Source of the DNA: an uncultured Pseudobdellovibrionaceae bacterium
GTDB lineage: Bacteria > Bdellovibrionota > Bdellovibrionia > Bdellovibrionales > UBA1609
NCBI GenBank assembly: GCA_964502735.1
Contig: CAZCYD010000002.1
Location: 74,218-138,217, forward strand
Length of the DNA stretch: 64,000 nucleotides
Direction of reading: 5' to 3'
In this document: positions 1 to 64,000 of the stretch, piece by piece
Layout: every line of letters begins with the position of its first letter
Position numbering within the stretch: position 1 is the stretch's first letter
Program-made: the position numbers and the translations under genes
Notes under the pieces: generated by a model
Databases searched by the model: none
What the model saw: only the letters and a program-made list of their open reading frames with translations
Told to the model about the DNA's origin: nothing

Positions 1-653
1 AGGTTCGAATGGTATTTATTGCCAACCCTAATAACCCCACGGGAACTTACCTCAACTCTAATGAACTGAAAGACTTTATTGAATTTACTCAAGGTCTAAA
101 AGATGTTCTCGTTGTTATTGATGAAGCTTACAATGAGTTTGTTAGGGCCGAAGATTATCCAAATGTTGCGAATTGGTTAAATGACTATAAAAACTTAATT
201 GTTATTCGGACCTTTAGTAAGGTGTTTGGATTGGCTGGCTTAAGGCTGGGGGTTTTTATGGCGAACCCAGAAATGGTGAGTTATTACCAACGGGTAAGAA
301 AACCATTTAATGTGAATTCTCTGGCGCAAGTGGCTGGTGTTGCCGCACTAGAGGACGTGGATTATTTAGAGAAAAGTCGTCAAGTGAATTGGAGTGGTCT
401 CGATTTCTACTATACAGAACTGCAGAAAATGAATTTAAAATACTGGCTTTCACAGGCCAATTTTGTTTTGTGCCAACTTCCAATTTTAGGGGAAAAGGCC
501 TACCAATCTCTATTGCGAGAGGGAGTTATAACGCGTCCAGTTACTGGGTATGGCTTGCCGTACCATTTAAGAATAAGTGTGGGCTTGCCTGATGAAAACC
601 AAGCCGCTATTGTGGCCCTGAAAAAAATTTTAGCCAGCGGAGAAGGTCTGTAA
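1..653 (+). CDS. hisC: Histidinol-phosphate aminotransferase, C-terminal part (5' end lies outside the window)
   Basis: The frame of ORF 9..653 stays open to the window edge. Class-II aminotransferase motifs are FIANPNNPTG, DEAYNEF and the PLP-lysine motif RTFSKVFGLAGLRLG. Confidence 0.85.
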   Translation, partial: VRMVFIANPNNPTGTYLNSNELKDFIEFTQGLKDVLVVIDEAYNEFVRAEDYPNVANWLNDYKNLIVIRTFSKVFGLAGLRLGVFMANPEMVSYYQRVRKPFNVNSLAQVAGVAALEDVDYLEKSRQVNWSGLDFYYTELQKMNLKYWLSQANFVLCQLPILGEKAYQSLLREGVITRPVTGYGLPYHLRISVGLPDENQAAIVALKKILASGEGL

Positions 654-667
654 GACTCTACAGACAC

Positions 668-695
668 AAAAGTGAAAAGTGAAAAGTGAAAAGTG
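668..695. repeat. Tandem heptamer AAAAGTG x4 within a purine-rich hisC-cmk spacer
   Basis: Four perfect head-to-tail copies read directly at 668-674, 675-681, 682-688 and 689-695. Confidence 0.9.
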
Positions 696-753
696 ACAAA
701 AGAGCAGCAGAAAGGCCATAAACGACAAGAAAGTGGCAAATAAAGAAAGCGAC

Positions 754-788
754 GAGTAAGAAGAGTAAGAAAGTAAGAAGAGTAAGAA
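754..788. repeat. Tandem 9-mer GAGTAAGAA x4 (the third copy lacks the first G)
   Basis: Copies at 754-762, 763-771, 772-779 and 780-788. GAAAGCGAC also occurs twice, at 745-753 and 801-809. Confidence 0.9.
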
Positions 789-815
789 TTTGACAAACAA
801 GAAAGCGACAAAACA

Positions 816-1511
816 GTGACAAATGAAGCTCCTAAAGAAGTTCTCAATGAAGTAGCAAAGGTCGTAACGATTGATGGCCCAGCAGCCTCAGGCAAAACTT
901 CTGTGAGTCGTGAAGTTGCCAACAGGTTTGGATGGTCGTGGGTTTCAACGGGTGCTTTTTACCGTGGTATCGCCTATGTCGCCCAAAAAGAAAATGTGAA
1001 CCTAGAGGACGAAAGGGCCTTAGTTGAATTGGCGATGAGTAAAACTTGGGCCGTGTGTATGAGTCCCGAACGAACACAATTTCTCTATAGGGGCAGTGAG
1101 GTCACAGACAATATATACACAGAAGAAGTCGGTGAGGTGGCTAGTAAAATCAGCCGCCATCAGGCCTTGAGGGCCAGCTTATTAGAGTTTCAGCGAAATT
1201 GTGCCAAAGATGTCGCGGGCTTAGTTGCAGAAGGTAGAGATTGTGGCACGGTTGTATTCCCATCTGCCGACGTTAAAATCTACCTAACCGCTAGCAGTGA
1301 AAACAGAGCAAAAAGGCGAGCCTCTGAAGAGGGGGGAAGCTTCGAAATTATGCAAGCCGCTCAAAAAAAAAGGGACGCTCAAGACAGCAATCGAACAGCG
1401 GCACCCTTACAAGTGCCTGAAAAAGCTCATGTAATAGATACGAGTGAGATGGATCTCCAGCAAGTTGTGGAGCACATTGACCACCTACTTAGGGAAGAAC
1501 TTAAGCTTTAG
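816..1511 (+). CDS. cmk: Cytidylate kinase
   Basis: P-loop IDGPAASGKTS followed by STGAFYRG. Length is 231 aa with a GTG start, and cmk-rpsA is a conserved gene order. Confidence 0.9.
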   Translation: MTNEAPKEVLNEVAKVVTIDGPAASGKTSVSREVANRFGWSWVSTGAFYRGIAYVAQKENVNLEDERALVELAMSKTWAVCMSPERTQFLYRGSEVTDNIYTEEVGEVASKISRHQALRASLLEFQRNCAKDVAGLVAEGRDCGTVVFPSADVKIYLTASSENRAKRRASEEGGSFEIMQAAQKKRDAQDSNRTAAPLQVPEKAHVIDTSEMDLQQVVEHIDHLLREELKL

Positions 1512-1633
1512 CGCTTTGCTTTAAATCTCTTAAAATGGGCTTTTTGGGGCAAATTATAAAAAGTTAAACTTCTGTTTTCACTTTGAAGAGTATTCTTTAC
1601 GAGAATTTTCATTTATTGCGCAGATAAATCCCT

Positions 1634-1661
1634 TTGACTTTATGAGTAAACAACCTATAAA
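1634..1661 (+). promoter_or_regulatory. Candidate sigma70 promoter for rpsA (TTGACT-N16-TATAAA)
   Basis: TTGACT at 1634-1639 and TATAAA at 1656-1661, about 95 nt upstream of the rpsA start. Confidence 0.35.
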
Positions 1662-1752
1662 CACTACTTATTCCGACTATATTTGATTTTAGTAGACGGG
1701 AAATACTTAGGGTCTGCTCCTCCACAGGGCACGGTCCGCAAGGAGGTAATTT

Positions 1753-3576
1753 TTGACAATGGTGGATAGTAATAAGCCCAATAAATCTAAAGCGGCGATA
1801 GAGAGGGAAAAAGTTTTAGCCGCACTTGATGCATTTGATGCTGAGGTGGTGGAAAACCCAGGATCTGTAGTAAAGGGAGCTGATGCTAATTTTGCAGAGC
1901 TTTTTAAAGAGTCTCTTGATGAAAGAGATTTTAACGTCGGTGATATCGTAACTGGACGAGTTGTTAATATTCTAGAAGATTTTGTTCTAGTGGATATCAA
2001 CTACAAAAGTGAAGGAATGATTCCCCTTTCTGAGTTTCGTTTACACGATGGGCAAAAAGCCATAAGTGTGGGTGAAACTGTCGAAGTTTATATTGATCGA
2101 GTTGAAAATGATAATGGAATGGTAGTTCTTTCTAAAGACAAAGCCGATATGCTTCGCGCTTGGAATGATATTTCTAAGGCAGCTGAAAATGAAGAGATTA
2201 TTGAAGGCACTATTGTTGCCAAAGTTAAAGGTGGCTTGAGTGTAGATATTGGTGTTAAGGCTTTCTTGCCAGGCAGTCAGATTGATTTGCGCCCAGTTCG
2301 AAATATGGATCACTATATCGGAAAGAAGTACAAGTTTAAGGTTATAAAATTTAATAAACGTCGTGGAAATATTGTTCTCTCCAGACGAGCCTTACTTGAA
2401 GAGGAAAGAGAGAGCTTGAGAACTCAAACACTGGATCAAATGGCTGAAGGGTCTGTAGTTAAAGGTATTGTTAAGAATATCACTGACTATGGGGCCTTTA
2501 TTGATTTAGGTGGAATGGATGGATTGCTTCATATCACAGACATGAGCTGGGGTAGGGTTAAGCATCCGTCTGAGTTATTAAATGTTGGTGACGAGATAGA
2601 TGTTCGTGTTCTTAAGTTTGACAATTCTAAAGAGAGAGTAAGTTTAGGATTGAAACAGCTGAGTGAAGACCCATGGGGACAAGTGGATGCAAACTTCCCG
2701 CAAGGCAAGAAGTTAAAGGGTAAGATCGTAAGCTTGGCTGAGTACGGTGCCTTCGTAGAGCTAGAGGATGGCATAGAGGGCCTTATTCACGTTAGTGAGA
2801 TGAGTTGGACCAAGAGAGTTAAACATCCTTCACAGTTGGTTAAGGTGGACGATGAAGTCGATGTTGTTGTTCTTGAGGTAGATAAGGCCAACAGACGCAT
2901 CAGCTTGGGAATGAAGCAGTTGGAATCTAATCCATGGCTTGAACTCAAAGAAACTTATCCTCCTGGTACTATTATTGAGGGAGAGATTAAGTCCCTAACA
3001 GACTTTGGTGTGTTCGTAGGAATAGAAGAGGGAATAGATGGATTGGTTCACATTTCTGACTTCTCTTGGACAAGACGCATCAATCACCCTTCTGAGATGT
3101 TTAATAAGGGAGATAAGGTTCGAGCCGTAGTTTTGGGAGTGGATATTGAAAATGAGCGCTTTAGCCTGGGTCTAAAACAACTAGAAGACGACCCTTGGTC
3201 GAATATCGAAAATAAGTTTCCTATTGGGTCTCAACATGAAGTTAAAGTTACCAAGGCTGCAGACTTCGGTGTTTTTGTTGAGTTGGAGCAGGATATCGAA
3301 GGCTTGATTCATATTTCAGAGTTGTCTCCTAAAAGGGTAGATAAGACTGAGGACTTTATTAAGGTTGGCGAGACTGTTAAAGCTGAAATTATTACCATCG
3401 ATAAAGATGCCCGTAAGATTGGCTTGAGCGCAAAGCTCGTGAAGCTTAGAGAGCAAAAGGCCGATGTTGAAGACTATGTTAAGAAAGCCACTTCAACGTC
3501 TAAGACAAGTCTCGGAGAGTTATTTGCCGATCAATTTAAAGATGCTGGTGTAACTCAACATAAGGGAGACGAATAG
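1753..3576 (+). CDS. rpsA: 30S ribosomal protein S1 (six S1 domains)
   Basis: A 607-aa ORF with repeated S1 motifs (G.IV.G.V....DFG.FV.L..G..GL.H.SE). AGGAGG lies at 1741-1746. The start is either TTG 1753 or ATG 1759. Confidence 0.95.
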   Translation: MTMVDSNKPNKSKAAIEREKVLAALDAFDAEVVENPGSVVKGADANFAELFKESLDERDFNVGDIVTGRVVNILEDFVLVDINYKSEGMIPLSEFRLHDGQKAISVGETVEVYIDRVENDNGMVVLSKDKADMLRAWNDISKAAENEEIIEGTIVAKVKGGLSVDIGVKAFLPGSQIDLRPVRNMDHYIGKKYKFKVIKFNKRRGNIVLSRRALLEEERESLRTQTLDQMAEGSVVKGIVKNITDYGAFIDLGGMDGLLHITDMSWGRVKHPSELLNVGDEIDVRVLKFDNSKERVSLGLKQLSEDPWGQVDANFPQGKKLKGKIVSLAEYGAFVELEDGIEGLIHVSEMSWTKRVKHPSQLVKVDDEVDVVVLEVDKANRRISLGMKQLESNPWLELKETYPPGTIIEGEIKSLTDFGVFVGIEEGIDGLVHISDFSWTRRINHPSEMFNKGDKVRAVVLGVDIENERFSLGLKQLEDDPWSNIENKFPIGSQHEVKVTKAADFGVFVELEQDIEGLIHISELSPKRVDKTEDFIKVGETVKAEIITIDKDARKIGLSAKLVKLREQKADVEDYVKKATSTSKTSLGELFADQFKDAGVTQHKGDE

Positions 3577-3620
3577 TTTGTAAAGCTATACGACTTAAGA
3601 ATTTACTCAAGTGTAGTTAA

Positions 3621-3648
3621 AAAGGCGGGTTGCATCCCGCCTTTTTTG
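3621..3648 (+). terminator. Rho-independent terminator after rpsA
   Basis: Stem GGCGGG (3624-3629) pairs with CCCGCC (3636-3641) around a 6-nt loop, followed by T6 at 3642-3647. An A-run precedes the stem. Confidence 0.8.
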
Positions 3649-3721
3649 TTGGCGTAGATGACAATGTCTCTTAATATACATCTTTGAATAAGAACTAATT
3701 ATAATAGAATGGAGCGCTTTA

Positions 3722-4642
3722 ATGGGAAAATTTATAAAACAGTTTTTGTTAGTTTTTGCGAGTTTGTTTGCGATTTTATTTTTGATCTCATTAGGTACAA
3801 TTGTGTCTAAAATAGACCCACGGGTGCTTGAGCACGTCGAGAAGGATTCAATTTTAGAACTGCAATTAGATGGAGTTATAATTGACGGAAAGCATTTTTT
3901 AGAGAATTTAAAGAAATTTGCCTCAAAAAATAAAATCAAGGGAGTTCTTGTTCGGATTAACAGCCCTGGTGGGGCGGTTGGTCCAAGCCAAGAGATATAT
4001 CTTGAGCTCAAGCGAGTTCGAGAGGAGCTAAAGAAGCCAGTAGTAGCCGTAGCGACATCTTTAGCCGCAAGTGGTGGATATTACGCTGCCGTTGCCGCAG
4101 ATCAAATTGTAACAACACCTGGGTCTTTGATGGGATCTATTGGTGTGTTAATTCAATTTGCGAACCTAAAAGATTTATATAAGTGGGCCAAGGTGGAGAG
4201 GTACGTAATCAAAACAGGAGAGTATAAAGATTCAGGTGCAGATTACAGAGACATGAGGCCTGATGAGAGGGCACTGTTTAGTGAAATGATTTCTGAAGTC
4301 CACGGTCAATTTAAATTGGCAGTGATGAATGGCCGCAAGCTTTCTACTGATGTTGTTGAAAAGTACTCAGACGGTCGAGTTTTTACAGGGGAAACAGCGG
4401 TAAAACTAGGCTTTGCCGATCAGCTTGGAACTTATCAAGATGCAATAAGAATTCTGGGGGAGCTTTCAGGGTTAGGAAGTGCTCCAGAAGTCTTTACTCC
4501 CCCAAAAAAGCGCCCAGATTTATTTGAAGTGTTAACAGAGGCTAAAATCTCTGATGGGTTAGAGCAAAACTTAAAAAATTTTTTTAGATTACAAATTATG
4601 GGTCAACCTATGTATTTAATGCCTGGAGCGATGGGATTGTAG
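3722..4642 (+). CDS. sppA: Signal peptide peptidase SppA (36K type)
   Basis: N-terminal TM segment, the INSPGGAVGPSQEIY motif, the ASGGYY catalytic-serine region, and a length of 306 aa. Confidence 0.85.
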   Translation: MGKFIKQFLLVFASLFAILFLISLGTIVSKIDPRVLEHVEKDSILELQLDGVIIDGKHFLENLKKFASKNKIKGVLVRINSPGGAVGPSQEIYLELKRVREELKKPVVAVATSLAASGGYYAAVAADQIVTTPGSLMGSIGVLIQFANLKDLYKWAKVERYVIKTGEYKDSGADYRDMRPDERALFSEMISEVHGQFKLAVMNGRKLSTDVVEKYSDGRVFTGETAVKLGFADQLGTYQDAIRILGELSGLGSAPEVFTPPKKRPDLFEVLTEAKISDGLEQNLKNFFRLQIMGQPMYLMPGAMGL

Positions 4643-5181
4643 TGAGCAAAAAAAAACAAGTGAATTTAAAGGAGATTTGGCCCCAGGAGCGAGATTTTTT
4701 TTGCCGCCCGGATAGACTAAGATATGTCAGAAAGCTTGTTGAGCCAGATCATTGTGTATTTTGCCAAGAGGCGCAAAAGGGTGCTGAAGGAAACGGACTC
4801 TGCGTGTATAATTCTGAACATAGTATGGTTGTTTTAAATAAATACCCATACAACACTGGGCATATTTTGGTCTTGCCAACTCGTCATGTTGGAGATCTGT
4901 GGAGTTTGTCGGATTTGGAGTATCAGGAGATGTCTATACTTTTAAGGCGATCGGCTGAGATTTTACAAAAGACCTATTCTTGTCAGGGTTTGAATCTGGG
5001 AATGAATCATGGCAAGGTTGCGGGAGCGGGGATTCCCGATCACTTGCATTGGCACGTTATTCCGAGGTGGTTTGGTGACACAAACTTTTTTCCCCTAATA
5101 GCAGAAACAAAGGTGTTGCCTGAATCTGTTGAGCAAACTTACGATAAGCTTTTAAAAGAATTTTCAAAAATGGAGCTTTAA
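4642..5181 (+). CDS. HIT-family nucleotide hydrolase/transferase
   Basis: Histidine triad HLHWHVIPR, plus NKYPYNTGHILVLPTRHV. The GTG start overlaps the sppA stop. Confidence 0.8.
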   Translation: MSKKKQVNLKEIWPQERDFFCRPDRLRYVRKLVEPDHCVFCQEAQKGAEGNGLCVYNSEHSMVVLNKYPYNTGHILVLPTRHVGDLWSLSDLEYQEMSILLRRSAEILQKTYSCQGLNLGMNHGKVAGAGIPDHLHWHVIPRWFGDTNFFPLIAETKVLPESVEQTYDKLLKEFSKMEL

Positions 5182-5182
5182 A

Positions 5183-5590
5183 TTGGAACTGGATCATATA
5201 GGTATTGCCGTCAAAAATCTAAAGGAAGCTAAATCTTTTTATGAGATTCTCGGTTGGTCGAGTATGGAAATAGAAGAGGTGCCTTCGGAACAAGTTAGGG
5301 TCGGATTCCTCGATCTTGAGAATAATACTCGGATAGAGTTGTTAGAAAGTACTCATAAAGAGGGGCCAATTGCCAAATTTATAGATAAGCGTGGACCAGG
5401 TATTCATCATATTTGTTTGCGAGTAGAAGATTTAAAAAAGACCTTGCAAGACTTAAAAAATAAGAATGTGCAACTTATCAATGAAGAGCCTAAGTTGGGG
5501 GCTCATAACTGTTGGGTTGCTTTTATTCACCCAAAGTCTACCGGAGGGGTTCTAGTTGAGTTGAGCCAGCCGGTGAGGGAGGAGGGATAA
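5183..5590 (+). CDS. mce: Methylmalonyl-CoA epimerase (VOC/glyoxalase fold)
   Basis: LDHIGIAVKNL, GPGIHHICLRVEDL and GGVLVELSQ, in a 135-aa protein. Confidence 0.75.
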   Translation: MELDHIGIAVKNLKEAKSFYEILGWSSMEIEEVPSEQVRVGFLDLENNTRIELLESTHKEGPIAKFIDKRGPGIHHICLRVEDLKKTLQDLKNKNVQLINEEPKLGAHNCWVAFIHPKSTGGVLVELSQPVREEG

Positions 5591-6375
5591 TGCGAGGGGG
5601 AGGAGGATCGCCTCTGGCTGTGATGCCAGTCACTCCAGTAGTTAAGAAGCTTATTATTCTGAATATTTCAGTGTGGTTAATTCTCGTTATGATACTGCAA
5701 AAAGTCTTCTTATCGAGAAATTATGTTTTTGAGTACTTTGGTTTGGTCCCGGCTAGTGTAATTACAGATTTTTTTATATGGCAGCCTCTGACCTACATGT
5801 TTGTACACTCCTCAAGCTTCTTTCATTTGCTATTTAACATGCTAGTTCTGTGGATGTTTGGCAGCGAGCTAGAAAGCCGTTGGGGGCGTCGTTTTTTTCT
5901 ATCTTATTATTTGGTGTCTGGAGTCGGGGCAGCAATATTATATGTTGTTTTAACCCTTATATATTCCCTGATTAGTGGGCACGGCGCACCATTGTTAACT
6001 CCTGTGATTGGGGCTTCTGGTGCCACCTTTGCCTTGATTTTAGCTTATGGTTTAGTTTTTGGTGAAAGAATTGTTCTTTTTATGTTTTTATTTCCTATGA
6101 AAGCCAAGTACTTTGCTCTACTGCTAGGAATTATAGAGCTTTTGACCCTTTTGGATTCAGGGTATGGCAGTCAGGTCTCAAATCTGTGTCATTTGGGTGG
6201 GATTGTTTCTGGGTTTCTTTTTTTATTTTTTTATAGTCGCCGCAATCAGGGTGGCTCTAGTGGCAATAAAAAGAGTGGTTCGAGCTCCAACAGATCCAGC
6301 ACTAGACGGAAGTTAAGGTTAGTGGTAGACAATGAGCCGACGGATGAAAAGACGGGCCCACGCTATTGGAATTAG
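5590..6375 (+). CDS. Rhomboid-family intramembrane serine protease
   Basis: Multi-TM protein with the catalytic GASGATFA motif and the HLGGIVSGF histidine motif. The ATG overlaps the mce stop. Confidence 0.85.
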   Translation: MRGGGGSPLAVMPVTPVVKKLIILNISVWLILVMILQKVFLSRNYVFEYFGLVPASVITDFFIWQPLTYMFVHSSSFFHLLFNMLVLWMFGSELESRWGRRFFLSYYLVSGVGAAILYVVLTLIYSLISGHGAPLLTPVIGASGATFALILAYGLVFGERIVLFMFLFPMKAKYFALLLGIIELLTLLDSGYGSQVSNLCHLGGIVSGFLFLFFYSRRNQGGSSGNKKSGSSSNRSSTRRKLRLVVDNEPTDEKTGPRYWN

Positions 6376-6404
6376 TGGGAAAGAATTTCTGAAAAGGAGT
6401 GAAT

Positions 6405-6602
6405 ATGAAAGATCTTGATAAGGCTTTAGAGAACCTTAAATTTGATAAGCGTATGTTAGACTGGAATCTGAATAATGGCGTATTAGATCCCTCAGAGCTG
6501 AATGCTCATAAGCAAAACCTAAAAGACTTGTCGGCAAACTCAGCCCCCCTAGAATTAGCTGATGACTCCTTTGATAACGATGGAGAAAGTTTTAATAATT
6601 AA
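6405..6602 (+). CDS. Small hypothetical protein (65 aa, acidic C-terminus)
   Basis: ORF 6399..6602. ATG 6405 is preceded by AAGGAG. No recognisable motif. Confidence 0.45.
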   Translation: MKDLDKALENLKFDKRMLDWNLNNGVLDPSELNAHKQNLKDLSANSAPLELADDSFDNDGESFNN

Positions 6603-6695
6603 AACTTGAAAATTGGGCGATTGAGGGTTGACTCATCGCCTGTTGATGCATTTGTTTGTGGGTTTGGGATTCAATTGATCTATTGCTGTATCGAT

Positions 6696-7913
6696 TTAGC
6701 AGCCTTGGTTTTGACACTTTTCATATTTTGCGACCACCTCATTTGAGGTCGGTGCCCAATCTTCGCCAATAATTTTGTATCCAGAAGAAGGGTCTTTATA
6801 AACGTATAGAGTTTTTTCTCCAAAGTCAGTAAGCCCATCAGATTGATACTTCTGTAAAAATCTTACAACAAGTTTATCTTTGTGCTGGTAAATCACAGGG
6901 GAAAAGAGTTTTACATTTATATATTCATACTTCTTGTTAAGGTGACTTTTGTACTCGTACCATTGTTCTTTAGTCATTTTGTTAGAAGTAAAGGTTTCGT
7001 GATAAAAATTAATATAGCTATCAATACTTTTGGATTGCCAGCTTGCTCTCCACTGCTCTAGCCATCCAAGTAGGGCTTGTTTTTTTGACTGTAGTTCATT
7101 TTTATTACTGTACTCTATTTTATCTTCCACGATTATAGGAGTGGTTGGAATTTGCACATAGGGTTCAACCTTTTCGATATCTTCATTTTTTAAAACCAGA
7201 CAACCTCTTGATCCACGTAAAAGATTTTTGGTAGGGGGAATGGCATGTAGCCAAATTCCTGAACCCGTTTTTTTGTCTATTCGATCGAAAAAATTGGGGT
7301 AATCCATGACAAAGGCTCTGTCGCCATATTCATTAAAATCAAGTTCATTCTTGCTGTATGTTTTATTAAAAAAGTAAACTCCCTCAGGGGTTTTAAGGTC
7401 TCCCAGTTTTAGCTTGTTTCCAGAGTTTTTTCCCATGTCAAAGGGGTATGCAGCTATTAATTCGTACTGGCTTCTGCTGTTGCGCCAAATGGTGAGAGTT
7501 CGTGTAGACTTGTCCGCAATAAAAGCAAAATTAGAAAAATAATCACCCTCGCCAAGATTGAGAATATTTTTGGGGTAAAGGCCCGGAGGAGGAAGTTTAG
7601 GTTTGGGCTCAATTAAGTTGCTACTAGTTGGGTCGGACTCTTCTTGTTGATTTTCGAGAAGAGCCTCCTCATAACCTTCAGCAGTGGCTTTGTCTTCTCG
7701 AGCTGATAATTGAAGAGGGGCTGTCAGAATAAAAAATGCAAAAAGACAAAGTGGGTAGAGATTTCTAGACAACCTGCGGCTCCTCTCGTTACTAGTCTTG
7801 TTACTGGCCTTATTGCTGGCCTCGTTACTAGTTTCTTTACTAGTCTTGTTACTAGATAAAGCATTATAAAAATAAGTTTGTTTTAAGAATTTTAAATCTA
7901 TCATTATTATCAT
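6696..7913 (-). CDS. Exported YkuD-type L,D-transpeptidase with a C-terminal NTF2-like region (true start may be TTG 7772)
   Basis: Catalytic motif GIWLHAIP...GSRGCLVL. A signal-like segment LYPLCLFAFFILTAPLQLSA is present. GAGGAG lies 7 nt upstream of TTG 7772. Confidence 0.8.
   Translation of the reverse strand: MIIMIDLKFLKQTYFYNALSSNKTSKETSNEASNKASNKTSNERSRRLSRNLYPLCLFAFFILTAPLQLSAREDKATAEGYEEALLENQQEESDPTSSNLIEPKPKLPPPGLYPKNILNLGEGDYFSNFAFIADKSTRTLTIWRNSRSQYELIAAYPFDMGKNSGNKLKLGDLKTPEGVYFFNKTYSKNELDFNEYGDRAFVMDYPNFFDRIDKKTGSGIWLHAIPPTKNLLRGSRGCLVLKNEDIEKVEPYVQIPTTPIIVEDKIEYSNKNELQSKKQALLGWLEQWRASWQSKSIDSYINFYHETFTSNKMTKEQWYEYKSHLNKKYEYINVKLFSPVIYQHKDKLVVRFLQKYQSDGLTDFGEKTLYVYKDPSSGYKIIGEDWAPTSNEVVAKYEKCQNQGC
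7788..7859. repeat. Six tandem imperfect 12-mers (GTTACTAGTCTT-like)
   Basis: Units at 7788, 7800, 7812, 7824, 7836 and 7848. If translated on the minus strand they give SNKT/SKET/SNEA/SNKA/SNKT/SNER. Confidence 0.9.
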
Positions 7914-8027
7914 AAATAATTTTGTCTGAAGTCAAGTTGTTGAATTCCCTCCGAGGAGTATCGGACATTTTTGACTCACTTATTAATCCATTTCGCATCT
8001 CGTAATGAGACAACATCTAGGATCAGC

Positions 8028-8054
8028 TAAAAAAAATATAAAGCTTGCCGATAG
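8028..8054 (+). promoter_or_regulatory. Candidate sigma28 (FliA) promoter TAAA-N15-GCCGATAG upstream of fliL
   Basis: TAAA at 8028-8031, an exact 15-nt spacer, and GCCGATAG at 8047-8054. The consensus is TAAA-N15-GCCGATAA. Confidence 0.4.
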
Positions 8055-8062
8055 GCATAGGT

Positions 8063-8557
8063 ATGGCAGAAGAGGAAGTTAAGAAAAAAAAAGATTTAGG
8101 AAAAATTCTTGGGTTAGCCTTTGTGGTCTTTAACTTTGTAGTTGTGGGGGGGGGAGCTTTTCTTGTGTTTATTTCGACAGTGGGTTATGTGAAGCCCAGC
8201 AAGTCGAATGATGAGTTAAATAAAGAGTTAATTGAATTTCAAAGATCGCTGCAGAACAACCCTATAATCTACACGTTAGATCAATTTAATACAAATTTAG
8301 AAGGGATCCCACGCCGTTTTATAAGAATTCAGGTCAGCTTGGAAATGCTGGACGAAGAGGGGTACGAGGAAGTCATTGGTCTGGGAGCTGAGGCTAGGGA
8401 CTCTATCGTTCGAATTCTGAATACAAAAAAATATAACGAAGTCGAGTCTGTACAGGGAAAACTGCACCTGAAAAATCAAATAACAGCGCAAATCAACAGT
8501 TTTTTACAACGTGGTGTAGTTAAGAATGTTTACTTTTCTGATTTCGTTGTACAATAA
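8063..8557 (+). CDS. fliL: Flagellar basal-body-associated protein FliL
   Basis: Lys-rich N-terminus, a single TM segment, then FNTNL...RFIRIQVSLE...IRD.I...L typical of FliL. ATG 8063 is preferred over the track start TTG 8045. Confidence 0.75.
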   Translation: MAEEEVKKKKDLGKILGLAFVVFNFVVVGGGAFLVFISTVGYVKPSKSNDELNKELIEFQRSLQNNPIIYTLDQFNTNLEGIPRRFIRIQVSLEMLDEEGYEEVIGLGAEARDSIVRILNTKKYNEVESVQGKLHLKNQITAQINSFLQRGVVKNVYFSDFVVQ

Positions 8558-8633
8558 TACCCTTAGTGGCGTGGGAAGTTAATTTTTATCACCGCCGAGT
8601 TAATGTCTTACAATCTATCATCTTGGAGTTCTC

Positions 8634-9992
8634 ATGATAAGAATATTTGTGGTGTTTTTATTTGTCTCGTCTGTATCTTTTGCTACACAGATACAAAAAG
8701 ATTATTCAAAACAAATTGAGTTTCCAGTTAAAGAGTTTAAATTAGACAACGGGTTAACCATTCTGGTTCACGAAGACTTTTCTACTCCCCTTGTGAGTTT
8801 TCATCAGTGGTACAGAGTGGGTTCAAGGAATGAAAAACCAGGTATGACGGGGATAGCACATTTTTTTGAACACTTAATGTTTAAGGGTACAAAAAAGTTC
8901 TCAAGTGATGATTTTGAAAACTTAATCCAATCAAACGGTGGAACAAATAATGCTTTTACCTCTTACGATTACACAGGTTATTACGTAGATTTGCCAGCAT
9001 CGAAAATTGAAATTATTTTTCAAATGGAAAGCGACAGAATGACAAACCTTCTGTTTGATCCCGTGAGTATTCAAAGTGAGAGAGAGGTTGTTAAGGAGGA
9101 AAGACGGTTCCGACTTGAAAATAGAGTTGAAGGTTATTTATCTGAAGCCACGTTTGCATCTGTTTTCAAAGTTCACCCTTATAGATGGCCGGTAATTGGG
9201 TATATGGAGGATTTGAACTCAATAACCTTAGAGCAGTTTCAAGATTTTTATAGGACGTACTACTCACCAAACAACTCGATTTTAGTTGTGGCAGGAGCTG
9301 TAAATTTCGATAAAATTAAAAAACTTGCAACAAAATATTACGGTAAAATTCCTTCGCAAATAATTCCAGAGTCTATTTTTCCTGAAGAGCCCGAACAAAA
9401 AGAGAAGAGAACTGTAGTTTTGGAAAAGGAAATTCAAAACCCTTATTTTAGTTTGGCTTATAAAGCCGTTGAGGCTGGCCATAAAGATCAATACGCCTTT
9501 GATTTGCTTTCTAACATATTGAGCGAGGGGAGTTCGAGCCGACTTTACAAAAGAATGGTGTATCAAGAACAAATTGTGTCTTCCATTTACTCATACGCAT
9601 ATACCCCGGCAAACAAAGGTTTATTTAATATTACAGCTTCAGTAAAGCCTAAGGCGAATATTAATGCCGCCATTAGGTCTGCTTATTCTGAAGTTGAAAA
9701 ATTAAAAAGACATAAGGTTACGCCCAGGGAACTTGAAAAGGCAAAAAATCAAGTTGTTAAGTCTTATGTGGATGCCCTGAAAACTGTGTCGGGAAAGGCT
9801 AGGGCCATTGCATCCAATCAAATTTTATTTGGCGATTATAAAGTTATGTTTGAGGATATTAACAAGTATTTGCAAGTTACAGAAGATGATATTTACCGCG
9901 TAGCAAATACATACTTAAATGAAAGGAGAAGCACTGTAGTGAAGGTTATTCCACAAACAAAGAGTCATAAAGCGGCTAAATTAAGCAATTGA
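8634..9992 (+). CDS. M16 (pitrilysin-family) zinc peptidase, catalytically competent subunit
   Basis: Signal peptide and the inverted zinc motif HFFEHLMFKGT (HxxEH), in a 452-aa protein. Confidence 0.85.
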   Translation: MIRIFVVFLFVSSVSFATQIQKDYSKQIEFPVKEFKLDNGLTILVHEDFSTPLVSFHQWYRVGSRNEKPGMTGIAHFFEHLMFKGTKKFSSDDFENLIQSNGGTNNAFTSYDYTGYYVDLPASKIEIIFQMESDRMTNLLFDPVSIQSEREVVKEERRFRLENRVEGYLSEATFASVFKVHPYRWPVIGYMEDLNSITLEQFQDFYRTYYSPNNSILVVAGAVNFDKIKKLATKYYGKIPSQIIPESIFPEEPEQKEKRTVVLEKEIQNPYFSLAYKAVEAGHKDQYAFDLLSNILSEGSSSRLYKRMVYQEQIVSSIYSYAYTPANKGLFNITASVKPKANINAAIRSAYSEVEKLKRHKVTPRELEKAKNQVVKSYVDALKTVSGKARAIASNQILFGDYKVMFEDINKYLQVTEDDIYRVANTYLNERRSTVVKVIPQTKSHKAAKLSN

Positions 9993-10076
9993 ATTGAGGA
10001 TGGGTAGAGAGTAATTAGGGGTAAAGCAGTTAGATAAGACAATTTAGTGATTAAATTCAGTAATTAAGAGGGTCCG

Positions 10077-11465
10077 ATGAAATTTTTTAGAATAGTAACA
10101 TTTTTTATTTTTTTAACCTTTTTTACATCCTGTTCCACGACAAAAGACAGCAATTATCAACTAAGAAAGTATGAAGAAGCAGAACTTTCAAACGGTTTAA
10201 AGTTGCTTTTAGTTAAGGATTCTTCTCTGCCTTATTTCAGCATGCAAATGATGATTAAAACTGGAGGGGTTCAAGATCCTGTGAATCGCACAGGATTGGC
10301 AAATCTTGTGGCAAAATTATTAAATAAATCTACAAAAAATTATTCAGCTCTTGAGATTGCAGATATCATTGGTCAAATGGGAGGGGAGTTTAGGGCCTCG
10401 GTGAGCGATGACTTTACTTCCATAAGTTCGAGTACACTTTCAGAGCATAGGGCTCAGCTGATCAATACTTTTTCTGAAATTATATTGACTCCAACCTTTT
10501 CTGAAGTAGAGGTTCAACGACAGAAAAAACAGGTAACTTCAGAAATTCAGAAGTTGGTTGATAACCCTCAAGGCTTTGCTTCTGTAGCCTACTCTACATT
10601 TATATACGGTGCTCATCCTTACGGCAGAAGTGTTTTAGGTACCATAAAAGATATCGGGGCCATCAAAAGGTCCGACATTTTAAATTTTTATGATCAGTAC
10701 TATCGCCCCAATAATGCCATACTAGCCATTACAGGTGATTTTGACGAAAGCATTTTGCAAGATATAACCAAGGCATTTTCATCTTGGAAGAGGAAGCCTG
10801 TTGAATCAGTTGACTACCCACTTTTTCCTCAGATATCAGGGGTAAATATTAAGCTAATCGACAAAACTGACTTGGCTCAAACTCAAATTCGTATTGGTCA
10901 TAAAGCCATTAAAAGAGACAACCCTGATTACCTCAAGTTGCGTCTGGCCAGTGTCATACTTGGAGGGGGGTTCTCCAGTCGTTTGATGACTAGAGTCCGA
11001 AAAGAAAGAGGACTCACCTATAGTATTAGTTCTTCATTTGGCGCAGAAAAGGATTATGGAGCTTTTACAGTATCCACCTTTACAAGACACGAAAAGGTGG
11101 GAGAGACCGTAGCTGAAACACTTGCGGTTTTAAAGAGGGTTAAGGACGAAGGGATTTCAAGAGCTGAACTTGACTCAGCAAAAGCTTTAATCAAAGGGAC
11201 ATTTCCTCGGGCTATAGAGACAGCAGAAAGCTTTTCAAACAATCTATTGTTGCTGAGACTTTATGGGATTGGGGACGACTATCTACGCGACTATTACAAA
11301 AATATTGACGCAATTAATTTAAAAGATGTGAATTCTGCAATAGAAAAATACTTAGACCCAGATAATTTAAAAATTTTAGTTTATGCTCCAAAAAAATCAA
11401 CAGAAGAGCAATTAAGACCAATCGGGAAAGTTGAGGTCGAGGATTTTAAAAAGTTTATTCAATAA
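10077..11465 (+). CDS. M16-family peptidase-like lipoprotein lacking the HxxEH motif (probable non-catalytic partner)
   Basis: Same fold and length (462 aa), but the equivalent site reads GLANLVAKLLNKST. Lipobox-like FFTSC. Confidence 0.75.
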   Translation: MKFFRIVTFFIFLTFFTSCSTTKDSNYQLRKYEEAELSNGLKLLLVKDSSLPYFSMQMMIKTGGVQDPVNRTGLANLVAKLLNKSTKNYSALEIADIIGQMGGEFRASVSDDFTSISSSTLSEHRAQLINTFSEIILTPTFSEVEVQRQKKQVTSEIQKLVDNPQGFASVAYSTFIYGAHPYGRSVLGTIKDIGAIKRSDILNFYDQYYRPNNAILAITGDFDESILQDITKAFSSWKRKPVESVDYPLFPQISGVNIKLIDKTDLAQTQIRIGHKAIKRDNPDYLKLRLASVILGGGFSSRLMTRVRKERGLTYSISSSFGAEKDYGAFTVSTFTRHEKVGETVAETLAVLKRVKDEGISRAELDSAKALIKGTFPRAIETAESFSNNLLLLRLYGIGDDYLRDYYKNIDAINLKDVNSAIEKYLDPDNLKILVYAPKKSTEEQLRPIGKVEVEDFKKFIQ

Positions 11466-11472
11466 TATCAGA

Positions 11473-11502
11473 CTTGATGATTTTATACGTGGATTTGGGT
11501 TA
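11473..11502. repeat. Degenerate half-copy of the REP-like family
   Basis: CTTGATGATTTTATACGTGGATTTGGGTTA compared with the archetype CTTGACGCATTTTATACGCAGATTTGGGTAA at 37125-37155. It lies between convergent genes. Confidence 0.5.
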
Positions 11503-11508
11503 TCAGAT

Positions 11509-12198
11509 TCACTTTTTGAGTCTGATTATTAGGAAACCAATAATTACAACAAGCCCAACGGCAATATAGGTGATCAATTTTTTGTCGGGTGGAAGTTTGT
11601 CAGCTTCATTCAACCAGTTCGGCAAATCCGTATCAGGTTGTGAGGTTAGACTACTCTTGGTTTGGAGTTCCTGGTCAAGAGGGGACCTGTTATTCTTACT
11701 GGCTGCATTGTCTACAAATCTAATTGTTTTAATAATTTCATCTAGAGTGAGCTTGTATTTTTGATATCGAGATTGATGGTAATTGAGTTCAATTCCAATA
11801 GCTAAGTCCCCGACAAGTGTGACTAAGTACTCGGTAAAGTAGTTTTGAGACACAGAATTTAAGTGAACAGCTTTTACCCAGTCTTTATTAGCTATAGAAA
11901 TCTTCTCAGCAGAGTAGACTCTTGATAGCGCATTATTTCCAGTAGCATTGATTAGGGGCAGAGGATTTTTAAGACTTTCATAGAAGGTTTCCATATTGTC
12001 GGCTCTGCCAGCGAGCTTAGCTTTAATAACAAGAAAAGATTCTTTTGTTTCAGCAGAATTTGTACTTCTGCATACCCAAGCGGTTTGTTCTTGTTGGCAG
12101 GCCCAACCCTTTGGCTCTTGAAGTCTGACGTAGCTAGTCTCTAGGGCGAAGGTTGTATGGGTTGTAGCAAGTGTTAAAAGTAAAATAAAAAATGGCAT
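11509..12198 (-). CDS. Exported, C-terminally membrane-anchored hypothetical protein (paralog B)
   Basis: Signal peptide, the motif P.GW.C.....T.W.C.S shared with the upstream gene, and a C-terminal TM helix followed by a basic tail (RLKK). Confidence 0.6.
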   Translation of the reverse strand: MPFFILLLTLATTHTTFALETSYVRLQEPKGWACQQEQTAWVCRSTNSAETKESFLVIKAKLAGRADNMETFYESLKNPLPLINATGNNALSRVYSAEKISIANKDWVKAVHLNSVSQNYFTEYLVTLVGDLAIGIELNYHQSRYQKYKLTLDEIIKTIRFVDNAASKNNRSPLDQELQTKSSLTSQPDTDLPNWLNEADKLPPDKKLITYIAVGLVVIIGFLIIRLKK

Positions 12199-12200
12199 TA

Positions 12201-12935
12201 TTATTTTCTCACTTTGCGTTTCTTTAATAAATAAAAACCAACTGCAAAGAGAATTAAAGCTATAGCTAGAGCTTTGGTTTGGGCATCAGATAAGCCAGAG
12301 GTGTTTTCCTCTGGAAAGCCGTCTCCAATAGGGTTTAGAGGATCGGAGAGTGAAGCGCCATAAGTTCCTGACATGGGATTGGCTCCACCACCAGGCCTTG
12401 CTGTTCCGGCGAGTCCTTGTTGGAGCTGGGGCGGAGTTACCCTAAGGCTTTGTATTGCTTTAAAAAAATCGTGAGAGTATTTAGTGTAATGCTCTTTGTG
12501 TCCGCTGAAGGTAACAAGAATAGCAATTTGATCCTTTGTGGTGGCAAGATAACGAGTGTAATAGTTGTCAACTTCTGCATTGATATGAAGTCCATCTACC
12601 CAGGGGTGACCATTTATTTGAACTTTTTTAACAGTATAGACATGAGAACTAATTTGTTTTCCCGTTTTGGTAGTAAAGGGTCGCTTTTCTTTTAAGTAGG
12701 CTTCATATTGAGCCAAAGTGTCAGTAGGTCCCTTCTCCTTAGCCGTTAAGACAATCATGGCTTCTTTTACTTTTTGATTGTACTTGCTTACGCAGTACCA
12801 TTCAGTAACCTCAGTTTTGCATTGCCAATGAGGGGGGAGTTCAAAACTTAGATAGGAGTTTTTAAATAATTCGCAGTGGCCATAATGTGGTAGTAATAAA
12901 ATCACGAGCCAGATGGAATAGATAAGTTTGTGCAT
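12201..12935 (-). CDS. Exported, C-terminally membrane-anchored hypothetical protein (paralog A)
   Basis: Signal peptide, LPPHWQCKTEVTEWYCVS, a Gly/Pro-rich linker, and a C-terminal TM helix plus KKRKVRK. A 2-nt gap separates it from paralog B. Confidence 0.6.
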   Translation of the reverse strand: MHKLIYSIWLVILLLPHYGHCELFKNSYLSFELPPHWQCKTEVTEWYCVSKYNQKVKEAMIVLTAKEKGPTDTLAQYEAYLKEKRPFTTKTGKQISSHVYTVKKVQINGHPWVDGLHINAEVDNYYTRYLATTKDQIAILVTFSGHKEHYTKYSHDFFKAIQSLRVTPPQLQQGLAGTARPGGGANPMSGTYGASLSDPLNPIGDGFPEENTSGLSDAQTKALAIALILFAVGFYLLKKRKVRK

Positions 12936-13017
12936 GCTTAGCTCTCCGCATAATTTCTAAATATCACTAAGTTTATCTTAATAGGGGGTACTTAGAGAAA
13001 CTATTCTTAACCTTGTT

Positions 13018-14748
13018 TCAATTTGAGACAGGAAAGCCAGATAAAAGTATGGTTTTTTTTATTAAAAGAGGAGAAAGTGCATCAATATATCGACTCGACT
13101 GAGAGTACTCTTGTAAATCAGGGTTATATGCACCACTTTGAGTCAGTATCATCTTGACCTCTGACAAAGTTAAGTGGGGTTGTTGGCTCCAAACAAGTGC
13201 CGCAATTCCCGCAACCAGTGGAGAGGCCATAGATGTGCCGTAGAGTCCTTGGATAAGGATTTCAGCTGGGTTTTTAGCATAACTAGAAAAAAGAGGGAGT
13301 TCGCTGTCACCTCCTGGAGCGATAACTGTTACGGAGTTGGCACCGTAGTTCGAATAGGGAGCCAATAGTAAGCTGTGGCTAGATCTTGCAGCGACAGAAA
13401 TTATATTTTGATTTTGTAAGGAGGAGGGGTAGTTGGGAGTAAGGTCTGTATTCACCGGTAAACTAAAAAATGGGTCTCCATTTCCGGCAGCCACTGTCAA
13501 CAATACATTTTTAGATTCGGCATACTCGACAGCCTCGATAAGTAAAGGGTGAGCTTCGTCATAGGTCCCAAAGGAGAGGTTGATTATGTTGGCTCCAGCA
13601 TCTACCGAATAGTAGATGGCCCCGACTATACTGGCTAGGTCACCACCAAAGGGGCTCATAGCTTTAACAGCGAGATATTTTGACTCATTGGCTATACCAA
13701 ATGTAGAGGCTGCAGCTAACCCTGTGACATGACTCCCATGTCCTTCGTCGTCAAATGGAAAGGGGTCGGTATTTACAAAATCATAGCCCAAATAGTCGTC
13801 TACAAAGCCGTTGTCATCATCATCAATTTGGTTATTGGGAATCTCATTCTCGTTTATAAAGAGATTGGACGATAGATCTGGATGATTGTAGTTAACTCCA
13901 CTGTCAATAATGGCAATCAGTTGACCTTGTCCTCTTGAAATTTGCCAGGCTTCTTTAGCCTTCAACTCTTTTAGATGGTGAAATAAAGAGAGATCTGTAG
14001 ACTTGGATGCACCTTCTTGAATCTTTGAAGGAAGAATATAATTTTCATTTTTTGTTACGCTGAATGTTTTGCTCTCAAGAGTGCAAAAATTATTCTCATC
14101 TTGTGAAAGAAGGGACACCGTTATAAGCCCAAGTGCATCTGGGGTAAACTTCAGATTTTTACCTGTAGTTATTGTATTTTCCTGCCTAGAGTTTTTAGGA
14201 CTCTCAATAGCCCAGGCATGCCTAAGAGTTCGGTTTTCAACAAGTTCCTTTGCTTTAAAATCAATTGTTGTGCCAAGCTCTACCGTGTCAGTTTGATTTG
14301 CGCTCATAACGAGGATTTTTGCAAAAGGAGTGGTTTGATTATTTTTACAGTCGGAGGGCTGGGGAGCTAAATCTGAAATTCGCGTTGCGAGTTTCTCAAA
14401 GTGTTTTATGGCAATGTCGCTTGTGGTTTTATCTCTTAGATTTTGTGATTGAAAAAAAATATTGTGATACACATTTTCTTTTCTGGTGACGGCAATAATT
14501 TGATCTTGAGTTAACCCATATATTTCGTAAATATGGTGACTTGCATTGACAACTCTTATCTGGCTCTCCGGATATTTCGAGACAAGTTTTGCTATTTGCT
14601 CTTGACGAAGATTATTGACCACCCACCCGACTTGAGCTTGGTTTGTCGGTGCGCGGGTTTGAATCTGTTCTGGGCGAATCACCAACTTGTGATCACAGGC
14701 CGAGATGAATAACCCTAATAGAAAGACCCAGTAGTGTGAGTTTATCAT
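13018..14748 (-). CDS. Subtilisin-like serine protease (S8), lipoprotein-type signal
   Basis: Catalytic triad motifs IAIIDSGV (Asp), GHGSHVTG (His) and GTSMASPLVAG (Ser). N-terminal FISAC lipobox. Confidence 0.9.
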   Translation of the reverse strand: MINSHYWVFLLGLFISACDHKLVIRPEQIQTRAPTNQAQVGWVVNNLRQEQIAKLVSKYPESQIRVVNASHHIYEIYGLTQDQIIAVTRKENVYHNIFFQSQNLRDKTTSDIAIKHFEKLATRISDLAPQPSDCKNNQTTPFAKILVMSANQTDTVELGTTIDFKAKELVENRTLRHAWAIESPKNSRQENTITTGKNLKFTPDALGLITVSLLSQDENNFCTLESKTFSVTKNENYILPSKIQEGASKSTDLSLFHHLKELKAKEAWQISRGQGQLIAIIDSGVNYNHPDLSSNLFINENEIPNNQIDDDDNGFVDDYLGYDFVNTDPFPFDDEGHGSHVTGLAAASTFGIANESKYLAVKAMSPFGGDLASIVGAIYYSVDAGANIINLSFGTYDEAHPLLIEAVEYAESKNVLLTVAAGNGDPFFSLPVNTDLTPNYPSSLQNQNIISVAARSSHSLLLAPYSNYGANSVTVIAPGGDSELPLFSSYAKNPAEILIQGLYGTSMASPLVAGIAALVWSQQPHLTLSEVKMILTQSGAYNPDLQEYSQSSRYIDALSPLLIKKTILLSGFPVSN

Positions 14749-14834
14749 ATTCTCCCCCCTCCCCCGAAGAGTGAGCTTTGGAGACAGAGACTACCTCAAT
14801 GAATAAATTTATTACAATTTAAAGTAATTTTTGC

Positions 14835-14859
14835 ACAACATAAGAGGAGCTTATGTTGT
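14835..14859. promoter_or_regulatory. Perfect 10-bp inverted repeat with a 5-bp spacer containing T-N11-A (candidate LysR-type operator)
   Basis: ACAACATAAG-AGGAG-CTTATGTTGT. T14841 and A14853 frame 11 nt. It lies between the divergent S8 protease and LysR genes. Confidence 0.45.
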
Positions 14860-14995
14860 TAAATTAACGAGTGATATCAGGATATTGAGAAAAAAGTTGG
14901 AAAAACCTGATAGTTTTTTTCAGATATGTAAGAATAATTTTCACTATTGCAAGGCGTTAGTTCCGTATGAATTGGAAAAAAGGTATATTGGCTTG

Positions 14996-15901
14996 GTGAA
15001 TTTACAGCAATTAACTACATTTTGTACCGTCCTCAATGAGGGGAGTATGACTGCCGCAGCAGACAAACTCTATTTGACGCAACCTGCGGTTAGCCAGCAA
15101 ATTAGAAGTCTAGAAGAAGAACTCAATACGGCCTTACTAGTTAGGGGAGTTCGACAAGTTAAAGCGACAATGCAGGGACAGCTTCTTTACGACTATGCGA
15201 AGAAGATTCTCCATTTAACACAACAAGCAGAAGTGGCCGTGCAAACTATGTCGCAGCAAGTTTCTGGTAATCTCAACATTGGTACCGAAAACTCATTAGG
15301 GCTCTATATGATTAGCCCAATAATCGGCATGTTCTTAAAGCACAACTCAAATCTCAAGATCAAGCTGGTTTACGGCTCATATCAGGAAATTTTGCGTAAA
15401 ATGCGGGAAGGCTCCGTGGACTTAACAGTTCTTCCTGAGATCACAACTGGTGACAGTCAAGATTTAAAACAATTTGAAAGTCGATTTTTGTTAAAAGATC
15501 AGATGGTTTTGGTAGGGGCTGGTCGCGACAGCTCATTACCCATAAAAATCGAGATAAAAGATCTTAATATTAAGCCCATAATCCTTTATTCGGAAATGTA
15601 TAAAAAGTTTCATGATGATTTGAATCAAAAAATTAGAGAAAATAATTTGTTTATTAAACCTACATTTGAGTCTGATAATGTGGGGACTCTTAAGAGAGTT
15701 ATTGAGTCGGGATTGGGTTGGGGATTTATGCCCGAGCATAGTATTCGCAAACAATTGAGATCAGGAAGGTTAACTCAGGTTCAAGTGGATGAAATTAGTG
15801 GTTTAACAAATATCAATATGTATTTTAAATCTACGGCTGAATACAAGAAAATTGCAGATGTATTTTACAGGGCTATTCAGCAGCAAGCCATTAGTAAGTA
15901 A
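14996..15901 (+). CDS. LysR-family transcriptional regulator
   Basis: The HTH region NLQQLTTFCTVLNEGSMTAAADKLYLTQPAVSQQIRSLE sits at the very N-terminus if GTG 14996 is used. The track start 14831 would add 55 atypical residues. Confidence 0.85.
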   Translation: MNLQQLTTFCTVLNEGSMTAAADKLYLTQPAVSQQIRSLEEELNTALLVRGVRQVKATMQGQLLYDYAKKILHLTQQAEVAVQTMSQQVSGNLNIGTENSLGLYMISPIIGMFLKHNSNLKIKLVYGSYQEILRKMREGSVDLTVLPEITTGDSQDLKQFESRFLLKDQMVLVGAGRDSSLPIKIEIKDLNIKPIILYSEMYKKFHDDLNQKIRENNLFIKPTFESDNVGTLKRVIESGLGWGFMPEHSIRKQLRSGRLTQVQVDEISGLTNINMYFKSTAEYKKIADVFYRAIQQQAISK

Positions 15902-15919
15902 GTAGTGATATTCAAATCT

Positions 15920-16762
15920 CTATAAAATCACACCGAATGGAATTCCTTGGCGCGAGGCTACGATTTTAATAATCTCGGCGGCAGTTTCTTCAAGAGCTCT
16001 ATCTGTAACATTAAACACGGGCCATCTACGATTCTGTTTGTAGACACTTAATGCATAATCTATTTCTTGGCTGATGTGACTTAGGCTTGCATATTCACCA
16101 GCCGGGTCTTGACCGAACTTTTCTAGACGTTTTCTTCTAATTCTCAATAAACTATCTGTATCGATTATAAGTCCTACTATTTTTTTCTGATCAATTTTGA
16201 AAATTTCGTCGGGCAATTTTTGATTATACACCAAGGGAATATTGGCAACTTTCCAACCCTTATGTGATAAAAAAATGGAAAGGGGAGTTTTGCTAGTTCG
16301 ACTTATGCCGACTAGGACAATGTCTGCCATGTCAAGATCCGTAAGTAGTTTCCCATCGTCATGTTTAACGGTGTATTCAATGGCTTCAATTCTTTTAAAA
16401 TAGCGCTCATCTACAGAGCGAAGGAGTCCCGCTCTTTTTGTTGAGTTATCTTCTCCAAAGTAGAGATTAAGATCTTCAAGAATTGGTCCCAATAAGTCTA
16501 TGTGTAAGATTCCCTTGTTAGCGCAAGACTCCTTAATTTTTAAACGAAGCCCTTCGCTAACAACGGTGTGAACGACAAGGCCTTGATTGACAAAAACTTG
16601 CTCGACAGCACTATCTACCTGCTCTTCAGTTCGTATATTTTTGCAGCGAATGATATTGGCATTAATATTGGGGTATTGAACCAATGCTGCCCGAATCATT
16701 GTCATAGCGGTTTCACCAGTGCCGTCTGAAATTATGTAAATTGTCTTGTCAGAATTTGTCAT
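15920..16762 (-). CDS. ppsR: Pyruvate,phosphate dikinase / PEP synthase regulatory protein (bifunctional kinase-pyrophosphorylase, DUF299)
   Basis: IYIISDGTGETA at the N-terminus and the P-loop GISRTSKTPLS, in a 280-aa protein. Confidence 0.85.
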   Translation of the reverse strand: MTNSDKTIYIISDGTGETAMTMIRAALVQYPNINANIIRCKNIRTEEQVDSAVEQVFVNQGLVVHTVVSEGLRLKIKESCANKGILHIDLLGPILEDLNLYFGEDNSTKRAGLLRSVDERYFKRIEAIEYTVKHDDGKLLTDLDMADIVLVGISRTSKTPLSIFLSHKGWKVANIPLVYNQKLPDEIFKIDQKKIVGLIIDTDSLLRIRRKRLEKFGQDPAGEYASLSHISQEIDYALSVYKQNRRWPVFNVTDRALEETAAEIIKIVASRQGIPFGVIL

Positions 16763-17260
16763 TTAAATAATGTGCGCCTGTTTTTGATTGGGAACAAGTG
16801 TAATATCAGCGGTTAAGTTTTTATCTGGCCACAGACTCATAAAATCAACAATAGGAAAATTAACAGGAAGAAATATTCTAAAATTAGGTTTAAGTAGTTT
16901 TTTCCACACTTCAAAAATGCTTTCTACCCATTTCTGGAAATCATTGTCGTAGATAGGCACAATAACTATCATTTTACATGGTAAAAACTTTTCACAAGAG
17001 ATCATTCTAAGTGTCGAAGTTTTATTGTGGGCCCTTAGCTCCATATTGTACTCTTGAAGAAAACTAATAAACTCAGGAGTAACTTGAACGGGTTTGTGAC
17101 TTTCAGTTTTAGAAATTAGAAAATTCAAATACCAGTCTAATTTTTTTTTCCAATCGGACTCATGACCCTGGGGCATTATCCAAAGGGTCGAGCCAGGTCC
17201 TAGTGCTCCAGTTTGAAATAGAGTTTGTGGACCTTTTTGTGGTATAAAATTCTCACTCAT
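16763..17260 (-). CDS. Hypothetical protein (165 aa from ATG 17260)
   Basis: ORF 16763..17299. The internal ATG 17260 gives an 8-nt ATGAGTGA overlap with the nusB stop. No motif recognised. Confidence 0.5.
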   Translation of the reverse strand: MSENFIPQKGPQTLFQTGALGPGSTLWIMPQGHESDWKKKLDWYLNFLISKTESHKPVQVTPEFISFLQEYNMELRAHNKTSTLRMISCEKFLPCKMIVIVPIYDNDFQKWVESIFEVWKKLLKPNFRIFLPVNFPIVDFMSLWPDKNLTADITLVPNQKQAHII

Positions 17261-17693
17261 ACTGAGGGGAGTCCTTGGCGGCTTGATCCAAAATGCCATT
17301 TATAAAACTGGCAGAGTCTTCAGATCCAAATTTTTTCGCTATTTCTACGGCTTCATTAATTATGACACTAATGGGTACTTCGTTAGAAAGGTATTTAATT
17401 TCTACAATGGCAAAACGGAGGATGTTTTTATCAACGCCTCCCATTCTTGCGAGGGTCCAGTTTCGACTTAAAGACTGTATGGTTTCATCAATTTGAGAGG
17501 CTTTCTGATCGTAATGTTTAGCAATTTTCTCTGAAAATTCATAAACTTCGGGTTCAATGGCAAAAATACTTTTTAGACGATTTAAGGACTCCAGCAGACT
17601 CTGGCATTTAATGTAGTCTTGCTGAAAAAGGGCTTGTAAAATGAGTTCTCTAGATTGTCTTCTTTTGGAACTCTTAGTGTTTGAAAAATTCAT
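17253..17693 (-). CDS. nusB: Transcription antitermination factor NusB
   Basis: RRQSRELILQALFQ and the AIVEIKYL...P..V.INEAVE.AK.F pattern, in a 146-aa protein. Confidence 0.85.
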   Translation of the reverse strand: MNFSNTKSSKRRQSRELILQALFQQDYIKCQSLLESLNRLKSIFAIEPEVYEFSEKIAKHYDQKASQIDETIQSLSRNWTLARMGGVDKNILRFAIVEIKYLSNEVPISVIINEAVEIAKKFGSEDSASFINGILDQAAKDSPQYE

Positions 17694-18145
17694 ACTTGAG
17701 TTGTGCTTTCAGATTCAAGAGTTTTAACAAATTCATGAATATCTTTAAATGTTTTGTAGACACTGGCAAATCTCACATAAGCCACGTCGTCAGTTTTTCT
17801 AAGCTCTTCCATAACCCAATGCCCTATTCTTGTCGAGTGAATCTCGTTTTCTTGATTATCTACAACTTTTTGACAAATTCGCTCAACAATAGACTCAATT
17901 TTTGGTAGAGAGACATCTCTTTTCATACAGGCAAGTTGTAAGCCTCTACGGAGTTTACTTTTGTCAAAAGGTTCTCGTCGCCCATCTTTTTTAATGACAT
18001 GAGGGAGGCTCTTTAAAATAATTTCCAGGGTTGTAAAGCGATTTTTACATTCGAGGCACTCTCTACGCCTGCGAATACCTCCATCTTTTTGAATTCTTGT
18101 ATCTAAAACTCGGTTGTTGTCGTTTTCGCAGCTAGGACATTTCAT
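17690..18145 (-). CDS. nrdR: Transcriptional repressor NrdR (zinc ribbon + ATP-cone)
   Basis: MKCPSCENDNNRVLDTR...RRRRECLECKNRFTT zinc ribbon followed by an ATP-cone region, 151 aa. Confidence 0.9.
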   Translation of the reverse strand: MKCPSCENDNNRVLDTRIQKDGGIRRRRECLECKNRFTTLEIILKSLPHVIKKDGRREPFDKSKLRRGLQLACMKRDVSLPKIESIVERICQKVVDNQENEIHSTRIGHWVMEELRKTDDVAYVRFASVYKTFKDIHEFVKTLESESTTQV

Positions 18146-18327
18146 AATTAGAAAAATTTTTAGGATAGATTTTCAATGGGGTCAAGAAACGGCCTTCTTC
18201 TACTTGAAGAATCTCGTCAGCTATGGCAGAACCTGTAATGCACTGTATCTATATTTTATTTATGAACCCCATGAAATATGGACGTCCCAAATAAAAGGGC
18301 CCCTGAATCGTGGGTTGTGGAGTTCTC

Positions 18328-18987
18328 ATGAGGATTTTTGCGATTTCATTTGTGGCTTTGTGTCTTTATTCGTGCGGAATGCAGCCCTTGCTGGCCAGCA
18401 AGATCAGCCAGACTCAAACAGGTAAGTCTGAGGCGGATAAGTACTTTACAAAAAGGTCCAAGAACAACAGATCTGCGCCAAAGGGTGAGGTCCGGGGACC
18501 ATCGGGCGTGGGGGCTCCTAGATACCTAGCACTTCAGTTTGGTTTGTTTACTAGCGAAGACACTTACAGATGGGGAAAAGAAAATAAAGACAATGTCGGA
18601 CAATATCTTGTTGGAGTGACATATAGAATGGGGGAGTGGACAAACTCTATGGACCTTGCATTGAGGGCCGATGTCGTCTCTTACAAAATGGATGGCAGGG
18701 AGCCCATTAAATTGAGTTTAATGCCTATAGTGACATTTCCCGATGCCCGTTCAGGTTTTCCACTATACTTTGGTGCAGGGCTTGGTTTAGGTGTGTTTTT
18801 TAAGCAATTGGACAACGAGTCCGCTTTGTCTTTTGACAACCAACTTTTGGTGGGAACACGGTTTTTTAATTTAATTGAAGGTTTGGGGTTGATATTTGAA
18901 GTCGGCCTTAAGAACCAACTTTTAATTCTGTCTGATGGGCAACACAACGGGGTTTACGGATCGTTTGGTGGAGTGTTCGTTTTTTAA
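18328..18987 (+). CDS. Putative outer-membrane beta-barrel lipoprotein
   Basis: MRIFAISFVALCLYSCG lipobox, alternating beta-strand pattern, C-terminal ...GGVFVF. ATG 18328 is preferred over the track start 18310. Confidence 0.5.
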   Translation: MRIFAISFVALCLYSCGMQPLLASKISQTQTGKSEADKYFTKRSKNNRSAPKGEVRGPSGVGAPRYLALQFGLFTSEDTYRWGKENKDNVGQYLVGVTYRMGEWTNSMDLALRADVVSYKMDGREPIKLSLMPIVTFPDARSGFPLYFGAGLGLGVFFKQLDNESALSFDNQLLVGTRFFNLIEGLGLIFEVGLKNQLLILSDGQHNGVYGSFGGVFVF

Positions 18988-20207
18988 TGGAAAAATTTAT
19001 TCGTTGGCCGCAAATGGCTGCAGTAGTTAAAATACTCAGAGAGGTATTTGAAGAACATAAATACTCCGACAAGATTTTAGAAAAAGAATTTAAAATAAAT
19101 AAAAAATGGGGGGCCAATGACCGTAGGGTCATTGCCGAGGCGACCTATGATATCTTGAGATGGTGGCGCAGACTCCACTTTTATTTGAATATGGATTGGA
19201 CGAGTAAGAAATCGAGTGGGGATTATTGGCGCTTGACACTGACCTGGATGTGCTGGAGAGGATATCAGGCTCCCTCTTGGGAAGTGGCAAAAGATTTTGA
19301 TTGGCAGTGGGTTGTAAACAGAATAGCTACGCATGAGCCCGCAGCCGCTGATAAGCATTCAGTACCGGATGATCTTTATGCTCTTGGGAGTTCTGAACTT
19401 TTAGATAAATGGGAATCGTATTTGAGTGTACTCAACGAGCAGGCACCAGTTTTTTTAAGGACAAACACCATTAAGATAAACCGGGAAAATCTTTTAGAAG
19501 GATTAAAGTCAGAGGGGGTGGAGGTTGCACCTTCGGAAGGTGAGAGCGCCATTGTACTGACTAAACGATCCAATGTTTTTCTGACTGAGAGTTTTAAGAA
19601 GGGTTATTTTGAAGTGCAAGACATAGGTTCTCAGGCTATTTCTAGATTTGTAGACCCTAAACCTGGGGATAGGGTTATTGATGCTTGTGCGGGAGCTGGC
19701 GGTAAAAGTTTACATATGGCCGCACTAATGAAAAACAAAGGGAAAATTATCGCTTTAGACATTCATGATTGGAAGTTGAAAGAGCTTGCCAAAAGAGCTA
19801 AACGTGGAGGGGTTGACGTTATTGAATGTAGAAGCTTGGCCGAAACAAAAGCGGTAAAAAGACTTGCGGGTCAAGCGGATAAGCTTTTGTTGGATGTGCC
19901 GTGTACAGGACTGGGGGTTTTGAAAAGGAATCCCGACACAAAGTGGAAATTCAGTCTAGAAAAGTTTAGAGACATATGTGGCTTACAACAAGATATCTTA
20001 CAGCAATATAGTCATATGGTAAAGGTTGGTGGGGAGATGGTTTATTCCACGTGTAGCATTCTTCCTTCTGAAAACCAAAATCAAGTGGAGTCTTTTTTAA
20101 ATTCTGACGTTGGAAAAAACTGGGCTCCTCTTGCAGAAAAAATCTTGCCTCCAATGTCAAATGGGAATGACGGCTTCTACATGTCTAAGTTAATTAGAAA
20201 GGAATAG
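18987..20207 (+). CDS. rsmB: RsmB/NOL1/NOP2/Sun-family rRNA cytosine-C5 methyltransferase
   Basis: SAM-binding motif DACAGAGGKSLH, DVPCTGLGV, and the catalytic Cys region YSTCS. Confidence 0.8.
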   Translation: MEKFIRWPQMAAVVKILREVFEEHKYSDKILEKEFKINKKWGANDRRVIAEATYDILRWWRRLHFYLNMDWTSKKSSGDYWRLTLTWMCWRGYQAPSWEVAKDFDWQWVVNRIATHEPAAADKHSVPDDLYALGSSELLDKWESYLSVLNEQAPVFLRTNTIKINRENLLEGLKSEGVEVAPSEGESAIVLTKRSNVFLTESFKKGYFEVQDIGSQAISRFVDPKPGDRVIDACAGAGGKSLHMAALMKNKGKIIALDIHDWKLKELAKRAKRGGVDVIECRSLAETKAVKRLAGQADKLLLDVPCTGLGVLKRNPDTKWKFSLEKFRDICGLQQDILQQYSHMVKVGGEMVYSTCSILPSENQNQVESFLNSDVGKNWAPLAEKILPPMSNGNDGFYMSKLIRKE

Positions 20208-20263
20208 TTGAAGTCACAAACTTCAGAAATTTGTAAAAAAAGAAATAATTTTAGTGCTACATT

Positions 20264-21160
20264 TTATATTGAAACTGAGGAAGTCGGTGTCAGCCAATTC
20301 GTTATAATTTCAGTATAGTCAAAGCTGGGGTCCAGTTGCTCTGTGTATTCAAGTGTTGGTTGGATTAGTGATTCAGGCTGATCTATAAAATTTGTAAAAG
20401 CTGTTCGAACAGAGTCTAAAACAATTTTGCTCGACGGGTTCACGTCAGGGTAAAGAATGTTTAGGCGAACGGCAACTTCTGCGATCTGTGCCGCTATGTA
20501 GTCGACCTCTCCAATATTTGCAGCCTTTTTTGCATCATAGAGAGACTGAGTGACAGTTTTAAGATAATCTCTAATAACATTGCGAGACATTTGAGCGTTG
20601 AGGCTCAGAGATCTATTAGTACGAAAATATTGCTGCTCCAGAAAGCTGTGTGATTTGTCATTTTCTTGGTGTTGACCAGTGGCTTTATAGGCCATAGCTC
20701 TTATCTTGGACTGTAGAGGTTCCCAGAATGGTGCCCCCACTACATAGACTCCCAAACTGGTAATTTGACTTAAGAATGTGGCAACAAAGTAGGAAAGTGC
20801 AGGGTTGCTTTCACCTGTGAGGCTGGCGAGAACAGCGGCAACAGAGGACGAACTCAGCATAATGGCGGCAATCGCGGCGTAGGCTTTTCCTTTGGTGTCA
20901 ATTAAATGATCAAAAACAGTTTTGTGCACAAAATCAGTTTGGCAGCCTTGTTGAGGGCTACATTTTTCTTCTAACTGAGCAGAGATAGACAAACTGGCTT
21001 CAAGGATCTGTTCGTCATTAGATTCGTGGAACAGTTTGCTGTTGGACGCGGCCTTAATTAGATTTTCATTGCAGGAAGAAGGAGCCGACTGAAGAGTTGT
21101 GGCAACCGAGGTTAGAACAAGTATAAAAACAACAAACCATGATATGAAGCCAAATCGCAT
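20264..21160 (-). CDS. Hypothetical exported protein
   Basis: A 298-aa ORF with an N-terminal signal/TM segment. No motif recognised. Confidence 0.5.
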   Translation of the reverse strand: MRFGFISWFVVFILVLTSVATTLQSAPSSCNENLIKAASNSKLFHESNDEQILEASLSISAQLEEKCSPQQGCQTDFVHKTVFDHLIDTKGKAYAAIAAIMLSSSSVAAVLASLTGESNPALSYFVATFLSQITSLGVYVVGAPFWEPLQSKIRAMAYKATGQHQENDKSHSFLEQQYFRTNRSLSLNAQMSRNVIRDYLKTVTQSLYDAKKAANIGEVDYIAAQIAEVAVRLNILYPDVNPSSKIVLDSVRTAFTNFIDQPESLIQPTLEYTEQLDPSFDYTEIITNWLTPTSSVSI

Positions 21161-21396
21161 TGGAACTTTTTATTGATCTCACAATTTAAAGTCAATTTAT
21201 AGAGGAAGGGAACGAAGAGTGACACTTTCGGTCACATATTTTGAAAGCTATTCTCAAAAAACCTCTGTATGAGGGCTCAAAATCAAATTATAGAACTCTA
21301 ATGTCAATTCGAGAGTGGATGACTTCTTGCTTAAAAAAATATGTCACTTAGAGGTTGAGGCTAGTGGCAGGACAATGTATTGAAGGGGAAGGTAAG

Positions 21397-22554
21397 ATGT
21401 ACGTATTGAAGAAGATTTGGGCACTCATAGTTATTAAAGGCAGCTTGTTTCTCGGCTTTTTAGCTCAGGCGGATTACTACGATGTGGGTTTGCGGGATAT
21501 CAGGTTTCAAGAGTTTAACTTTTACAACGTCAATACAGAAACTGGTAAGCATATTCAGAGCCTTTATACGAAGTATGAAGCTTTAAAAAAAATTGATTTT
21601 TACCATTTACCTGATGATTTTGATCCGATAATTGACGAGGTCTACGAGTACATTCAAAAAAACTCTAACCAATACAAGGGGCCTTCAGAATCCGACCCGA
21701 ACGGATTTTACGTTGGTCTTAATGGAGTTCGAAATGGAAAGGGCTTTACGTTCGACAAAAAAGAATTGCCAACCAAAATAGTGCGTTTGGCATTTTGCTT
21801 TGGTCTTGATCCCATTGTTTATACAGGTTTGTTAAATCAAGAGTCTAAGTTTTCGACAAATGCTTTGAGCCCAACCAAGGCCTCTGGATTCTCTCAGTTA
21901 ACTACTATCGCCATAGTTGAAGTCAGTGAGCAGCTTGGTTTGCTCGGCCCAGCATATGCCTCAGACGGGGCTGAAGAGGCTTTAAATCAGTACATAAATT
22001 GCTACTATAAAGGATACGACAAAAAATGGGTGAACATGTGGGAGGATGGAACAATTCCTGCCGGTAAAGAGGCCTATCGAGGAGGAAATATTGGAGATGG
22101 GAGGTCCTGGCTTTATGTTTCAGGAAGTAAAGCCTGGTTGAATGAAGACCCTGATCGCAATCTTGTTTATGGCGCTGCTTACTTTAAAGCTATGCTCAAT
22201 CGTTCGGGTATAGGCGGAAACTACTATCGTGCATTAGCCAGATACAACGTAGCCGAGCAACAGGTTTATACCAGTAAAATAAGAAGGTACTATAATGATT
22301 TATCTCCAGGTGTTTCAAGCCGAATCAACGTAAGAGGGGGCTTTCAACGCATTCATCTTGAGAATTTAGAGTTTGATCTCTCAGGTTTCGGGGAGAATCG
22401 TGAAAGTTATAGGTGCAGAGTTCCTGTTAATGATGGGAGCTTGCAAGCTTTTGAGATGTTAAAAGAATTTTATTCAGAAAATGACCTCTTGAAGGGGGTT
22501 ATGAGTCACTGGCTAGAGAGTAATTTCTGCGATAATAAACTGATTTCATTGTAA
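21397..22554 (+). CDS. Exported lytic transglycosylase (SLT domain) protein
   Basis: Signal peptide from ATG 21397. SLT catalytic pattern LLNQESKFSTNALSPTKASGFSQLT, and AAYFKAML...YN. Confidence 0.65.
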   Translation: MYVLKKIWALIVIKGSLFLGFLAQADYYDVGLRDIRFQEFNFYNVNTETGKHIQSLYTKYEALKKIDFYHLPDDFDPIIDEVYEYIQKNSNQYKGPSESDPNGFYVGLNGVRNGKGFTFDKKELPTKIVRLAFCFGLDPIVYTGLLNQESKFSTNALSPTKASGFSQLTTIAIVEVSEQLGLLGPAYASDGAEEALNQYINCYYKGYDKKWVNMWEDGTIPAGKEAYRGGNIGDGRSWLYVSGSKAWLNEDPDRNLVYGAAYFKAMLNRSGIGGNYYRALARYNVAEQQVYTSKIRRYYNDLSPGVSSRINVRGGFQRIHLENLEFDLSGFGENRESYRCRVPVNDGSLQAFEMLKEFYSENDLLKGVMSHWLESNFCDNKLISL

Positions 22555-22653
22555 AAATAAGGAATCACTTATGGACTTGCGTTTAAATATGAGACGTAAG
22601 CATGAACCTGCTATTACTTTTGAACGCTTTCTTACACACTCTTCTAATAGAAC

Positions 22654-24003
22654 TTATAACTGGTCAAAATCCAAGAGTTGACCAATGGGTGTTTCCAATA
22701 TTTGGGCTTCGTTCATGACGATATGCCCTCTGATAATTGTAGCCGTTGGATATCCTGTTATGGCTTTATCCTCAAATGGAGACCACCCACACTTGGATTC
22801 AAGCCATGAATTTTCAATTTTCCACTTCTTTTTTAAATCTACAATTGTAAAGTCCGCGTCTCGTCCAAGACAAATGCTTCCTTTGTTTTTGAGTTGAAAA
22901 ATAGAGGCTGGTGTTTCGGCCATGAGCTCGACCAATCTAAATAGGCTTAACCTTTGATGGTGAACGTGATCAAGCATAATGGGAAGAAGTGTTTGTACTC
23001 CGGGCATGCCTGACGGCGAAAGGGGGTACTCTTTTTCTTTTTCTTCACGAGTGTGAGGGGCGTGATCGGAGCCTAATACATCTACAGCGCCAGAGTTTAG
23101 GGCTTTCCAGAGAGCCTCTTGGTGCCTCTTTGTCCTTATAGGGGGGTTCATTTGGGCGAAGGTGCCTAAAGCTTCGTAGGCTTCAGGCTCACTTAATGTC
23201 AGGTGCTGAGGGGTAACCTCCACAGTGGCAATATCTCGGTTTTTGGCCAACAGTTCAATTTCACTTTCTGTGCTTACATGTAAGACGTGAACTTTTTTAC
23301 TGGCTTCTCTCGCAAGTTTTAAAAGATTTTGAGTGGAGGTTAATGCCACTTCTTCATTTCTCCATAGGCTGTGAGTTTGCGGGAGGCCTTTTTGTCGAAG
23401 GTTTGAACGGCTTAATAGCAGGCTTTCATCTTCGCTGTGAACAGCAACGTTTCTTTTTAATTTGAGGAGAATTTTTTTTAACCCCTCAAGTTGATCCACC
23501 AAAAGGTCCCCAGTTGACGACCCCATAAAAATTTTTGTTCCACAACAGCCAGCAAGAGTTTCAAGTTGGGATAGGTCCTCTATATTGTGGAGACTGGCCC
23601 CCATATAAAAAGCGTAATCGCACCAGAAGTTATTGTTTGCGCAGTCTATTTTTTGTTGCCAGGTTTTAAGGTTTGTAATAGCGGGTTTTGTGTTTGGCAT
23701 ATCGAAAACAGCCGTAATACCCCCCTTAATGGCACCTCGGCTTCCCGTATTGAAATCTTCTTTGTGCTCTAGTCCGGGCTCTCGAAAATGAACTTGAGAG
23801 TCGATAAAACCAGGTAGAATTGTGAGCCCAGTGCAATCCAGTACCTGGGTAGAGTTATGAGAGGAAAGTTGGCCAATGGCGGCTATCTTGCCTGAGATGA
23901 CTCCAATATCCTCTTTAACAAGCTGCCATTTTCCTGGAGATGGGGAGTCAGATTTAAGAGTTACATTGCCATTTTTCAATATGAGGTCAAAGTTGTTTTT
24001 CAT
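22654..24003 (-). CDS. pyrC: Dihydroorotase (amidohydrolase superfamily)
   Basis: PGFIDSQVHFREPG metal-binding HxH motif, FDMPNTKP, and a C-terminal DADFTIVD-type motif. Length 449 aa. Confidence 0.85.
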   Translation of the reverse strand: MKNNFDLILKNGNVTLKSDSPSPGKWQLVKEDIGVISGKIAAIGQLSSHNSTQVLDCTGLTILPGFIDSQVHFREPGLEHKEDFNTGSRGAIKGGITAVFDMPNTKPAITNLKTWQQKIDCANNNFWCDYAFYMGASLHNIEDLSQLETLAGCCGTKIFMGSSTGDLLVDQLEGLKKILLKLKRNVAVHSEDESLLLSRSNLRQKGLPQTHSLWRNEEVALTSTQNLLKLAREASKKVHVLHVSTESEIELLAKNRDIATVEVTPQHLTLSEPEAYEALGTFAQMNPPIRTKRHQEALWKALNSGAVDVLGSDHAPHTREEKEKEYPLSPSGMPGVQTLLPIMLDHVHHQRLSLFRLVELMAETPASIFQLKNKGSICLGRDADFTIVDLKKKWKIENSWLESKCGWSPFEDKAITGYPTATIIRGHIVMNEAQILETPIGQLLDFDQL

Positions 24004-24081
24004 ACGATTCCGACAATATTACAGAACCAGCCAAAAGACCAGACTTGTCTGATTGAAATAATTGTATGACAATATAGGTAG

Positions 24082-25194
24082 ATGCACAGCTTTATTGAAT
24101 TCCTCTTTCAACACCTTGAATCGATCATTATGGGCCTATCTATTTTGGCGATTTCTCTTGCTGGATTTTATCTTATTTACAATGTTTTTTTTGCTAAAAA
24201 TAATAACACTTCGATCAATATGCAAAATCTTGATCAAGTAGAAACCCTTTTAAAAAAAGTTTTATCTCAGGCCGAGGGGGTAGGAAGGAAGTTGTCGTCA
24301 GATTTTTCTTCTGGAGGTAAGTCCAACTTGGAATCGGGACAGGAAGCAGAAAGTTCAAATGGGGCCCATCTTTCTAATGAAGATTTAGAGAAAGTACAAA
24401 AGCTACAGGCAGAGTTAAAAGCTAAACAAGAAGAAATTGAAAAACTCAAGGCAGATATCCAATCTAAAGGTGCCTCTGCTGAGCCGCCTACAGATTTATT
24501 AGAAAAGATAAGTGAGCTTGAAGCCCGTTTAGCCGAGTACGAAATTATTGAGGACGATATTGCTGACCTTTCCAAGTATAAGGATGAAAACTTAAAGCTA
24601 AAAGAGCAAATTGCAAAACTCCAGTCAGGAGAGTCTTTGTTTGAAGATGTGGATTTGGCTGAAGATGGTTTAGTAGAAGGTGAAGACTCAAAAGAAAAGA
24701 GTCTCACCTCCGCAAATGATGAAATGTCGTCTGAGGAAGCCTCAACCCAGGAAGAGCCATCCGGTGCTGGTGGAGATTCTATAACCGACGATTTGATTAG
24801 TGAGTTTGAGCAGGCTGTAAATGAGCAGCTGGGCCGTCCCAGTACGGAAGAGGCATCATCAGGTTCAGTATCGACGCTTGAAGTAGGGCAAGAGGTAGAA
24901 ATTGTAGACCCCGATAATTCTAGTGTGGGAACTAATCAAGAAGTTGTCGACACACAGGCAGAGGTTGACACCCTTTTTGAGAAGGCTGCAGCAGAGGACG
25001 CGGATGATATCTTTGGAGAGTTTGTTCCCGATGAGGAAGTTCTAACCAAAGAAGTTAACACAGATAAAATGCTTGAGGAAATGTCGAACCTAGCGAGTTT
25101 GGACTCCGATGGAAGTGTAAATTTAGATGAAGAATTTGATGTCGACAAGATGGCCAAGGAGGCCCAAACACTAGGTGAAAAAGGAAGTTCATGA
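24082..25194 (+). CDS. Membrane-anchored, highly acidic coiled-coil protein (hypothetical)
   Basis: N-terminal TM helix followed by a long E/D/S-rich region with heptad-like segments. Its TGA stop overlaps the next ATG (ATGA). Confidence 0.55.
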   Translation: MHSFIEFLFQHLESIIMGLSILAISLAGFYLIYNVFFAKNNNTSINMQNLDQVETLLKKVLSQAEGVGRKLSSDFSSGGKSNLESGQEAESSNGAHLSNEDLEKVQKLQAELKAKQEEIEKLKADIQSKGASAEPPTDLLEKISELEARLAEYEIIEDDIADLSKYKDENLKLKEQIAKLQSGESLFEDVDLAEDGLVEGEDSKEKSLTSANDEMSSEEASTQEEPSGAGGDSITDDLISEFEQAVNEQLGRPSTEEASSGSVSTLEVGQEVEIVDPDNSSVGTNQEVVDTQAEVDTLFEKAAAEDADDIFGEFVPDEEVLTKEVNTDKMLEEMSNLASLDSDGSVNLDEEFDVDKMAKEAQTLGEKGSS

Positions 25195-25922
25195 AAGGCT
25201 TATTATTTTCAATTCTATTAGGGGGAAGTTTAGGGGTAGAGGCCGCGGTACCGCCAAATGCAGCAATGTCTACTGAATACACTTCAATTATTGAGTCTCT
25301 GCAATTGCCGAGAAAGAACAGATTAGTGAACTTGGCAAAAAGACCGTTGATTTTGGAGCATTTGCATCAGTTAGCTCTAGATGAAAAACAGTCTTTAAAA
25401 ATAAGGTGGAGAGCCATTACCGCTATGGGTGAAATGGCTCCCTTGAAATCCCAACCTTACTTAGAGAAGCTTCTCGTAAGAAAGGAATGGTTTTTGCGAA
25501 ATGCAGCTATGATTGGAATTAGCCATTCTGATAGACCCACGGTTATTAAATGGGCAGGCGAGCTTATGAATGATAGGTCTTTAATGGTGAGAACAGCGGC
25601 TGTTCAGGCAATTAAAAAAGTAAAAGGTGTTGAGCTACAAGATCTTCTTTGGGAGAAAATTAACAGCAAGGAGAATTTCCATAAAGGAAAAAGCCTCTGG
25701 ATTCGAAAGTACATTGCCGATGCCTTGGCTAGCTTTGCTGAAATGGAGAAGGGTGAGGATGACAAGTTTATGAAATTGTTATTAGACGAAGACAAGAGAC
25801 TTCATCCTTTTGCTATTCGCGGTCTATCTAAGGCTACGGGAAAAAGTGTAGCCCCAGACAAGCCCTTGGAGCAAAGGCGTCTGGCCTGGATTCAACATTA
25901 TAAAGAAAAAATTCAACAATAG
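25191..25922 (+). CDS. Exported HEAT-repeat protein
   Basis: Signal peptide and repeated ..LRNAAMIGIS.. / ..VRTAAVQAIKKV.. HEAT-like units. Confidence 0.55.
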   Translation: MKGLLFSILLGGSLGVEAAVPPNAAMSTEYTSIIESLQLPRKNRLVNLAKRPLILEHLHQLALDEKQSLKIRWRAITAMGEMAPLKSQPYLEKLLVRKEWFLRNAAMIGISHSDRPTVIKWAGELMNDRSLMVRTAAVQAIKKVKGVELQDLLWEKINSKENFHKGKSLWIRKYIADALASFAEMEKGEDDKFMKLLLDEDKRLHPFAIRGLSKATGKSVAPDKPLEQRRLAWIQHYKEKIQQ

Positions 25923-25936
25923 ATATAGATAAAGAA

Positions 25937-26443
25937 TTATCTGTTTTCTTTTTCCTGCGCTAGCTGTAAGGCTCTGTCGATCTGAATTTCTCGGTCAATT
26001 CTGTAGAGTAGGGCTTTTTCTTCAAATCCATCGCTGGGGGGAGTTTCTACATCAGCAAAGAAGTCCCTCTTCTTTTCGATAAATTTTTGGATAGTTACTT
26101 TTACTGCGCTCTCATTATTGATACGGCCCTTGATGGTTCGCAAACTCATTCTATATTGGGTTCCGCCTGGCTTGAGTTTAGGTTGAAAAGGAGGAGTCCA
26201 AATTTCATAACCTTGCACCCAATCAGTTTCAAGTTCACCTTTGTCAATATTATTAACCTTTATGGGGTATTTTTGTAATGCAATTTGTGAGGCTCTCCAT
26301 ACGACTTCAAATTCGTCATTAAAAATTTGGCTAATAGGAGAGTAGCCATCGTACCTGTGCTGCTGAGAGGCACAGGCCGAAAGCATAAGCAGGGAAAATA
26401 AACTAAAAGTTAATCGAACTGCGAGAAATGTGCGTGATACCAT
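25937..26443 (-). CDS. Hypothetical lipoprotein
   Basis: LLMLSACAS lipobox, 168 aa. It overlaps the upstream gene by 41 nt, and no alternative in-frame start was seen. Confidence 0.55.
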   Translation of the reverse strand: MVSRTFLAVRLTFSLFSLLMLSACASQQHRYDGYSPISQIFNDEFEVVWRASQIALQKYPIKVNNIDKGELETDWVQGYEIWTPPFQPKLKPGGTQYRMSLRTIKGRINNESAVKVTIQKFIEKKRDFFADVETPPSDGFEEKALLYRIDREIQIDRALQLAQEKENR

Positions 26444-27974
26444 CTAGAAGATGACCCCCCGTTGAAGCTCTGAATCCTTTTTGGCCAAGGTAAAGGACTT
26501 CCCAACGATACGATTTATTAGGTCGTAAGTCCATTGGCAAATGTGGAAGATTGGCCTGCTGTATCCACCCTTCAGCAAGTAGCTCCCAAAGGGTAGTCCG
26601 CTTTTCTGTTGTCACTTGACCTGAACCAATGCTTTCAATTTCAGATAGAGTGATATAAGTGGCAACGGAGGCAATTTCACTTTGAACAGTAGGAGGGGTT
26701 AGGTGAATGGTATCGTCTACATGACGAGGAGGTGCTGCAAAGTCTAAGAATGAAATTGTAGAGTTGGAAGTTGGTCTTTCAAAAGAGAGGCTTAAGGCTA
26801 AACCGGGGCCTTTGCCTTTAGCTATATTTTGTAGTGAATAGAGGTCGTTGTGAGGGAACATAAAAAGTCTCTTTAAATCTAGAACTTTATCAAACTCTAT
26901 GGACTCTAATTCTCGGTGAGCATCAACAGGTATGGCATTTTTATCCATTAGCGCGGACAATACATAAGTGTCTTTTTGGCTAGCTGGATATTTTAAGCGA
27001 ATGTTCCCTCTTGCCGGAACTCGCTTGAGGTCAGCGGGGTAGAAGTACCCGCCTTGATTAACCATCGCTAAACTTATCATTTCTAGGTTTTGTGCATAGT
27101 TTGGAGCTTTAATTTCAAATGATTGGTCAAATGCAATTTGGCGTATAGAAATATCTTGATGAGTTACAGACTTATCAATTTGAAGATCTTTTTGCCCACC
27201 ACCAAGAAATTCAAAGTCATTAATAATGTCAAATATGGAGTTCCCATTGCGAAGCTTGTCGACGACTCTCTTAAAGGGGAATCTTCCATGAGTTGCAAAT
27301 ATTTTATAAAAACCAGGATCTCTTACGTAAGATCTGTAAATGGGTTTGTCTAGAGTGATTGGGATAATATAGCTTTCACTTTGTCTGGGTAGGCTAATGT
27401 TACTGGGCAGAGCGATTCTTTGGCCAGCAACGGAGATGACGTCCGACTCAGGACTAATTACAGAACTGATATCAAAGTCTATAATTGATCTTTGAGTAAA
27501 GGCGGGAATGACGAGGCTAAAATCAATGTAGCCGTCTGTTCTGAGTCGGCCGTAATCAGTTGTTGTTCCCTTAACTTCAATAAAGTCTTTGCCTTCAGTT
27601 TTTCGAAGTTCGAAAGTTTGAGGAGTGGGTTCAACGCGAAGATAGGTTGTGCGTATGTAACCAGGAGCTTCTAAGGTTACTGAGAGGGCTTGGTCCCATG
27701 CCACAGGAATATCAACAATTCCATTTTCGTCAGTGAGAACCACATTGTCTTTAAAGGGGGAGTCGAGTTCGTTTCCTAAAAGAACCACGGCTCCAGCAAT
27801 TGGCTGCAGGTCGGTGCCAACTACACGTAGCTGTTTAAGTTCGCTTAACGGGGCCTCATTTTCAGTTGAGCTTGCCACAGAACGTGCAAGTTGGTCCCCT
27901 AGGCTGGTGTTAACTCCTAGTAGTATAGATAGAATTGACAAAAACAGCGGCATCCCGATTTGGTGAGCTTTCAT
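26403..27974 (-). CDS. Hypothetical exported protein with an N-terminal carboxypeptidase-regulatory-like segment
   Basis: Signal peptide and VVGTDLQPIAGAVVLL...TDENG, resembling CarboxypepD_reg-type beta-sandwiches. Length 523 aa. Confidence 0.5.
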   Translation of the reverse strand: MKAHQIGMPLFLSILSILLGVNTSLGDQLARSVASSTENEAPLSELKQLRVVGTDLQPIAGAVVLLGNELDSPFKDNVVLTDENGIVDIPVAWDQALSVTLEAPGYIRTTYLRVEPTPQTFELRKTEGKDFIEVKGTTTDYGRLRTDGYIDFSLVIPAFTQRSIIDFDISSVISPESDVISVAGQRIALPSNISLPRQSESYIIPITLDKPIYRSYVRDPGFYKIFATHGRFPFKRVVDKLRNGNSIFDIINDFEFLGGGQKDLQIDKSVTHQDISIRQIAFDQSFEIKAPNYAQNLEMISLAMVNQGGYFYPADLKRVPARGNIRLKYPASQKDTYVLSALMDKNAIPVDAHRELESIEFDKVLDLKRLFMFPHNDLYSLQNIAKGKGPGLALSLSFERPTSNSTISFLDFAAPPRHVDDTIHLTPPTVQSEIASVATYITLSEIESIGSGQVTTEKRTTLWELLAEGWIQQANLPHLPMDLRPNKSYRWEVLYLGQKGFRASTGGHLLDGITHISRSSINF

Positions 27975-28240
27975 CTTCCCCTCCCTTTATGGTGGCGCTG
28001 GCACTGTGTCCGAACGCCAAGACTGCTATAAAAATATTAACAGTCCATATGATATTTATGCTTCAGCTTTATTTAAGCTTAGGAAGCCTACACAGCCCTC
28101 CCCAGGGCTGTGTAGATAAAAGCTATTACAAAAGTCATAATCTCACAAACTATCAGGCCTCAAAACGCGCGCAATTATATGCGTTGCATAAATTGGAAAG
28201 GCTCACTTTTTGGATGGGGGTGGAAAACCACTCATTGTGA

Positions 28241-28269
28241 TTGACTAATAATAGGCTGATGTTAATAAT
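28241..28269 (+). promoter_or_regulatory. Candidate sigma70 promoter for the tRNA (TTGACT-N17-AATAAT)
   Basis: TTGACT at 28241-28246 and AATAAT at 28264-28269, 30 nt upstream of the tRNA 5' end. Confidence 0.4.
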
Positions 28270-28298
28270 TGCCAACTTCAAAGTTGTGCGTCTAGTGA

Positions 28299-28375
28299 GG
28301 CGGAGTAGCTCAGTTGGTTAGAGCAGCGGAATCATAATCCGCGTGTCGGGGGTTCAATTCCCTCCTCCGCTACCA
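28299..28375 (+). tRNA. tRNA-Met (anticodon CAT), elongator-like, CCA encoded
   Basis: Cloverleaf read by hand: acceptor GGCGGAG/CTCCGCT (G1-U72), D-arm GCTCAGTTGGTTAGAGC, anticodon stem GCGGA/TCCGC with loop ATCATAA, T-arm GGGGGTTCAATTCCCTC, then ACCA. A lysidine-modified tRNA-Ile2 cannot be excluded. Confidence 0.9.
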
Positions 28376-28400
28376 GTTTTAAATAATTAGAAAAATTCTC

Positions 28401-29774
28401 TCACGGGGATGTGAGGTCTCTCCAAAATCGATTACTATGGACCGAATTCTCAGATCGGGAATCAAACAACTGATTCCATAGTGGCCAATTGAAAAAAGTC
28501 ACTATGTTACCAGTTCCCATCCAATGTCCACCGGCGACATAAATCCTAATAAAGGCATTGGCAATCTGAACCTCAGAAGGGCTCAAGTCATAAAGGCCGG
28601 CGAGAATCTGAGCGTGGTGGGCCCATTGCCCGTGCAGCTCACCAAATTCACTTCGCTCCACCGGAATCTGCCCGCTAGCAATAGCAGACATAATATCTTC
28701 CATTTTCACCCGCCCCTGAAAGTTGACTTCTGCTTGCCAATCAAATCGTGCCAACTCCTCTTTAACATTCTGTTCACCGGATAAAATAACGGACCTTGCC
28801 TTTTCTTGATTTTCTCGCTTTTTCATTGAAGCAAAGAACTTGGCGGTAACCCTTCTGAGTACTTCAGGAGGGATTTTTTCTTTTTCGCCTAATCTGTTGA
28901 TAAATACGGGGCTAAGTCTGTCAAATCCGTCTCTGTGTACATCGAACAGAAGTTCTTCCGCTATTTTATAGTCGTTCGTTAGAGCAAACTCCAAAGCGAT
29001 TTCTTTGCTAATCTGTATCGGTCCCTTGATCTCCATGTTGTTAGTCTTCTCAAAAATAAATCCAACTGCCTCGATTAATGCATCTTCCTGTAAAAGGCTT
29101 ACAATGTCCTTCCCGCCACTTATATTCTGAAAATTTCTCACATACAAAGAAACCCAATCTGATCTTTGCTGCGATCGGAACTCCTGCAAAAGCGTATGAA
29201 TCTTTCGGTCCGAAGATCGAACTCTCAACACCATTTTTGTTTGAACATTTGGATTAGGATTCTTGCTAACAAAACTCATGGCGGCCCAACGTAGGAGACG
29301 CGTACGATCTTTAATGGCACTCCCAGATGCGATTGAGAATGCGCTCCTGAGGTTTGGGCGCGACCAGTGATGTTTTAGAGAATCTGTAAGAAGGGAGTGG
29401 TCAGATATTTGGTAAAGTTTGCTTCCCAGCAAAACTCTCTTTGCCATTTTTATTTCAACTTCAATAGCTTTGTCGCCGATCTGAATCGCGCTTAGTCCGG
29501 AATTGTCAACCGATTGCACATGGGTAAAATGAATTTGATCTTGGAAACTAAGGCCATCGGACATCACGAGCGCGCCGTTCTCAAGTTTGGCAAAATACTC
29601 TTCAAACCAGTACGTTTGTTGCGTATCTAAGATCGCAGCACAACGGGTTCCTGCCTGCGCCAATTCCAACAAAAAAAGCATTGCGACTGTTAACAAAGGT
29701 GACAGTGTTAGGCCTATCCTTGTAGTTTTCATAAGCTTGGTCACTATAAACTCACTCTGCATCAACCGTGCCAC
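28401..29774 (-). CDS. Hypothetical exported protein (457 aa ORFan)
   Basis: Long ORF with an N-terminal hydrophobic signal/anchor (LLTVAMLFLLELAQA). No motif recognised. Confidence 0.55.
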   Translation of the reverse strand: MARLMQSEFIVTKLMKTTRIGLTLSPLLTVAMLFLLELAQAGTRCAAILDTQQTYWFEEYFAKLENGALVMSDGLSFQDQIHFTHVQSVDNSGLSAIQIGDKAIEVEIKMAKRVLLGSKLYQISDHSLLTDSLKHHWSRPNLRSAFSIASGSAIKDRTRLLRWAAMSFVSKNPNPNVQTKMVLRVRSSDRKIHTLLQEFRSQQRSDWVSLYVRNFQNISGGKDIVSLLQEDALIEAVGFIFEKTNNMEIKGPIQISKEIALEFALTNDYKIAEELLFDVHRDGFDRLSPVFINRLGEKEKIPPEVLRRVTAKFFASMKKRENQEKARSVILSGEQNVKEELARFDWQAEVNFQGRVKMEDIMSAIASGQIPVERSEFGELHGQWAHHAQILAGLYDLSPSEVQIANAFIRIYVAGGHWMGTGNIVTFFNWPLWNQLFDSRSENSVHSNRFWRDLTSP

Positions 29775-29945
29775 AGATTCTTGTTTAATACGAATACCTG
29801 TACATAAGACTTTTTTGAACCTTTCTTATTTTTCACGATTCTCTCGTCCTATTGGAGGTAAATCGTTCACTAAAATTTGTCCAGTACTTTTAGGGAAGTC
29901 GAATTTATGAATGATATTTACAAGAAGTATTGAAATCCTCTTTAA

Positions 29946-30183
29946 AATTATTTTATACCAATAGTGAAATTAATGGAAAAGGTTCGTATTAATGGGAAAA
30001 TAAAAAAGTTTGATGAACCGAAAACACCATTTGAAAGAGTTCCAAACTCAAACAAAATAACTGCAGAGTAGAGGGAAAGGTTAATACAAAAAAGAAAAAA
30101 CTAAATCCATTTAAACTAAGAATGGGTTTGAAATAAAACTAAAAAAATTAAAATAGAAGCCAACAAGTTAAACAATTAATTTA
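29946..30183 (+). pseudogene. Decayed 3' fragment of a DDE transposase/integrase gene
   Basis: A single frame reads YFIPIVKLMEKVRINGKIKKFDEPKTPFERVPNSNKITAE*RERLIQKRKKLNPFKLRMGLK*N*KN*. It resembles the conserved C-terminal tail (..KL..K.R.G....K.YD.P.TPYERL....I..E.K..L......LNP..L) that I recall from integrase-core transposases. It is interrupted by several stops. Confidence 0.4.
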
Positions 30184-30331
30184 AGGCTTCATAGCTAATT
30201 ATTTCAGTTACATTTTTAAATGAGTCAACACGGTAATCCTGGCCTAAAGATTGCTCCGAATTTGGTCGGAATTAATGAGTTTTATGTGAGATCAATGGTA
30301 GCCCTATTTAAATTTGATCTTTGGAGACGAG

Positions 30332-30463
30332 ATGAAGACATTTTTTGTCACTTTGACATTCGTTACTTTGATTAGCAATGTTTTAAATACAGTTCATGCT
30401 GGAGAGAGGAATCCTTTTTCTAAAAATCGAGGGGTATTACAGTGGTTTTATGATCAAATATGA
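30332..30463 (+). CDS. 43-codon ORF encoding a signal peptide, in frame with 30578..32338 across a TGA
   Basis: GGAG at 30322-30325. The product is MKTFFVTLTFVTLISNVLNTVHA/GERNPFSKNRGVLQWFYDQI, with stop TGA at 30461-30463. The same frame stays open from 30464 into the 586-aa ORF. Confidence 0.45.
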   Translation: MKTFFVTLTFVTLISNVLNTVHAGERNPFSKNRGVLQWFYDQI

Positions 30464-30577
30464 TTTGATTCTCCAAAATCAAGAAAGCAATCCTGCCAGA
30501 ACTTATTAACTCTTTTATCTAGGGAAAATACGGAAGATATACCATTTGATTCTGGGGGAAAGGGGCTCTCTGATGCA

Positions 30578-32338
30578 TTGAGAGACATTCGACTACTAAT
30601 TTTAACCACTCCAGAAAGTCTATTTAATGAAGCCTGGGGGCCCATTAATAAAAAACATTTTAAAACTATTATACAAAAAATTGAGTTTGGCGAAATTGAA
30701 GCTACAGAATTGCAAAAAAATAGACTGTACGCATTTAATGAACTGTTAGATTCTAAAGCCAACAGTGCATTTTGGTCTAACGAGAGTAATCCGTGGACTG
30801 TTCTTATGTCAAATAATGTAGATCTTCATGGGCCTGGTCACCTCAACAATATTGGTGGCGTCATAGGAGGGACAGACACCTATGCTCTTAAAGAGTTAGA
30901 AAGAGATCTTGTGGCTTCGGCTCTAAATAAACAGCCTTATAGAGTAACAAGAGGCACATGGTACCAACGTCTAAATCATCCTTATTTCAAGGTTAAAAAA
31001 ATTATTCAATATTTTGATCAAATTCGTCTTGGCTTCGAATACATTGATGCCTTATTGATAATTCTTCGACATTACGGTGCGGAATTTCGTGAACTAAAGA
31101 CACTCCCTGAAGAATTAGCTGTTCTTCAGAAAATTCAGAGTGAAGTGTTGGAATTAAGAAAAAAAATTCGCCAAGAAACAACTGAAATACTTGGAGGTCA
31201 GGATATCTTTACCGGGGGCTGGCATCAGCATGAAGGTTTAGATATTTATAAGATTGCAAAGCAAATTGATATTAAAAAAGCTCTTCAGGGTACTCAGCGT
31301 ACAGATTTTATGGTTCAAGCAGAAACTATGGTGGAGCACCTGATTCAGCTTCGAGATCGGATACGGTTAAGAAGTGGACTCACTCCCAAACCTTTGGGTG
31401 ATTATTTGCCGGAGACACTCCGAATTCTTCATCATGCGCATAGGGCAAGTTCGACCATTTTAGTTGAGCAGCGCATGGATCTCATGAAAGAGAAGGTTAA
31501 AGGTCTTAAAGTAAGAGTGACTTATGACTACACTGAAACGACTGTTGTTACGAGAACGGATGCCAATGGGAAAACACATTTAACAACGAAAACAGAGGTC
31601 AAAAGCGATACAGATGCAGTAGAACTAAGTTATCATGACGTTTTAGTTGATCGTTTGGACAGATTTTCGAGAGGGCGTACTTTTAGTAGTCAACGTTCGT
31701 TCTCTTCAACTATCACTAAGGTTGAAGGTAAAGAAAGGGTTTTAAATGACAGTTTGAAGGCATTTGGATTAGAGAGACAATTAAATAAAACCGAAGAGAT
31801 TAGTCAGCTGTATAGGGAGCTCCTACAGGAACACTCCAGAATTCTTTTGGAAAATGACAGTCAAAGAGTCCAAAACCAATTATTACAGATAAATGAAGAA
31901 CTTGAAGAGTTAAAAAATCTTTTCGCGCAAATTAGGGACCAAAAAGCTATTTCAACAAGTGCAAATGCTGAACATATAATTCTTTCTCAGTGGGAGCATG
32001 ATGATCCCAAGCACTTTAAAAAAAGAATGCAAGCCCTCGAAGAAGCGCAAAATGAATTGTATTTACTTGTCGATGTTTATCAACAACAACTTAGGAAAAA
32101 AGATCCGCAATTAGTTATTCAAGCTGCCCGATTGGATCATACTCAAGCCATGAGCCGAATGCGCTTTAATGCAGGAACCTATTATATGGCAAGAGGTGGG
32201 CTAGTTGGAGGAGCTGGATATTCATTTTATAGTTTTTATGATGAAATTGAAAATCAAGCAGCTCGAGTGAACTCCTATATGGTTGATAGTGGCATTGATT
32301 TCCAGGCGATGTTTAATGCAATAATGAGTTTATTTTAG
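30578..32338 (+). CDS. Hypothetical coiled-coil-rich protein (586 aa as called; probably the body of a 5'-interrupted secreted-protein gene)
   Basis: Long ORF with a TTG track start. The upstream 114 nt are open and look like coding sequence. The Gly-rich C-terminus reads GGLVGGAGYSFYSFY. Confidence 0.6.
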   Translation: MRDIRLLILTTPESLFNEAWGPINKKHFKTIIQKIEFGEIEATELQKNRLYAFNELLDSKANSAFWSNESNPWTVLMSNNVDLHGPGHLNNIGGVIGGTDTYALKELERDLVASALNKQPYRVTRGTWYQRLNHPYFKVKKIIQYFDQIRLGFEYIDALLIILRHYGAEFRELKTLPEELAVLQKIQSEVLELRKKIRQETTEILGGQDIFTGGWHQHEGLDIYKIAKQIDIKKALQGTQRTDFMVQAETMVEHLIQLRDRIRLRSGLTPKPLGDYLPETLRILHHAHRASSTILVEQRMDLMKEKVKGLKVRVTYDYTETTVVTRTDANGKTHLTTKTEVKSDTDAVELSYHDVLVDRLDRFSRGRTFSSQRSFSSTITKVEGKERVLNDSLKAFGLERQLNKTEEISQLYRELLQEHSRILLENDSQRVQNQLLQINEELEELKNLFAQIRDQKAISTSANAEHIILSQWEHDDPKHFKKRMQALEEAQNELYLLVDVYQQQLRKKDPQLVIQAARLDHTQAMSRMRFNAGTYYMARGGLVGGAGYSFYSFYDEIENQAARVNSYMVDSGIDFQAMFNAIMSLF

Positions 32339-32437
32339 ATTTAATATTCTAAAACTTTCATTTACTTTCTACCCAATACTTTTGTCAGATAGGGGCTGCG
32401 AGTTTAAAAAGGTCGGCATATGCTTGAATATTTTTAG

Positions 32438-33838
32438 TCATTCAGATGATAAGGCCTTTTCTCTGAACCTGACTTCTTCAAGCTCTTTTTCAGCTAAATA
32501 GAGAACTTTGTTTAGCCCTACACCTGTTGTGAGGTTCCACGGTAACCACTGCAAAAAGGAATTAAATTTTGCAAAAGACTGATGAAGATAGGTGTCATTT
32601 ATTTTTGTCCACTCTAGGGTGTCTGTAATTGCAAACTCTAGAAAATCTGATGTTTTGAGAGGTTTTATGGAGTTTCCCATTATTTGGTAAAAACCATCAT
32701 CGTAGACACCACTTTCGACATCCCTTTTAAAGCGAGCGAATAACTTATTTATTTGAGGGCTTTCATTTAAGTAAAGGTAAAGGTTGTGAGAGGCTTCTGG
32801 AATAAATAGGACTTTAATTTTTCCACCTTGTGAGATTCGTGATTTTATCATTTCATAGGTCATCAGTCTGGGTATGATTCCCTCATGCTGCCCAGGAACT
32901 ACCAGCAGAACCTCGGTTTCAGTTGAGACGCCGATAATTTCTTGTGTACCATCGAAATCTGTAAGCCCAATTGTTAAGGATGTGGCTGCGTCAAGGCGCC
33001 ATTCTTCACTGCGGCTGTGAATAATGCCAGCTAAGGAATCTTTAATGTCTCCAGCTATCATGTGACCAAGGATTTCTTTTGAGCTTTGGTTTAAATACAG
33101 GCGTTGGCTCAGGTCAGGGTATAAAAAGCGAAACCAAGTCATGACGCCGGGATCAAAAAGCGTAAGCATTTTAGGTTGTTGCTCCATTTTTTTAGAAATG
33201 GCATTAGCAATTTTTCCCCCGTAAGATTTTCCGAAAACCTCTAAACGGAGACTTCCCTTTTCGATGTCGCTTTTTAGATTCCATGAACGAAGCGTTTGAT
33301 CGATAACTTCAGCAGCTAATTGGATATTGTCCTCAATTGGAATTGCAGCGATTTGTCCTAAAGTGCTCTCGCCAAAATTGTGTTTGTTGTGCAGATAGGT
33401 TTTGCCTTGACCCAAGAGCTCGACAGAAACAACTGTGGTATTGGGATCCTTAAGTATTGGTGTTAAAAAGCCATTGATTGTTTTGGCGTAGGAGTCAATC
33501 CTTTCGAGGTCTGTCATCAAGCCGCCAAAGATGTAGAGGATTCGCTGGGGTTTTCTAAGGCTTGTTTGCGGGTTTAATCCATAAATCTTAAACCGAATTT
33601 TTACGTTTTTTTCAGGATAGAAATTTTCTAAAGTTATCCACTTGGCAGAATTAGGTGGAGATTTTTTGCCAAGAACTGAAGTTTTTAGGGCTTCGCTACA
33701 TTTGTTAATAATTTTTTTTATGGTCTGTGGCATTGGCGGTGGAGCTGCATGAGAATGAGTCAATCCTGTCAATCCCACAAGAGAGTAAAAAAATATAAAT
33801 AGCAAAGCAAACCTAAGGCTTAGTTTTGTATGAAACAA
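32438..33838 (-). CDS. Exported alpha/beta-hydrolase-like protein (putative lipase/esterase)
   Basis: Signal peptide, the nucleophile-elbow-like FGKSYGG (G-x-S-x-G), and a late His in PEASHNL. Length 466 aa. Confidence 0.45.
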   Translation of the reverse strand: MFHTKLSLRFALLFIFFYSLVGLTGLTHSHAAPPPMPQTIKKIINKCSEALKTSVLGKKSPPNSAKWITLENFYPEKNVKIRFKIYGLNPQTSLRKPQRILYIFGGLMTDLERIDSYAKTINGFLTPILKDPNTTVVSVELLGQGKTYLHNKHNFGESTLGQIAAIPIEDNIQLAAEVIDQTLRSWNLKSDIEKGSLRLEVFGKSYGGKIANAISKKMEQQPKMLTLFDPGVMTWFRFLYPDLSQRLYLNQSSKEILGHMIAGDIKDSLAGIIHSRSEEWRLDAATSLTIGLTDFDGTQEIIGVSTETEVLLVVPGQHEGIIPRLMTYEMIKSRISQGGKIKVLFIPEASHNLYLYLNESPQINKLFARFKRDVESGVYDDGFYQIMGNSIKPLKTSDFLEFAITDTLEWTKINDTYLHQSFAKFNSFLQWLPWNLTTGVGLNKVLYLAEKELEEVRFREKALSSE

Positions 33839-33933
33839 TGCTATAATCCCCTTTAGCCGACTTTATGGCTTTTTTTTTGTTTGATGTCATTTGGTAAATT
33901 TACAAAAATTTGTTAATAACGTGAGAAGTTTGT

Positions 33934-35025
33934 TTATTTGAGATCAACTAGGCTGATACCAATCGATTGTGAGTAGTTGGTAAAATTTTTAGCCTGATCG
34001 TAGGCGGAACTCAAACGTAGGGGGCCCATTCTTAGTTCCACACCCATAGTGAAGTGGAGTCTTGGCTCTGTGTAGTTGAGTCTGGAGGGCTCTTGGTAGC
34101 CTCCTCCTCTCCAGATAAATTCAATATTCTTCTTGTTGAGAACAAAAAACTCAAATCCACCGTGCCAAATGATGTGATTCTTATGTAAGAGCTCCTGTGA
34201 GGAGTTATTTATGTCGCTACCAATTAAAAACACGTTTTGTTGTTTAGAGTAGTGGTCAATATCTCCAACAAGGATTAGGTTTTGGTTCAACTTGAAAGAA
34301 AAGCCCATGCTTAATTTGTCTGCAATAGACATGTTTTGAAACCAGCTTCCAAATTCATTTTGGATTTCTGCATTTAAGTTAGAATTAATTTTGTATTCAC
34401 GCCCAGCTCGGTAGGTAATGCCAAACTTCCATCGATTATCCGGCCTAAATAATACACCGAAGGTTGTGGACAGCTGGCTATCAGAATCTTCTAAAAGGGG
34501 TAAAGCTGCGGATGAGGCCCCCATTGTGGCGGTTTCACTGTGCAGAGTGAAACCCAAGGAAAGGTTTTTCCACATTAAAAATGACAAGCTAACATCTAGG
34601 CTCTCAATTTTTGCTGAATACTTTGTAGCTCCACCAGGAAGTGAATGATGCAGTTGAAAAGGGGTTGTGTATCCTAGCCCCAAACCTAATCTGCCAAAGT
34701 TAATTCCGGCTGTGACATAGTTGAATATGTAGGGGATTCCATCTGGATTCCCATCAAAATTTATGTCTCCTTCTCTATTAATGACCCGATTGGTGGAACT
34801 TTGCATATCAAAGCTCCATCGCGACATTGAAACTCCTGCTGGATTTAATAAAACAGCACTGGCATCATCGGCTAGGCCCACAAAGGCCCCTCCCATGCCT
34901 AGGAGTCTTGTAGACCCTGTGGTGTGGAGCCCATAAACTCCGTAGGAGGGGGAACTGGCAAAGGAAGTTGTAGTGAAAAGCCACAAGGCCAGAAAAGTTA
35001 AGGTTTTTACAAGATGTGATGACAT
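33934..35025 (-). CDS. FadL/OmpP1/TodX-family outer-membrane hydrophobic-compound transporter
   Basis: Signal peptide, the N-terminal hatch motif LGMGGAFVGLADDASAVLLNPAG, and beta-strand periodicity. Length 363 aa. Confidence 0.65.
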   Translation of the reverse strand: MSSHLVKTLTFLALWLFTTTSFASSPSYGVYGLHTTGSTRLLGMGGAFVGLADDASAVLLNPAGVSMSRWSFDMQSSTNRVINREGDINFDGNPDGIPYIFNYVTAGINFGRLGLGLGYTTPFQLHHSLPGGATKYSAKIESLDVSLSFLMWKNLSLGFTLHSETATMGASSAALPLLEDSDSQLSTTFGVLFRPDNRWKFGITYRAGREYKINSNLNAEIQNEFGSWFQNMSIADKLSMGFSFKLNQNLILVGDIDHYSKQQNVFLIGSDINNSSQELLHKNHIIWHGGFEFFVLNKKNIEFIWRGGGYQEPSRLNYTEPRLHFTMGVELRMGPLRLSSAYDQAKNFTNYSQSIGISLVDLK

Positions 35026-35054
35026 AATTACTACGCAGTCAAATAATAGGATTC

Positions 35055-35600
35055 ATGAAGAATTTTATATTTATATTAGGTTTTTGGCTCTTTAATTCTG
35101 AGACAAGCTTGGCCAACGTCCAACTCTCTGTCGAGCCTTATATTGGCTATAGTAAAATGAGTATAAAACAAGATAACTTTTCCGACAGCCAAATGGCTTC
35201 AGTTTTAGGCGGAAAGGGTGGCTTTTCTTTAGGTAAATGGGCTTTCTATCTAGACTTTCATTTTGGTGGCCCTTATTTGTTTGAAGATAACAATAATGAC
35301 TACACTCACTACATGTGGGGTGCTGGAGTTAATTATTCATGGAAAAAAATTAGAACCTATGCAGGGTATTATTTTAGAAATACATTAGAAGATGTCGAAA
35401 GAAATATCAAATACACTGGGAGTGGGATAAAAGTATCTTTTGGACTAACCTTTGAGTCAAGGCTATCTATTAATTTGGAGTTTATTAAACAAACCTTTAA
35501 TCAGCTCGATGCCAGCCAATTGAATACGAGCACTGCAAACCTCTTTGAATTAGAGTCTACGGTTGCATTTTTTACTATTAGTGCCCCCATATCTCGTTAA
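35055..35600 (+). CDS. Small outer-membrane beta-barrel protein (hypothetical)
   Basis: Signal peptide and alternating aromatic/Gly strands (YIGYS, GGKGGFSLG, GAGVNYSW). Length 181 aa. Confidence 0.45.
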   Translation: MKNFIFILGFWLFNSETSLANVQLSVEPYIGYSKMSIKQDNFSDSQMASVLGGKGGFSLGKWAFYLDFHFGGPYLFEDNNNDYTHYMWGAGVNYSWKKIRTYAGYYFRNTLEDVERNIKYTGSGIKVSFGLTFESRLSINLEFIKQTFNQLDASQLNTSTANLFELESTVAFFTISAPISR

Positions 35601-35628
35601 ATGAGAATATCAATTTTTGGAATTCACA

Positions 35629-37035
35629 TTATTTTTTAATTCTAAAACTATCTTTAAAGAAAGGTTTGGAAGATTTTGGTCCTAAAGATTGAACGTTCAC
35701 GCTCCAGTTGTTTTCACTGTCAATGCTGCTTTCAACAAATAAAAAGTTATAATCTTTAATGGCATGGATTCTTCTTGGATTTTCAAAAAATTCATCTTGT
35801 TCTTCATTGGCTCTAAAGATAAATGCGTGCATGGGGCTTGAAGTGAATTCATAAGTTTCGTAACCCAAGAGTTCAGATTCTAATTTTAGGACTTCAGAAA
35901 AGTGAATATCTCCTGATAGAAAGGCCACGGGAGAAGGTGACGCCTTCAAATCGTTAACAAACTTTTTATGGTTTTTTTCGTAGTCGTTCATGAATGATTC
36001 GTTGATCTGACGACCATCTTTTAGTTTAAAAGGAGGAGAAAAGAATTGTCCACCACTGGCTACCCATGTTGGCATCGGGCTTTCATTTAGCTTTGAAATC
36101 GCCCAGGTGTGCTGCTCCTTTCCAAAAAATCCGAAAGCATCTTTTGATGCACGATTTGATCCACGAACTAGAGGCTCCCGAAAAAATCGGTTGTCAAGAA
36201 AAAGGAAGCGCTGGCCAAAGCCCCGGAACTGAAAATAGATATTATCTTTGTGAAATTCTACAACACTTTTGATAGATGGAGATCCGTAAAAAGCCATAAA
36301 GGCATTTTTAGCATGCCATTTACTGCTAAAGTTTTTATCCGAGTTATTTAATCCGTAGTCGTGGTCATCCCATGTCGCAAGCACAGGAACTAATTTTCTT
36401 TGATTGTAAAGAGGCACAGTGCGAATTGTTGAAACGTATCTTAACCATATATCTTGGGCAGTTACTTTTTTGGGGTTTATAAAATCTAAATTGTCCACAT
36501 ATACGTTATCTCCTAAGAGCAGAATGAGGTCAGGATTAAGTTTGTTAACTTGCTGCCAAATTTTATTTCTAACGTGTCCAAAGTTGTGATGATCTGACAT
36601 GCAGGAAGCCACTACAAATTGTAGGTTTCTGCGATCGAGGTTAAATGTAGAAAACTGTCGAGTTTCCACAACTCTTTTGTAGCGTTCATCGTGGATGATC
36701 AGATTGTACATTATATGAGGGTTGAGGTCTGAAATATGAAGTTTATCGACGATCCAGTGCTGCGAAGGATCAAGTCGTACAGTCTTATAAACAGTGACCT
36801 CTCCGACGAGTTCTCCTTGAGATTCCACTTGGTATTTATACTGAGCGTGCCTACCTCTAAGGATATTAATATAAGTTTCAGTTTCGCTTGTTCCAACTTG
36901 AATGACTGATACGGCACCGGTTTTGGGATTAATGTCAGGCAGCGTTTTATTCGATTTTGAAGTGCAAGCCACATTACTTATCGTTAGAGAACTTAAAAGT
37001 GGGGTCAGAAGTAGAATGAATATAAGCTTTTTCAT
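35629..37035 (-). CDS. PhoD-like alkaline phosphatase/phosphodiesterase lipoprotein
   Basis: Metallophosphatase motifs LLLGDNVYVD and ATWDDHDYGLNN, and SGDIHFSE. N-terminal lipobox-like ISNVAC. Confidence 0.8.
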   Translation of the reverse strand: MKKLIFILLLTPLLSSLTISNVACTSKSNKTLPDINPKTGAVSVIQVGTSETETYINILRGRHAQYKYQVESQGELVGEVTVYKTVRLDPSQHWIVDKLHISDLNPHIMYNLIIHDERYKRVVETRQFSTFNLDRRNLQFVVASCMSDHHNFGHVRNKIWQQVNKLNPDLILLLGDNVYVDNLDFINPKKVTAQDIWLRYVSTIRTVPLYNQRKLVPVLATWDDHDYGLNNSDKNFSSKWHAKNAFMAFYGSPSIKSVVEFHKDNIYFQFRGFGQRFLFLDNRFFREPLVRGSNRASKDAFGFFGKEQHTWAISKLNESPMPTWVASGGQFFSPPFKLKDGRQINESFMNDYEKNHKKFVNDLKASPSPVAFLSGDIHFSEVLKLESELLGYETYEFTSSPMHAFIFRANEEQDEFFENPRRIHAIKDYNFLFVESSIDSENNWSVNVQSLGPKSSKPFFKDSFRIKK

Positions 37036-37115
37036 AATGGACTCTCTTTTGTTAAATCGAAATATAATTTATAGCGAAAGTCTAAGTTTTTGTCCAATTT
37101 TGGGGTTAGATGTTA

Positions 37116-37156
37116 TTACCCAAATCTTGACGCATTTTATACGCAGATTTGGGTAA
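37116..37156. repeat. REP-like palindromic element (archetype): 12-bp perfect stem, 17-nt loop
   Basis: TTACCCAAATCT (37116-37127) pairs perfectly with AGATTTGGGTAA (37145-37156). The loop is TGACGCATTTTATACGC. Related copies lie at 40428, 51021-51188, 57828 and 11473. Confidence 0.85.
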
Positions 37157-37241
37157 TACAATAGGATAAATAAGGTGAGAAAATCTTAAACATAACTTTT
37201 TTGGCTAAATTTTTATAAATTATTGTGTATAGTTGTTAAAG

Positions 37242-37883
37242 ATGTATCAGATTCGAAGACATAAAAGACCCTTTGCCATACCCCTGTTAATTGCCATCAA
37301 TATCGCTGTTTATTTAACGTGGAGATTGGGCTGGCTTCCACAGGATTTTATGAGTCAAAACTTTCTAATCAGCTGGTCGGCTCTTGAGTCGGGTAGATAT
37401 TGGGTGCTTTTAACGCCTGCGTTTTCTCACATTTATTTATTCCACATTTTTATTAACATGTATGTATTAAAAAGTTTCGGTGGCTTTATGGAAGTTTTTA
37501 TGGGAAGGCGTCGAATACTCTTGTTTTATATATTTGCTGGAATAATAGGAAACCTCCTCCACGCTGTCACTTCTTACTTTTTGTTAGACAAGCCTGAATT
37601 ACCAGCCTTGGGGGCCTCAGGTTCAGTTGCAGGAATTATTTTATTGTTCTCTCTGCTTTTTCCTAAAGAAAAAATATTGTTTTTTGGCATTCTGCCCATG
37701 CCTGCTATTTTTGGAGCTTTAGCCTTTGTCGGGTTTGATCTTTGGGGGCTTTATACTCAATCTCAAGGAGGAGGCCTGCCAATTGGGCATGGTGCGCATC
37801 TAGGGGGAGCTTTTGCCGGAGTCATTTATTTTTTATGGCTGAGATGGAAGTCCTTAAAAGGGCTAAATACGGGTAGGATTTGA
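37242..37883 (+). CDS. Rhomboid-family intramembrane serine protease (second copy)
   Basis: GASGSVAGIILLFS catalytic Ser motif and HGAHLGGAFAGVIYF His motif. ATG 37242 is preferred over the track start TTG 37233. Confidence 0.85.
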   Translation: MYQIRRHKRPFAIPLLIAINIAVYLTWRLGWLPQDFMSQNFLISWSALESGRYWVLLTPAFSHIYLFHIFINMYVLKSFGGFMEVFMGRRRILLFYIFAGIIGNLLHAVTSYFLLDKPELPALGASGSVAGIILLFSLLFPKEKILFFGILPMPAIFGALAFVGFDLWGLYTQSQGGGLPIGHGAHLGGAFAGVIYFLWLRWKSLKGLNTGRI

Positions 37884-38380
37884 TGCTTGAAAAAGAACTT
37901 CAAAGATTTTTACATGGGTTTAGATTACAAAAAAGAATATTTATTTTTTTTGTACTTTTGGGAGCAAGTGTCGTATTTGGGTTGTTGTTTTATGGAGGGC
38001 TTCCTGATGGATGGGTGCGATCTTGGATATTGGTTCCAGCTTTATTGTTTACAATGATTAGTGCCCTGGCATTGGTTAGAGCCATAAAAAAAATAAATTT
38101 TTACGAGTCAGTTTTTAAATCCTCACAAATTAAAAGTGGAATCGTGACCTTGGTTCAATCGGCGAATATAAAAGAGGGTGAAGATTTGATAGCTGATCTT
38201 GAATTAGAGAGAGAAAGGTGGGAGATCCATCTTTATCCACCTGTGTTTAATGTTATCAATATGCGTGGACAGTCTCAAAGTGTCGATGTTTTATTGGACA
38301 ACGAAAAAAAACCAACAATTTTGGTAACTCGATCCGGCTGTTTTTTTGCTAACTCTTCAAGGCTAACCTTGCGAAAATAA
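37883..38380 (+). CDS. Hypothetical two-TM membrane protein
   Basis: The ATG overlaps the rhomboid stop (TGATG). Two hydrophobic helices are followed by a soluble domain. No motif recognised. Confidence 0.5.
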   Translation: MLEKELQRFLHGFRLQKRIFIFFVLLGASVVFGLLFYGGLPDGWVRSWILVPALLFTMISALALVRAIKKINFYESVFKSSQIKSGIVTLVQSANIKEGEDLIADLELERERWEIHLYPPVFNVINMRGQSQSVDVLLDNEKKPTILVTRSGCFFANSSRLTLRK

Positions 38381-38394
38381 TTTTTTATAGAGTC

Positions 38395-40218
38395 TTATAG
38401 ACCTTCCAGACTTTTTTCGTACTCTAGAGAGATTTCTTCATAGAGCTTTAACAGTTTATCAAGTTTATCGTAATGAGCTTCTTGTTTAAGTTGTAATTGG
38501 CCAATAGATTTGTAGGTCTCTTGTATCTGGTTTTTTCCGGAGGGGTTTTCAATTTCTATCATAACTTCATCTTGCAAGATTTTGAGTCGTATATCGGTTT
38601 CTTCAATAAGTTTTTCTAGGTCCTCCATTTCACACTTGAGGGGAGAGAGTTCTCGGGACCTTTTTTGGATCAGCTCGGCTCTTTGTCTTTTGGTGTCTTT
38701 ACGTTCAGTCTTATTTTTTTGTTGAGATCGAGAGGGGGATTCCTCCCAGCCAAATTCTTCAAGAAATTCTTGATAACTTCCATTGTACACTTCACAGCCA
38801 CTTTGTCGGAAAACAATCAGTTTAGTGGCCACTCGCTTAAGTAAGGCTTCATTATGAGTGACGACAAGTACGGCCCCTGGGAAAGCATCAATCTCTTCAG
38901 TTAAAACCTCTATAGCTTCCATATCAAGGTGGTTTGTCGGCTCATCTAACATCAATATGTTGCTGGGCTGAGCTAAAACTTTTCCCAACAAAACTCGACT
39001 TTGTTCTCCTCCTGATAAAACAGAAATTCTTTTCTTAGCATCATCCCCAGAGAACATCATGGCACCACAAATACCCCGTATCTCAGAGGTTCCGAGTTCA
39101 ATGTTTGCACTTGAGATTTCTTCTTCTACAGTGGCACTTGGAAGTAAGTCTTTTTTGTGAGTTTGTTGATAATAGCCTATTTTTGTTGTGGGATGAAAGT
39201 TAAATCCACCTTCTAAAGGAGGGTATTTGCTGGCTAAAACATTTAGCAGGGTTGTTTTCCCTTTGCCATTTTTTCCTATTATGGCTATGCGGTCAGTTGA
39301 TTTCACTTCAAAACTCAAATTTGAGAATAAAGGAGTCTTGTCAAATCCAAATGTCAAGTTGTTAACTTCTAGTTGGCGTTTGGCAGGAGTTTCTGAGTAA
39401 TTAAAGCGGAAGCCCATGATCTGTTCACTGTCGAGCTGTTGAAGGATGGACATTTTTTCAATTTTTTTAGCTACAGATTGTGCCTGAGTGGCTTTATTGG
39501 CTTTTGCACGAAAGCGCTCGACAAATCTTTGCATATTTTCAATTTTTCTTTCTTGGTTCACTCGAGTCTTTTCGTAGATTTCTTCGTCAATTTGAAGTTG
39601 AGTGTAGTATTTGTCTGTCGAACCTTCGATTTTCCTCAATCTTTTTCTGTGAAGCCCCATAGTGTGTGTCGTCACACTATCCATAAAGTCTCTGTCGTGG
39701 GTAATGATTATGACTTCTCCAGGAAAATTGTTTAGGAATTTTTTCATCCATTGCAAACTTAAAATATCAAGATAGTTAGTGGGTTCATCCAATAGCAACA
39801 AGTCGGGCTCTTGAAGTAGACATTTTGTCAGATTGATTCGCAGTTGATAACCCCCGGAAAACACCTTTGGATTTTTGCAAAGATCCTCTTGATTGAATCC
39901 GAGACCAAATAAAATTTTTTCAGCCAAGTAACTATCGTGTTCACGTCCGGGAGGTAAATATTGTGTACACTCTTCCAGGAGATTATTTTGGCTAAAACTG
40001 ATGTGTTGCTCTAAGTGTCCCAATTTGTATCCAGAAGGCATGGAAATGGCTCCATCATCAGAATCTTCTTTTTTAAGCAAGATCTTAAAAAGAGTAGATT
40101 TTCCGGATCCATTCCGACCCACAAGCCCCACTCTTTCGCCTTTGGACAGAGAAAAGGTGGCATCTTCAAGTAGTACTTTGTGCCCATATGATTTTTTTAT
40201 TCCAGAAGCTTGAATCAT
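38395..40218 (-). CDS. ABC-F family ATPase (two ABC domains, no TM domain)
   Basis: Walker A motifs GRNGSGKST and GKNGKGKTT. Signature motifs FSGGYQLR and LSGGEQSRV. A basic coiled-coil C-terminal extension is present. Length 607 aa. Confidence 0.9.
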   Translation of the reverse strand: MIQASGIKKSYGHKVLLEDATFSLSKGERVGLVGRNGSGKSTLFKILLKKEDSDDGAISMPSGYKLGHLEQHISFSQNNLLEECTQYLPPGREHDSYLAEKILFGLGFNQEDLCKNPKVFSGGYQLRINLTKCLLQEPDLLLLDEPTNYLDILSLQWMKKFLNNFPGEVIIITHDRDFMDSVTTHTMGLHRKRLRKIEGSTDKYYTQLQIDEEIYEKTRVNQERKIENMQRFVERFRAKANKATQAQSVAKKIEKMSILQQLDSEQIMGFRFNYSETPAKRQLEVNNLTFGFDKTPLFSNLSFEVKSTDRIAIIGKNGKGKTTLLNVLASKYPPLEGGFNFHPTTKIGYYQQTHKKDLLPSATVEEEISSANIELGTSEIRGICGAMMFSGDDAKKRISVLSGGEQSRVLLGKVLAQPSNILMLDEPTNHLDMEAIEVLTEEIDAFPGAVLVVTHNEALLKRVATKLIVFRQSGCEVYNGSYQEFLEEFGWEESPSRSQQKNKTERKDTKRQRAELIQKRSRELSPLKCEMEDLEKLIEETDIRLKILQDEVMIEIENPSGKNQIQETYKSIGQLQLKQEAHYDKLDKLLKLYEEISLEYEKSLEGL

Positions 40219-40427
40219 AAACTATTACCAATAACTCTTTAATCTTCTCTTGTCTATGCAGGCCATTTTACAGCTATTTTTTTGATATAAAATTAGTTTT
40301 TGAGGCTCTCAATTTTGGGTTTAAGGATTAAGGGGGGTAGGAGTGACGTTAAAAGGGACGTTAAGGTTGCAATTGATTAGCGAGCTTGTGGCGCCTTGCA
40401 ACAAGCACTTGGAAGGTCTAACAAAAA

Positions 40428-40466
40428 GAAAATCTTAACGCATTTTATCCGCGGATTTGGGTAAAA
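40428..40466. repeat. REP-like family copy with a degenerate left arm
   Basis: AATCTTAACGCATTTTATCCGCGGATTTGGGTAAAATACA matches the archetype loop and right arm. It lies in the divergent ABC-F/ftsY spacer. Confidence 0.7.
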
Positions 40467-40637
40467 TACAATCGAGTGAATAAGTTAGATTGAACAACTC
40501 AAAAAGGAGGGAAGGAATCTTCTGTTGCTTTGAATCGAGTTGTGATAATACCCAGAGGTTAATTTTAATCGATGTACTTTTAATGTAATTCATAAATTTA
40601 ATGTAATTAATAAATCTAAAAGGCTGGAGTCAGTTCT

Positions 40638-41816
40638 ATGGAAGCACTTTCAGAAACATGGATATGGGTATTATTTGGCGTTACAATTTTACTCGGCATA
40701 ATACTAACAGTCGTTTATTATTTTTCTCGTTATTACTTTAAGACGAGTCGAGATGATAAGGAAGTTATTTCTAAACTACTTTCTGAGGAAGAGTCAGAGC
40801 CTCTTATTTCATCCGCTCCATCAGATCAAAAAGAAGTCGAAAAAATCGAAGATGCTGTGAAGCCCAAGGATGTTGTAAGTCCCAAGAGCATCGCAAAGCC
40901 CAAAGAGCTTAAGGAAGCTTTGTACAATACGCGTGAGGGGCTTTGGGGTAGAATTAAAGGGGTTTTTGCCAATAAGATAGGGGTAAATCAGGAGGATTTA
41001 GATAGCTTAGAGGAAATTCTCTACACTAGTGATCTGGGGCCTCAAACTGTGCAGAAGTTAGTCGAGACCCTTTCTCAAAATCTATCAACTGAAGAAAAAC
41101 AAGATGTCGAGAGGTTGAGAGGGGCTATTAAGTCAGAAATGCAGAAAATTTTTGAAGGTTGCTCTTCGGGAGTTAAGTCCCTAGTTGAGAGTGTGCGGTC
41201 GCAAAATAAACCCGCTATTATCATGGTTGTCGGAGTTAATGGTGCAGGAAAAACTACCAGTATTGGTAAACTCGCCAATCTGTTTGCCTCAAAGGGGCTA
41301 AAGACGATGGTTATTGCTGGCGACACATTTCGTGCGGCGGCACGGGAGCAGTTGGACGTTTGGGGGCATAGGGCTAATGTGGAGATTTTTAACCCTGGCA
41401 ATGTGCAGGACCCTAGCGCCGTAGCTTTTGATGGCTGTAGCTCTGCCAAGGCTAATGGTTTTGATGTTGCTATTATAGATACAGCCGGAAGGCTTCATAC
41501 CCAGGCTAATCTGATGGAAGAATTAAAAAAAATGAAAAGAGTTGTGCAAAAAGTTTTGCCAGAGGCCCCTCAGGAGATATTAATTGTTCTAGATGCCAAT
41601 TCAGGTCAAAATGCTTTGGTGCAGGCTAAGATGTTTGACGAGGCCTTGGACTTAAGTGGAGTCATACTCACAAAGCTAGACGGAACAGCTAAGGGCGGTG
41701 TCGCTTTAGGTTTGGCCTATGAACTGGACTTGCCTATTCGCATGATTGGCATAGGCGAAGGTATTGAAGACCTGCGGGACTTTGAGCACAAAGAATTTGT
41801 TGATTCAATTATTTAG
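40638..41816 (+). CDS. ftsY: Signal recognition particle receptor FtsY
   Basis: N-terminal TM helix and acidic region. SRP-GTPase motifs GVNGAGKTTSIGKLA, DTAGRLH and TKLDGTAKGG. Confidence 0.92.
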   Translation: MEALSETWIWVLFGVTILLGIILTVVYYFSRYYFKTSRDDKEVISKLLSEEESEPLISSAPSDQKEVEKIEDAVKPKDVVSPKSIAKPKELKEALYNTREGLWGRIKGVFANKIGVNQEDLDSLEEILYTSDLGPQTVQKLVETLSQNLSTEEKQDVERLRGAIKSEMQKIFEGCSSGVKSLVESVRSQNKPAIIMVVGVNGAGKTTSIGKLANLFASKGLKTMVIAGDTFRAAAREQLDVWGHRANVEIFNPGNVQDPSAVAFDGCSSAKANGFDVAIIDTAGRLHTQANLMEELKKMKRVVQKVLPEAPQEILIVLDANSGQNALVQAKMFDEALDLSGVILTKLDGTAKGGVALGLAYELDLPIRMIGIGEGIEDLRDFEHKEFVDSII

Positions 41817-42018
41817 CCCCAATCATTTAAGTCAGTATTCACTTAAAGCTCTGTGTAGGCTTACTGTGTAGCTGAGAATGGCGCATTGCGCATGGAGTTT
41901 GTGACAATTTTATCCCTGCCCCAAGGATCTTCCTTTGACCAGAGTTAGGTTTATATCATATGAATAATACTAGGGTCTGAAAGAATTTTACGATCAGCCC
42001 TAGAGAATACTTGAGGTG

Positions 42019-42330
42019 ATGAAATTGGAAAAGCACCTGTTTGAAGTGCAAGTTGCGGGTTTATCCTTAAAATTAAAATCGTCTCACGATGAGGAGACGG
42101 TGCGGCAACTAGCTTCACTGGTAGATGTAAAAGTAAATGAGGCATTGGAACTAGGTAAGAATGTGTCATTTCAAAATGCTCTTTTATTGGCGGCTTTACA
42201 TCTAGCTGAAGATATGACTTTGCTTAAACAGATGGCTGATAAAAAGCTAAAAGCTTTGGAAAATAAATCTCTAGATATTTTATCTGACCTCGAAGATTCT
42301 CCAATATCGCGAATTCGGCTTGATAACTGA
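42019..42330 (+). CDS. zapA: Cell division protein ZapA
   Basis: About 100 aa, with the pattern ...V.V.G....L......E..V..LA..VD.K........G........ALL.AL.LAE. GAGGTG lies upstream of ATG 42019. Confidence 0.7.
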   Translation: MKLEKHLFEVQVAGLSLKLKSSHDEETVRQLASLVDVKVNEALELGKNVSFQNALLLAALHLAEDMTLLKQMADKKLKALENKSLDILSDLEDSPISRIRLDN

Positions 42331-42356
42331 ATTGGCTTTGAATAGAGAGAATTGAG

Positions 42357-42935
42357 TTGTTAACATCAGACAAAAAGCAAAAGATCCGTCAGGATTTACT
42401 TTTGCGTAGAAGCCATTTAAATGAGGGTGATAAAAACCTCTTTGATCACAGAATTCAGAGTTTCTGTCGGGCTCTGCTGGAAGAGTATCGGCCCTCTATT
42501 GCCGCTGGATACAGGTCTTTAAAACATGAGGCCTCTTTGGATGGTTTGTTTTTTTCTGAAAATCAAAAGTGGGCTTTCCCTGTTGTCACTAAAAATCATT
42601 TAACATTCCGATTGGCAGAGAGTTTTCACAGTTTTGATGTGGGTTCTTTTGGTGTACTTGAGCCAAGTTCAGACTGTTTGGAAATTCCATTAGAGAATTG
42701 TCCTCTTGTATTTGTTCCTGGAGTGGCTTTTGACGGTCGCGGCAAAAGACTGGGGATGGGCAAGGGCTACTATGATAAGGCCTTGTCAAGCTATTCAGGA
42801 GTTAAGGTTGGAGTTTGTTACAAACTTCAAATTTTAGAGGAGTCTCTTCCACATGAGGCTCATGATGTTGAAATGGACTTTATAGTTACAGAAGATTTTA
42901 TTTTATCGCCAATTCACAATAAGAGGTTAAATTAA
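42357..42935 (+). CDS. 5-formyltetrahydrofolate cyclo-ligase
   Basis: VFVPGVAFDGRGKRLGMGKGYYDK motif, 192 aa. zapA-adjacent synteny is known from other proteobacteria. Confidence 0.85.
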   Translation: MLTSDKKQKIRQDLLLRRSHLNEGDKNLFDHRIQSFCRALLEEYRPSIAAGYRSLKHEASLDGLFFSENQKWAFPVVTKNHLTFRLAESFHSFDVGSFGVLEPSSDCLEIPLENCPLVFVPGVAFDGRGKRLGMGKGYYDKALSSYSGVKVGVCYKLQILEESLPHEAHDVEMDFIVTEDFILSPIHNKRLN

Positions 42936-44518
42936 TGGAGACACAAATCATTATTACAGGTCTAGTGAGTATTATTTTGGGCCTGGGCCTGGGAGCGGGG
43001 TTATTGCATTTTTATTCAGTTATTCAGGGTAATAAAAAAAAGGAAGCTGCCCAAAAAGAAGCTGAGAGAATTGTTAATAGAGCTAAATCACAGGTATCTA
43101 AAATAGAGAGAGAGGCTGTAGCCAAGGCAAAAGACTTTGAAGCCAGAGCTAGAAAAAATGCTGAAAATGAAATTAAAAAGCAAAAGCAAAAGCTGACTCA
43201 ACAGGAGATGCAGCTAAAGGATCGAGAAGTACAGATTCAAAAAGAGTACAAAAAGAAAGAAGAAGACTTGCAGACTCAGGTCAAGGATCTTAAGGATCGG
43301 GCAGAAAGGCTGGTCATTGCTGAAGAGAGAATCAAAAACATGGAAACAGAGGTTGTTGAGCAGACAAATAAACTACAGAAGAAGTTGGAGTCCATTTCAA
43401 GCTTAACCTCTGAACAGGCCAAGGAAGAACTTATGCTAGCAATGGAAGAAGAGGCTCATCGACTGGCAGCTGTGCAAATCGAAAAGATAGATTCAGAAGT
43501 TAAAAAAGAGGCCGATTTTAAGGCTAAACAAATATTGACCACGGCGATTTCTCGTTATGCAAGTGAAGTGGCTACAGAGAGAACCGTGAGCATCATAGGA
43601 CTAACCAGTGATGAGATGAAGGGAAAAATTATTGGTAGAGAGGGGCGCAATATCAGGGCTCTGGAGGCCGCCTGCGGAGTGGATTTAATCGTAGATGAAA
43701 CGCCAGAGTCTGTCGTCATATCAAGTTTTGACCCCGTAAGAAGAGAAATTGCTCGTTTAACATTGCTGAAATTGATGGAAGATGGTCGTGTTCATCCAGG
43801 ACGAATTGAGGAAGTCGTTACTCAGGTGAAGACAAAACTGCAAGAGTCCATAAAAGAAGATGGAGAGAGAGCTTGTTTTGATTTGGGTATAGTGAACATG
43901 CACAGCTCATTGCAAAACTTATTGGGAACTCTCAAATATAGACAATCAAATATGCAGAATTTGTATAAACAAAGTATTGATGTGGCTTACCTTGCAGGAA
44001 TGTTAGCGGGCGAGTTAAATGCAAATGTAAAAGTGGCTAGGCGAGCAGGCCTATTGCATATGATTGGCCGCGCGATCGATCACACTGTAGAAGGAAGCTA
44101 CGCTGCCGTAGGAGCTGAATTTGCCAGGCGTCATGGCGAGGATGATCATGTTTGTCAGGCTATCCGGTGTCACAATGGAGAGGTCGAAGCCAGGTCTTTG
44201 TTAGATCATTTAGTTCAGGCTGCCTTTAACCTAACAGAATCCCGTCCTGGAGCTAAAAGAAATAATATGGAGGGGTATATCCGCCGTTTAGAAGATCTTG
44301 AGTCCATAGGTAATAGTTTTGATGGGGTATCTAGAACATTTGCCATACAAGCAGGAAAAGAGATTCGTGTTTTAGTAGACAGCGGAAAAATCACGGATGA
44401 TCAGTCTAAGATGTTAGTTCGAGATATAGCTAGAAAAATTGAACGCGAGCTAAACTATCCTGGGCAAATTAAAGTTACGGTCGTTAGAGAAACTAGAATT
44501 GTAGAACACGCGAGGTAG
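42935..44518 (+). CDS. rny: Ribonuclease Y
   Basis: N-terminal TM helix, a long K/E coiled coil, the KH motif [12 protein letters not shown], and an HD domain (HMIGRAIDH...). Confidence 0.92.
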
Positions 44519-44519
44519 T

Positions 44520-45749
44520 TTGTTGTTTCCCCTAAAACCTGAAGAACAAATTGTTGAACTTAAAAAGGGCACTGTAGATTTTGTAAATGAGACTGAACTT
44601 TTGCGTAAACTTAAAAAAAGTTATGAAAAGGGAGTGCCTCTAGTTGTCAAAGCAGGATTTGACCCTTCCCGACCAGATTTACATTTGGGTCATGCGGTTT
44701 TAATTAATAAACTAAAACAGTTCCAGGATTTTGGCCACGACGTGGTATTTTTGATTGGGGATTTTACAGCTTTAATTGGAGATCCCACTGGAAAAAATGA
44801 AACTCGTCCTCCGCTGACTGCTGAGGAAATTTCTGTAAATGCTCAAACTTACGCCAAGCAGGTTTTTAAAATTCTTGATCGCAATAAAACAAAAGTGGCT
44901 TATAATAATGCATGGTTTGGCAAATTTACAGGTGCGGATTTTATTAGATTAGCTAGCCAGTATACTGTGGCAAGGATGTTAGAGAGGGATGATTTCCATA
45001 AGCGATTTACTCAGCAAGATTCTATTTGTTTGCATGAATTTCTTTACCCTCTAGTTCAGGGATATGATTCTGTGGCTCTCAAGGCAGATGTAGAACTTGG
45101 AGGAACGGATCAGTTATTTAACTTATTAATTGGACGGGATATTCAGAAAAGCTATGGGGTAGAGCCTCAATGTGTAATGACGGTTCCGATTCTAGAGGGT
45201 CTTGATGGTGTTCATAAGATGTCTAAGAGTCTAGATAACTATATTGCAATAGAAGACTCTCCGACAGAAATGTTTGGTAAAACAATGAGACTTTCAGATC
45301 CTCTGATGTTGAAGTACTACGAGCTGCTGACGGATAAGACTGTTGAGGAGATGAAAATCCTTAGGTCTGATTTAGACAATGGAAAGCTTCATCCTAGAAC
45401 GGCAAAAGTTGAATTGGCTAAGTTTTTTGTTTGTCGTTTTCACGGCAAAGTTGAAGCTGAAAACGCCGAGTTAGAGTTTGATCGCATTTTCAAAAATAAA
45501 GGTTTACCCGATGAAGTGCCATTATTTAGTTATGAGACGCAAGACTCCTTGTGGATATGTCATTTGATGGTTCAAACTCATCTCGCCTCCTCGACCAGTG
45601 AAGCGAGAAGGTTGATCCAAGGGGCCGCGGTAGAAGTTGACGGGCAAAAAGTCCTAGACGTGCAATTCAAGATCGATCTTTCAGAGCCAAAAGAAGTCAT
45701 AATCAAAGCAGGTAAGAAAAAGTTTGCAAAAATAAAGGTGATAAAATGA
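44520..45749 (+). CDS. tyrS: Tyrosine--tRNA ligase
   Basis: HIGH-type motif [14 protein letters not shown] present, and a C-terminal S4-like domain. TTG start. Confidence 0.9.
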
Positions 45750-46333
45750 AAGTAAAATTTCTTCCACAGGGTGAAGAATTTGAAATACAGCCAGATCAAA
45801 GTGTTATGAAACTGGCCCACCAAAAAGGGCTTAAGATTAAGTCTGTATGTAATGGGCTGCCATCCTGTGCAGAGTGTAGAATTAAAATTGTTGAAGGTGA
45901 GCACAACGTATTGCCGCCATCTGCCAAAGAGTTGAGTCTTATCGGAACGGGTCACTTTATTGATCAAAGGCGGCTGTCGTGCCAGTTAATATGTTTTGGT
46001 GACATCACTGTAGACCTCACCGAACAAATGGATAAGGTTATTCACGAGCAACAGAGAAGGCCGCAAGGTAGCCTTAAAAAAGATGACTCTGAAGTTTCTC
46101 ACGCTGTAACGGGCAATCTAATTGATTTAGAAGCTCCCTTACTTGAAGAAGTTGATGTGGCCAGAGACCGAGGTGGCCGACGTAGGGAGGGGGCTCCAGA
46201 TAGGGATGGCCGTAAGAGTGGGGGGTATAGAGAGAACAGGCGAGATCACCGCCAAGGGGCAAAGGCTAGCAGTAAAAAAGGCAAAGATAATAATCGCCCC
46301 AGCAAAAGATACAAAGAAAGGCCAAAGGGTTAA
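45746..46333 (+). CDS. [2Fe-2S] ferredoxin-domain protein with an Arg/Gly/Lys-rich C-terminal tail
   Basis: Cys pattern C-x5-C-x2-C-x34-C ([10 protein letters not shown]...LSC), followed by ~70 aa of [34 protein letters not shown]... The ATGA overlaps the tyrS stop. Confidence 0.65.
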
Positions 46334-46364
46334 TTTACGGGTTGAATATTAATCCAAATGGTCT

Positions 46365-49319
46365 TTAATTAAAATTTAGCTGATCATGTGGCAGAAGGCT
46401 TTTTGTTCGCTCAATATCAAGAGAGGATATTCCACCAAATCCAATAGCCAAAAATGAATTGAATCCTCCTTGATAGGCAGTGTCGAAGCCATAATAGAGG
46501 CCGAGTTTAAAAAATAAAGGGAGATGAAAACCTACGGTTGTATTTAGTGTAAGCTCAAGACCTGTTCCGGTAAAAATATCTTCTCCCCATCTTTTTCTGT
46601 AGTACCCTCTTTTTTCGGCACTGAAAGCGGCTCCATCTGTTGTAAGGGCATCAACAAAGGCTGTAGCAAATAGATCTTTTAGAAAAAAAGCAGAAGTGGA
46701 GAATCCAGAGTTGATGTTTCTTATTGGCAATGAATATTCCATATTAAGTGTGGTCATTGAGCGTCCAACAAATGTTCCCGTTGGGTAGCCTCGAAGTAAG
46801 AAGCTGCTATTGACAAGATTTGTGGCAAAATTAGCTCCTAAGTTTGTGTCCCCAATAAAAATAGATTTATTGAGATCTAAATCGTGGGCATAACTTGACA
46901 CAACCTGAGTCGTATAGGTGTGTCTTGAGGGGAGGGGCTTAGTGAAATCATACCTAACTCTAGAAAAATATCTGTTAAAGTCTATAAAATCTCTGCCTGG
47001 AAAAAATTTTTGATAAAAAAGACTAGCTGATAGGCGATTATCTCGTGGCTGCCAATTAAAATGTCCAGCATTGGTATAAGAAATACCAGCACTAATCCCC
47101 ATTCGATTTAGATCTTGATTCCAAAAATCCTGAGAAGAACTATAGACTCCGCCAGCTAAGCCGTGTAGGGAGTTATCGTCAGATATTAGAAAGTGAGTTC
47201 CTGCATTTAAAAATTCACTTTTAACATTTAGTCCACTGCTTGGGCGAAATTCATTAATTTGCCCATAGGAAAAATTCATTCCCACTGGGGTCATATTGTT
47301 GTTGTAAGTAAAGACACCACTGATATTTTCGCTTAAGCTATCATATGATAAATCTAGTGAATAACCCTGCTTGCTGAGTGGGTCAAAAGCTGCTGTATAG
47401 CCTTGAAATAGATATCCCCCCTCAATTGCATAGACAAACGGTATCCAAAATTGAGGTAGCATAAACTTTGTACTGACATAATCCCTGTGTTCGTAAATTT
47501 CTTGGGGATAAAAGTTCATTTCTGGTTGCTGTAATTTTTGTCTAACTGGGTATTCTTCAGAGTAAGTGAGCGACCGTCTGGTCATAAGGTGGGGAACTAT
47601 AGGCGGAATTTTTTCTTCGGATTCGATTTCTTCAAATAGTTGAGGGCCAAGGGCGGTGAGCTCTGAGATTATAAGTTGTTTATTTTTGAGCGAATAATCA
47701 GCATTAATAATTGCAGTCTTTGAGTTCGTTAAGGCTTTGAATTCATAAAATGGGTATGAGGACTTGTACAAGTTAGGAACATTAGACTCATCACTTACAA
47801 ATAGAAGTTGGTTGTCGCTGAATTTTAAAAATTTAACAGAGGAGACTTCGTTCAAAACCTGTTTTTGCTCTTTGTGGATTTCATTAATTATGATTAGACG
47901 CTCTTTTCCGTCTGTAGACTTATAGCCAAAAAGAATTTCGTCTCCTCCGATGGGTGAGGGCAAGAAGATTCTGTGATTAATTGGCGCTGCCCATATTTCT
48001 TCAATGTGTGAAGTTTCAAAGCTGTATCTCATAAGCGAGGACCTATTGGCACCGCTTTTTACGTAGTAAATAAACTTGCCGTCGGGAGAGACCTCGGGTT
48101 CTAGGGCTCGCGCTCGGTAAGTCAGTTGTTTAATTTTTTTCGTTTTCAAATCATAAAGGAATAAGTCTGATAAAATACTAAATCTATCTACGGGACGTAG
48201 AGTTGAAAAAACAAAAGCAGAGGAGTCAGGCAGCCAAGATATGCGATCTATCCCGTGTCCAGAAAAAACTTTTTTAGCCGTGCGGTGAGAGGCGGGTTCA
48301 GACTTGGTGTTTGAGATGTAAACGGCAAAAAAATTGTCTAGGTAGTTGCCAGCAACAAATGCTAATTTTTCCCCGTCAGGACTTAGGCTGGGGCTCATTT
48401 GCGAATCCATTTTGAAACTCATTTTTTTAAAATTTCCAGAGGGATTTTGGTTTAGTATTTGAAGTTGATAATTTGCTGAATTTTCAACTTTTAAATATGT
48501 TTCATCCAACCATGACGTCCAACTTTTTCCAGTAATGCGCTCGATGGGGTTAGTGATAAAGTAGGGGACTCTTTTCGAATATATTTGATTGAGATTGTAA
48601 ATGTTCTCGTTCGGTAAATAATTGGAGTTGAGAGCCTCACTCATTAGTAGACTGCCGAGTAGATAAGGACGGCGTCCGCCCGGCCAATCAGGGATAGAAG
48701 TTTCATTAATTCGATCAATTGTTTCTTTTCGAAGAGTATTATTTATTACAAGTGTTCGTAAAATGGCATCGCTCAGAGCGGAGTTTAATCGGCCTTTTGT
48801 TGTGAGGCGACTTTCAAGTTCAACAGCTAAACCTTCTAAGTACCAGCGCGGCAATAGCCCGTTAGGGCGCACGACACTGCCAAAAATATATTTAAGGGGA
48901 AGGTAAAATCCATTTGCCGGATGCATATTCAAAATATGAACGTACTCGTGAAGAAAAAGCATTTCGGTCCAGTCATCATAATAGGATATATCAGAGAAGG
49001 GAGAGGGAAGATTAAGATAAATCGTAATTATGGGATAAGGAAAAAATGTGGCCGACCCGTTAACGAAGTCTGTGCTGTCATTAAGAATTACAAGTGTTTT
49101 TTGTGGGAAATCTCGAAAAATGGGAACTAGTTTTTTGTGAACTCGCTCTGCAACGTTGGCGTAGTATTGGCCAATGTCTTCTAGTTCTTCGGGGTAAATA
49201 ATTTCAAAGTTTTGGGTTTGCAGAGTTTTCCATTGAATTTTAGGATCAATATTAGCACGAGAAACTATCGATAGAAGTAAGCAGAAAGAAGATAAGACCC
49301 CAATTTTTAAAAAAGACAA
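46365..49319 (-). CDS. Large exported multidomain protein: MA-clan zinc metallopeptidase-like domain + TolB-like beta-propeller repeats + C-terminal putative beta-barrel
   Basis: Signal peptide. HEYVHILN (HExxH) with a downstream WYLEGLAVELES glutamate motif. Repeated SPDGEKLAF / SPDGKFIYY propeller signatures. The C-terminal ~350 aa is rich in alternating aromatic/Gly strands. Confidence 0.55.
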   Translation of the reverse strand: MSFLKIGVLSSFCLLLSIVSRANIDPKIQWKTLQTQNFEIIYPEELEDIGQYYANVAERVHKKLVPIFRDFPQKTLVILNDSTDFVNGSATFFPYPIITIYLNLPSPFSDISYYDDWTEMLFLHEYVHILNMHPANGFYLPLKYIFGSVVRPNGLLPRWYLEGLAVELESRLTTKGRLNSALSDAILRTLVINNTLRKETIDRINETSIPDWPGGRRPYLLGSLLMSEALNSNYLPNENIYNLNQIYSKRVPYFITNPIERITGKSWTSWLDETYLKVENSANYQLQILNQNPSGNFKKMSFKMDSQMSPSLSPDGEKLAFVAGNYLDNFFAVYISNTKSEPASHRTAKKVFSGHGIDRISWLPDSSAFVFSTLRPVDRFSILSDLFLYDLKTKKIKQLTYRARALEPEVSPDGKFIYYVKSGANRSSLMRYSFETSHIEEIWAAPINHRIFLPSPIGGDEILFGYKSTDGKERLIIINEIHKEQKQVLNEVSSVKFLKFSDNQLLFVSDESNVPNLYKSSYPFYEFKALTNSKTAIINADYSLKNKQLIISELTALGPQLFEEIESEEKIPPIVPHLMTRRSLTYSEEYPVRQKLQQPEMNFYPQEIYEHRDYVSTKFMLPQFWIPFVYAIEGGYLFQGYTAAFDPLSKQGYSLDLSYDSLSENISGVFTYNNNMTPVGMNFSYGQINEFRPSSGLNVKSEFLNAGTHFLISDDNSLHGLAGGVYSSSQDFWNQDLNRMGISAGISYTNAGHFNWQPRDNRLSASLFYQKFFPGRDFIDFNRYFSRVRYDFTKPLPSRHTYTTQVVSSYAHDLDLNKSIFIGDTNLGANFATNLVNSSFLLRGYPTGTFVGRSMTTLNMEYSLPIRNINSGFSTSAFFLKDLFATAFVDALTTDGAAFSAEKRGYYRKRWGEDIFTGTGLELTLNTTVGFHLPLFFKLGLYYGFDTAYQGGFNSFLAIGFGGISSLDIERTKSLLPHDQLNFN

Positions 49320-49441
49320 ATGCCCCTCACCCTCGCAACAGTATTGTTAACCCCAAAATTGTTCACCCACCAACATGGGGAATCATTTCGAATAAGTTTA
49401 ACACTTGCTTAATAATGGGCAATAGACTCTTGCTCAATTTT

Positions 49442-50893
49442 TTATAAAAAATTGAGTAATTGAGCGCAGTTCTTTTGATTGTTCTGACTTTGCAAGTTGA
49501 GTATGCGGTGGACAATTGAACTTCTGTACTTGGCGACAGATTGGGGACTTAGGCCTGAATGTGAAGCCTTGATGTTTGTGGACTCTTGGGAGTGATTCAT
49601 CGTGCCAAACATTAGGGCTTCTAGGTTTCTGTACAGTTGTCTATTGATTGAATCCACATGAAAGACTTCTGTTTGAAACTCGTAAATATCTGTTCCCGGC
49701 TGTGTTTGGTACTCCAGTATTTCATACAATTGATAAAAAAGATCTGTGTAGCGCGAATGATTTTTTTCAAACCACTTTAACCATTTTTGTTTTTTTACAG
49801 AAGAGTCTCCATTAATTTCATTTTGCTCCTGCAAAGCTAAAGCGGATAATTCAGAAAAGATTTTTGTGACCTTATCTTTTAAAGTTTCAAATTGTTCGCG
49901 AGTGTAGTTTTTGACTTGCCCATCGCGCTCCTGAAGACTTGCCAATTTTTTAACCAATGATTTTATTGCTCTTTCAACTTCGCTGAGGTGGGGGGTTGCT
50001 TGTTTGATAGATGAAACAAGTTGGTAAACGTCTGTTTTAAATTCAGTAGTTGTTGGATAAGCAGCGTAATTAGTAGCGTATACCAGACTTGTTGCAAGAT
50101 CGTGAGTAGGTAAAAGCTTGTGGGTTCTTAAATCTTTGATCTTAATAAATAAGGAATCTACATCATCTGCGAGATGTGAAATTGTTGATCGGGCTTCGTT
50201 AGACAGATGGCGGACGTAGTATCCATTCTCTTTTTCGAAGTCTAAGGCCACAATTTGATCTCTGAGTATTTCAATTTCCAAACGGATTTGAGTGAGAGTT
50301 TCTAGAACACCATCAATATGGTGGTACAAATCTAGAAAATTCTTTGTTTGAATCTTAGAAAGGGGTTGAAATTTTTGCTCATCCTCATCCTCATCCTCAT
50401 CCTCATCCAAAAGTTCAAGGCCTGTTGCAAAGTTTATTTTTTCTGGATTTTCATAAAAGTGTAGTGAGGGCTCGTATTCAGGCAATCTGTGAAACGCAAG
50501 AAACCCGTACTCATTTTGATGAGTGGAGTCCGTAGATTTTATAGACACCACCAGGCTTTGTTGGATGTACTCCTTAAAACTCTGTCCGTTGGGCCAAAGT
50601 TCGAGCTGTTCCAACCAATTTTCTTCCGATAGCAGGTGGAGGGAGTACCAGACCTCTGATGCTTTCTTGTACTCTTGGTGCAGACCTTCAATTTGTCTTT
50701 GAACTTTATGTAGTGCCGTTCTGGGATCACTACTAAAGCCCTCAAACATTCGTCTTTTTGAATCTGAGATTTCAACAGAAGAACCTGCAATTGAACTCAA
50801 GGCGCTTGCGAGCACTGTAAAAAAAATAAATGAAATTAAAATGTTATGTTTGAATTTACTTTCGTGTTTGTGTGTGTAAAAAGGGACTTGCAT
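49442..50893 (-). CDS. Hypothetical exported protein with an (ED)n acidic tract
   Basis: A 483-aa ORF with an N-terminal hydrophobic segment. No motif recognised. Confidence 0.5.
   Translation of the reverse strand: MQVPFYTHKHESKFKHNILISFIFFTVLASALSSIAGSSVEISDSKRRMFEGFSSDPRTALHKVQRQIEGLHQEYKKASEVWYSLHLLSEENWLEQLELWPNGQSFKEYIQQSLVVSIKSTDSTHQNEYGFLAFHRLPEYEPSLHFYENPEKINFATGLELLDEDEDEDEDEQKFQPLSKIQTKNFLDLYHHIDGVLETLTQIRLEIEILRDQIVALDFEKENGYYVRHLSNEARSTISHLADDVDSLFIKIKDLRTHKLLPTHDLATSLVYATNYAAYPTTTEFKTDVYQLVSSIKQATPHLSEVERAIKSLVKKLASLQERDGQVKNYTREQFETLKDKVTKIFSELSALALQEQNEINGDSSVKKQKWLKWFEKNHSRYTDLFYQLYEILEYQTQPGTDIYEFQTEVFHVDSINRQLYRNLEALMFGTMNHSQESTNIKASHSGLSPQSVAKYRSSIVHRILNLQSQNNQKNCAQLLNFL
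50379..50408. repeat. Hexanucleotide TCATCC x5 (encodes EDEDEDEDED on the minus strand)
   Basis: Five perfect tandem copies read directly. In frame within the 483-aa ORF. Confidence 0.9.
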
Positions 50894-51020
50894 CCGGTTG
50901 ATTAGACATCCCTATGGCTTATAAGGAAATTAGTTTTACCTTAAATGAAAAAAATTCAAATAGGATTTGTAAAAATGATTATAAAAAATAATAAAAATTT
51001 ATACAAGCCATTACAACATA

Positions 51021-51188
51021 CCCAAGGCCGCGGATAAAATGCATCAAAATTTCCTCAAACCCTTGTCTGGCGGGGACATCTCCGGCTTCGCCGCTGTCAC
51101 CCTTCGGGTGATCGCCTCCGGCTCATCGGAGCCCCGCTAGACAAGGGTTTGAGGAAATTTTGATGCATTTTTTATCCGCGGATTTGGG
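51021..51188. repeat. 168-nt extended hairpin: inverted doublet of the REP-like unit (REPIN-like) around a GC-rich three-hairpin core
   Basis: 51021-51075 pairs with 51132-51188 (~55 bp, with one 2-nt bulge, one mismatch and two G-T pairs). The core contains CGGC-TTC-GCCG (51083-51093), TCACCC-TTC-GGGTGA (51097-51111) and CTCCG-GCTCAT-CGGAG (51116-51131). Confidence 0.85.
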
Positions 51189-51191
51189 TGC

Positions 51192-51962
51192 TTAAGGTAT
51201 TCGGTTAATTTTTTTGGCTTGCCAAGCCTTGAAGTATTTTAGGAACACAGTAAAGCTGGCCATAATACTAATTGAAAACCCATAGGCACCATCTTGAAAT
51301 CCACGTTTGACTATGTAGGTCTTAAAAAAACGGAGCCAAGGGTTTAGAACGGCCTTAAGTAAAAGAAACTTTTCATTTTTCGACAACACTTTCTCCGCCC
51401 CTAAGGATGTGTAGCTTTTCATGCGCTCAATATGATCATCAATAGTATAATAAGAGTAGTGATTTAAGTGCCCCTTTAAATAGTCGATTTTGAGAGGTTT
51501 AGAAAACTCTATATGTTCGTGTACCTGTGCTGCATTCCATTGACTGCCTATTTTAGGAAATAGTCTAAGTTGATAGTCTGGAAACCAGCCGGAATGGTAA
51601 ATCCAAGTTCCACAATAATTGGTGATGCGGTTCAAATAGTAGGCGTGGTTCATTAAAATACGGGGCTTAAGCTCAAGGATTTCATTTTGCAATTCAGGGG
51701 ATAGTTCTTCATCAGCATCTATAGACAGAATGAAGTCGAACTGAGCATGGTCATTAGCAAAATTTTTAGTGGGAGAAAACCCCTTCCATTCTGTTTCAAT
51801 AAACTTTACTTTGGGAAACTTGAGGCAGATTTCTCGAGTTTTGTCTGTGCTTTTAGAGTCTGCAACAATAATCTCATCTGCAACGGGGTCTAGTGATTCC
51901 AGGCATCTCTTGATATTAAGTTCTTCATTCTTTGTTATTATAACAGCACTAATTTTTGCCAT
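51192..51962 (-). CDS. Family-2 glycosyltransferase
   Basis: ISAVIITKNEELNIKRCLESL and the DADEE (DxD-like) motif. ATG 51962 (MAKISAV...) is preferred over the TTG track start 51992. 14-nt overlap with the upstream GT gene. Confidence 0.8.
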   Translation of the reverse strand: MAKISAVIITKNEELNIKRCLESLDPVADEIIVADSKSTDKTREICLKFPKVKFIETEWKGFSPTKNFANDHAQFDFILSIDADEELSPELQNEILELKPRILMNHAYYLNRITNYCGTWIYHSGWFPDYQLRLFPKIGSQWNAAQVHEHIEFSKPLKIDYLKGHLNHYSYYTIDDHIERMKSYTSLGAEKVLSKNEKFLLLKAVLNPWLRFFKTYIVKRGFQDGAYGFSISIMASFTVFLKYFKAWQAKKINRIP

Positions 51963-53073
51963 TATTGACACATAACTTTTTATAGAGTTCAAAGCAAGCT
52001 CTTACCATTTGGTCTGCACTAAAGTGACTCTCCACAAATTGCATGCCTTTTAGAGAAAGCTGTTTTCTTAGTGGCTCATTCTTTAAGGCCAATTCTAGCT
52101 GCTCACACAATTGTTCTATATTTTTAGCTTGAAAACTCAAGCCATGTTCCTTATTTACGACAACTTCTTTAAGGCCGCCGGCGTCAGAGCTTATGACCGT
52201 GCAACCGGAAGCAAGAGCTTCAATGGCAACACTGCCGAGTCCCTCATGGTGTGAGGGCATTACAAATACATCCAAGCCAGCCAATAAAAGAGGAACTTGG
52301 TGGCAGAAACCTATTAGCTTTATGGGGAATGGAAAGTTTTGACTCGATATTATTTTTTTAAGTTCGGCCTTGAGGGGGCCTTCCCCCGCCATGATTACGG
52401 CAAATGGAGGGAGGTTATCTTTTTGAATCAAAAGAGACAGTGCCCTTATAAAATCGGCAAGACCTTTTTCTTTTGTTAAGGCTGAGGCGGTTCCAATATA
52501 TAAGCATTTGTCACTTATGTTTTTCTCATTTTTAAAATGCGAGCGGACAAAGTTCTGTCCTTCGTGAGATTTGCAATTGTATAGTGTTGTATCTACAGCA
52601 CTCGGGATCACTTCTATTTTTGAGGATTCAACCCCAGTTTCTAAAAGGCGCTGCTTAACTTCAGTTGAGATGGCAATATACTGATTAACTAATGGCGAGG
52701 AGTATTTTTTTTTGGATAGAATTAGGGGTGAGCTTTGAAAGGCCACCCTTCTGTGAACAATAAGTATAAGTTGTGGAAAAATGAACTTTAAAACTAAGCC
52801 GAAGCTATGAGCTTTTGAGCAGTGACAGTGGAGGATTTGAATTTTTTTTTCTTTTATAAATTGAGAAACTTTTAGAAGCGAGAAAGGATTAAAATAGCTG
52901 CGTCCGTTCAAAGATAGCAATTGTGACTTATTGATTCTTTCCGAGGCTTTTGATTTTAAGGGGTATGCAAAATAGTTGCTAACATTTAGGCGAGAAAGGC
53001 CTTCAGACAAAAGCTGAAGCTGTCGTTCCCCCCCTCTCCAAGACATGGCAAAGCTTATATGCAGTACGTTCAT
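51949..53073 (-). CDS. Family-4 (GT-B, RfaG-like) glycosyltransferase
   Basis: C-terminal EGLGSVAIEALASGCTVISSDAGGLKEVV (E-x7-E type motif). Length 374 aa. Confidence 0.85.
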   Translation of the reverse strand: MNVLHISFAMSWRGGERQLQLLSEGLSRLNVSNYFAYPLKSKASERINKSQLLSLNGRSYFNPFSLLKVSQFIKEKKIQILHCHCSKAHSFGLVLKFIFPQLILIVHRRVAFQSSPLILSKKKYSSPLVNQYIAISTEVKQRLLETGVESSKIEVIPSAVDTTLYNCKSHEGQNFVRSHFKNEKNISDKCLYIGTASALTKEKGLADFIRALSLLIQKDNLPPFAVIMAGEGPLKAELKKIISSQNFPFPIKLIGFCHQVPLLLAGLDVFVMPSHHEGLGSVAIEALASGCTVISSDAGGLKEVVVNKEHGLSFQAKNIEQLCEQLELALKNEPLRKQLSLKGMQFVESHFSADQMVRACFELYKKLCVNNGKN

Positions 53074-53097
53074 GTACAGAGACTATCAGACTCTGTA

Positions 53098-53241
53098 ACT
53101 TATACCAATTCCAAAAAATAATCGTCTAAAATTTTGTGAATGCACCTCACGCGCAGTTCCGCAGCCTTGAGGCTGCGGCTGTATGAGCATGAGGCGCATT
53201 CACAAAATTTTAGACGATTATTTTTTGGAATTGGTATAAGT
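53098..53241. repeat. 144-nt extended hairpin: perfect 46-bp inverted repeat around a GC-rich core
   Basis: 53098-53143 is the exact reverse complement of 53196-53241. Pairing continues with CCTCA/TGAGG (53145-53149/53190-53194) and CCGCAGCC-TTGA-GGCTGCGG (53159-53178). Confidence 0.9.
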
Positions 53242-53248
53242 ACACTGC

Positions 53249-53578
53249 CTATACGGCGAAAGAAGTGCCACATCCACAAGTTTTTGTGGCGTTTGGATTG
53301 GAGAAAACAAAGCCAGCACCATTGAGTCCGCCCTCATAATCAAGGGTCATACCAACAAGATAAAGGAGGCTTTGAGAGTCGATAACAATAGAAACGCCAT
53401 GATCTTGAAAAACTTTGTCCTTATCAGCATCCAGGTTTTTATCAAAATCTAACTTGTAGGAAAAACCGGAGCATCCACCACGCTGAACTTTAACTCGTAT
53501 AGAAACTGAATCCTCCAAATTCTCTTCAGACTTGAGCTGTTGAATTCGTTTTGCTGCGTTTTCAGAAATTTTAATCAT
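53249..53578 (-). CDS. erpA: HesB/IscA-family iron-sulfur cluster insertion protein
   Basis: RGGCSGFSY and the C-terminal CGCGTSF cysteine motifs. Length 109 aa. Confidence 0.88.
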   Translation of the reverse strand: MIKISENAAKRIQQLKSEENLEDSVSIRVKVQRGGCSGFSYKLDFDKNLDADKDKVFQDHGVSIVIDSQSLLYLVGMTLDYEGGLNGAGFVFSNPNATKTCGCGTSFAV

Positions 53579-53774
53579 GTTCTACACCTTCCCGAAGAGA
53601 CAAAAAAATGTCAACGCGACGCTGGGTTGCGTGGTCGACCGTTAATCTCCACTTATCCATTATAACTGCTTGAGCGAGTTTTCAACAACAAAATAAGTTA
53701 AAATAAAACTTATTTAAGAAAAAATGAGGTCTCAATCTCTTTTTGGGGCCAGAGGGAGAGATTTGAATCACAAT

Positions 53775-55211
53775 TTAAACCTTTGTAACAACTTGGGTTT
53801 GGTAGGATTCAAGCACTTTGTCAAAAATTTTTCTCCCGTTTATTTTAGCTCTGAGAGCGGCTAAAACTGTAAATGTACCCCCCATTTTTCTATCGAGAAA
53901 AAGTAATTCTTTGGGGGGAGTGCGAAATTTAAACCGAAAAACGATACTTTTTCCTGCCGATGCGATTCGATGAGGGAGGTCACTTTGAGCGTAATTATAG
54001 TTCCCCGCCTTGTCAAAACCGGGGGGACAATTTGAAGAAGAGTAATCCCCCTTCCAGAAAGGTTCAGTAAACATAAAACAAAGGTCTATATATTGCTCTA
54101 CAAGTTCTTGAGGATCATTTTCTTTTACTAAGCCAAGAATTTTAGCCCCCTTTAATAAGGTTATTCGATCTTTTTGAATCGAGCCAAAAATAATTTTTTT
54201 ATAGGCCTCAAAGAAATCAGGAGAGACTTTTTTTACGGCTCCATAGTCGTAAAGTACTAATTTAGGCTTTTCATTTGGGGGCATGTGTACACCATAGTTT
54301 CCGAGATGAGGATCTGTTTGTACAATTCCAAACTCAAAAAGTTCACGAAAATAAAGCTCTAAAAATTTTTCAGCTAAATAGTTGCGTAGTTCCTGAGGCA
54401 ATCTTTGCGCCTCAATCGAATCTAGTCTCAAACTGGGCTCATAACTCATAGTCAGAACCCTACTGGTTGAAAATTCCTTTATGGGGTTAGGAATAATAAA
54501 GCAGGAGTCATTCTTGAGGGACTCTCGTATTTGAGTGAGTGACTCAAGTTCGGCTGAATAATTAAGTTCTTGAAGCAACATTTCTTTGACTTCAATAAAG
54601 ATGTGTTCAATCGGACCGTCCTTAGGTAAAAAGGAGAGAAGGCCAAGTAGTTTTTTAAGGGCTTTAAGGTCCGCATCAATTACTGAACTCAGGTTTGGAT
54701 ATTGGACTTTTAAAACAATATCTTGTTCCTTGTAACGAGCTTTGTATACCTGCCCGAGTGAAGCACTTGCGATAGGGTCTTTGTCAATTTCAAGTTCGCT
54801 TAACTTTTTGGGGCCGAGTTCTTTGTCTAAAGTTTTTTTCATAATGGACCAATCTATCGATGGGGAGTTGGATTGCAGGGTCTTTAAAACTTCAATGGCT
54901 TCAGGGGGAAGAAAGTGCTCTCCGTAAACAGATAACTGCTGTCCGACTTTCATTAGAGAGCCTTTTAATTCCCCAAGCTCGTTTGTAACAATCTCAACTT
55001 GTTTTAAAAGAGTTCTTTTTTTTATAGACTCGGCGGCTTTGGAGTTTAAAACTTTTTGTATATTTTCTTTGGCTGCTAAGGCTCCGGTTTGAAGTGTGAT
55101 TTTAGACAGGGCAAGCCCTCTTGACAAAATTGTATTGCGAAGCTTCTTAAGTGTTTTTTTTTGCTTGGTCAACTGCATCTCCTTTGGAGTTTGAGTTAAA
55201 GCTAAAGTCAC
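53775..55211 (-). CDS. ABC1/UbiB-family atypical protein kinase
   Basis: ASLGQVYKA...VLKVQYPN (Gly-rich/Lys region) and QTDPHLGNY (catalytic-loop equivalent). Length 478 aa. Confidence 0.8.
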   Translation of the reverse strand: MTLALTQTPKEMQLTKQKKTLKKLRNTILSRGLALSKITLQTGALAAKENIQKVLNSKAAESIKKRTLLKQVEIVTNELGELKGSLMKVGQQLSVYGEHFLPPEAIEVLKTLQSNSPSIDWSIMKKTLDKELGPKKLSELEIDKDPIASASLGQVYKARYKEQDIVLKVQYPNLSSVIDADLKALKKLLGLLSFLPKDGPIEHIFIEVKEMLLQELNYSAELESLTQIRESLKNDSCFIIPNPIKEFSTSRVLTMSYEPSLRLDSIEAQRLPQELRNYLAEKFLELYFRELFEFGIVQTDPHLGNYGVHMPPNEKPKLVLYDYGAVKKVSPDFFEAYKKIIFGSIQKDRITLLKGAKILGLVKENDPQELVEQYIDLCFMFTEPFWKGDYSSSNCPPGFDKAGNYNYAQSDLPHRIASAGKSIVFRFKFRTPPKELLFLDRKMGGTFTVLAALRAKINGRKIFDKVLESYQTQVVTKV

Positions 55212-55223
55212 AGTTCTTTATTT

Positions 55224-55281
55224 GATGTTAGATGTAGGATTTTAGAATCCAACATCCAACATCCAACATCCAACATCCAAA
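55224..55281. repeat. Heptamer array: ATCCAAC x4 plus one imperfect copy, preceded by ~2.5 inverted degenerate copies (15/17-bp hairpin-capable)
   Basis: ATCCAAC at 55247, 55254, 55261 and 55268, and ATCCAAA at 55275. GATGTTAGATGTAGGAT (55224-55240) is the imperfect reverse complement of 55247-55263. Confidence 0.9.
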
Positions 55282-55365
55282 ATCTATAAAATTTAAAATC
55301 TTCAAACTAGATTCTTTACGTTGAAACATCTTGAATTTCTCACATTCTGAGGTACTTTACAGCTC

Positions 55366-56112
55366 ATGGATGCTGCAATTCTCACTATTGGTACAGAAAT
55401 TACAAGTGGAGAAATCATTAATCGCAACGCAGCAGATCTTGCTAGAAAACTCGAAGATCTCAACATTCATTGTTTGTTGCACATTTCAGTTCCAGACGAC
55501 AGAAAAAAAATAGCTAAGGCATTTAGATTTGCAAGGGAGCAGGCTTCTATTTTGATGTTCACTGGCGGACTAGGACCTACATCTGACGATTTGACCCGTG
55601 AAGTAATTGCTGATGAGTTGGGTCTAGAGCTTTGTTTAGACAAGGCTACCTATGAAGAGTTAGCAGAAAAGTTTAAAGCTATGAATAGACGCCTAGCTGC
55701 TGGCCATAAAAACCAGTGCTCCTTTCCTATTGGTGCTCAGAAGTTTAAAAATCCGAAGGGTCACGCCATGGCATTTTTAGTTCAAAAGGATCATCTTCGG
55801 GTGTATGCTCTTCCTGGGCCGCCAGTAGAAATTGAAGCCGTTTGGGAAGCTGGAGTTGCGGATGATCTTAAATCTCTCGGTATACAACCCCAACGTCGGT
55901 TGTATAAATGGACTTTTGAAGGGTTGGGAGAGTCTGAAATTGCAGAAGTCACCGAGAGAATCTTCAACGGCTCTGGCTTTTGTTTAGGTTACAGAGCTCA
56001 TCGACCACAAGTTATTGTTAAAGTATGGGTTCCGTTGGAGTTAGACAGCACAAAGAAAATCTATTTCGAAGCTTTTGAAAGGGAGTTGCAATCTTGGCTA
56101 TCAAAACAATAA
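55366..56112 (+). CDS. cinA: CinA-family protein (MoCF-biosynthesis-like N-terminal domain)
   Basis: AAILTIGTEITSGEIINRNA...FTGGLGPTSDDLTREV pattern. Length 248 aa. Confidence 0.75.
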   Translation: MDAAILTIGTEITSGEIINRNAADLARKLEDLNIHCLLHISVPDDRKKIAKAFRFAREQASILMFTGGLGPTSDDLTREVIADELGLELCLDKATYEELAEKFKAMNRRLAAGHKNQCSFPIGAQKFKNPKGHAMAFLVQKDHLRVYALPGPPVEIEAVWEAGVADDLKSLGIQPQRRLYKWTFEGLGESEIAEVTERIFNGSGFCLGYRAHRPQVIVKVWVPLELDSTKKIYFEAFERELQSWLSKQ

Positions 56113-56194
56113 GCATACACAACTTTTGTCTAGGTCTCAAATTTGTAAATCAAAACCTATTATGGCTAGGCTCTTCCTCCGATAATTATATTGT

Positions 56195-57826
56195 ATGTAT
56201 TTAACTCACTCCTCTTTTACTTATGCTATCGCGGGGATTGCCTTTTTTATGTTTGGCATGGGGTTGGCCAGCGAGAGCTTGCAGAAAATAGCTGCAAATC
56301 GAATAACTGAACTTTTAGGAAAGGTTTCTAATCGACCCTTTATTGGAGTCTTAGTTGGGATTTTTTTGACAGTTATTATTCAGAGCTCAGGTGCTGTAAC
56401 AAGTATGTTGGTAGGGTTGGCCACAGCCGGAGTCGTTAAGCTGGCTCAGGTTATGAGTCTTATTATTGGAACAACAATTGGTACGACAATTACGGTTCAA
56501 ATTTTAAGTTTGAATATTGCTCAATATGGTCTGCCTGTTTTTGCCTTAGCTTTTACAATCTATTTTTTGACCAAACACAGAATACTTAAATATATCATGC
56601 AGGTTTTTATGGGGTTTGGTTTAATTTTTTGGGGCTTAGAGTTAATTAGTCTGGGGACTAGTGAGTTAAAAAATATGGCCTACTTTTCTCAGTCCCTGCA
56701 AATGTTTAAAGACAATCCCTTATTAACTATTGGTGTGGCTTCAGTTTTTACAGCTATAGTTCACAGTTCGGCCGTAACAATAGGGTTTATTATGACTCTT
56801 GCAATGAGTGGAGATTTAACACTGGTAGACTCATTGTATTGGGTTTATGGAGCCAATATTGGAACAACAGCCACAGCATTATTGGCTTCTGCTGGAGGCA
56901 ATGCTGTGGGAAAGCAAGTGGCTCTTGCACATTTTCTTTATAAGCTTGTCAGCGTCGCTATTTTTTACTTTTTTACGGATCATTTCGCTGCCTTAGTATT
57001 TGGAGAAACTCCGATGAGAGAAGTTGCAAACTCTCATGCCATTTTTAATATCGTAGCCGCTATATTGTTTTATCCATTTATCAATTGGGGCGTGAAGTTT
57101 ATTGAAACTCTTATTCCCAAAGAAGTGAATGAGTTTGGTGCAAAATACTTAGATCGAAGTCACTTTGAGAATTCTTCTGTGGCCTTAGCACATGCCCATA
57201 GGGAGGCCATGAGAATGGCGGACATAGTCGTCACTATGGTTAGAGATTCTATAATTCTTTTTGAAAGAGAAAGCGAAGAAATGCAATCCAGTATAAAAAA
57301 GCGAGATAGTAAGGTGGATATGTTGAATCGAGAAATTAACTTATTTTTGAGTCAGCTGGTAGATTCTCCAAGTGAGATCACTCAAGATATTTATAGAATT
57401 ATGAGTTTTGTAACAGACATGGAAACAGTTGGGGATGTTATTGATAATACCTTGTCTGAATTGGCAAAAAAGAAACACGCACTTAAATTGAGTTTTAGTG
57501 ATGAAGGCTGGGAAGAGTTAAAGCACATGCACATGAAAGTGTTAGAGGCTGCAGAGATGTCTATTAGTGCCTTTCACCTTAAAGATGTCGATTTAGGTTC
57601 GAAGGTTATTTTTTTAAAAAGAGAAATTCGGAAGTTAGAAAAAAAATTGAGACAAAAGCATCTTGAGCGATTAGTTCTGCAAAAAGAGGCCACCATAAAT
57701 ACTAGCGCAATTCATCTTGACACATTAAGTGAATACCGACGCATCACGGGTTTGGTTTGCAATCATGTCTACAGTCTATTGAAAGAAAGTGACAGGTATA
57801 ATATTCTTCCCAGAAAAGAAACTTAA
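56195..57826 (+). CDS. Na+/phosphate cotransporter-family protein with a C-terminal PhoU-like domain
   Basis: Duplicated Na_Pi_cotrans motifs (IIQSSGAVTSMLVGLA and IVHSSAVTIGFIM), followed by a helical PhoU-like C-terminus. Length 543 aa. Confidence 0.85.
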   Translation: MYLTHSSFTYAIAGIAFFMFGMGLASESLQKIAANRITELLGKVSNRPFIGVLVGIFLTVIIQSSGAVTSMLVGLATAGVVKLAQVMSLIIGTTIGTTITVQILSLNIAQYGLPVFALAFTIYFLTKHRILKYIMQVFMGFGLIFWGLELISLGTSELKNMAYFSQSLQMFKDNPLLTIGVASVFTAIVHSSAVTIGFIMTLAMSGDLTLVDSLYWVYGANIGTTATALLASAGGNAVGKQVALAHFLYKLVSVAIFYFFTDHFAALVFGETPMREVANSHAIFNIVAAILFYPFINWGVKFIETLIPKEVNEFGAKYLDRSHFENSSVALAHAHREAMRMADIVVTMVRDSIILFERESEEMQSSIKKRDSKVDMLNREINLFLSQLVDSPSEITQDIYRIMSFVTDMETVGDVIDNTLSELAKKKHALKLSFSDEGWEELKHMHMKVLEAAEMSISAFHLKDVDLGSKVIFLKREIRKLEKKLRQKHLERLVLQKEATINTSAIHLDTLSEYRRITGLVCNHVYSLLKESDRYNILPRKET

Positions 57827-57827
57827 T

Positions 57828-57865
57828 ACCCAAATCTTGACGCATTTTATCCGCAGATCTGGGCT
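57828..57865. repeat. REP-like family copy filling the gap between convergent genes
   Basis: ACCCAAATCT-TGACGCATTTTATCCGC-AGATCTGGGCT, with one stem mismatch. It lies between stop codons at 57824-57826 (+) and 57864-57866 (-). Confidence 0.8.
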
Positions 57866-59729
57866 AATATTGTATCTGTCGGTAGAGCTGATAGTTGCCA
57901 GCGCCAGACAGAGACCTGACTTCAATTAGATAGTATCCAGGAGCGCCAAAGTAGTTAATTTTCTCATTAGACTTTGTGCCAATAGATCTTGCGACTTCAA
58001 TCCAATCTGAGCCACTCCATCTGTACAGATGCAAGTCAAAATTAGTATTTACTGGTCCTTCAAGAGTATAGTTGTGTGTGGAACTCTTCAGAGTTTGATA
58101 ATAGTTCCCATTTGGTTGGTACTGGCGATCACCACTGTGGTTGAGGACACCGCTAAATATTTCACAAACGGGGCAAGGGTTAGGCGGTTGTTGAGTAGAT
58201 AGGGCGTAATTAGCAACTAATTGTAAATTGGAATATGAGGAATAAGCGCGAATCATAATGTGATACTCGCCCTCATTTGGATTAACAAAATTGCAAGTTT
58301 CTTCGTTTCCATTTTTGTAAGGGCGACAATCGTATTGATTAAGTGTGGGTGAGAGTCCACTTTTTACATAAAGATCAGCGTCGCCCGCTCCTCCAAAGAT
58401 GCGAACCTCTAAACTTGTAACACCAGAAGGTAGAATTAAGCGATAGTGAAGTTCTTCTCCACGAGGGCTTGAAGTTATTTTTTTGTTTACACCATTTTGA
58501 AGTACATTGTTTTCTAGATCTAACTCTTGCCCAATAAAAGCCGTGTTGAGCATACGATTGGGGGAACTAAGGACCTGACTTAATTTGTCTTTAACAGAAT
58601 TCGTGATGATAGATGATGAGACTTCATTTGGATTAGCTTGAGGACGAATAGACATGAACATTGCGGTAACCCCGGCTACATGTGGGGCGGCCATGGATGT
58701 TCCACTAAGTGTTGCGGTCGCATTATTGGAATTGTACCAGGCTGAAAGAATATCACTTCCCGGCGCAAAAATATCAACACAGTTTCCATGATTTGAAAAT
58801 GACGATCGCCGGTCTTGGGAATCAGTGCTTCCTACAGTTATGGCCTCTGTTATTCTTGCTGGAGAGCTGTTACAGGCATTGGTGTTTTCGTTACCTGCGG
58901 CAACAACATAAATTATTCCATTCGAAATAGAGGCTCTAATCGCATCATCTAAGGCTTGAGAAGCCGGTCCACCAAGGCTCATATTTGCGATTGCGGGTTT
59001 GGTGTGATTAGCTGTCACCCACTCAACTCCAGCTATAACAGAAGAGTAGGTTCCTGAGCCTACACAATCGAGCACTCTAATTCCGTAGAGTTTTACTTTT
59101 TTTGCAACTCCATATCTTTTACCACCGATTGTTCCAGCGACGTGGGTTCCGTGTCCATTGCAATCTGTGGCATCCCGATCAGAATCAACTGTGTCTACTC
59201 CATGAAAGGCCCGGCCTTCAAAGTCTGTGTGGGTTGTTAAGATGCCTGTATCTATTACGTATACATTTACATTTGAAGCTTCGGACTTAAATTCGTATGT
59301 CTGGTTAAGTGGGAGGCTCTCTTGATCTATACGATCTAAGCCCCATGTAGGATTTATTTGTGTGTTATTCAGGGATATTTTTTGATCTTTTTCAATATAA
59401 GCCACGCGAGGGTCTTTGGCTAGAATTTCCGATTGCTCTTTTGTTAATTTCATTAACCCACCCATTATTGTTAAATGAAAGGAGTGGACAACTTCGGAAT
59501 GGCTCAAAGTAGATAAATCATTAAGGGTGGAAACAACAAGGTCTTTCTGAGCTAAATTGTGTTGGTTTTGAACAAATAAAGATTGTATATGAGATTTTTT
59601 AAGAACCACAATATAGTCAGATTTAACTTGTGAGTTATTAAATGTATCTGAGTTTTTAAAATCATTCGTACAATTTGTTAAAAAAATAACTGCAAAAGTT
59701 GCGAGTAATAATACTTTTATTTTAAACAA
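57864..59729 (-). CDS. Proteinase-K-like S8 serine protease with an N-terminal I9 propeptide and two C-terminal PPC-like domains
   Basis: VYVIDTGI (Asp), [12 protein letters not shown] (His), [13 protein letters not shown] (Ser). LTNC lipobox. Two ~100-aa C-terminal repeats carry the DADLYV / FDLHLY patterns. Confidence 0.9.
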
Positions 59730-59920
59730 ATTTATCTCCTTTGATTTTCGGATTAAAACCTAACCTGAGATTAAGACGGGAACAGATTGTATAAGGGTTA
59801 GTTAAATTGTAGATATTCAGACAAAGGTCCTGGAAATAAGAAAGGGTTGGTGCTATCAAAGCTGAAATTTAATCAGAATAGATTTCTGATTATCAGCTAG
59901 AAAAATTTAATTGGCTAGAT

Positions 59921-60625
59921 TTAATTGGGAAAGTTAGGGTGCCAGGCGTATAGTAAACTCCCGTGTTGTAGTCGGCGAACTACGGATTCTGCCAATGGCA
60001 TTTCTACGGCTGGGCAACCCCAACTTCTGCCTATAAGAGATCGATCTTCTCTAACATAGTTGGCTCCGTGAATGACTATAGCTCTTCGGCGAGCCAAACT
60101 ATTGCGTTTTTCAAGACCATCAAGGCGCAATGAAAGGCCATATTTTCCATAGTAAGGCTCGGCTGTTAAATAAAAGCCAAGAGAGGTCATTTTTGAACCT
60201 GAAACATTAGAAAACGTCTGCGCATATCCTGTGTGTTGGGGGTCAGAGCCGGTGCCATGAGCAGAGAGCAGAGAGTCTACATTTCCATTTTCGAGGTTAA
60301 TAATAAACTTTCTCTTTTCGCTGGAATGAACGGAGAAGTCTATAATTGTCATATATTTTCGGTTTTTAATGTTTTTTTGATTTTGATCGTAGTAATTAAA
60401 GGCTTCTTCTAGGGCCTGGGCGGGGACGCCTTGAGCTATGACATGATCGTAAAGGCTGGAGGAGTTGAAAGTTTTTATTTCAAGCGAATCTGATGACTCC
60501 TCATCGGCAATAGATATTTCTCTGTCCCAGATTGACTCATAAGTGTCTTCCGCACAGGAAGACAATAGAATAAGACTTATCGTGATAAAACTAATTCGCA
60601 GAGGTAATAACTTTTTTAGACTCAT
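59921..60625 (-). CDS. YkuD_2-type L,D-transpeptidase catalytic-domain lipoprotein
   Basis: LLSSCAED lipobox. IVIHGANYV...GRSWGCPAV catalytic His/Cys motif. Confidence 0.75.
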   Translation of the reverse strand: MSLKKLLPLRISFITISLILLSSCAEDTYESIWDREISIADEESSDSLEIKTFNSSSLYDHVIAQGVPAQALEEAFNYYDQNQKNIKNRKYMTIIDFSVHSSEKRKFIINLENGNVDSLLSAHGTGSDPQHTGYAQTFSNVSGSKMTSLGFYLTAEPYYGKYGLSLRLDGLEKRNSLARRRAIVIHGANYVREDRSLIGRSWGCPAVEMPLAESVVRRLQHGSLLYAWHPNFPN

Positions 60626-60797
60626 CTATTTAGGCTAACTGAAAATCGGGAAAAGGCTTAAGCTAGAACAGGAAAACTAGACCTTTATCTAGATTGGTTT
60701 TCATTAAGCGGGGCTTGCACTTGTCTGAATAGAGGCTTGTTTGGGCGTGCATAGAGGGCTTGGTTTCCAGATTTAGTATTAAAAATCTCAAGGAAAT

Positions 60798-61643
60798 TTA
60801 TTTTTCTTCTAGAACCTTGTCTAAAATGTTTTTTATTTCAATAAACTGTTCAAAGTTATTATGTTTTTTATAACCATTTATAAGAATTTGAGATTTTTTT
60901 ATAATTTCTTGCGTTGTAAGGTCAATCTCTTCGTGCGTGAGGTTGTGGATGAGGTGTTTTAATGCAGAGAATAGAGATTTAACCCTCCAATAATCCATAG
61001 CCACGTACTTTCTAGACAGTTGGTCTTGGTGACCTCCGTATTTATTCAATAGTGGTTTATCAATATAACCGGCCTCGTATTTTGAAAAAATCTTAAGCCA
61101 AAGATCGTAGTCTTCACATGCGGGAAAAGATTCCTCAAACCCCCCGAACTCTTCGAAGATGTCTTTGTGGAGAGTTGAAGCTGACGGACTTACACAACAA
61201 AGCGGTACACACCGAGTGTATATTCTACCCCCGTATTTTTTGTGTTTATTTTTGGCATTGACTCTGACTCCATTTCGAATCCAAATCTCATTACAGTGAA
61301 CGAACTTTATTTCTGGGTTTTTCTCAATATACGAAGCTTGGTTTTCAAGTTTGTCCTTTAGCCATTCGTCATCTGAGTCTAAAAAAGCTAACCAAGAATA
61401 GTTTGAATTTCTAACTCCTACATTTCGACTAAAGCTAACCCCCGAATTTTTGGGGTTTCTAATGTAGTGGATTTGGTTATAGCAATAGCTTTTTACAACA
61501 CCCTCTGTTTCATCAGTGGACCCATCGTCAACTACAATTAACTCCCAGTGGGGGTAAGTTTGGTAAGCTATAGAATCTATGGCTCTTTTTAGGCTTTGCG
61601 CACGATTGTATGTGGGAATGATTATGCTAAAACTAATAGGCAT
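60798..61643 (-). CDS. Family-2 glycosyltransferase
   Basis: FSIIIPTYNRAQSL, VVDDGSTD and LDSDDEW motifs. Length 281 aa. Confidence 0.88.
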   Translation of the reverse strand: MPISFSIIIPTYNRAQSLKRAIDSIAYQTYPHWELIVVDDGSTDETEGVVKSYCYNQIHYIRNPKNSGVSFSRNVGVRNSNYSWLAFLDSDDEWLKDKLENQASYIEKNPEIKFVHCNEIWIRNGVRVNAKNKHKKYGGRIYTRCVPLCCVSPSASTLHKDIFEEFGGFEESFPACEDYDLWLKIFSKYEAGYIDKPLLNKYGGHQDQLSRKYVAMDYWRVKSLFSALKHLIHNLTHEEIDLTTQEIIKKSQILINGYKKHNNFEQFIEIKNILDKVLEEK

Positions 61644-61898
61644 GTTCCTTCTTTATGCATATTCCAAGTCTTATTTTCAATCCTTATCTTTAACTTCTAT
61701 ATATCTTTACTCTCTATACACTTTCTATACACTCTCTCTACATGGATATGCTGCACACAAGCTTTAGTCTGTTGACATTTGAATAGAGGGTATTCGCCGA
61801 GAGAGGTGCCCTCATTCATTATTATAGTGAGTAAAAAGTTCCAAAAACTAGGCCATTTCATTGATTTTTTTTGCAAAAAAATCTAGTAATAGTTGCTT

Positions 61899-62843
61899 AT
61901 GCAATTTGAAGGATCGGAAAAAAAATTAGAAGTTGTCTTTTCAGCATCTGTTGGCGACCTGAGGGATAAGGGGCTGGGCTTTTGGCAGTTATTAGTGAGT
62001 TCAGCCAAGGCTCAAATCCTTTCAAGCATGAGGGGGGAGAACTGTGAGGCTTATTTGTTGTCTGAATCCAGTCTTTTCGTTTGGAGCGACAGATTAACCT
62101 TGATCACTTGTGGTCAAACCACTTTAGTTGAAGCTATTAAGTTTATTCTTAAGTCCTTCAATCTGACTCAAATCCGATCACTAATATTTCAGAGAAAAAA
62201 TGAGTATTTCCCGTATTATCAACCTTCCAACTTTTTTGAAGACGTTCGAGAGTTAAATTTACATATCGATGGAAAGTCTTTGAGGTTTGGAGGAGCCGAT
62301 GAGCATCATCTTTTTTTATATCATTTGAACAAGGCTTATGAACCTTTGGCCACAGATCGAACTTTAGAAGTGCTAATGTACGATCTTTCTCCTGAAACGC
62401 TTGAAATCTTCCGCTGTGGATCATTTAGTGCTTTTGAATTAAGAGAAAAAACAAGTGTTGATAAAATCTTTTCTGGTTTTAGCATCGACGACTTTGTTTT
62501 TGAGCCTTATGGTTATTCGTTAAATGCGATTCGTGGTACTGACTACTACACAATTCATGTTACACCTCAAGAGATGAGTTGTTATGTCAGCTTTGAAACA
62601 AATGCTCATATTTCAGATTTGGAACTAAAATCAACACTAAATAAAGTTATTGGAATTTTTAAGCCAAATAATTTTGACGTAGTCTTTTTTGATCCGCACA
62701 AGCTAGTTCCCCAGGATGTCGATGGATACGAACAAAAGAGTTGTGTTGAAGGGGAGCTGTCTTGTGGGTATCAAGTGTCGTTTAATCACTTCTATAAAAA
62801 AACAAATTTCCCTCAGCGCCCGGTAGAAATTAAGGAGTTTTAG
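61899..62843 (+). CDS. speD: S-adenosylmethionine decarboxylase proenzyme, eukaryotic-type (class 2)
   Basis: Matches the class-2 enzyme over its full length: N-terminal FEGSEKKLEVVF, autoprocessing site EAYLLSESSLFV, LITCGQTTL, FQRKNEYFP, TLEVLMYDL, FEPYGYSLN, YYTIHVTPQEMSCYVSFETN and FKPNNF. Confidence 0.88.
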   Translation: MQFEGSEKKLEVVFSASVGDLRDKGLGFWQLLVSSAKAQILSSMRGENCEAYLLSESSLFVWSDRLTLITCGQTTLVEAIKFILKSFNLTQIRSLIFQRKNEYFPYYQPSNFFEDVRELNLHIDGKSLRFGGADEHHLFLYHLNKAYEPLATDRTLEVLMYDLSPETLEIFRCGSFSAFELREKTSVDKIFSGFSIDDFVFEPYGYSLNAIRGTDYYTIHVTPQEMSCYVSFETNAHISDLELKSTLNKVIGIFKPNNFDVVFFDPHKLVPQDVDGYEQKSCVEGELSCGYQVSFNHFYKKTNFPQRPVEIKEF

Positions 62844-62845
62844 TC

Positions 62846-63721
62846 ATGGCACAAATTCATAAGCTTAATGGAGTTTCTTATGTGGTGGAGTTTCACCAAG
62901 ATAAATACTTACAGGGCTGGGCTTTAGATGAAGTTCTGTTTTCAGGAGAAAGTTCCTTTCAGAAAGTCGATGTAGTAAAAACCAAGTACATGGGAAATAT
63001 GCTCTTAAACGATGAGCTTGTTATGACATCTGATCGGGATGAATTTTCATATCACGAAATGATGGCTCATGTGCCATTATTTACTCACCCGAAACCAGAA
63101 CGCATTCTCATTATTGGTGGGGGAGACGGTGGAACAGCAAGGGAGGTCTTAAAACACCCCTCAGTTAAAGAATGTGTAATGGTTGAGATTGATGATATGG
63201 TAGTAAAAGCATCTCGAGACTTTATTCCTTCAACATCCTGTGAATTGGACAATCCACGACTGAAACTGATTATCGATGATGGTGTTAAATACGTAAAGGA
63301 AACGGAAAAGCACTTTGACGTAATTTTAATTGATTCAACGGATCCTATTGGCCCTGGTGCCCCACTATTTGGAGATGAATTTTATCAGAATGTGAAAAAA
63401 CTATTAAATCCTAAAGGCGTAGTTGTGGCTCAAGGAGAATGTGCGTGGATAGCTCCAAAGGCCCAGGAGGGGTTGTTAAATATTATTCGTAAAAACTTTT
63501 CAGTTGTGGGTCTTTACAATTACACCAATATTACCTATCCCGGTGGGACTTGGTCATTTACATGGGCTTCAGAAGATTTGAACCCTCGCTCCGACTTTAA
63601 AGCTGAGAGAGTTGACGAACTAAATTTAGAGTTAAGATATTATAACAAAAACCTGCATACAGCCTGTTTTTCTTTACCACAGTTTTATTATGATATGTAC
63701 GGTGATTTTTTGACTATATAA
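62846..63721 (+). CDS. speE: Spermidine synthase (aminopropyltransferase)
   Basis: ILIIGGGDGGTAREVLKH, VEIDDMV and LIDSTDPIGPGAPLF motifs. 2 nt after the speD stop. Confidence 0.92.
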   Translation: MAQIHKLNGVSYVVEFHQDKYLQGWALDEVLFSGESSFQKVDVVKTKYMGNMLLNDELVMTSDRDEFSYHEMMAHVPLFTHPKPERILIIGGGDGGTAREVLKHPSVKECVMVEIDDMVVKASRDFIPSTSCELDNPRLKLIIDDGVKYVKETEKHFDVILIDSTDPIGPGAPLFGDEFYQNVKKLLNPKGVVVAQGECAWIAPKAQEGLLNIIRKNFSVVGLYNYTNITYPGGTWSFTWASEDLNPRSDFKAERVDELNLELRYYNKNLHTACFSLPQFYYDMYGDFLTI

Positions 63722-63737
63722 ATTTTGACTATATAAA
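63708..63737 (+). promoter_or_regulatory. Perfect 15-bp tandem duplication (TTTTGACTATATAAA x2) spanning the speE stop; creates TTGACT-N16-TATAAA
   Basis: Copies at 63708-63722 and 63723-63737. TTGACT at 63710-63715 and TATAAA at 63732-63737, 29 nt upstream of the trmH ATG. Confidence 0.35.
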
Positions 63738-63765
63738 GAGTAGTAAAAAACTTTACGACAAACTG

Positions 63766-64000
63766 ATGACAAAAAAAGCTCCAAACCAAGATATTTCAAT
63801 AATAGAAAAACAGTTGCAGATACTGTTGCCATTTATTACTGAAAGTCGTTGGAATAGAATTGTAGAAATAGTTGAAAATAGAACTTATAATGTTGTACCC
63901 GTACTGGAGCATATTTACGACAGTGGAAACACGAGTGCTGTTATGAGAAGTGCTGAGGCTTTTGGCTTCTCAAAGTTTCATATTATTGAACGTCCTGATG
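63766..64000 (+). CDS. trmH: SpoU/TrmH-family RNA 2'-O-methyltransferase, N-terminal part (3' end outside the window)
   Basis: Hand translation gives MTKKAPNQDISIIEKQLQILLPFITESRWNRIVEIVENRTYNVVPVLEHIYDSGNTSAVMRSAEAFGF..., matching the TrmH N-terminal pattern (N.SA..R.A.A.G). The frame is open to the window end. Confidence 0.7.
   Translation, partial: MTKKAPNQDISIIEKQLQILLPFITESRWNRIVEIVENRTYNVVPVLEHIYDSGNTSAVMRSAEAFGFSKFHIIERPD

Follow-up and report, generated by a model that had tools for sequence, protein, structure and literature searches.

Gene neighborhood of the erpA–GT4 junction

The window, which is the whole 64,000-nucleotide stretch of DNA analyzed here, contains a 144-nt foldback element (hairpin A, positions 53098–53241, minus strand) between an erpA-like gene and a GT4-family glycosyltransferase gene, where the first-pass annotation of this DNA had placed it. 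Read along the minus strand, the order is an ABC1 kinase gene (53775–55211), the erpA-like gene for an A-type Fe–S carrier (PF01521; 53249–53578), hairpin A, the GT4 gene (51949–53073), a GT2-family glycosyltransferase gene that overlaps the end of the GT4 gene (51192–51992), a second foldback (foldback B), and an ORF of 483 amino acids. The stop codon of the erpA-like gene lies 7 nt upstream of hairpin A, and the GT4 start codon (ATG at 53073) lies 24 nt downstream. This ATG is taken as the true start of the GT4 gene because the N terminus that it opens, MNVLHI, is conserved in relatives. The 24-nt tail between hairpin A and the start codon (53074–53097, minus strand) is locus specific and falls outside the element, as it is absent from the flank of the second copy described below, and the small hairpin that it can form is not significant (z = −0.5). 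We found neither a transposase gene nor an integrase gene in the window and its flanks (approximately 83 kb), and the window otherwise consists of the usual housekeeping sequence of a chromosome. Judging by the source names attached to the homologues found, the host is an uncultured Bdellovibrionaceae-like bacterium.

The 483-aa protein (ORF 49442–50893) carries a hydrophobic segment at its N terminus and gave no hit in Pfam; each of the three relatives has a counterpart of it next to the glycosyltransferase genes (461, 461, and 448 aa). A 22-nt perfect palindrome made up of A and T only (TCAATTTTTTATAAAAAATTGA, 49434–49455) overlaps the stop codon of this ORF.

Sequence and predicted fold of hairpin A

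Recomputation of the inverted repeat showed that 53098–53143 is the exact reverse complement of 53196–53241, as claimed in the first-pass annotation, which had also described the inner pairing of CCTCA (53145–53149) with TGAGG (53190–53194) and the apical stem-loop, both of which are present. When up to three mismatches were allowed, the 46-mer still occurred in the window only at these two sites, with none expected from 100 shuffles. At 95% complementarity, the inverted repeat reaches arms of 58 nt (53098–53155 and 53184–53241). In the sense orientation, the 5′ arm (53196–53241, minus strand) is 46 nt long, and the 3′ arm (53098–53143, minus strand) carries a U-rich run, AUUAUUUUUU (53122–53113, minus strand), directly 3′ of an inner stem of 41 bp. 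Between the arms lies a GC-rich core of 52 nt (53144–53195, minus strand). Two G·U pairs, the CCTCA/TGAGG pairing, a minor internal loop, and the apical stem all fall within this core. At the apex, CCGCAGCC-TTGA-GGCTGCGG (53159–53178, minus strand) forms a stem of 8 bp capped by a tetraloop, which reads UCAA on the minus strand. The GC content is 26% in the arms and 64% in the core, compared with 39.5% in the window as a whole.

The predicted RNA fold of hairpin A has a free energy of −102 kcal/mol on the plus strand and −113.2 kcal/mol on the minus strand, whereas shuffled sequences average approximately −34 kcal/mol (z = −19 to −20; none of 200 shuffles folded equally well). The minus strand is the sense strand for the genes on either side. 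In its fold, the two mismatches between the arms become G·U pairs, and the molecule folds into 55 consecutive pairs followed by two more and then by the GC-rich apex of 8 bp. Such a stem is far longer than an intrinsic terminator needs, a point on which we agree with the earlier annotation. The ORF called at 53140–53325 was likewise recognized there as an artifact of the palindrome, and a protein search with its translation (53140–53322, plus strand) returned no homologue. Hairpin A has no coding capacity, and for the ORFs crossing it, the read-through of the second copy is the sole homologue.

Independent sequencing runs

To look up contigs of the same locus, we used exact-protein matches to the ErpA and GT4 proteins among Logan contigs. 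Contigs from at least four independent runs (SRR15327643, SRR31093301, SRR31093302, and SRR9016295) enter the arms of hairpin A. One of these contigs comes from a strain 99.6% identical to the window, and the remainder are 100% identical. Each reaches an arm from the expected side and halts approximately 30 nt inside, at 53213, 53210, and 53127, and one contig found in three samples spans exactly from inside hairpin A to inside the second hairpin, at 51142. Such breaks are what graph assemblies with k = 31 show at perfect inverted repeats longer than k.

A chimeric foldback made by the assembler is an extremely improbable source of hairpin A. Short-read graph assemblies do handle perfect inverted repeats badly, and all Logan contigs end within the arms; however, independent runs place both outer arm segments next to the flanks where they belong, and a separate contig encodes an independent second copy whose core is the same. 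Hairpin A is therefore real and not an assembly artifact. There is a practical side to this behavior, as perfect foldbacks of this type break short-read assemblies, and every k = 31 contig ended within hairpin A. They also spawn false ORFs, one of which was our sole handle on the second copy.

The orthologous junction in related bacteria

A protein-guided scan led to one related genome, that of Bdellovibrionaceae bacterium HK-STAS-BDEL-6 (locus L006), whose ABC1 kinase is 61% identical to that of the window. Here, the order is ABC1-iscS-erpA-GT4-GT2-ORF461, and the erpA–GT4 spacer measures 9 nt (TAG tttttatta ATG). The gene layout of a further locus, L007, is identical to that of L006, and a different relative (L008) has a spacer of 8 nt (TAA ttaacatc ATG). 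The first-pass annotation had proposed an insertion and a comparison of the orthologous junction, and this comparison bears the proposal out: in two related Bdellovibrionaceae species, the spacer is 8 to 9 nt long and has no hairpin, whereas it is 175 nt long in the window. The spacer between the GT2 gene and the next gene is also longer in the window, at 298 nt versus 150 nt in L006 and 215 nt in L008, a difference of approximately the size of foldback B. No inverted repeat of at least 16 nt was found at either junction (erpA–GT4 or GT2–next gene) in L006, L007, or L008. Closer relatives were not found in the databases; apart from the self-hit at 100%, the most similar GT4 homologue has an identity of 48%.

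Because the junctions of the relatives are shorter and free of such inverted repeats, we interpret foldbacks A and B as lineage-specific additions within a conserved gene string. Hairpin A almost certainly occupies an erpA–GT4 junction that was formerly translationally coupled.

Other differences between the loci lie outside the two foldbacks. In L006 (11301–12524) and L007 (4308–5531), a cysteine desulfurase gene (Aminotran_5) lies between the ABC1 kinase gene and erpA, where the window has only a spacer of 196 nt (53579–53774). The Fe–S gene pair has therefore been broken up in the window lineage. This spacer upstream of erpA contains a TATAAT box (approximately 53664–53659) and a terminator-like hairpin with a T-run (53624–53612). 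In L008, the GT4 gene (2113–3174) appears to be frameshifted, as its conserved N terminus MNVLHIGTESSWRGGENQ begins at 2114 and the long ORF only at 2272, which would represent either a pseudogene or an assembly error.

A second copy with compensated stem changes

The minus-strand reading frame is open through the whole of hairpin A, and we used the resulting 47-aa read-through peptide (53103–53243, minus strand) as the query for a HMMER search of 1.84 billion representative proteins. The search found P0121, a predicted protein of 74 aa (E = 7.6e-18) in which 38 of 46 residues are identical in an ungapped alignment, and which is encoded on a single NCBI contig of 26,774 nt. The first 46 residues of P0121 correspond to the hairpin, and the last 26 represent a different flank that cannot encode the GT4 start. 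This 26-aa flank has no match in the window or in the fetched loci, and the same protein database holds no GT4 homologue with an identity between 48% and 100%. The locus of the second copy is therefore a different one, which probably belongs to the same metagenome-assembled genome and would most simply be on another of its contigs. When P0121 was itself used as the query of a second protein search, only P0121 was returned.

As the second copy is known from its predicted protein alone, the two copies were compared by codon constraints, to which silent differences and the exact ends are invisible. The ORF reads through both arms, so each arm is subject to codon constraints of its own. These constraints require four stem pairs of the second copy to differ from the window copy on both arms, and all four can still pair: 53237:53102 (A:T to T:A), 53235:53104 (A:T to Y:G), 53231:53108 (A:T to T:A), and 53227:53112 (C:G to A:T). 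Three further changes, each forced on one side, are compatible with pairing, and none of the pairs at stem positions 3 to 59 is broken. At the G·U pair 53195:53144, a Cys to Arg codon change can restore G:C. The covariation thus defined by two copies involves the outer approximately 15 bp of the stem. At the amino acid level, no difference is seen in the inner stem or in the remainder of the core, apart from the apical loop, where UCAA is inferred to become UCGA. When synonymous choices were optimized, the true pairing register allowed 65 of 74 pairs, compared with 37 to 55 in shifted registers. The outermost pair, 53241:53098, is lost in the second copy, and the element proper therefore extends from approximately 53099 to 53240. 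The apex is asymmetric and points the same way in the two copies, with 83% identity to the minus strand translation versus 56% to the plus strand translation.

The first-pass annotation had explained the perfect stem by either a recent MITE-like insertion or strong selection. Each proposal holds in part: there is a diverged second copy elsewhere with compensated stem differences, and recency alone is not an adequate explanation. Since the stem differences are compensated on both arms, the perfect stem reflects symmetry that is maintained in a repeat family and not merely a recent origin.

Searches for further copies and homologues

No further copy of hairpin A was found in approximately 83 kb of the host (the window and about 19 kb of flanks), and an exact 20-mer from the inner arm had no match in 185,579 GTDB species-representative genomes. 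The only match to the same 20-mer in the JGI metagenomes was attributed to chance, as it covers 22 nt upstream of a ychF-like gene on an unrelated contig with no hairpin. The seven matches of the terminal 20-mer in IMG/VR are of the same nature, all representing one homologous giant-virus coding region over 20 to 21 nt. A blastn search of plasmid and phage collections with the whole spacer returned no match. In Rfam release 15, no family reached its gathering threshold, the best match being Clostridiales-1 (RF01699) at 25.7 bits against a threshold of 48.

On the same chromosome, approximately 7 kb past the right end of the window, there is another perfect palindrome of 23 bp with a 3-nt loop (AGCAGAAGACTAATAATTTTTTT TGC AAAAAAATTATTAGTCTTCTGCT; 18180–18228 of locus L016). 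It is contained in a called gene that belongs to a carotenoid-type cluster, with phytoene synthase and desaturase neighbors, and its motif AGAC..TAAT..TTTTTT loosely recalls the arm of hairpin A.

Foldback B and a REP-like family

Foldback B (51020–51189, assigned to neither strand) is 170 nt long, starts 2 nt after the GT2 stop codon, and has a sequence unlike that of hairpin A. Its predicted fold is approximately −117 to −124 kcal/mol, and it consists of outer arms of 20 nt, inner arms of 40 nt with 98% complementarity, and a GC-rich core of 56 nt that has a C(UUCG)G loop on the plus strand. The outer arms are two inverted copies of a REP-like unit of 23 to 26 nt, GAYGCATTTTATCCGCRGATTTGGGT, with the conserved part GCATTTTATCCGCRGATTTGGGT. 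The unit also occurs singly at 37119–37154, 57828–57864, 40437–40462, and 11478–11500, which brings the number to six in 64 kb, and the full singlets have the form ACCCAAATCT-N17-AGATTTGGGT. Singlets are situated in convergent and divergent intergenic spacers and sometimes make up the whole gap between two stop codons. This distribution, together with a −35/−10 spacing of approximately 21 nt, led us to reject a sigma-70 promoter motif as an explanation of the family. Neither the REP-like family nor foldback B was found in the approximately 40 kb of related genomes.

An inverted REP doublet with singlets elsewhere is a REPIN feature that fits foldback B and not hairpin A, and foldback B is REPIN-like in architecture. 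Hairpin A had been described in the first-pass annotation as unrelated to the REP-like family, and the similarity is indeed not significant, as 218 of 2000 shuffles scored as well. By the same comparison, homology between hairpins A and B was rejected, and only their architecture is common to both. Hairpin repeats of more than one kind are thus present in the host genome, and two of them, foldbacks A and B, which lie 2 kb apart, happen to bracket the pair of glycosyltransferase genes, an arrangement that the first-pass annotation had overlooked.

Proposed origin and effect on the operon

Taking these results together, we consider it reasonably probable that hairpin A is a copy of a small noncoding dispersed repeat of approximately 142 to 144 nt, palindromic over its whole length and MITE- or REPIN-like, which inserted at the erpA–GT4 junction and from which we infer a function that is probably operon punctuation. 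According to this model, the element would have entered the junction of 8 to 9 nt between erpA and the first of the two glycosyltransferase genes. Its arms would be symmetrical since the hairpin itself is propagated or selected, either as single-stranded DNA in a transposition without target duplication or as RNA.

Because hairpin A lies on the sense strand 7 nt past the erpA stop codon, it would be cotranscribed with erpA and would form an RNA duplex of approximately 55 bp or more. A perfect RNA duplex of this length is a textbook substrate of RNase III, and Correia and ERIC transcripts undergo RNase III cleavage or show altered mRNA stability. Within hairpin A, the inner stem of 41 bp has a predicted fold of −80.7 kcal/mol and is flanked on the sense strand by AAAAAAUAAU before it (53217–53226 in plus-strand coordinates) and AUUAUUUUUU after it (53113–53122). 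This succession of A-tract, stem, and U-tract has the layout of a bidirectional intrinsic terminator that is extended by an outer stem of 14 bp, and the layout makes punctuation of the former operon the most likely effect. Partial termination and/or RNase III cleavage at hairpin A would probably be the means of such punctuation. In this case, erpA would be uncoupled from GT4 and GT2, a stable protective 3′ hairpin would be left on the erpA message, and the intact and conserved glycosyltransferase genes would be expressed through read-through.

Several more specific signals were considered at the hairpin and set aside. There is no U-run after the complete stem on either strand, and a consensus terminator scan found no site at hairpin A. 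A canonical intrinsic terminator was rejected, as the only U-run, AUUAUUUUUU, is internal and follows the AT-rich inner stem of 41 bp. The arm also holds a candidate promoter that would be directed outward (TAGACG-18-TGgTATAAG); its −10 box does not end in the conserved T, and the scan did not report it, which leaves it a weak possibility. Finally, the strand asymmetry of the G·U pairs was not accepted as a sign of selection on the sense RNA, as it concerns two positions only and favors the sense strand in hairpin A and the antisense strand in foldback B.

Nothing relevant was found in the literature on repeats in Bdellovibrio, and, to our knowledge, small palindromic repeats of this kind are undescribed in this lineage of predatory bacteria. 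Hairpin A is a small palindromic repeat that splits a tightly coupled gene pair in this lineage. If it terminates transcription or is cleaved, it would illustrate how a mobile hairpin can rewire an operon in nature.

Alternative explanations

A selected structured RNA, as opposed to mobile DNA, is in our judgment an unlikely identity for hairpin A. It would then belong to a small family of cis-acting or processed RNAs, such as an RNase III-processed hairpin or an sRNA precursor, in which the apex and inner stem are sequence specific and the outer stem only pairs. The conserved core with an outer stem that covaries between the two copies is what such a family would display, and the apex keeps its orientation relative to the reading direction (83% versus 56%). 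In addition, both arm mismatches are G·U pairs on the sense strand, and the best subthreshold Rfam match, at 25.7 bits, is to the long-hairpin family Clostridiales-1. However, hairpin A is missing at the same junction in two related species and hence is not an old regulatory feature of the operon, and foldback B shows the opposite G·U bias, on the antisense strand. Moreover, no Rfam family was found at threshold, the known copies number only two, and a perfect duplex of 46 bp exceeds the needs of any known RNA function. A broader proposal, which is speculative and which we regard as quite unlikely, is that the Bdellovibrionota have a hitherto undescribed class of hairpin elements that includes hairpin A and perhaps foldback B. 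The conserved GC-rich apex and inner stem would then be functional, either as an RNA module recognized by a protein or an RNase that yields processed small RNAs or as a hairpin for HUH-type single-strand mobilization, and the outer stem would be free to covary. Such elements would insert without target duplication directly after stop codons and rewire operons.

Template switching creates, lengthens, and homogenizes the arms of inverted repeats (PMC8794818, PMC8604942, PMC13100816), and snap-back copying in place could have grown a terminator-like hairpin outward by inverted copying of its flank, in which case the perfect arms would reflect recent mutation. Beyond the documentation of such switching, this account can draw on the resemblance of foldback B to a mirrored preexisting REP-like unit and on the fact that homogenization of arms also yields apparent compensatory changes. 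We nevertheless consider it very unlikely, as a second copy with the same arms and apex at a different locus needs duplication or transposition and not only local mirroring, and with an ancestral spacer of approximately 9 nt, neither arm is ancestral local sequence. Still more improbable, in our assessment, is a very strong bidirectional intrinsic terminator for erpA that is neither mobile nor a repeat. The start of hairpin A 7 nt past the erpA stop codon and the A-tract and U-tract that flank the inner stem of 41 bp would suit a terminator, but the full stem has no U-run following it, and the consensus scan was negative there. Furthermore, the erpA–GT4 gap of the relatives, at 8 to 9 nt, has no terminator, a second copy exists elsewhere, and the downstream glycosyltransferase genes are intact and need expression.

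Comparison with known repeat elements

We compared hairpin A, as a dispersed palindromic repeat, with the known systems of this kind. It matches the MITE/REPIN class in that it is of similar size, extragenic, and without coding capacity and has inverted ends and a compensated hairpin. Among the features of MITEs, terminal inverted repeats are present (46 nt perfect; 58 nt at 95%), and its 144 nt fit a small and noncoding element. As for multiple dispersed copies, one second copy was found through P0121 and none more in 83 kb. No convincing target-site duplication was found at the window copy, in agreement with the first-pass annotation; there is only an ambiguous TA, which needs asymmetric ends. 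Neither was one found in the flanks of the second copy, which are inferred from P0121 as ATG|...|AAYCC, and no duplication is common to both copies. A direct repeat of TGTAC (53244–53240 and 53078–53074) was rejected as a target duplication because it needs the 24-nt tail, which is absent from the second copy and whose hairpin is not significant. Excision at the TGTAC repeats would leave a spacer of 9 nt, as in the relatives. An integron attC site was rejected as well: hairpin A lacks GTTRRRY/RYYYAAC ends, its stem is perfect without extrahelical bases, there is no integrase, and the flanked glycosyltransferase genes have the same order in relatives and hence do not form a cassette.

REPINs are REP doublets that form hairpins and are mobilized by RAYT tyrosine transposases (PMC3116915), and their long hairpins show frequent compensatory changes (PMC3116915, Bertels & Rainey 2011). 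Like hairpin A, they are noncoding and extragenic, measure approximately 100 nt or more, form one long hairpin with compensatory changes, and are expected to have no target duplication. Compensatory hairpin changes are seen in hairpin A between two copies, one of which is known from codon constraints only. However, REPINs have conserved ends and a variable spacer, whereas hairpin A has variable, covarying ends and a conserved center. High copy number is also characteristic of REPINs, whereas two copies of hairpin A are documented, and its arms do not derive from a recognizable REP singlet, as no singlet matching them was found in the window or flanks (83 kb). A RAYT (Y1 transposase) gene was not found in the same 83 kb, an absence that says little, as RAYTs are single copy.

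MITEs with lengths of 100 to 170 nt form a well-recognized class, of which Correia, ERIC, and Nezha are examples (PMC3184786). The elements Correia/NEMIS of Neisseria, ERIC/IRU of enterobacteria, RUP, and Nezha, which are cotranscribed with neighboring genes, resemble hairpin A in size, in inverted-repeat ends, in forming RNA hairpins, and in their intergenic position inside transcription units (PMC3184786). They differ in that bacterial MITEs have terminal inverted repeats of 20 to 30 nt, whereas the palindrome of hairpin A covers nearly the whole element and its terminal bases are not the conserved part. Hairpin A also has no sequence similarity to bacterial MITEs, no TA or other duplication at its ends, two documented copies, and no parent IS found within 83 kb. 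SPRITE and other terminator-like repeats (Croucher et al. 2011, cited in PMC3184786) are like hairpin A in being dispersed, similar to Rho-independent terminators, and located at gene ends; hairpin A differs from them in its much longer stem, in a U-run internal to the stem, and in having no sequence relationship. Clostridiales-1 RNA (RF01699), whose function is unknown, is a long and nearly uninterrupted hairpin of similar length. The likeness to hairpin A is one of shape only, with 25.7 bits against a threshold of 48 and a different phylum.

Covarying termini around a conserved core are the reverse of what is seen in REPINs and in MITEs that depend on a transposase acting at terminal inverted repeats, and the pattern is unusual for MITEs. 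It hints at either a structure-reading, single-strand mobilization without target duplication or selection on RNA. Overall, the family to which hairpin A belongs is new, and the kind of element that it represents is familiar.

What the first reader, a model, noticed from the sequence alone, without database searches (positions are those of the whole stretch)
61899..62843. Eukaryotic-type (class 2) AdoMet decarboxylase in a bacterial speD-speE operon
The 314-aa product aligns motif for motif with the eukaryotic enzyme rather than with the E. coli-type or Bacillus/archaeal-type class 1 proteins. The shared motifs are FEG.EK.LEV.F, the pyruvoyl-forming cleavage site YLLSE|SS, TCG.T.L, F.RKN, TLE.LM, P.GYS.N and Y.TIH.TP....SYVSFETN. 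It is translationally adjacent to a normal bacterial spermidine synthase, with a 2-nt gap. The class 2 architecture is an internal duplication of the class 1 fold and is generally regarded as the eukaryotic form. Bacterial examples bear on the origin of the eukaryotic enzyme, or on inter-domain transfer into a predator or associate of other cells.
Basis: partly seen in the sequence, partly recalled or inferred. Interest (0 to 1): 0.58.

Follow-up and report, generated by a model that had tools for sequence, protein, structure and literature searches.

The report
Class 2 AdoMet decarboxylase, bacterial operon
This gene really does encode the "eukaryotic-type" S-adenosylmethionine decarboxylase next to a bacterial spermidine synthase, but it belongs to a large bacterial group of such enzymes already reported in the polyamine literature, so it is a sound but ordinary find.

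Summary
ORF 61899..62843 (+), 314 aa, matches Pfam PF01536 (class 2 SAM_decarbox) end to end at E 2.7e-67 and has no class 1 hit. An AlphaFold model (pLDDT 95) superposes on the human proenzyme at TM 0.89. The ES|S processing site and all catalytic residues are present. A canonical bacterial speE follows after 2 nt, with a Shine-Dalgarno inside the end of speD.

The protein sits in a large bacterial clade: more than 150 clusters at 50% identity score above 180 bits, and 27 of 33 related species genomes keep the same speD-speE pair. These are mostly Bdellovibrionota plus marine Gammaproteobacteria. GC content matches the surrounding chromosome, and no copy was found on plasmids or phages.

Bacterial class 2 enzymes are already in the literature: PMC10407285 cites Li et al. 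2019 (Biochem J 476:2579) and interprets them as an old acquisition from eukaryotes.

My neighbour-joining tree puts all 178 bacterial sequences in one clan apart from the sampled eukaryotes (96% bootstrap). That clan is as internally diverse as eukaryotic supergroups are from each other. The tree is unrooted, so transfer direction stays open.

Verdict: a functional spermidine-pathway enzyme, a new member of a known kind, of low to moderate interest.

The parts
61644..61898 (+). Intergenic region between the divergent GT2 glycosyltransferase gene and speD; presumed promoter region
   Evidence: ORF map. The sigma-70 consensus scan found no site here above its threshold, so the promoter is inferred, not shown.
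61899..62843 (+). speD: class 2 S-adenosylmethionine decarboxylase proenzyme, 314 aa, 36.2 kDa
   Evidence: PF01536 E 2.7e-67, full length. Human AMD1 in PDB E 1.8e-36. AF2 pLDDT 95.2. Foldseek TM 0.89 to 1jl0. Mass.
61899..62066 (+). Predicted beta chain (residues 1-56, 6.2 kDa), carrying F3, E4, E7 and E11 (human F7, E8, E11, E15)
   Evidence: Alignment to human and 199 bacterial homologues; mass.
62064..62069 (+). Predicted autoprocessing site: codons GAA-TCC = E56|S57. S57 would become the pyruvoyl group.
   Evidence: Read from the sequence. Aligns to human E67|S68, and E, S, S are invariant in 178-199 bacterial homologues.
62067..62840 (+). Predicted alpha chain (residues 57-314, 30.1 kDa), carrying C71, F201, S207, H220 and E233 (human C82, F223, S229, H243, E256)
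62832..62837 (+). AAGGAG Shine-Dalgarno for speE inside the 3' end of speD, 8 nt before the ATG; suggests translational coupling
   Evidence: Read from the sequence. Coupling is an inference.
62846..63721 (+). speE: spermidine synthase / polyamine aminopropyltransferase, 291 aa
   Evidence: NF002010 337 bits (cutoff 260) and TIGR00417 310 bits (cutoff 249.55). PF01564 plus PF17284. Best PDB hits are B. subtilis 1iy9 and T. maritima 1inl.
63766..64000 (+). Start of a downstream ORF cut by the window end. It looks like a SpoU/TrmH-type methyltransferase by eye and is possibly co-transcribed.
   Evidence: The same ORF follows speE in L001 and L033 at 51-53% identity. No terminator-like site was found between it and speE. 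The family assignment was not tested.

Best explanation
This is a working two-gene spermidine module on an ordinary bacterial chromosome. The organism is most likely a member of Bdellovibrionota.

The speD gene encodes a class 2 AdoMetDC proenzyme. This is a single chain that contains both halves of the alpha-beta-beta-alpha sandwich, which class 1 enzymes build from two subunits. The inferred mechanism follows the human enzyme:
- The proenzyme cleaves itself between E56 and S57, with H220 and S207 assisting.
- S57 becomes a pyruvoyl group at the N-terminus of a 30 kDa alpha chain, and a 6 kDa beta chain is released.
- AdoMet binds with its adenine stacked between F3 and F201.
- After decarboxylation, C71 reprotonates the intermediate.

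The product, decarboxylated AdoMet, is used by the translationally coupled SpeE to aminopropylate putrescine into spermidine.

The gene belongs to a large, old, vertically maintained bacterial clade of compact class 2 enzymes (about 313 aa, against about 370 aa in eukaryotes). It is not a recent import. The family, fold, residues, operon and clade membership are shown here. Autoprocessing, activity and product are inferred.
For: - **Family and fold.** PF01536 matches full length and no class 1 family hits. The AF2 model has pLDDT 95.2 and pTM 0.93. Foldseek gives TM 0.89 and 32% identity to the human proenzyme 1jl0. Class 1b T. maritima 1vr7 covers only about 115 residues, TMq 0.27.
- **Residues.** The human positions F7, E8, E11, E15, L65, E67, S68, C82, D174, T176, E178, F223, S229, H243 and E256 are all conserved in the window protein. 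They are near-invariant in 178-199 bacterial homologues. Their roles in AdoMet and putrescine binding are as listed in PMC3686867.
- **Partner.** The speE product exceeds the NCBIfam equivalog cutoffs. The gap is 2 nt with an internal Shine-Dalgarno.
- **Operon conservation.** speE lies directly downstream in 27 of 33 related species genomes and next to a divergent representative, P0231.
- **Residency.** speD is 37.6% GC against 39.5% for the window. Neighbours are housekeeping genes: rpsA, cmk, ftsY, tyrS, nrdR. There is no tblastn hit in plasmid or phage collections.
- **Clade size.** 4231 clusters at 90% identity have E<=1e-5. 1857 representatives at 50% identity have E<=1e-3, and 355 have E<=1e-30.
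- **Literature.** PMC10407285 states that some bacteria encode a class 2 AdoMetDC, citing Li et al. 2019.
Against: - No experiment exists on this protein.
- The score against the eukaryote-seeded equivalog TIGR00535 is 168 bits, below its 233-bit cutoff.
- The ribose ligand E247 of the human enzyme is Gln here. It is Q in 105 and E in 61 of 178 bacterial sequences.
- Human K80 is Ile and human L13 is Lys, so regulation by putrescine may differ from the human model.
- No putrescine-forming gene (ODC, ADC, agmatinase) was found among the window ORFs scanned. The diamine source is therefore unknown.
- The organism identity rests only on similarity and local synteny to Bdellovibrionales and Pseudobdellovibrionaceae MAGs.
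Confidence: 0.9

Rival explanations
1. Neofunctionalised homologue: the protein keeps the pyruvoyl fold but decarboxylates L-ornithine or L-arginine, supplying putrescine or agmatine to SpeE rather than decarboxylated AdoMet. This has been shown for many class 1b SpeD homologues.
For: PMC10407285 documents such switches in class 1b SpeD homologues. Human E247 is Gln here and human C226 is Tyr. No putrescine-forming gene was seen in the window.
Against: The adenine-stacking pair F3/F201 and the L54/E56 positions that define AdoMet binding are invariant. SpeE needs a decarboxylated-AdoMet supplier, and no other speD was seen locally. Homologues carrying Glu at position 247 and those carrying Gln are both common in the same bacterial clan, whose internal branches are unresolved. 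All documented switches are in class 1b, not class 2.
Confidence: 0.05
2. Recent inter-domain transfer or contamination: a eukaryotic AMD1-type gene newly acquired by, or mis-assembled into, a predatory or host-associated bacterium.
For: The family is overwhelmingly associated with eukaryotes in textbooks. The published view is that bacterial copies came from a eukaryote (PMC10407285).
Against: Identity to any sampled eukaryotic group is only 29-33%, against 40-60% to bacterial homologues. The gene is intron-free, matches the chromosome in GC, and is coupled by 2 nt to a bacterial speE. The same gene pair recurs in independent assemblies and in 27 of 33 species. All 178 bacterial sequences form one clan in 96% of bootstraps.
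Confidence: 0.02
3. Polyamine-independent role: the decarboxylated AdoMet feeds aminopropylation of a non-polyamine substrate. This was proposed for bacterial AdoMetDCs paired with MFS-SpdSyn-like fusion proteins (Li et al. 2019; its content is recalled from memory, because the paper is not in the library).
For: Some class 2 genes in this clade lack an adjacent speE, for example Pokkaliibacter L011 and L012.
Against: In this window the partner is a soluble 291-aa canonical SpeE. It scores above the spermidine-synthase equivalog cutoffs, while the MFS_SpdSyn model scores only 36 bits, below its cutoff of 40.
Confidence: 0.03

Closest known systems
Human and other eukaryotic class 2 AdoMetDC (AMD1; PDB 1jl0, 1msv, 1i7b)
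   Same: Same Pfam family and the same single-chain duplicated fold (TM 0.89). Same ES|S processing site and the same catalytic Cys, His, Ser and Glu residues. Same adenine-stacking Phe pair, and the acidic putrescine-site residues E15, D174, T176, E178 and E256 are retained.
   Different: Only about 32% identical. About 20 residues shorter than human and about 55 shorter than the eukaryotic median, because it lacks loop insertions. Substitutions are K80 to Ile, L13 to Lys, E247 to Gln and C226 to Tyr. It is encoded in an operon with speE, and its score falls below the TIGR00535 cutoff.
Bacterial class 2 AdoMetDCs described by Li, Kurihara, Kim, Liang & Michael 2019 (Biochem J 476:2579), as cited in PMC10407285
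   Same: The same kind of object: a eukaryotic-type AdoMetDC encoded in a bacterial genome. The window protein falls within the single bacterial clan.
   Different: I could not read that paper, so I cannot say whether this lineage was among those tested. The databases searched here show a far larger and more divergent bacterial clade than the words 'some bacteria' suggest.
Prokaryotic class 1a (E. coli SpeD) and class 1b (B. subtilis, T. maritima SpeD; PF02675)
   Same: Same chemistry (a pyruvoyl group made from an internal Ser), the same pathway role, and the same partnership with speE.
   Different: No sequence-level hit. The class 1b structure aligns to only half of the model: about 115 residues, TMq 0.27. 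Class 1 enzymes form the sandwich from two chains.
Trypanosomatid AdoMetDC (PDB 5tvf)
   Same: Shares the 'LITCG' motif and the pairing of a basic residue at human position 13 with a hydrophobic residue at position 80. The T. brucei alpha chain is the best PDB hit for the window's alpha chain.
   Different: Kinetoplastid enzymes need a prozyme paralogue. They have lost T176 and E178 (Q and S), which the bacterial enzymes keep. They sit on the eukaryotic side of the tree.
AdoMetDC-aminopropyltransferase fusion proteins of bacteria (Green et al. 2011 Mol Microbiol, recalled from memory)
   Same: Relatives of the window protein exist as class 2 AdoMetDC-SpdSyn fusions, for example P0184, 633 aa. 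That is the same gene order as here, merged into one ORF.
   Different: Here the two genes are separate, with a stop codon and a 2-nt gap.

Membership tests
Class 2 AdoMetDC (Pfam PF01536 SAM_decarbox) | Full-length match to the family profile above the gathering score | tested here: met
   227.7 bits against a cutoff of 22.2, profile positions 3-342 of 343
Class 2 AdoMetDC (Pfam PF01536 SAM_decarbox) | A single chain of about 300 or more residues forming the whole four-layer alpha-beta-beta-alpha sandwich (internal duplication of the class 1b fold) | tested here: met
   AF2 pLDDT 95.2. TM 0.89 over about 318 columns to human 1jl0. Class 1b 1vr7 aligns to only about 115 residues.
Class 2 AdoMetDC (Pfam PF01536 SAM_decarbox) | Glu-Ser processing site whose Ser becomes the pyruvoyl group (human E67|S68) | tested here: met
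   E56-S57-S58 is present and invariant in the bacterial clade
Class 2 AdoMetDC (Pfam PF01536 SAM_decarbox) | Processing and catalytic residues Cys82, Ser229, His243, Glu8 and Glu11 | tested here: met
   C71, S207, H220, E4 and E7
Class 2 AdoMetDC (Pfam PF01536 SAM_decarbox) | AdoMet-binding residues Phe7, Leu65, Glu67, Phe223 and Glu247 (as listed in PMC3686867) | tested here: inconclusive
   Four of five are conserved (F3, L54, E56, F201). Glu247 is Gln224. In the bacterial clade this position is Q in 105 and E in 61 sequences. Gln could still hydrogen-bond the ribose, which is an inference.
Class 2 AdoMetDC (Pfam PF01536 SAM_decarbox) | Autocatalytic cleavage and AdoMet decarboxylase activity | not testable with these tools
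   Needs protein expression. Predicted products are 6.2 and 30.1 kDa.
NCBIfam TIGR00535 SAM_DCase (equivalog) | Score at or above the curated cutoff of 233.15 bits | tested here: not met
   168.4 bits. The alignment is full length but too divergent for the equivalog threshold.
Putrescine-activated (human-type) subclass | Putrescine ligands Glu15, Asp174 and Thr176, plus the buried charge relay Lys80, Glu178 and Glu256 | tested here: inconclusive
   E11, D153, T155, E157 and E233 are conserved, but Lys80 is Ile69 and Leu13 is Lys9. Activation cannot be predicted from sequence.
Class 1 AdoMetDC (Pfam PF02675 AdoMet_dc; E. coli or Bacillus type) | Match to the class 1 profile, with a 110-270 aa subunit forming half of the sandwich | tested here: not met
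   No hit at E<=0.01. There is only a half-length structural match.
Spermidine synthase SpeE (TIGR00417 / NF002010), for the adjacent gene | Score above the equivalog cutoffs, with tetramerisation and catalytic domains | tested here: met
   310 bits against 249.55, and 337 bits against 260. PF17284 plus PF01564. Best PDB hits are 1iy9 and 1inl.
Bacterial class 2 AdoMetDC clade | Groups with bacterial sequences and apart from eukaryotes, with a compact length of about 313 aa and a speD-speE operon | tested here: met
   The clan of 178 has 96% NJ bootstrap. Median length is 313 aa. The operon is present in 27 of 33 loci.

The most novel reading that the evidence does not exclude
The bacterial class 2 clade may not be a small offshoot of the eukaryotic enzyme.

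- It is as internally divergent as eukaryotic supergroups are from one another: mean 36.5% identity within bacteria, against 29-41% between supergroups.
- It forms a single clan that joins Euglenozoa and the animal, fungal, plant and Acrasis group at what is effectively a trichotomy.
- It is uniformly compact.
- It shares the basic-13/hydrophobic-80 residue pair with Euglenozoa.

The evidence therefore does not exclude that the class 2 fusion arose in bacteria, for example in a Bdellovibrionota-like lineage. It could then have been passed to the eukaryotic stem, or exchanged before the last eukaryotic common ancestor. That would reverse the published direction of transfer.
Probability: 0.15. 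Interest if true: 0.7.

Novelty: new member of a known kind. Interest (0 to 1): 0.25.

Why it matters
The gene itself just makes spermidine. The wider point concerns the origin of the eukaryotic AdoMetDC, which is an open question. PMC10407285 proposes a SpeD-SpeDC fusion ancestor and treats class 2 as a eukaryotic invention. The sheer size, depth and operon organisation of the bacterial class 2 clade seen here suggest that question deserves a properly rooted, well-sampled phylogeny. The compact bacterial enzymes may also be convenient models for class 2 autoprocessing and for how a built-in lysine might replace putrescine activation. This particular window adds one more member and no new principle.

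Tried and rejected
- **Class 1 assignment: rejected.** No PF02675 hit and only a half-length structural match.
- **Recent eukaryotic import or contamination: rejected.** Based on GC content, operon structure, independent assemblies and clade structure.
- **Mobile-element carriage: no support.** tblastn found nothing in PLSDB plasmids or INPHARED phages.
- **Reading Li et al. 2019 and the Bale & Ealick review: failed.** Neither is in the library. Their content is therefore cited only through PMC10407285 and PMC3686867, or marked as memory.
- **Naming divergent representatives by cluster look-up: no organism names returned.** Gene context was used instead to show they are bacterial.
- **AFDB Foldseek search for taxon names: library unavailable.**
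- **Profile search seeded with human, yeast and Arabidopsis:** returned almost only vertebrates, Saccharomycetaceae and Brassicaceae. Eukaryotic sampling is therefore coarse. A T. brucei query added Euglenozoa and Acrasis.
- **Promoter scan:** found no consensus sigma-70 site upstream of speD.
- **Organism identification:** the exact window genome was not among the GTDB species representatives scanned, and no rRNA lies in the window.

Full report
**1. Observation**

The window holds an ORF at 61893/61899..62843 on the + strand. The ATG at 61899 gives a 314-aa product starting MQFEGSEKK, which matches the M-x-FEGSEKK starts of its homologues.

The exception is that the residue before YVSFETN is Cys, not Ser.

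The stop codon TAG (62841-62843) is followed by 'tc' and the ATG of the next ORF at 62846. An AAGGAG lies at 62832-62837, 8 nt before that ATG. The 2-nt gap is therefore confirmed, and translational coupling is plausible but inferred.

**2. What it is**

Profile searches:
- Pfam gives one family only, PF01536 SAM_decarbox (the class 2 family), at E 2.7e-67 over profile positions 3-342 of 343. No class 1 family appears at E<=0.01.
- NCBIfam TIGR00535 aligns full length but scores 168 bits, below its equivalog cutoff of 233.
- In PDB the best sequence hits are the human proenzyme entries 1msv and 1jl0, at E about 1e-36.

Structure:
- An AlphaFold2 model built on 50 homologues has mean pLDDT 95.2 and pTM 0.93.
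- Foldseek superposes it on human 1jl0 at TM 0.89 and 32% identity.
- The class 1b enzymes of T. maritima and A. aeolicus align to only about 115 residues, TMq 0.27. That is one half of the duplicated fold.

Residues:
- Every residue I checked for processing, catalysis and adenine stacking is conserved. In human/window numbering these are F7/F3, E8/E4, E11/E7, L65/L54, E67/E56, S68/S57, C82/C71, F223/F201, S229/S207 and H243/H220.
- The putrescine-site residues are also conserved: E15/E11, D174/D153, T176/T155, E178/E157 and E256/E233. Their roles are as listed in PMC3686867.
- Four positions differ: K80 is Ile69, L13 is Lys9, E247 is Gln224 and C226 is Tyr204. The first two are clade-wide in bacteria, with K or R at position 13 in 173 of 178 sequences and I or L at position 80 in 175 of 178. 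Euglenozoa share this pairing as R13/I80.
- Plants carry Arg at position 13. From memory of the potato structure paper, that Arg mimics bound putrescine. The bacterial Lys9 may act similarly, but this is a lead, not a test.

The downstream gene, 62846..63721, is a canonical spermidine synthase:
- NF002010 scores 337 bits against a cutoff of 260, and TIGR00417 scores 310 bits against 249.55.
- Its best PDB relatives are B. subtilis 1iy9 and T. maritima 1inl.

**3. Context**

The window is an ordinary bacterial chromosome of 39.5% GC. speD is 37.6% GC and speE is 38.5%.

It carries housekeeping genes: cmk, rpsA, nrdR, rsmB, ftsY, RNase Y and tyrS. It also carries many secreted proteases and L,D-transpeptidases. 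Apart from speD and speE, no polyamine gene was seen among the ORFs scanned.

The upstream divergent GT2 gene and the downstream SpoU-like ORF are shared with a Bdellovibrionales MAG (L001). The downstream ORF is also shared with a Pseudobdellovibrionaceae MAG (L033). The organism is therefore probably a member of Bdellovibrionota. This is inferred from similarity and synteny only.

The identical speD-speE pair occurs on three independent short-read assemblies.

**4. How common it is**

- The word-indexed search found 4231 clusters (90% identity) at E<=1e-5. The best 120 are all 44-60% identical and 309-377 aa long, all but one between 309 and 333 aa. Where named, they come from Bdellovibrionales, Pseudomonadota or Elusimicrobiota MAGs.
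- The exhaustive search of 50%-identity representatives found 1857 at E<=1e-3 and 355 at E<=1e-30. The top 150 all score above 179 bits, whereas the human enzyme scores about 130 bits.
- A narrow-pattern scan of GTDB species genomes gave 33 loci:
  - Bdellovibrionota: Bacteriovorax, Halobacteriovorax, Bacteriovoracaceae, Oligoflexia, Pseudobdellovibrionaceae and Bdellovibrionales.
  - Marine Gammaproteobacteria: Thalassotalea, Colwellia, Psychrosphaera and Pokkaliibacter.
- In 27 of the 33 loci, speE lies immediately downstream.
- Divergent representatives also sit in clearly bacterial neighbourhoods. One lies next to the mraZ-rsmH-ftsI-murE cluster, with speE downstream, and another lies near uvrC. 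One is a 633-aa class 2 AdoMetDC-SpdSyn fusion.
- No copy was found on plasmids or phages.

**5. Literature**

[quoted passage not shown] Reference 46 is Li, Kurihara, Kim, Liang & Michael 2019, Biochem J 476:2579. That paper is not in the library. From memory, its abstract says bacterial class 2 enzymes are enzymatically functional and phylogenetically limited.

PMC9992855 notes that no class 2 enzymes were found in viruses. No paper in the library links AdoMetDC with Bacteriovorax, Halobacteriovorax or Bdellovibrio.

**6. Phylogeny (my own, coarse)**

I aligned 205 sequences with MAFFT L-INS-i and kept 307 columns. The set comprised:
- the window protein;
- 33 genome-derived bacterial proteins;
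- 144 bacterial-type metagenomic proteins: 140 50%-identity representatives and four 308-325-aa hits from the T. brucei search;
- 24 named eukaryotes: vertebrates, yeasts, Brassicaceae and potato, kinetoplastids and other Euglenozoa, and Acrasis;
- 3 unnamed Euglenozoa-like sequences.

Neighbour-joining on Kimura-corrected distances with 200 bootstraps gave these results:
- All 178 bacterial and metagenomic sequences fall in one clan, apart from every eukaryote, in 192 of 200 replicates.
- The tree is effectively a trichotomy of bacteria, Euglenozoa, and animals+fungi+plants+Acrasis.
- The bacterial backbone is unresolved.
- Mean identity is 36.5% within the bacterial clan, 29-41% between eukaryotic supergroups, and 29% between bacteria and eukaryotes. 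Median length is 313 aa in bacteria against 370 aa in eukaryotes.

This fits a single ancient transfer followed by long residence and diversification in bacteria. It argues against recent or repeated imports from the sampled eukaryotes.

The tree has clear limits. It is unrooted, built by NJ only, and lacks SAR, Amoebozoa, Metamonada and other groups. It cannot give the direction of transfer.

**7. Mechanism**

The steps below are inferred by homology to the human enzyme:
- Autoprocessing at E56|S57 gives a 6.2 kDa beta chain and a 30.1 kDa pyruvoyl-alpha chain.
- AdoMet forms a Schiff base with the pyruvoyl group.
- Decarboxylation follows, and C71 reprotonates the intermediate.
- SpeE uses the decarboxylated AdoMet to convert putrescine to spermidine.

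The source of putrescine is unknown. Uptake from prey would be a reasonable guess for a predator, but that is speculation.

**8. Verdict**

Both the observation and the class 2 assignment are right. The significance is modest. The gene is one more member of a large, chromosomally resident bacterial class 2 clade whose existence is already published.

The residual interest is evolutionary. The clade looks much larger and deeper than 'some bacteria', and the direction of the ancient transfer is not settled by anything I could run.

Noticed in passing
window 24082..35600: A run of nine ORFs (168-586 aa) has no Pfam family at E<=1e-5; a HEAT-repeat ORF (25191..25922) interrupts the run, and it lies around the only tRNA in the window (28299..28372). 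It may be a lineage-specific or acquired island.
   Followed up: no
window 3722..14748 and 57864..60625: The window is rich in proteases and cell-wall enzymes, which fits a predatory lifestyle. It has two S8 subtilases (13018..14748 and 57864..59729), two tandem M16 peptidases (8634..11465), an S49 peptidase, two rhomboids (5590..6375 and 37233..37883), and YkuD and YkuD_2 L,D-transpeptidases.
   Followed up: partly
L040 5001..6902 (protein P0184); also P0192: A 633-aa single ORF fuses a class 2 AdoMetDC to a spermidine synthase (PF01536+PF17284+PF01564) in a Gram-negative LPS-gene neighbourhood. P0192 (620 aa) is probably the same architecture.
   Followed up: partly
L011 5995..6927 and L012 (Pokkaliibacter): This class 2 speD has no speE within 6 kb. 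It is flanked by an adenosine deaminase gene and bolA. It may be an 'orphan' AdoMetDC with a different partner.
   Followed up: partly
L021 6001..6900 ('Sulfitobacter sp.' MAG): Its speD groups at 100% bootstrap with Halobacteriovorax sequences (L016, L009, L017), and its first 25 residues differ from those of L016 only at position 2 (V for A). This suggests a mis-binned contig or a very recent transfer.
   Followed up: no
window residues K9 and I69 of speD (61923..61925 and 62103..62105): A basic residue at human position 13 paired with a hydrophobic residue at human position 80 is shared by nearly all bacterial class 2 enzymes (K/I) and by Euglenozoa (R/I). Animals and fungi have L/K, plants R/K and Acrasis K/K. 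It may be an intramolecular substitute for putrescine activation, or a phylogenetic marker.
   Followed up: partly
window 42935..44518: An RNase Y homologue (RNase_Y_N + KH + HD) lies between a 5-formyltetrahydrofolate cyclo-ligase gene and tyrS.
   Followed up: no
P0013, P0056, P0065: Several NCBI records name close bacterial homologues 'hypothetical protein'. This is probably because they score below the TIGR00535 equivalog cutoff, as the window protein does (168 against 233 bits). It is an annotation gap for the bacterial class 2 clade.
   Followed up: no
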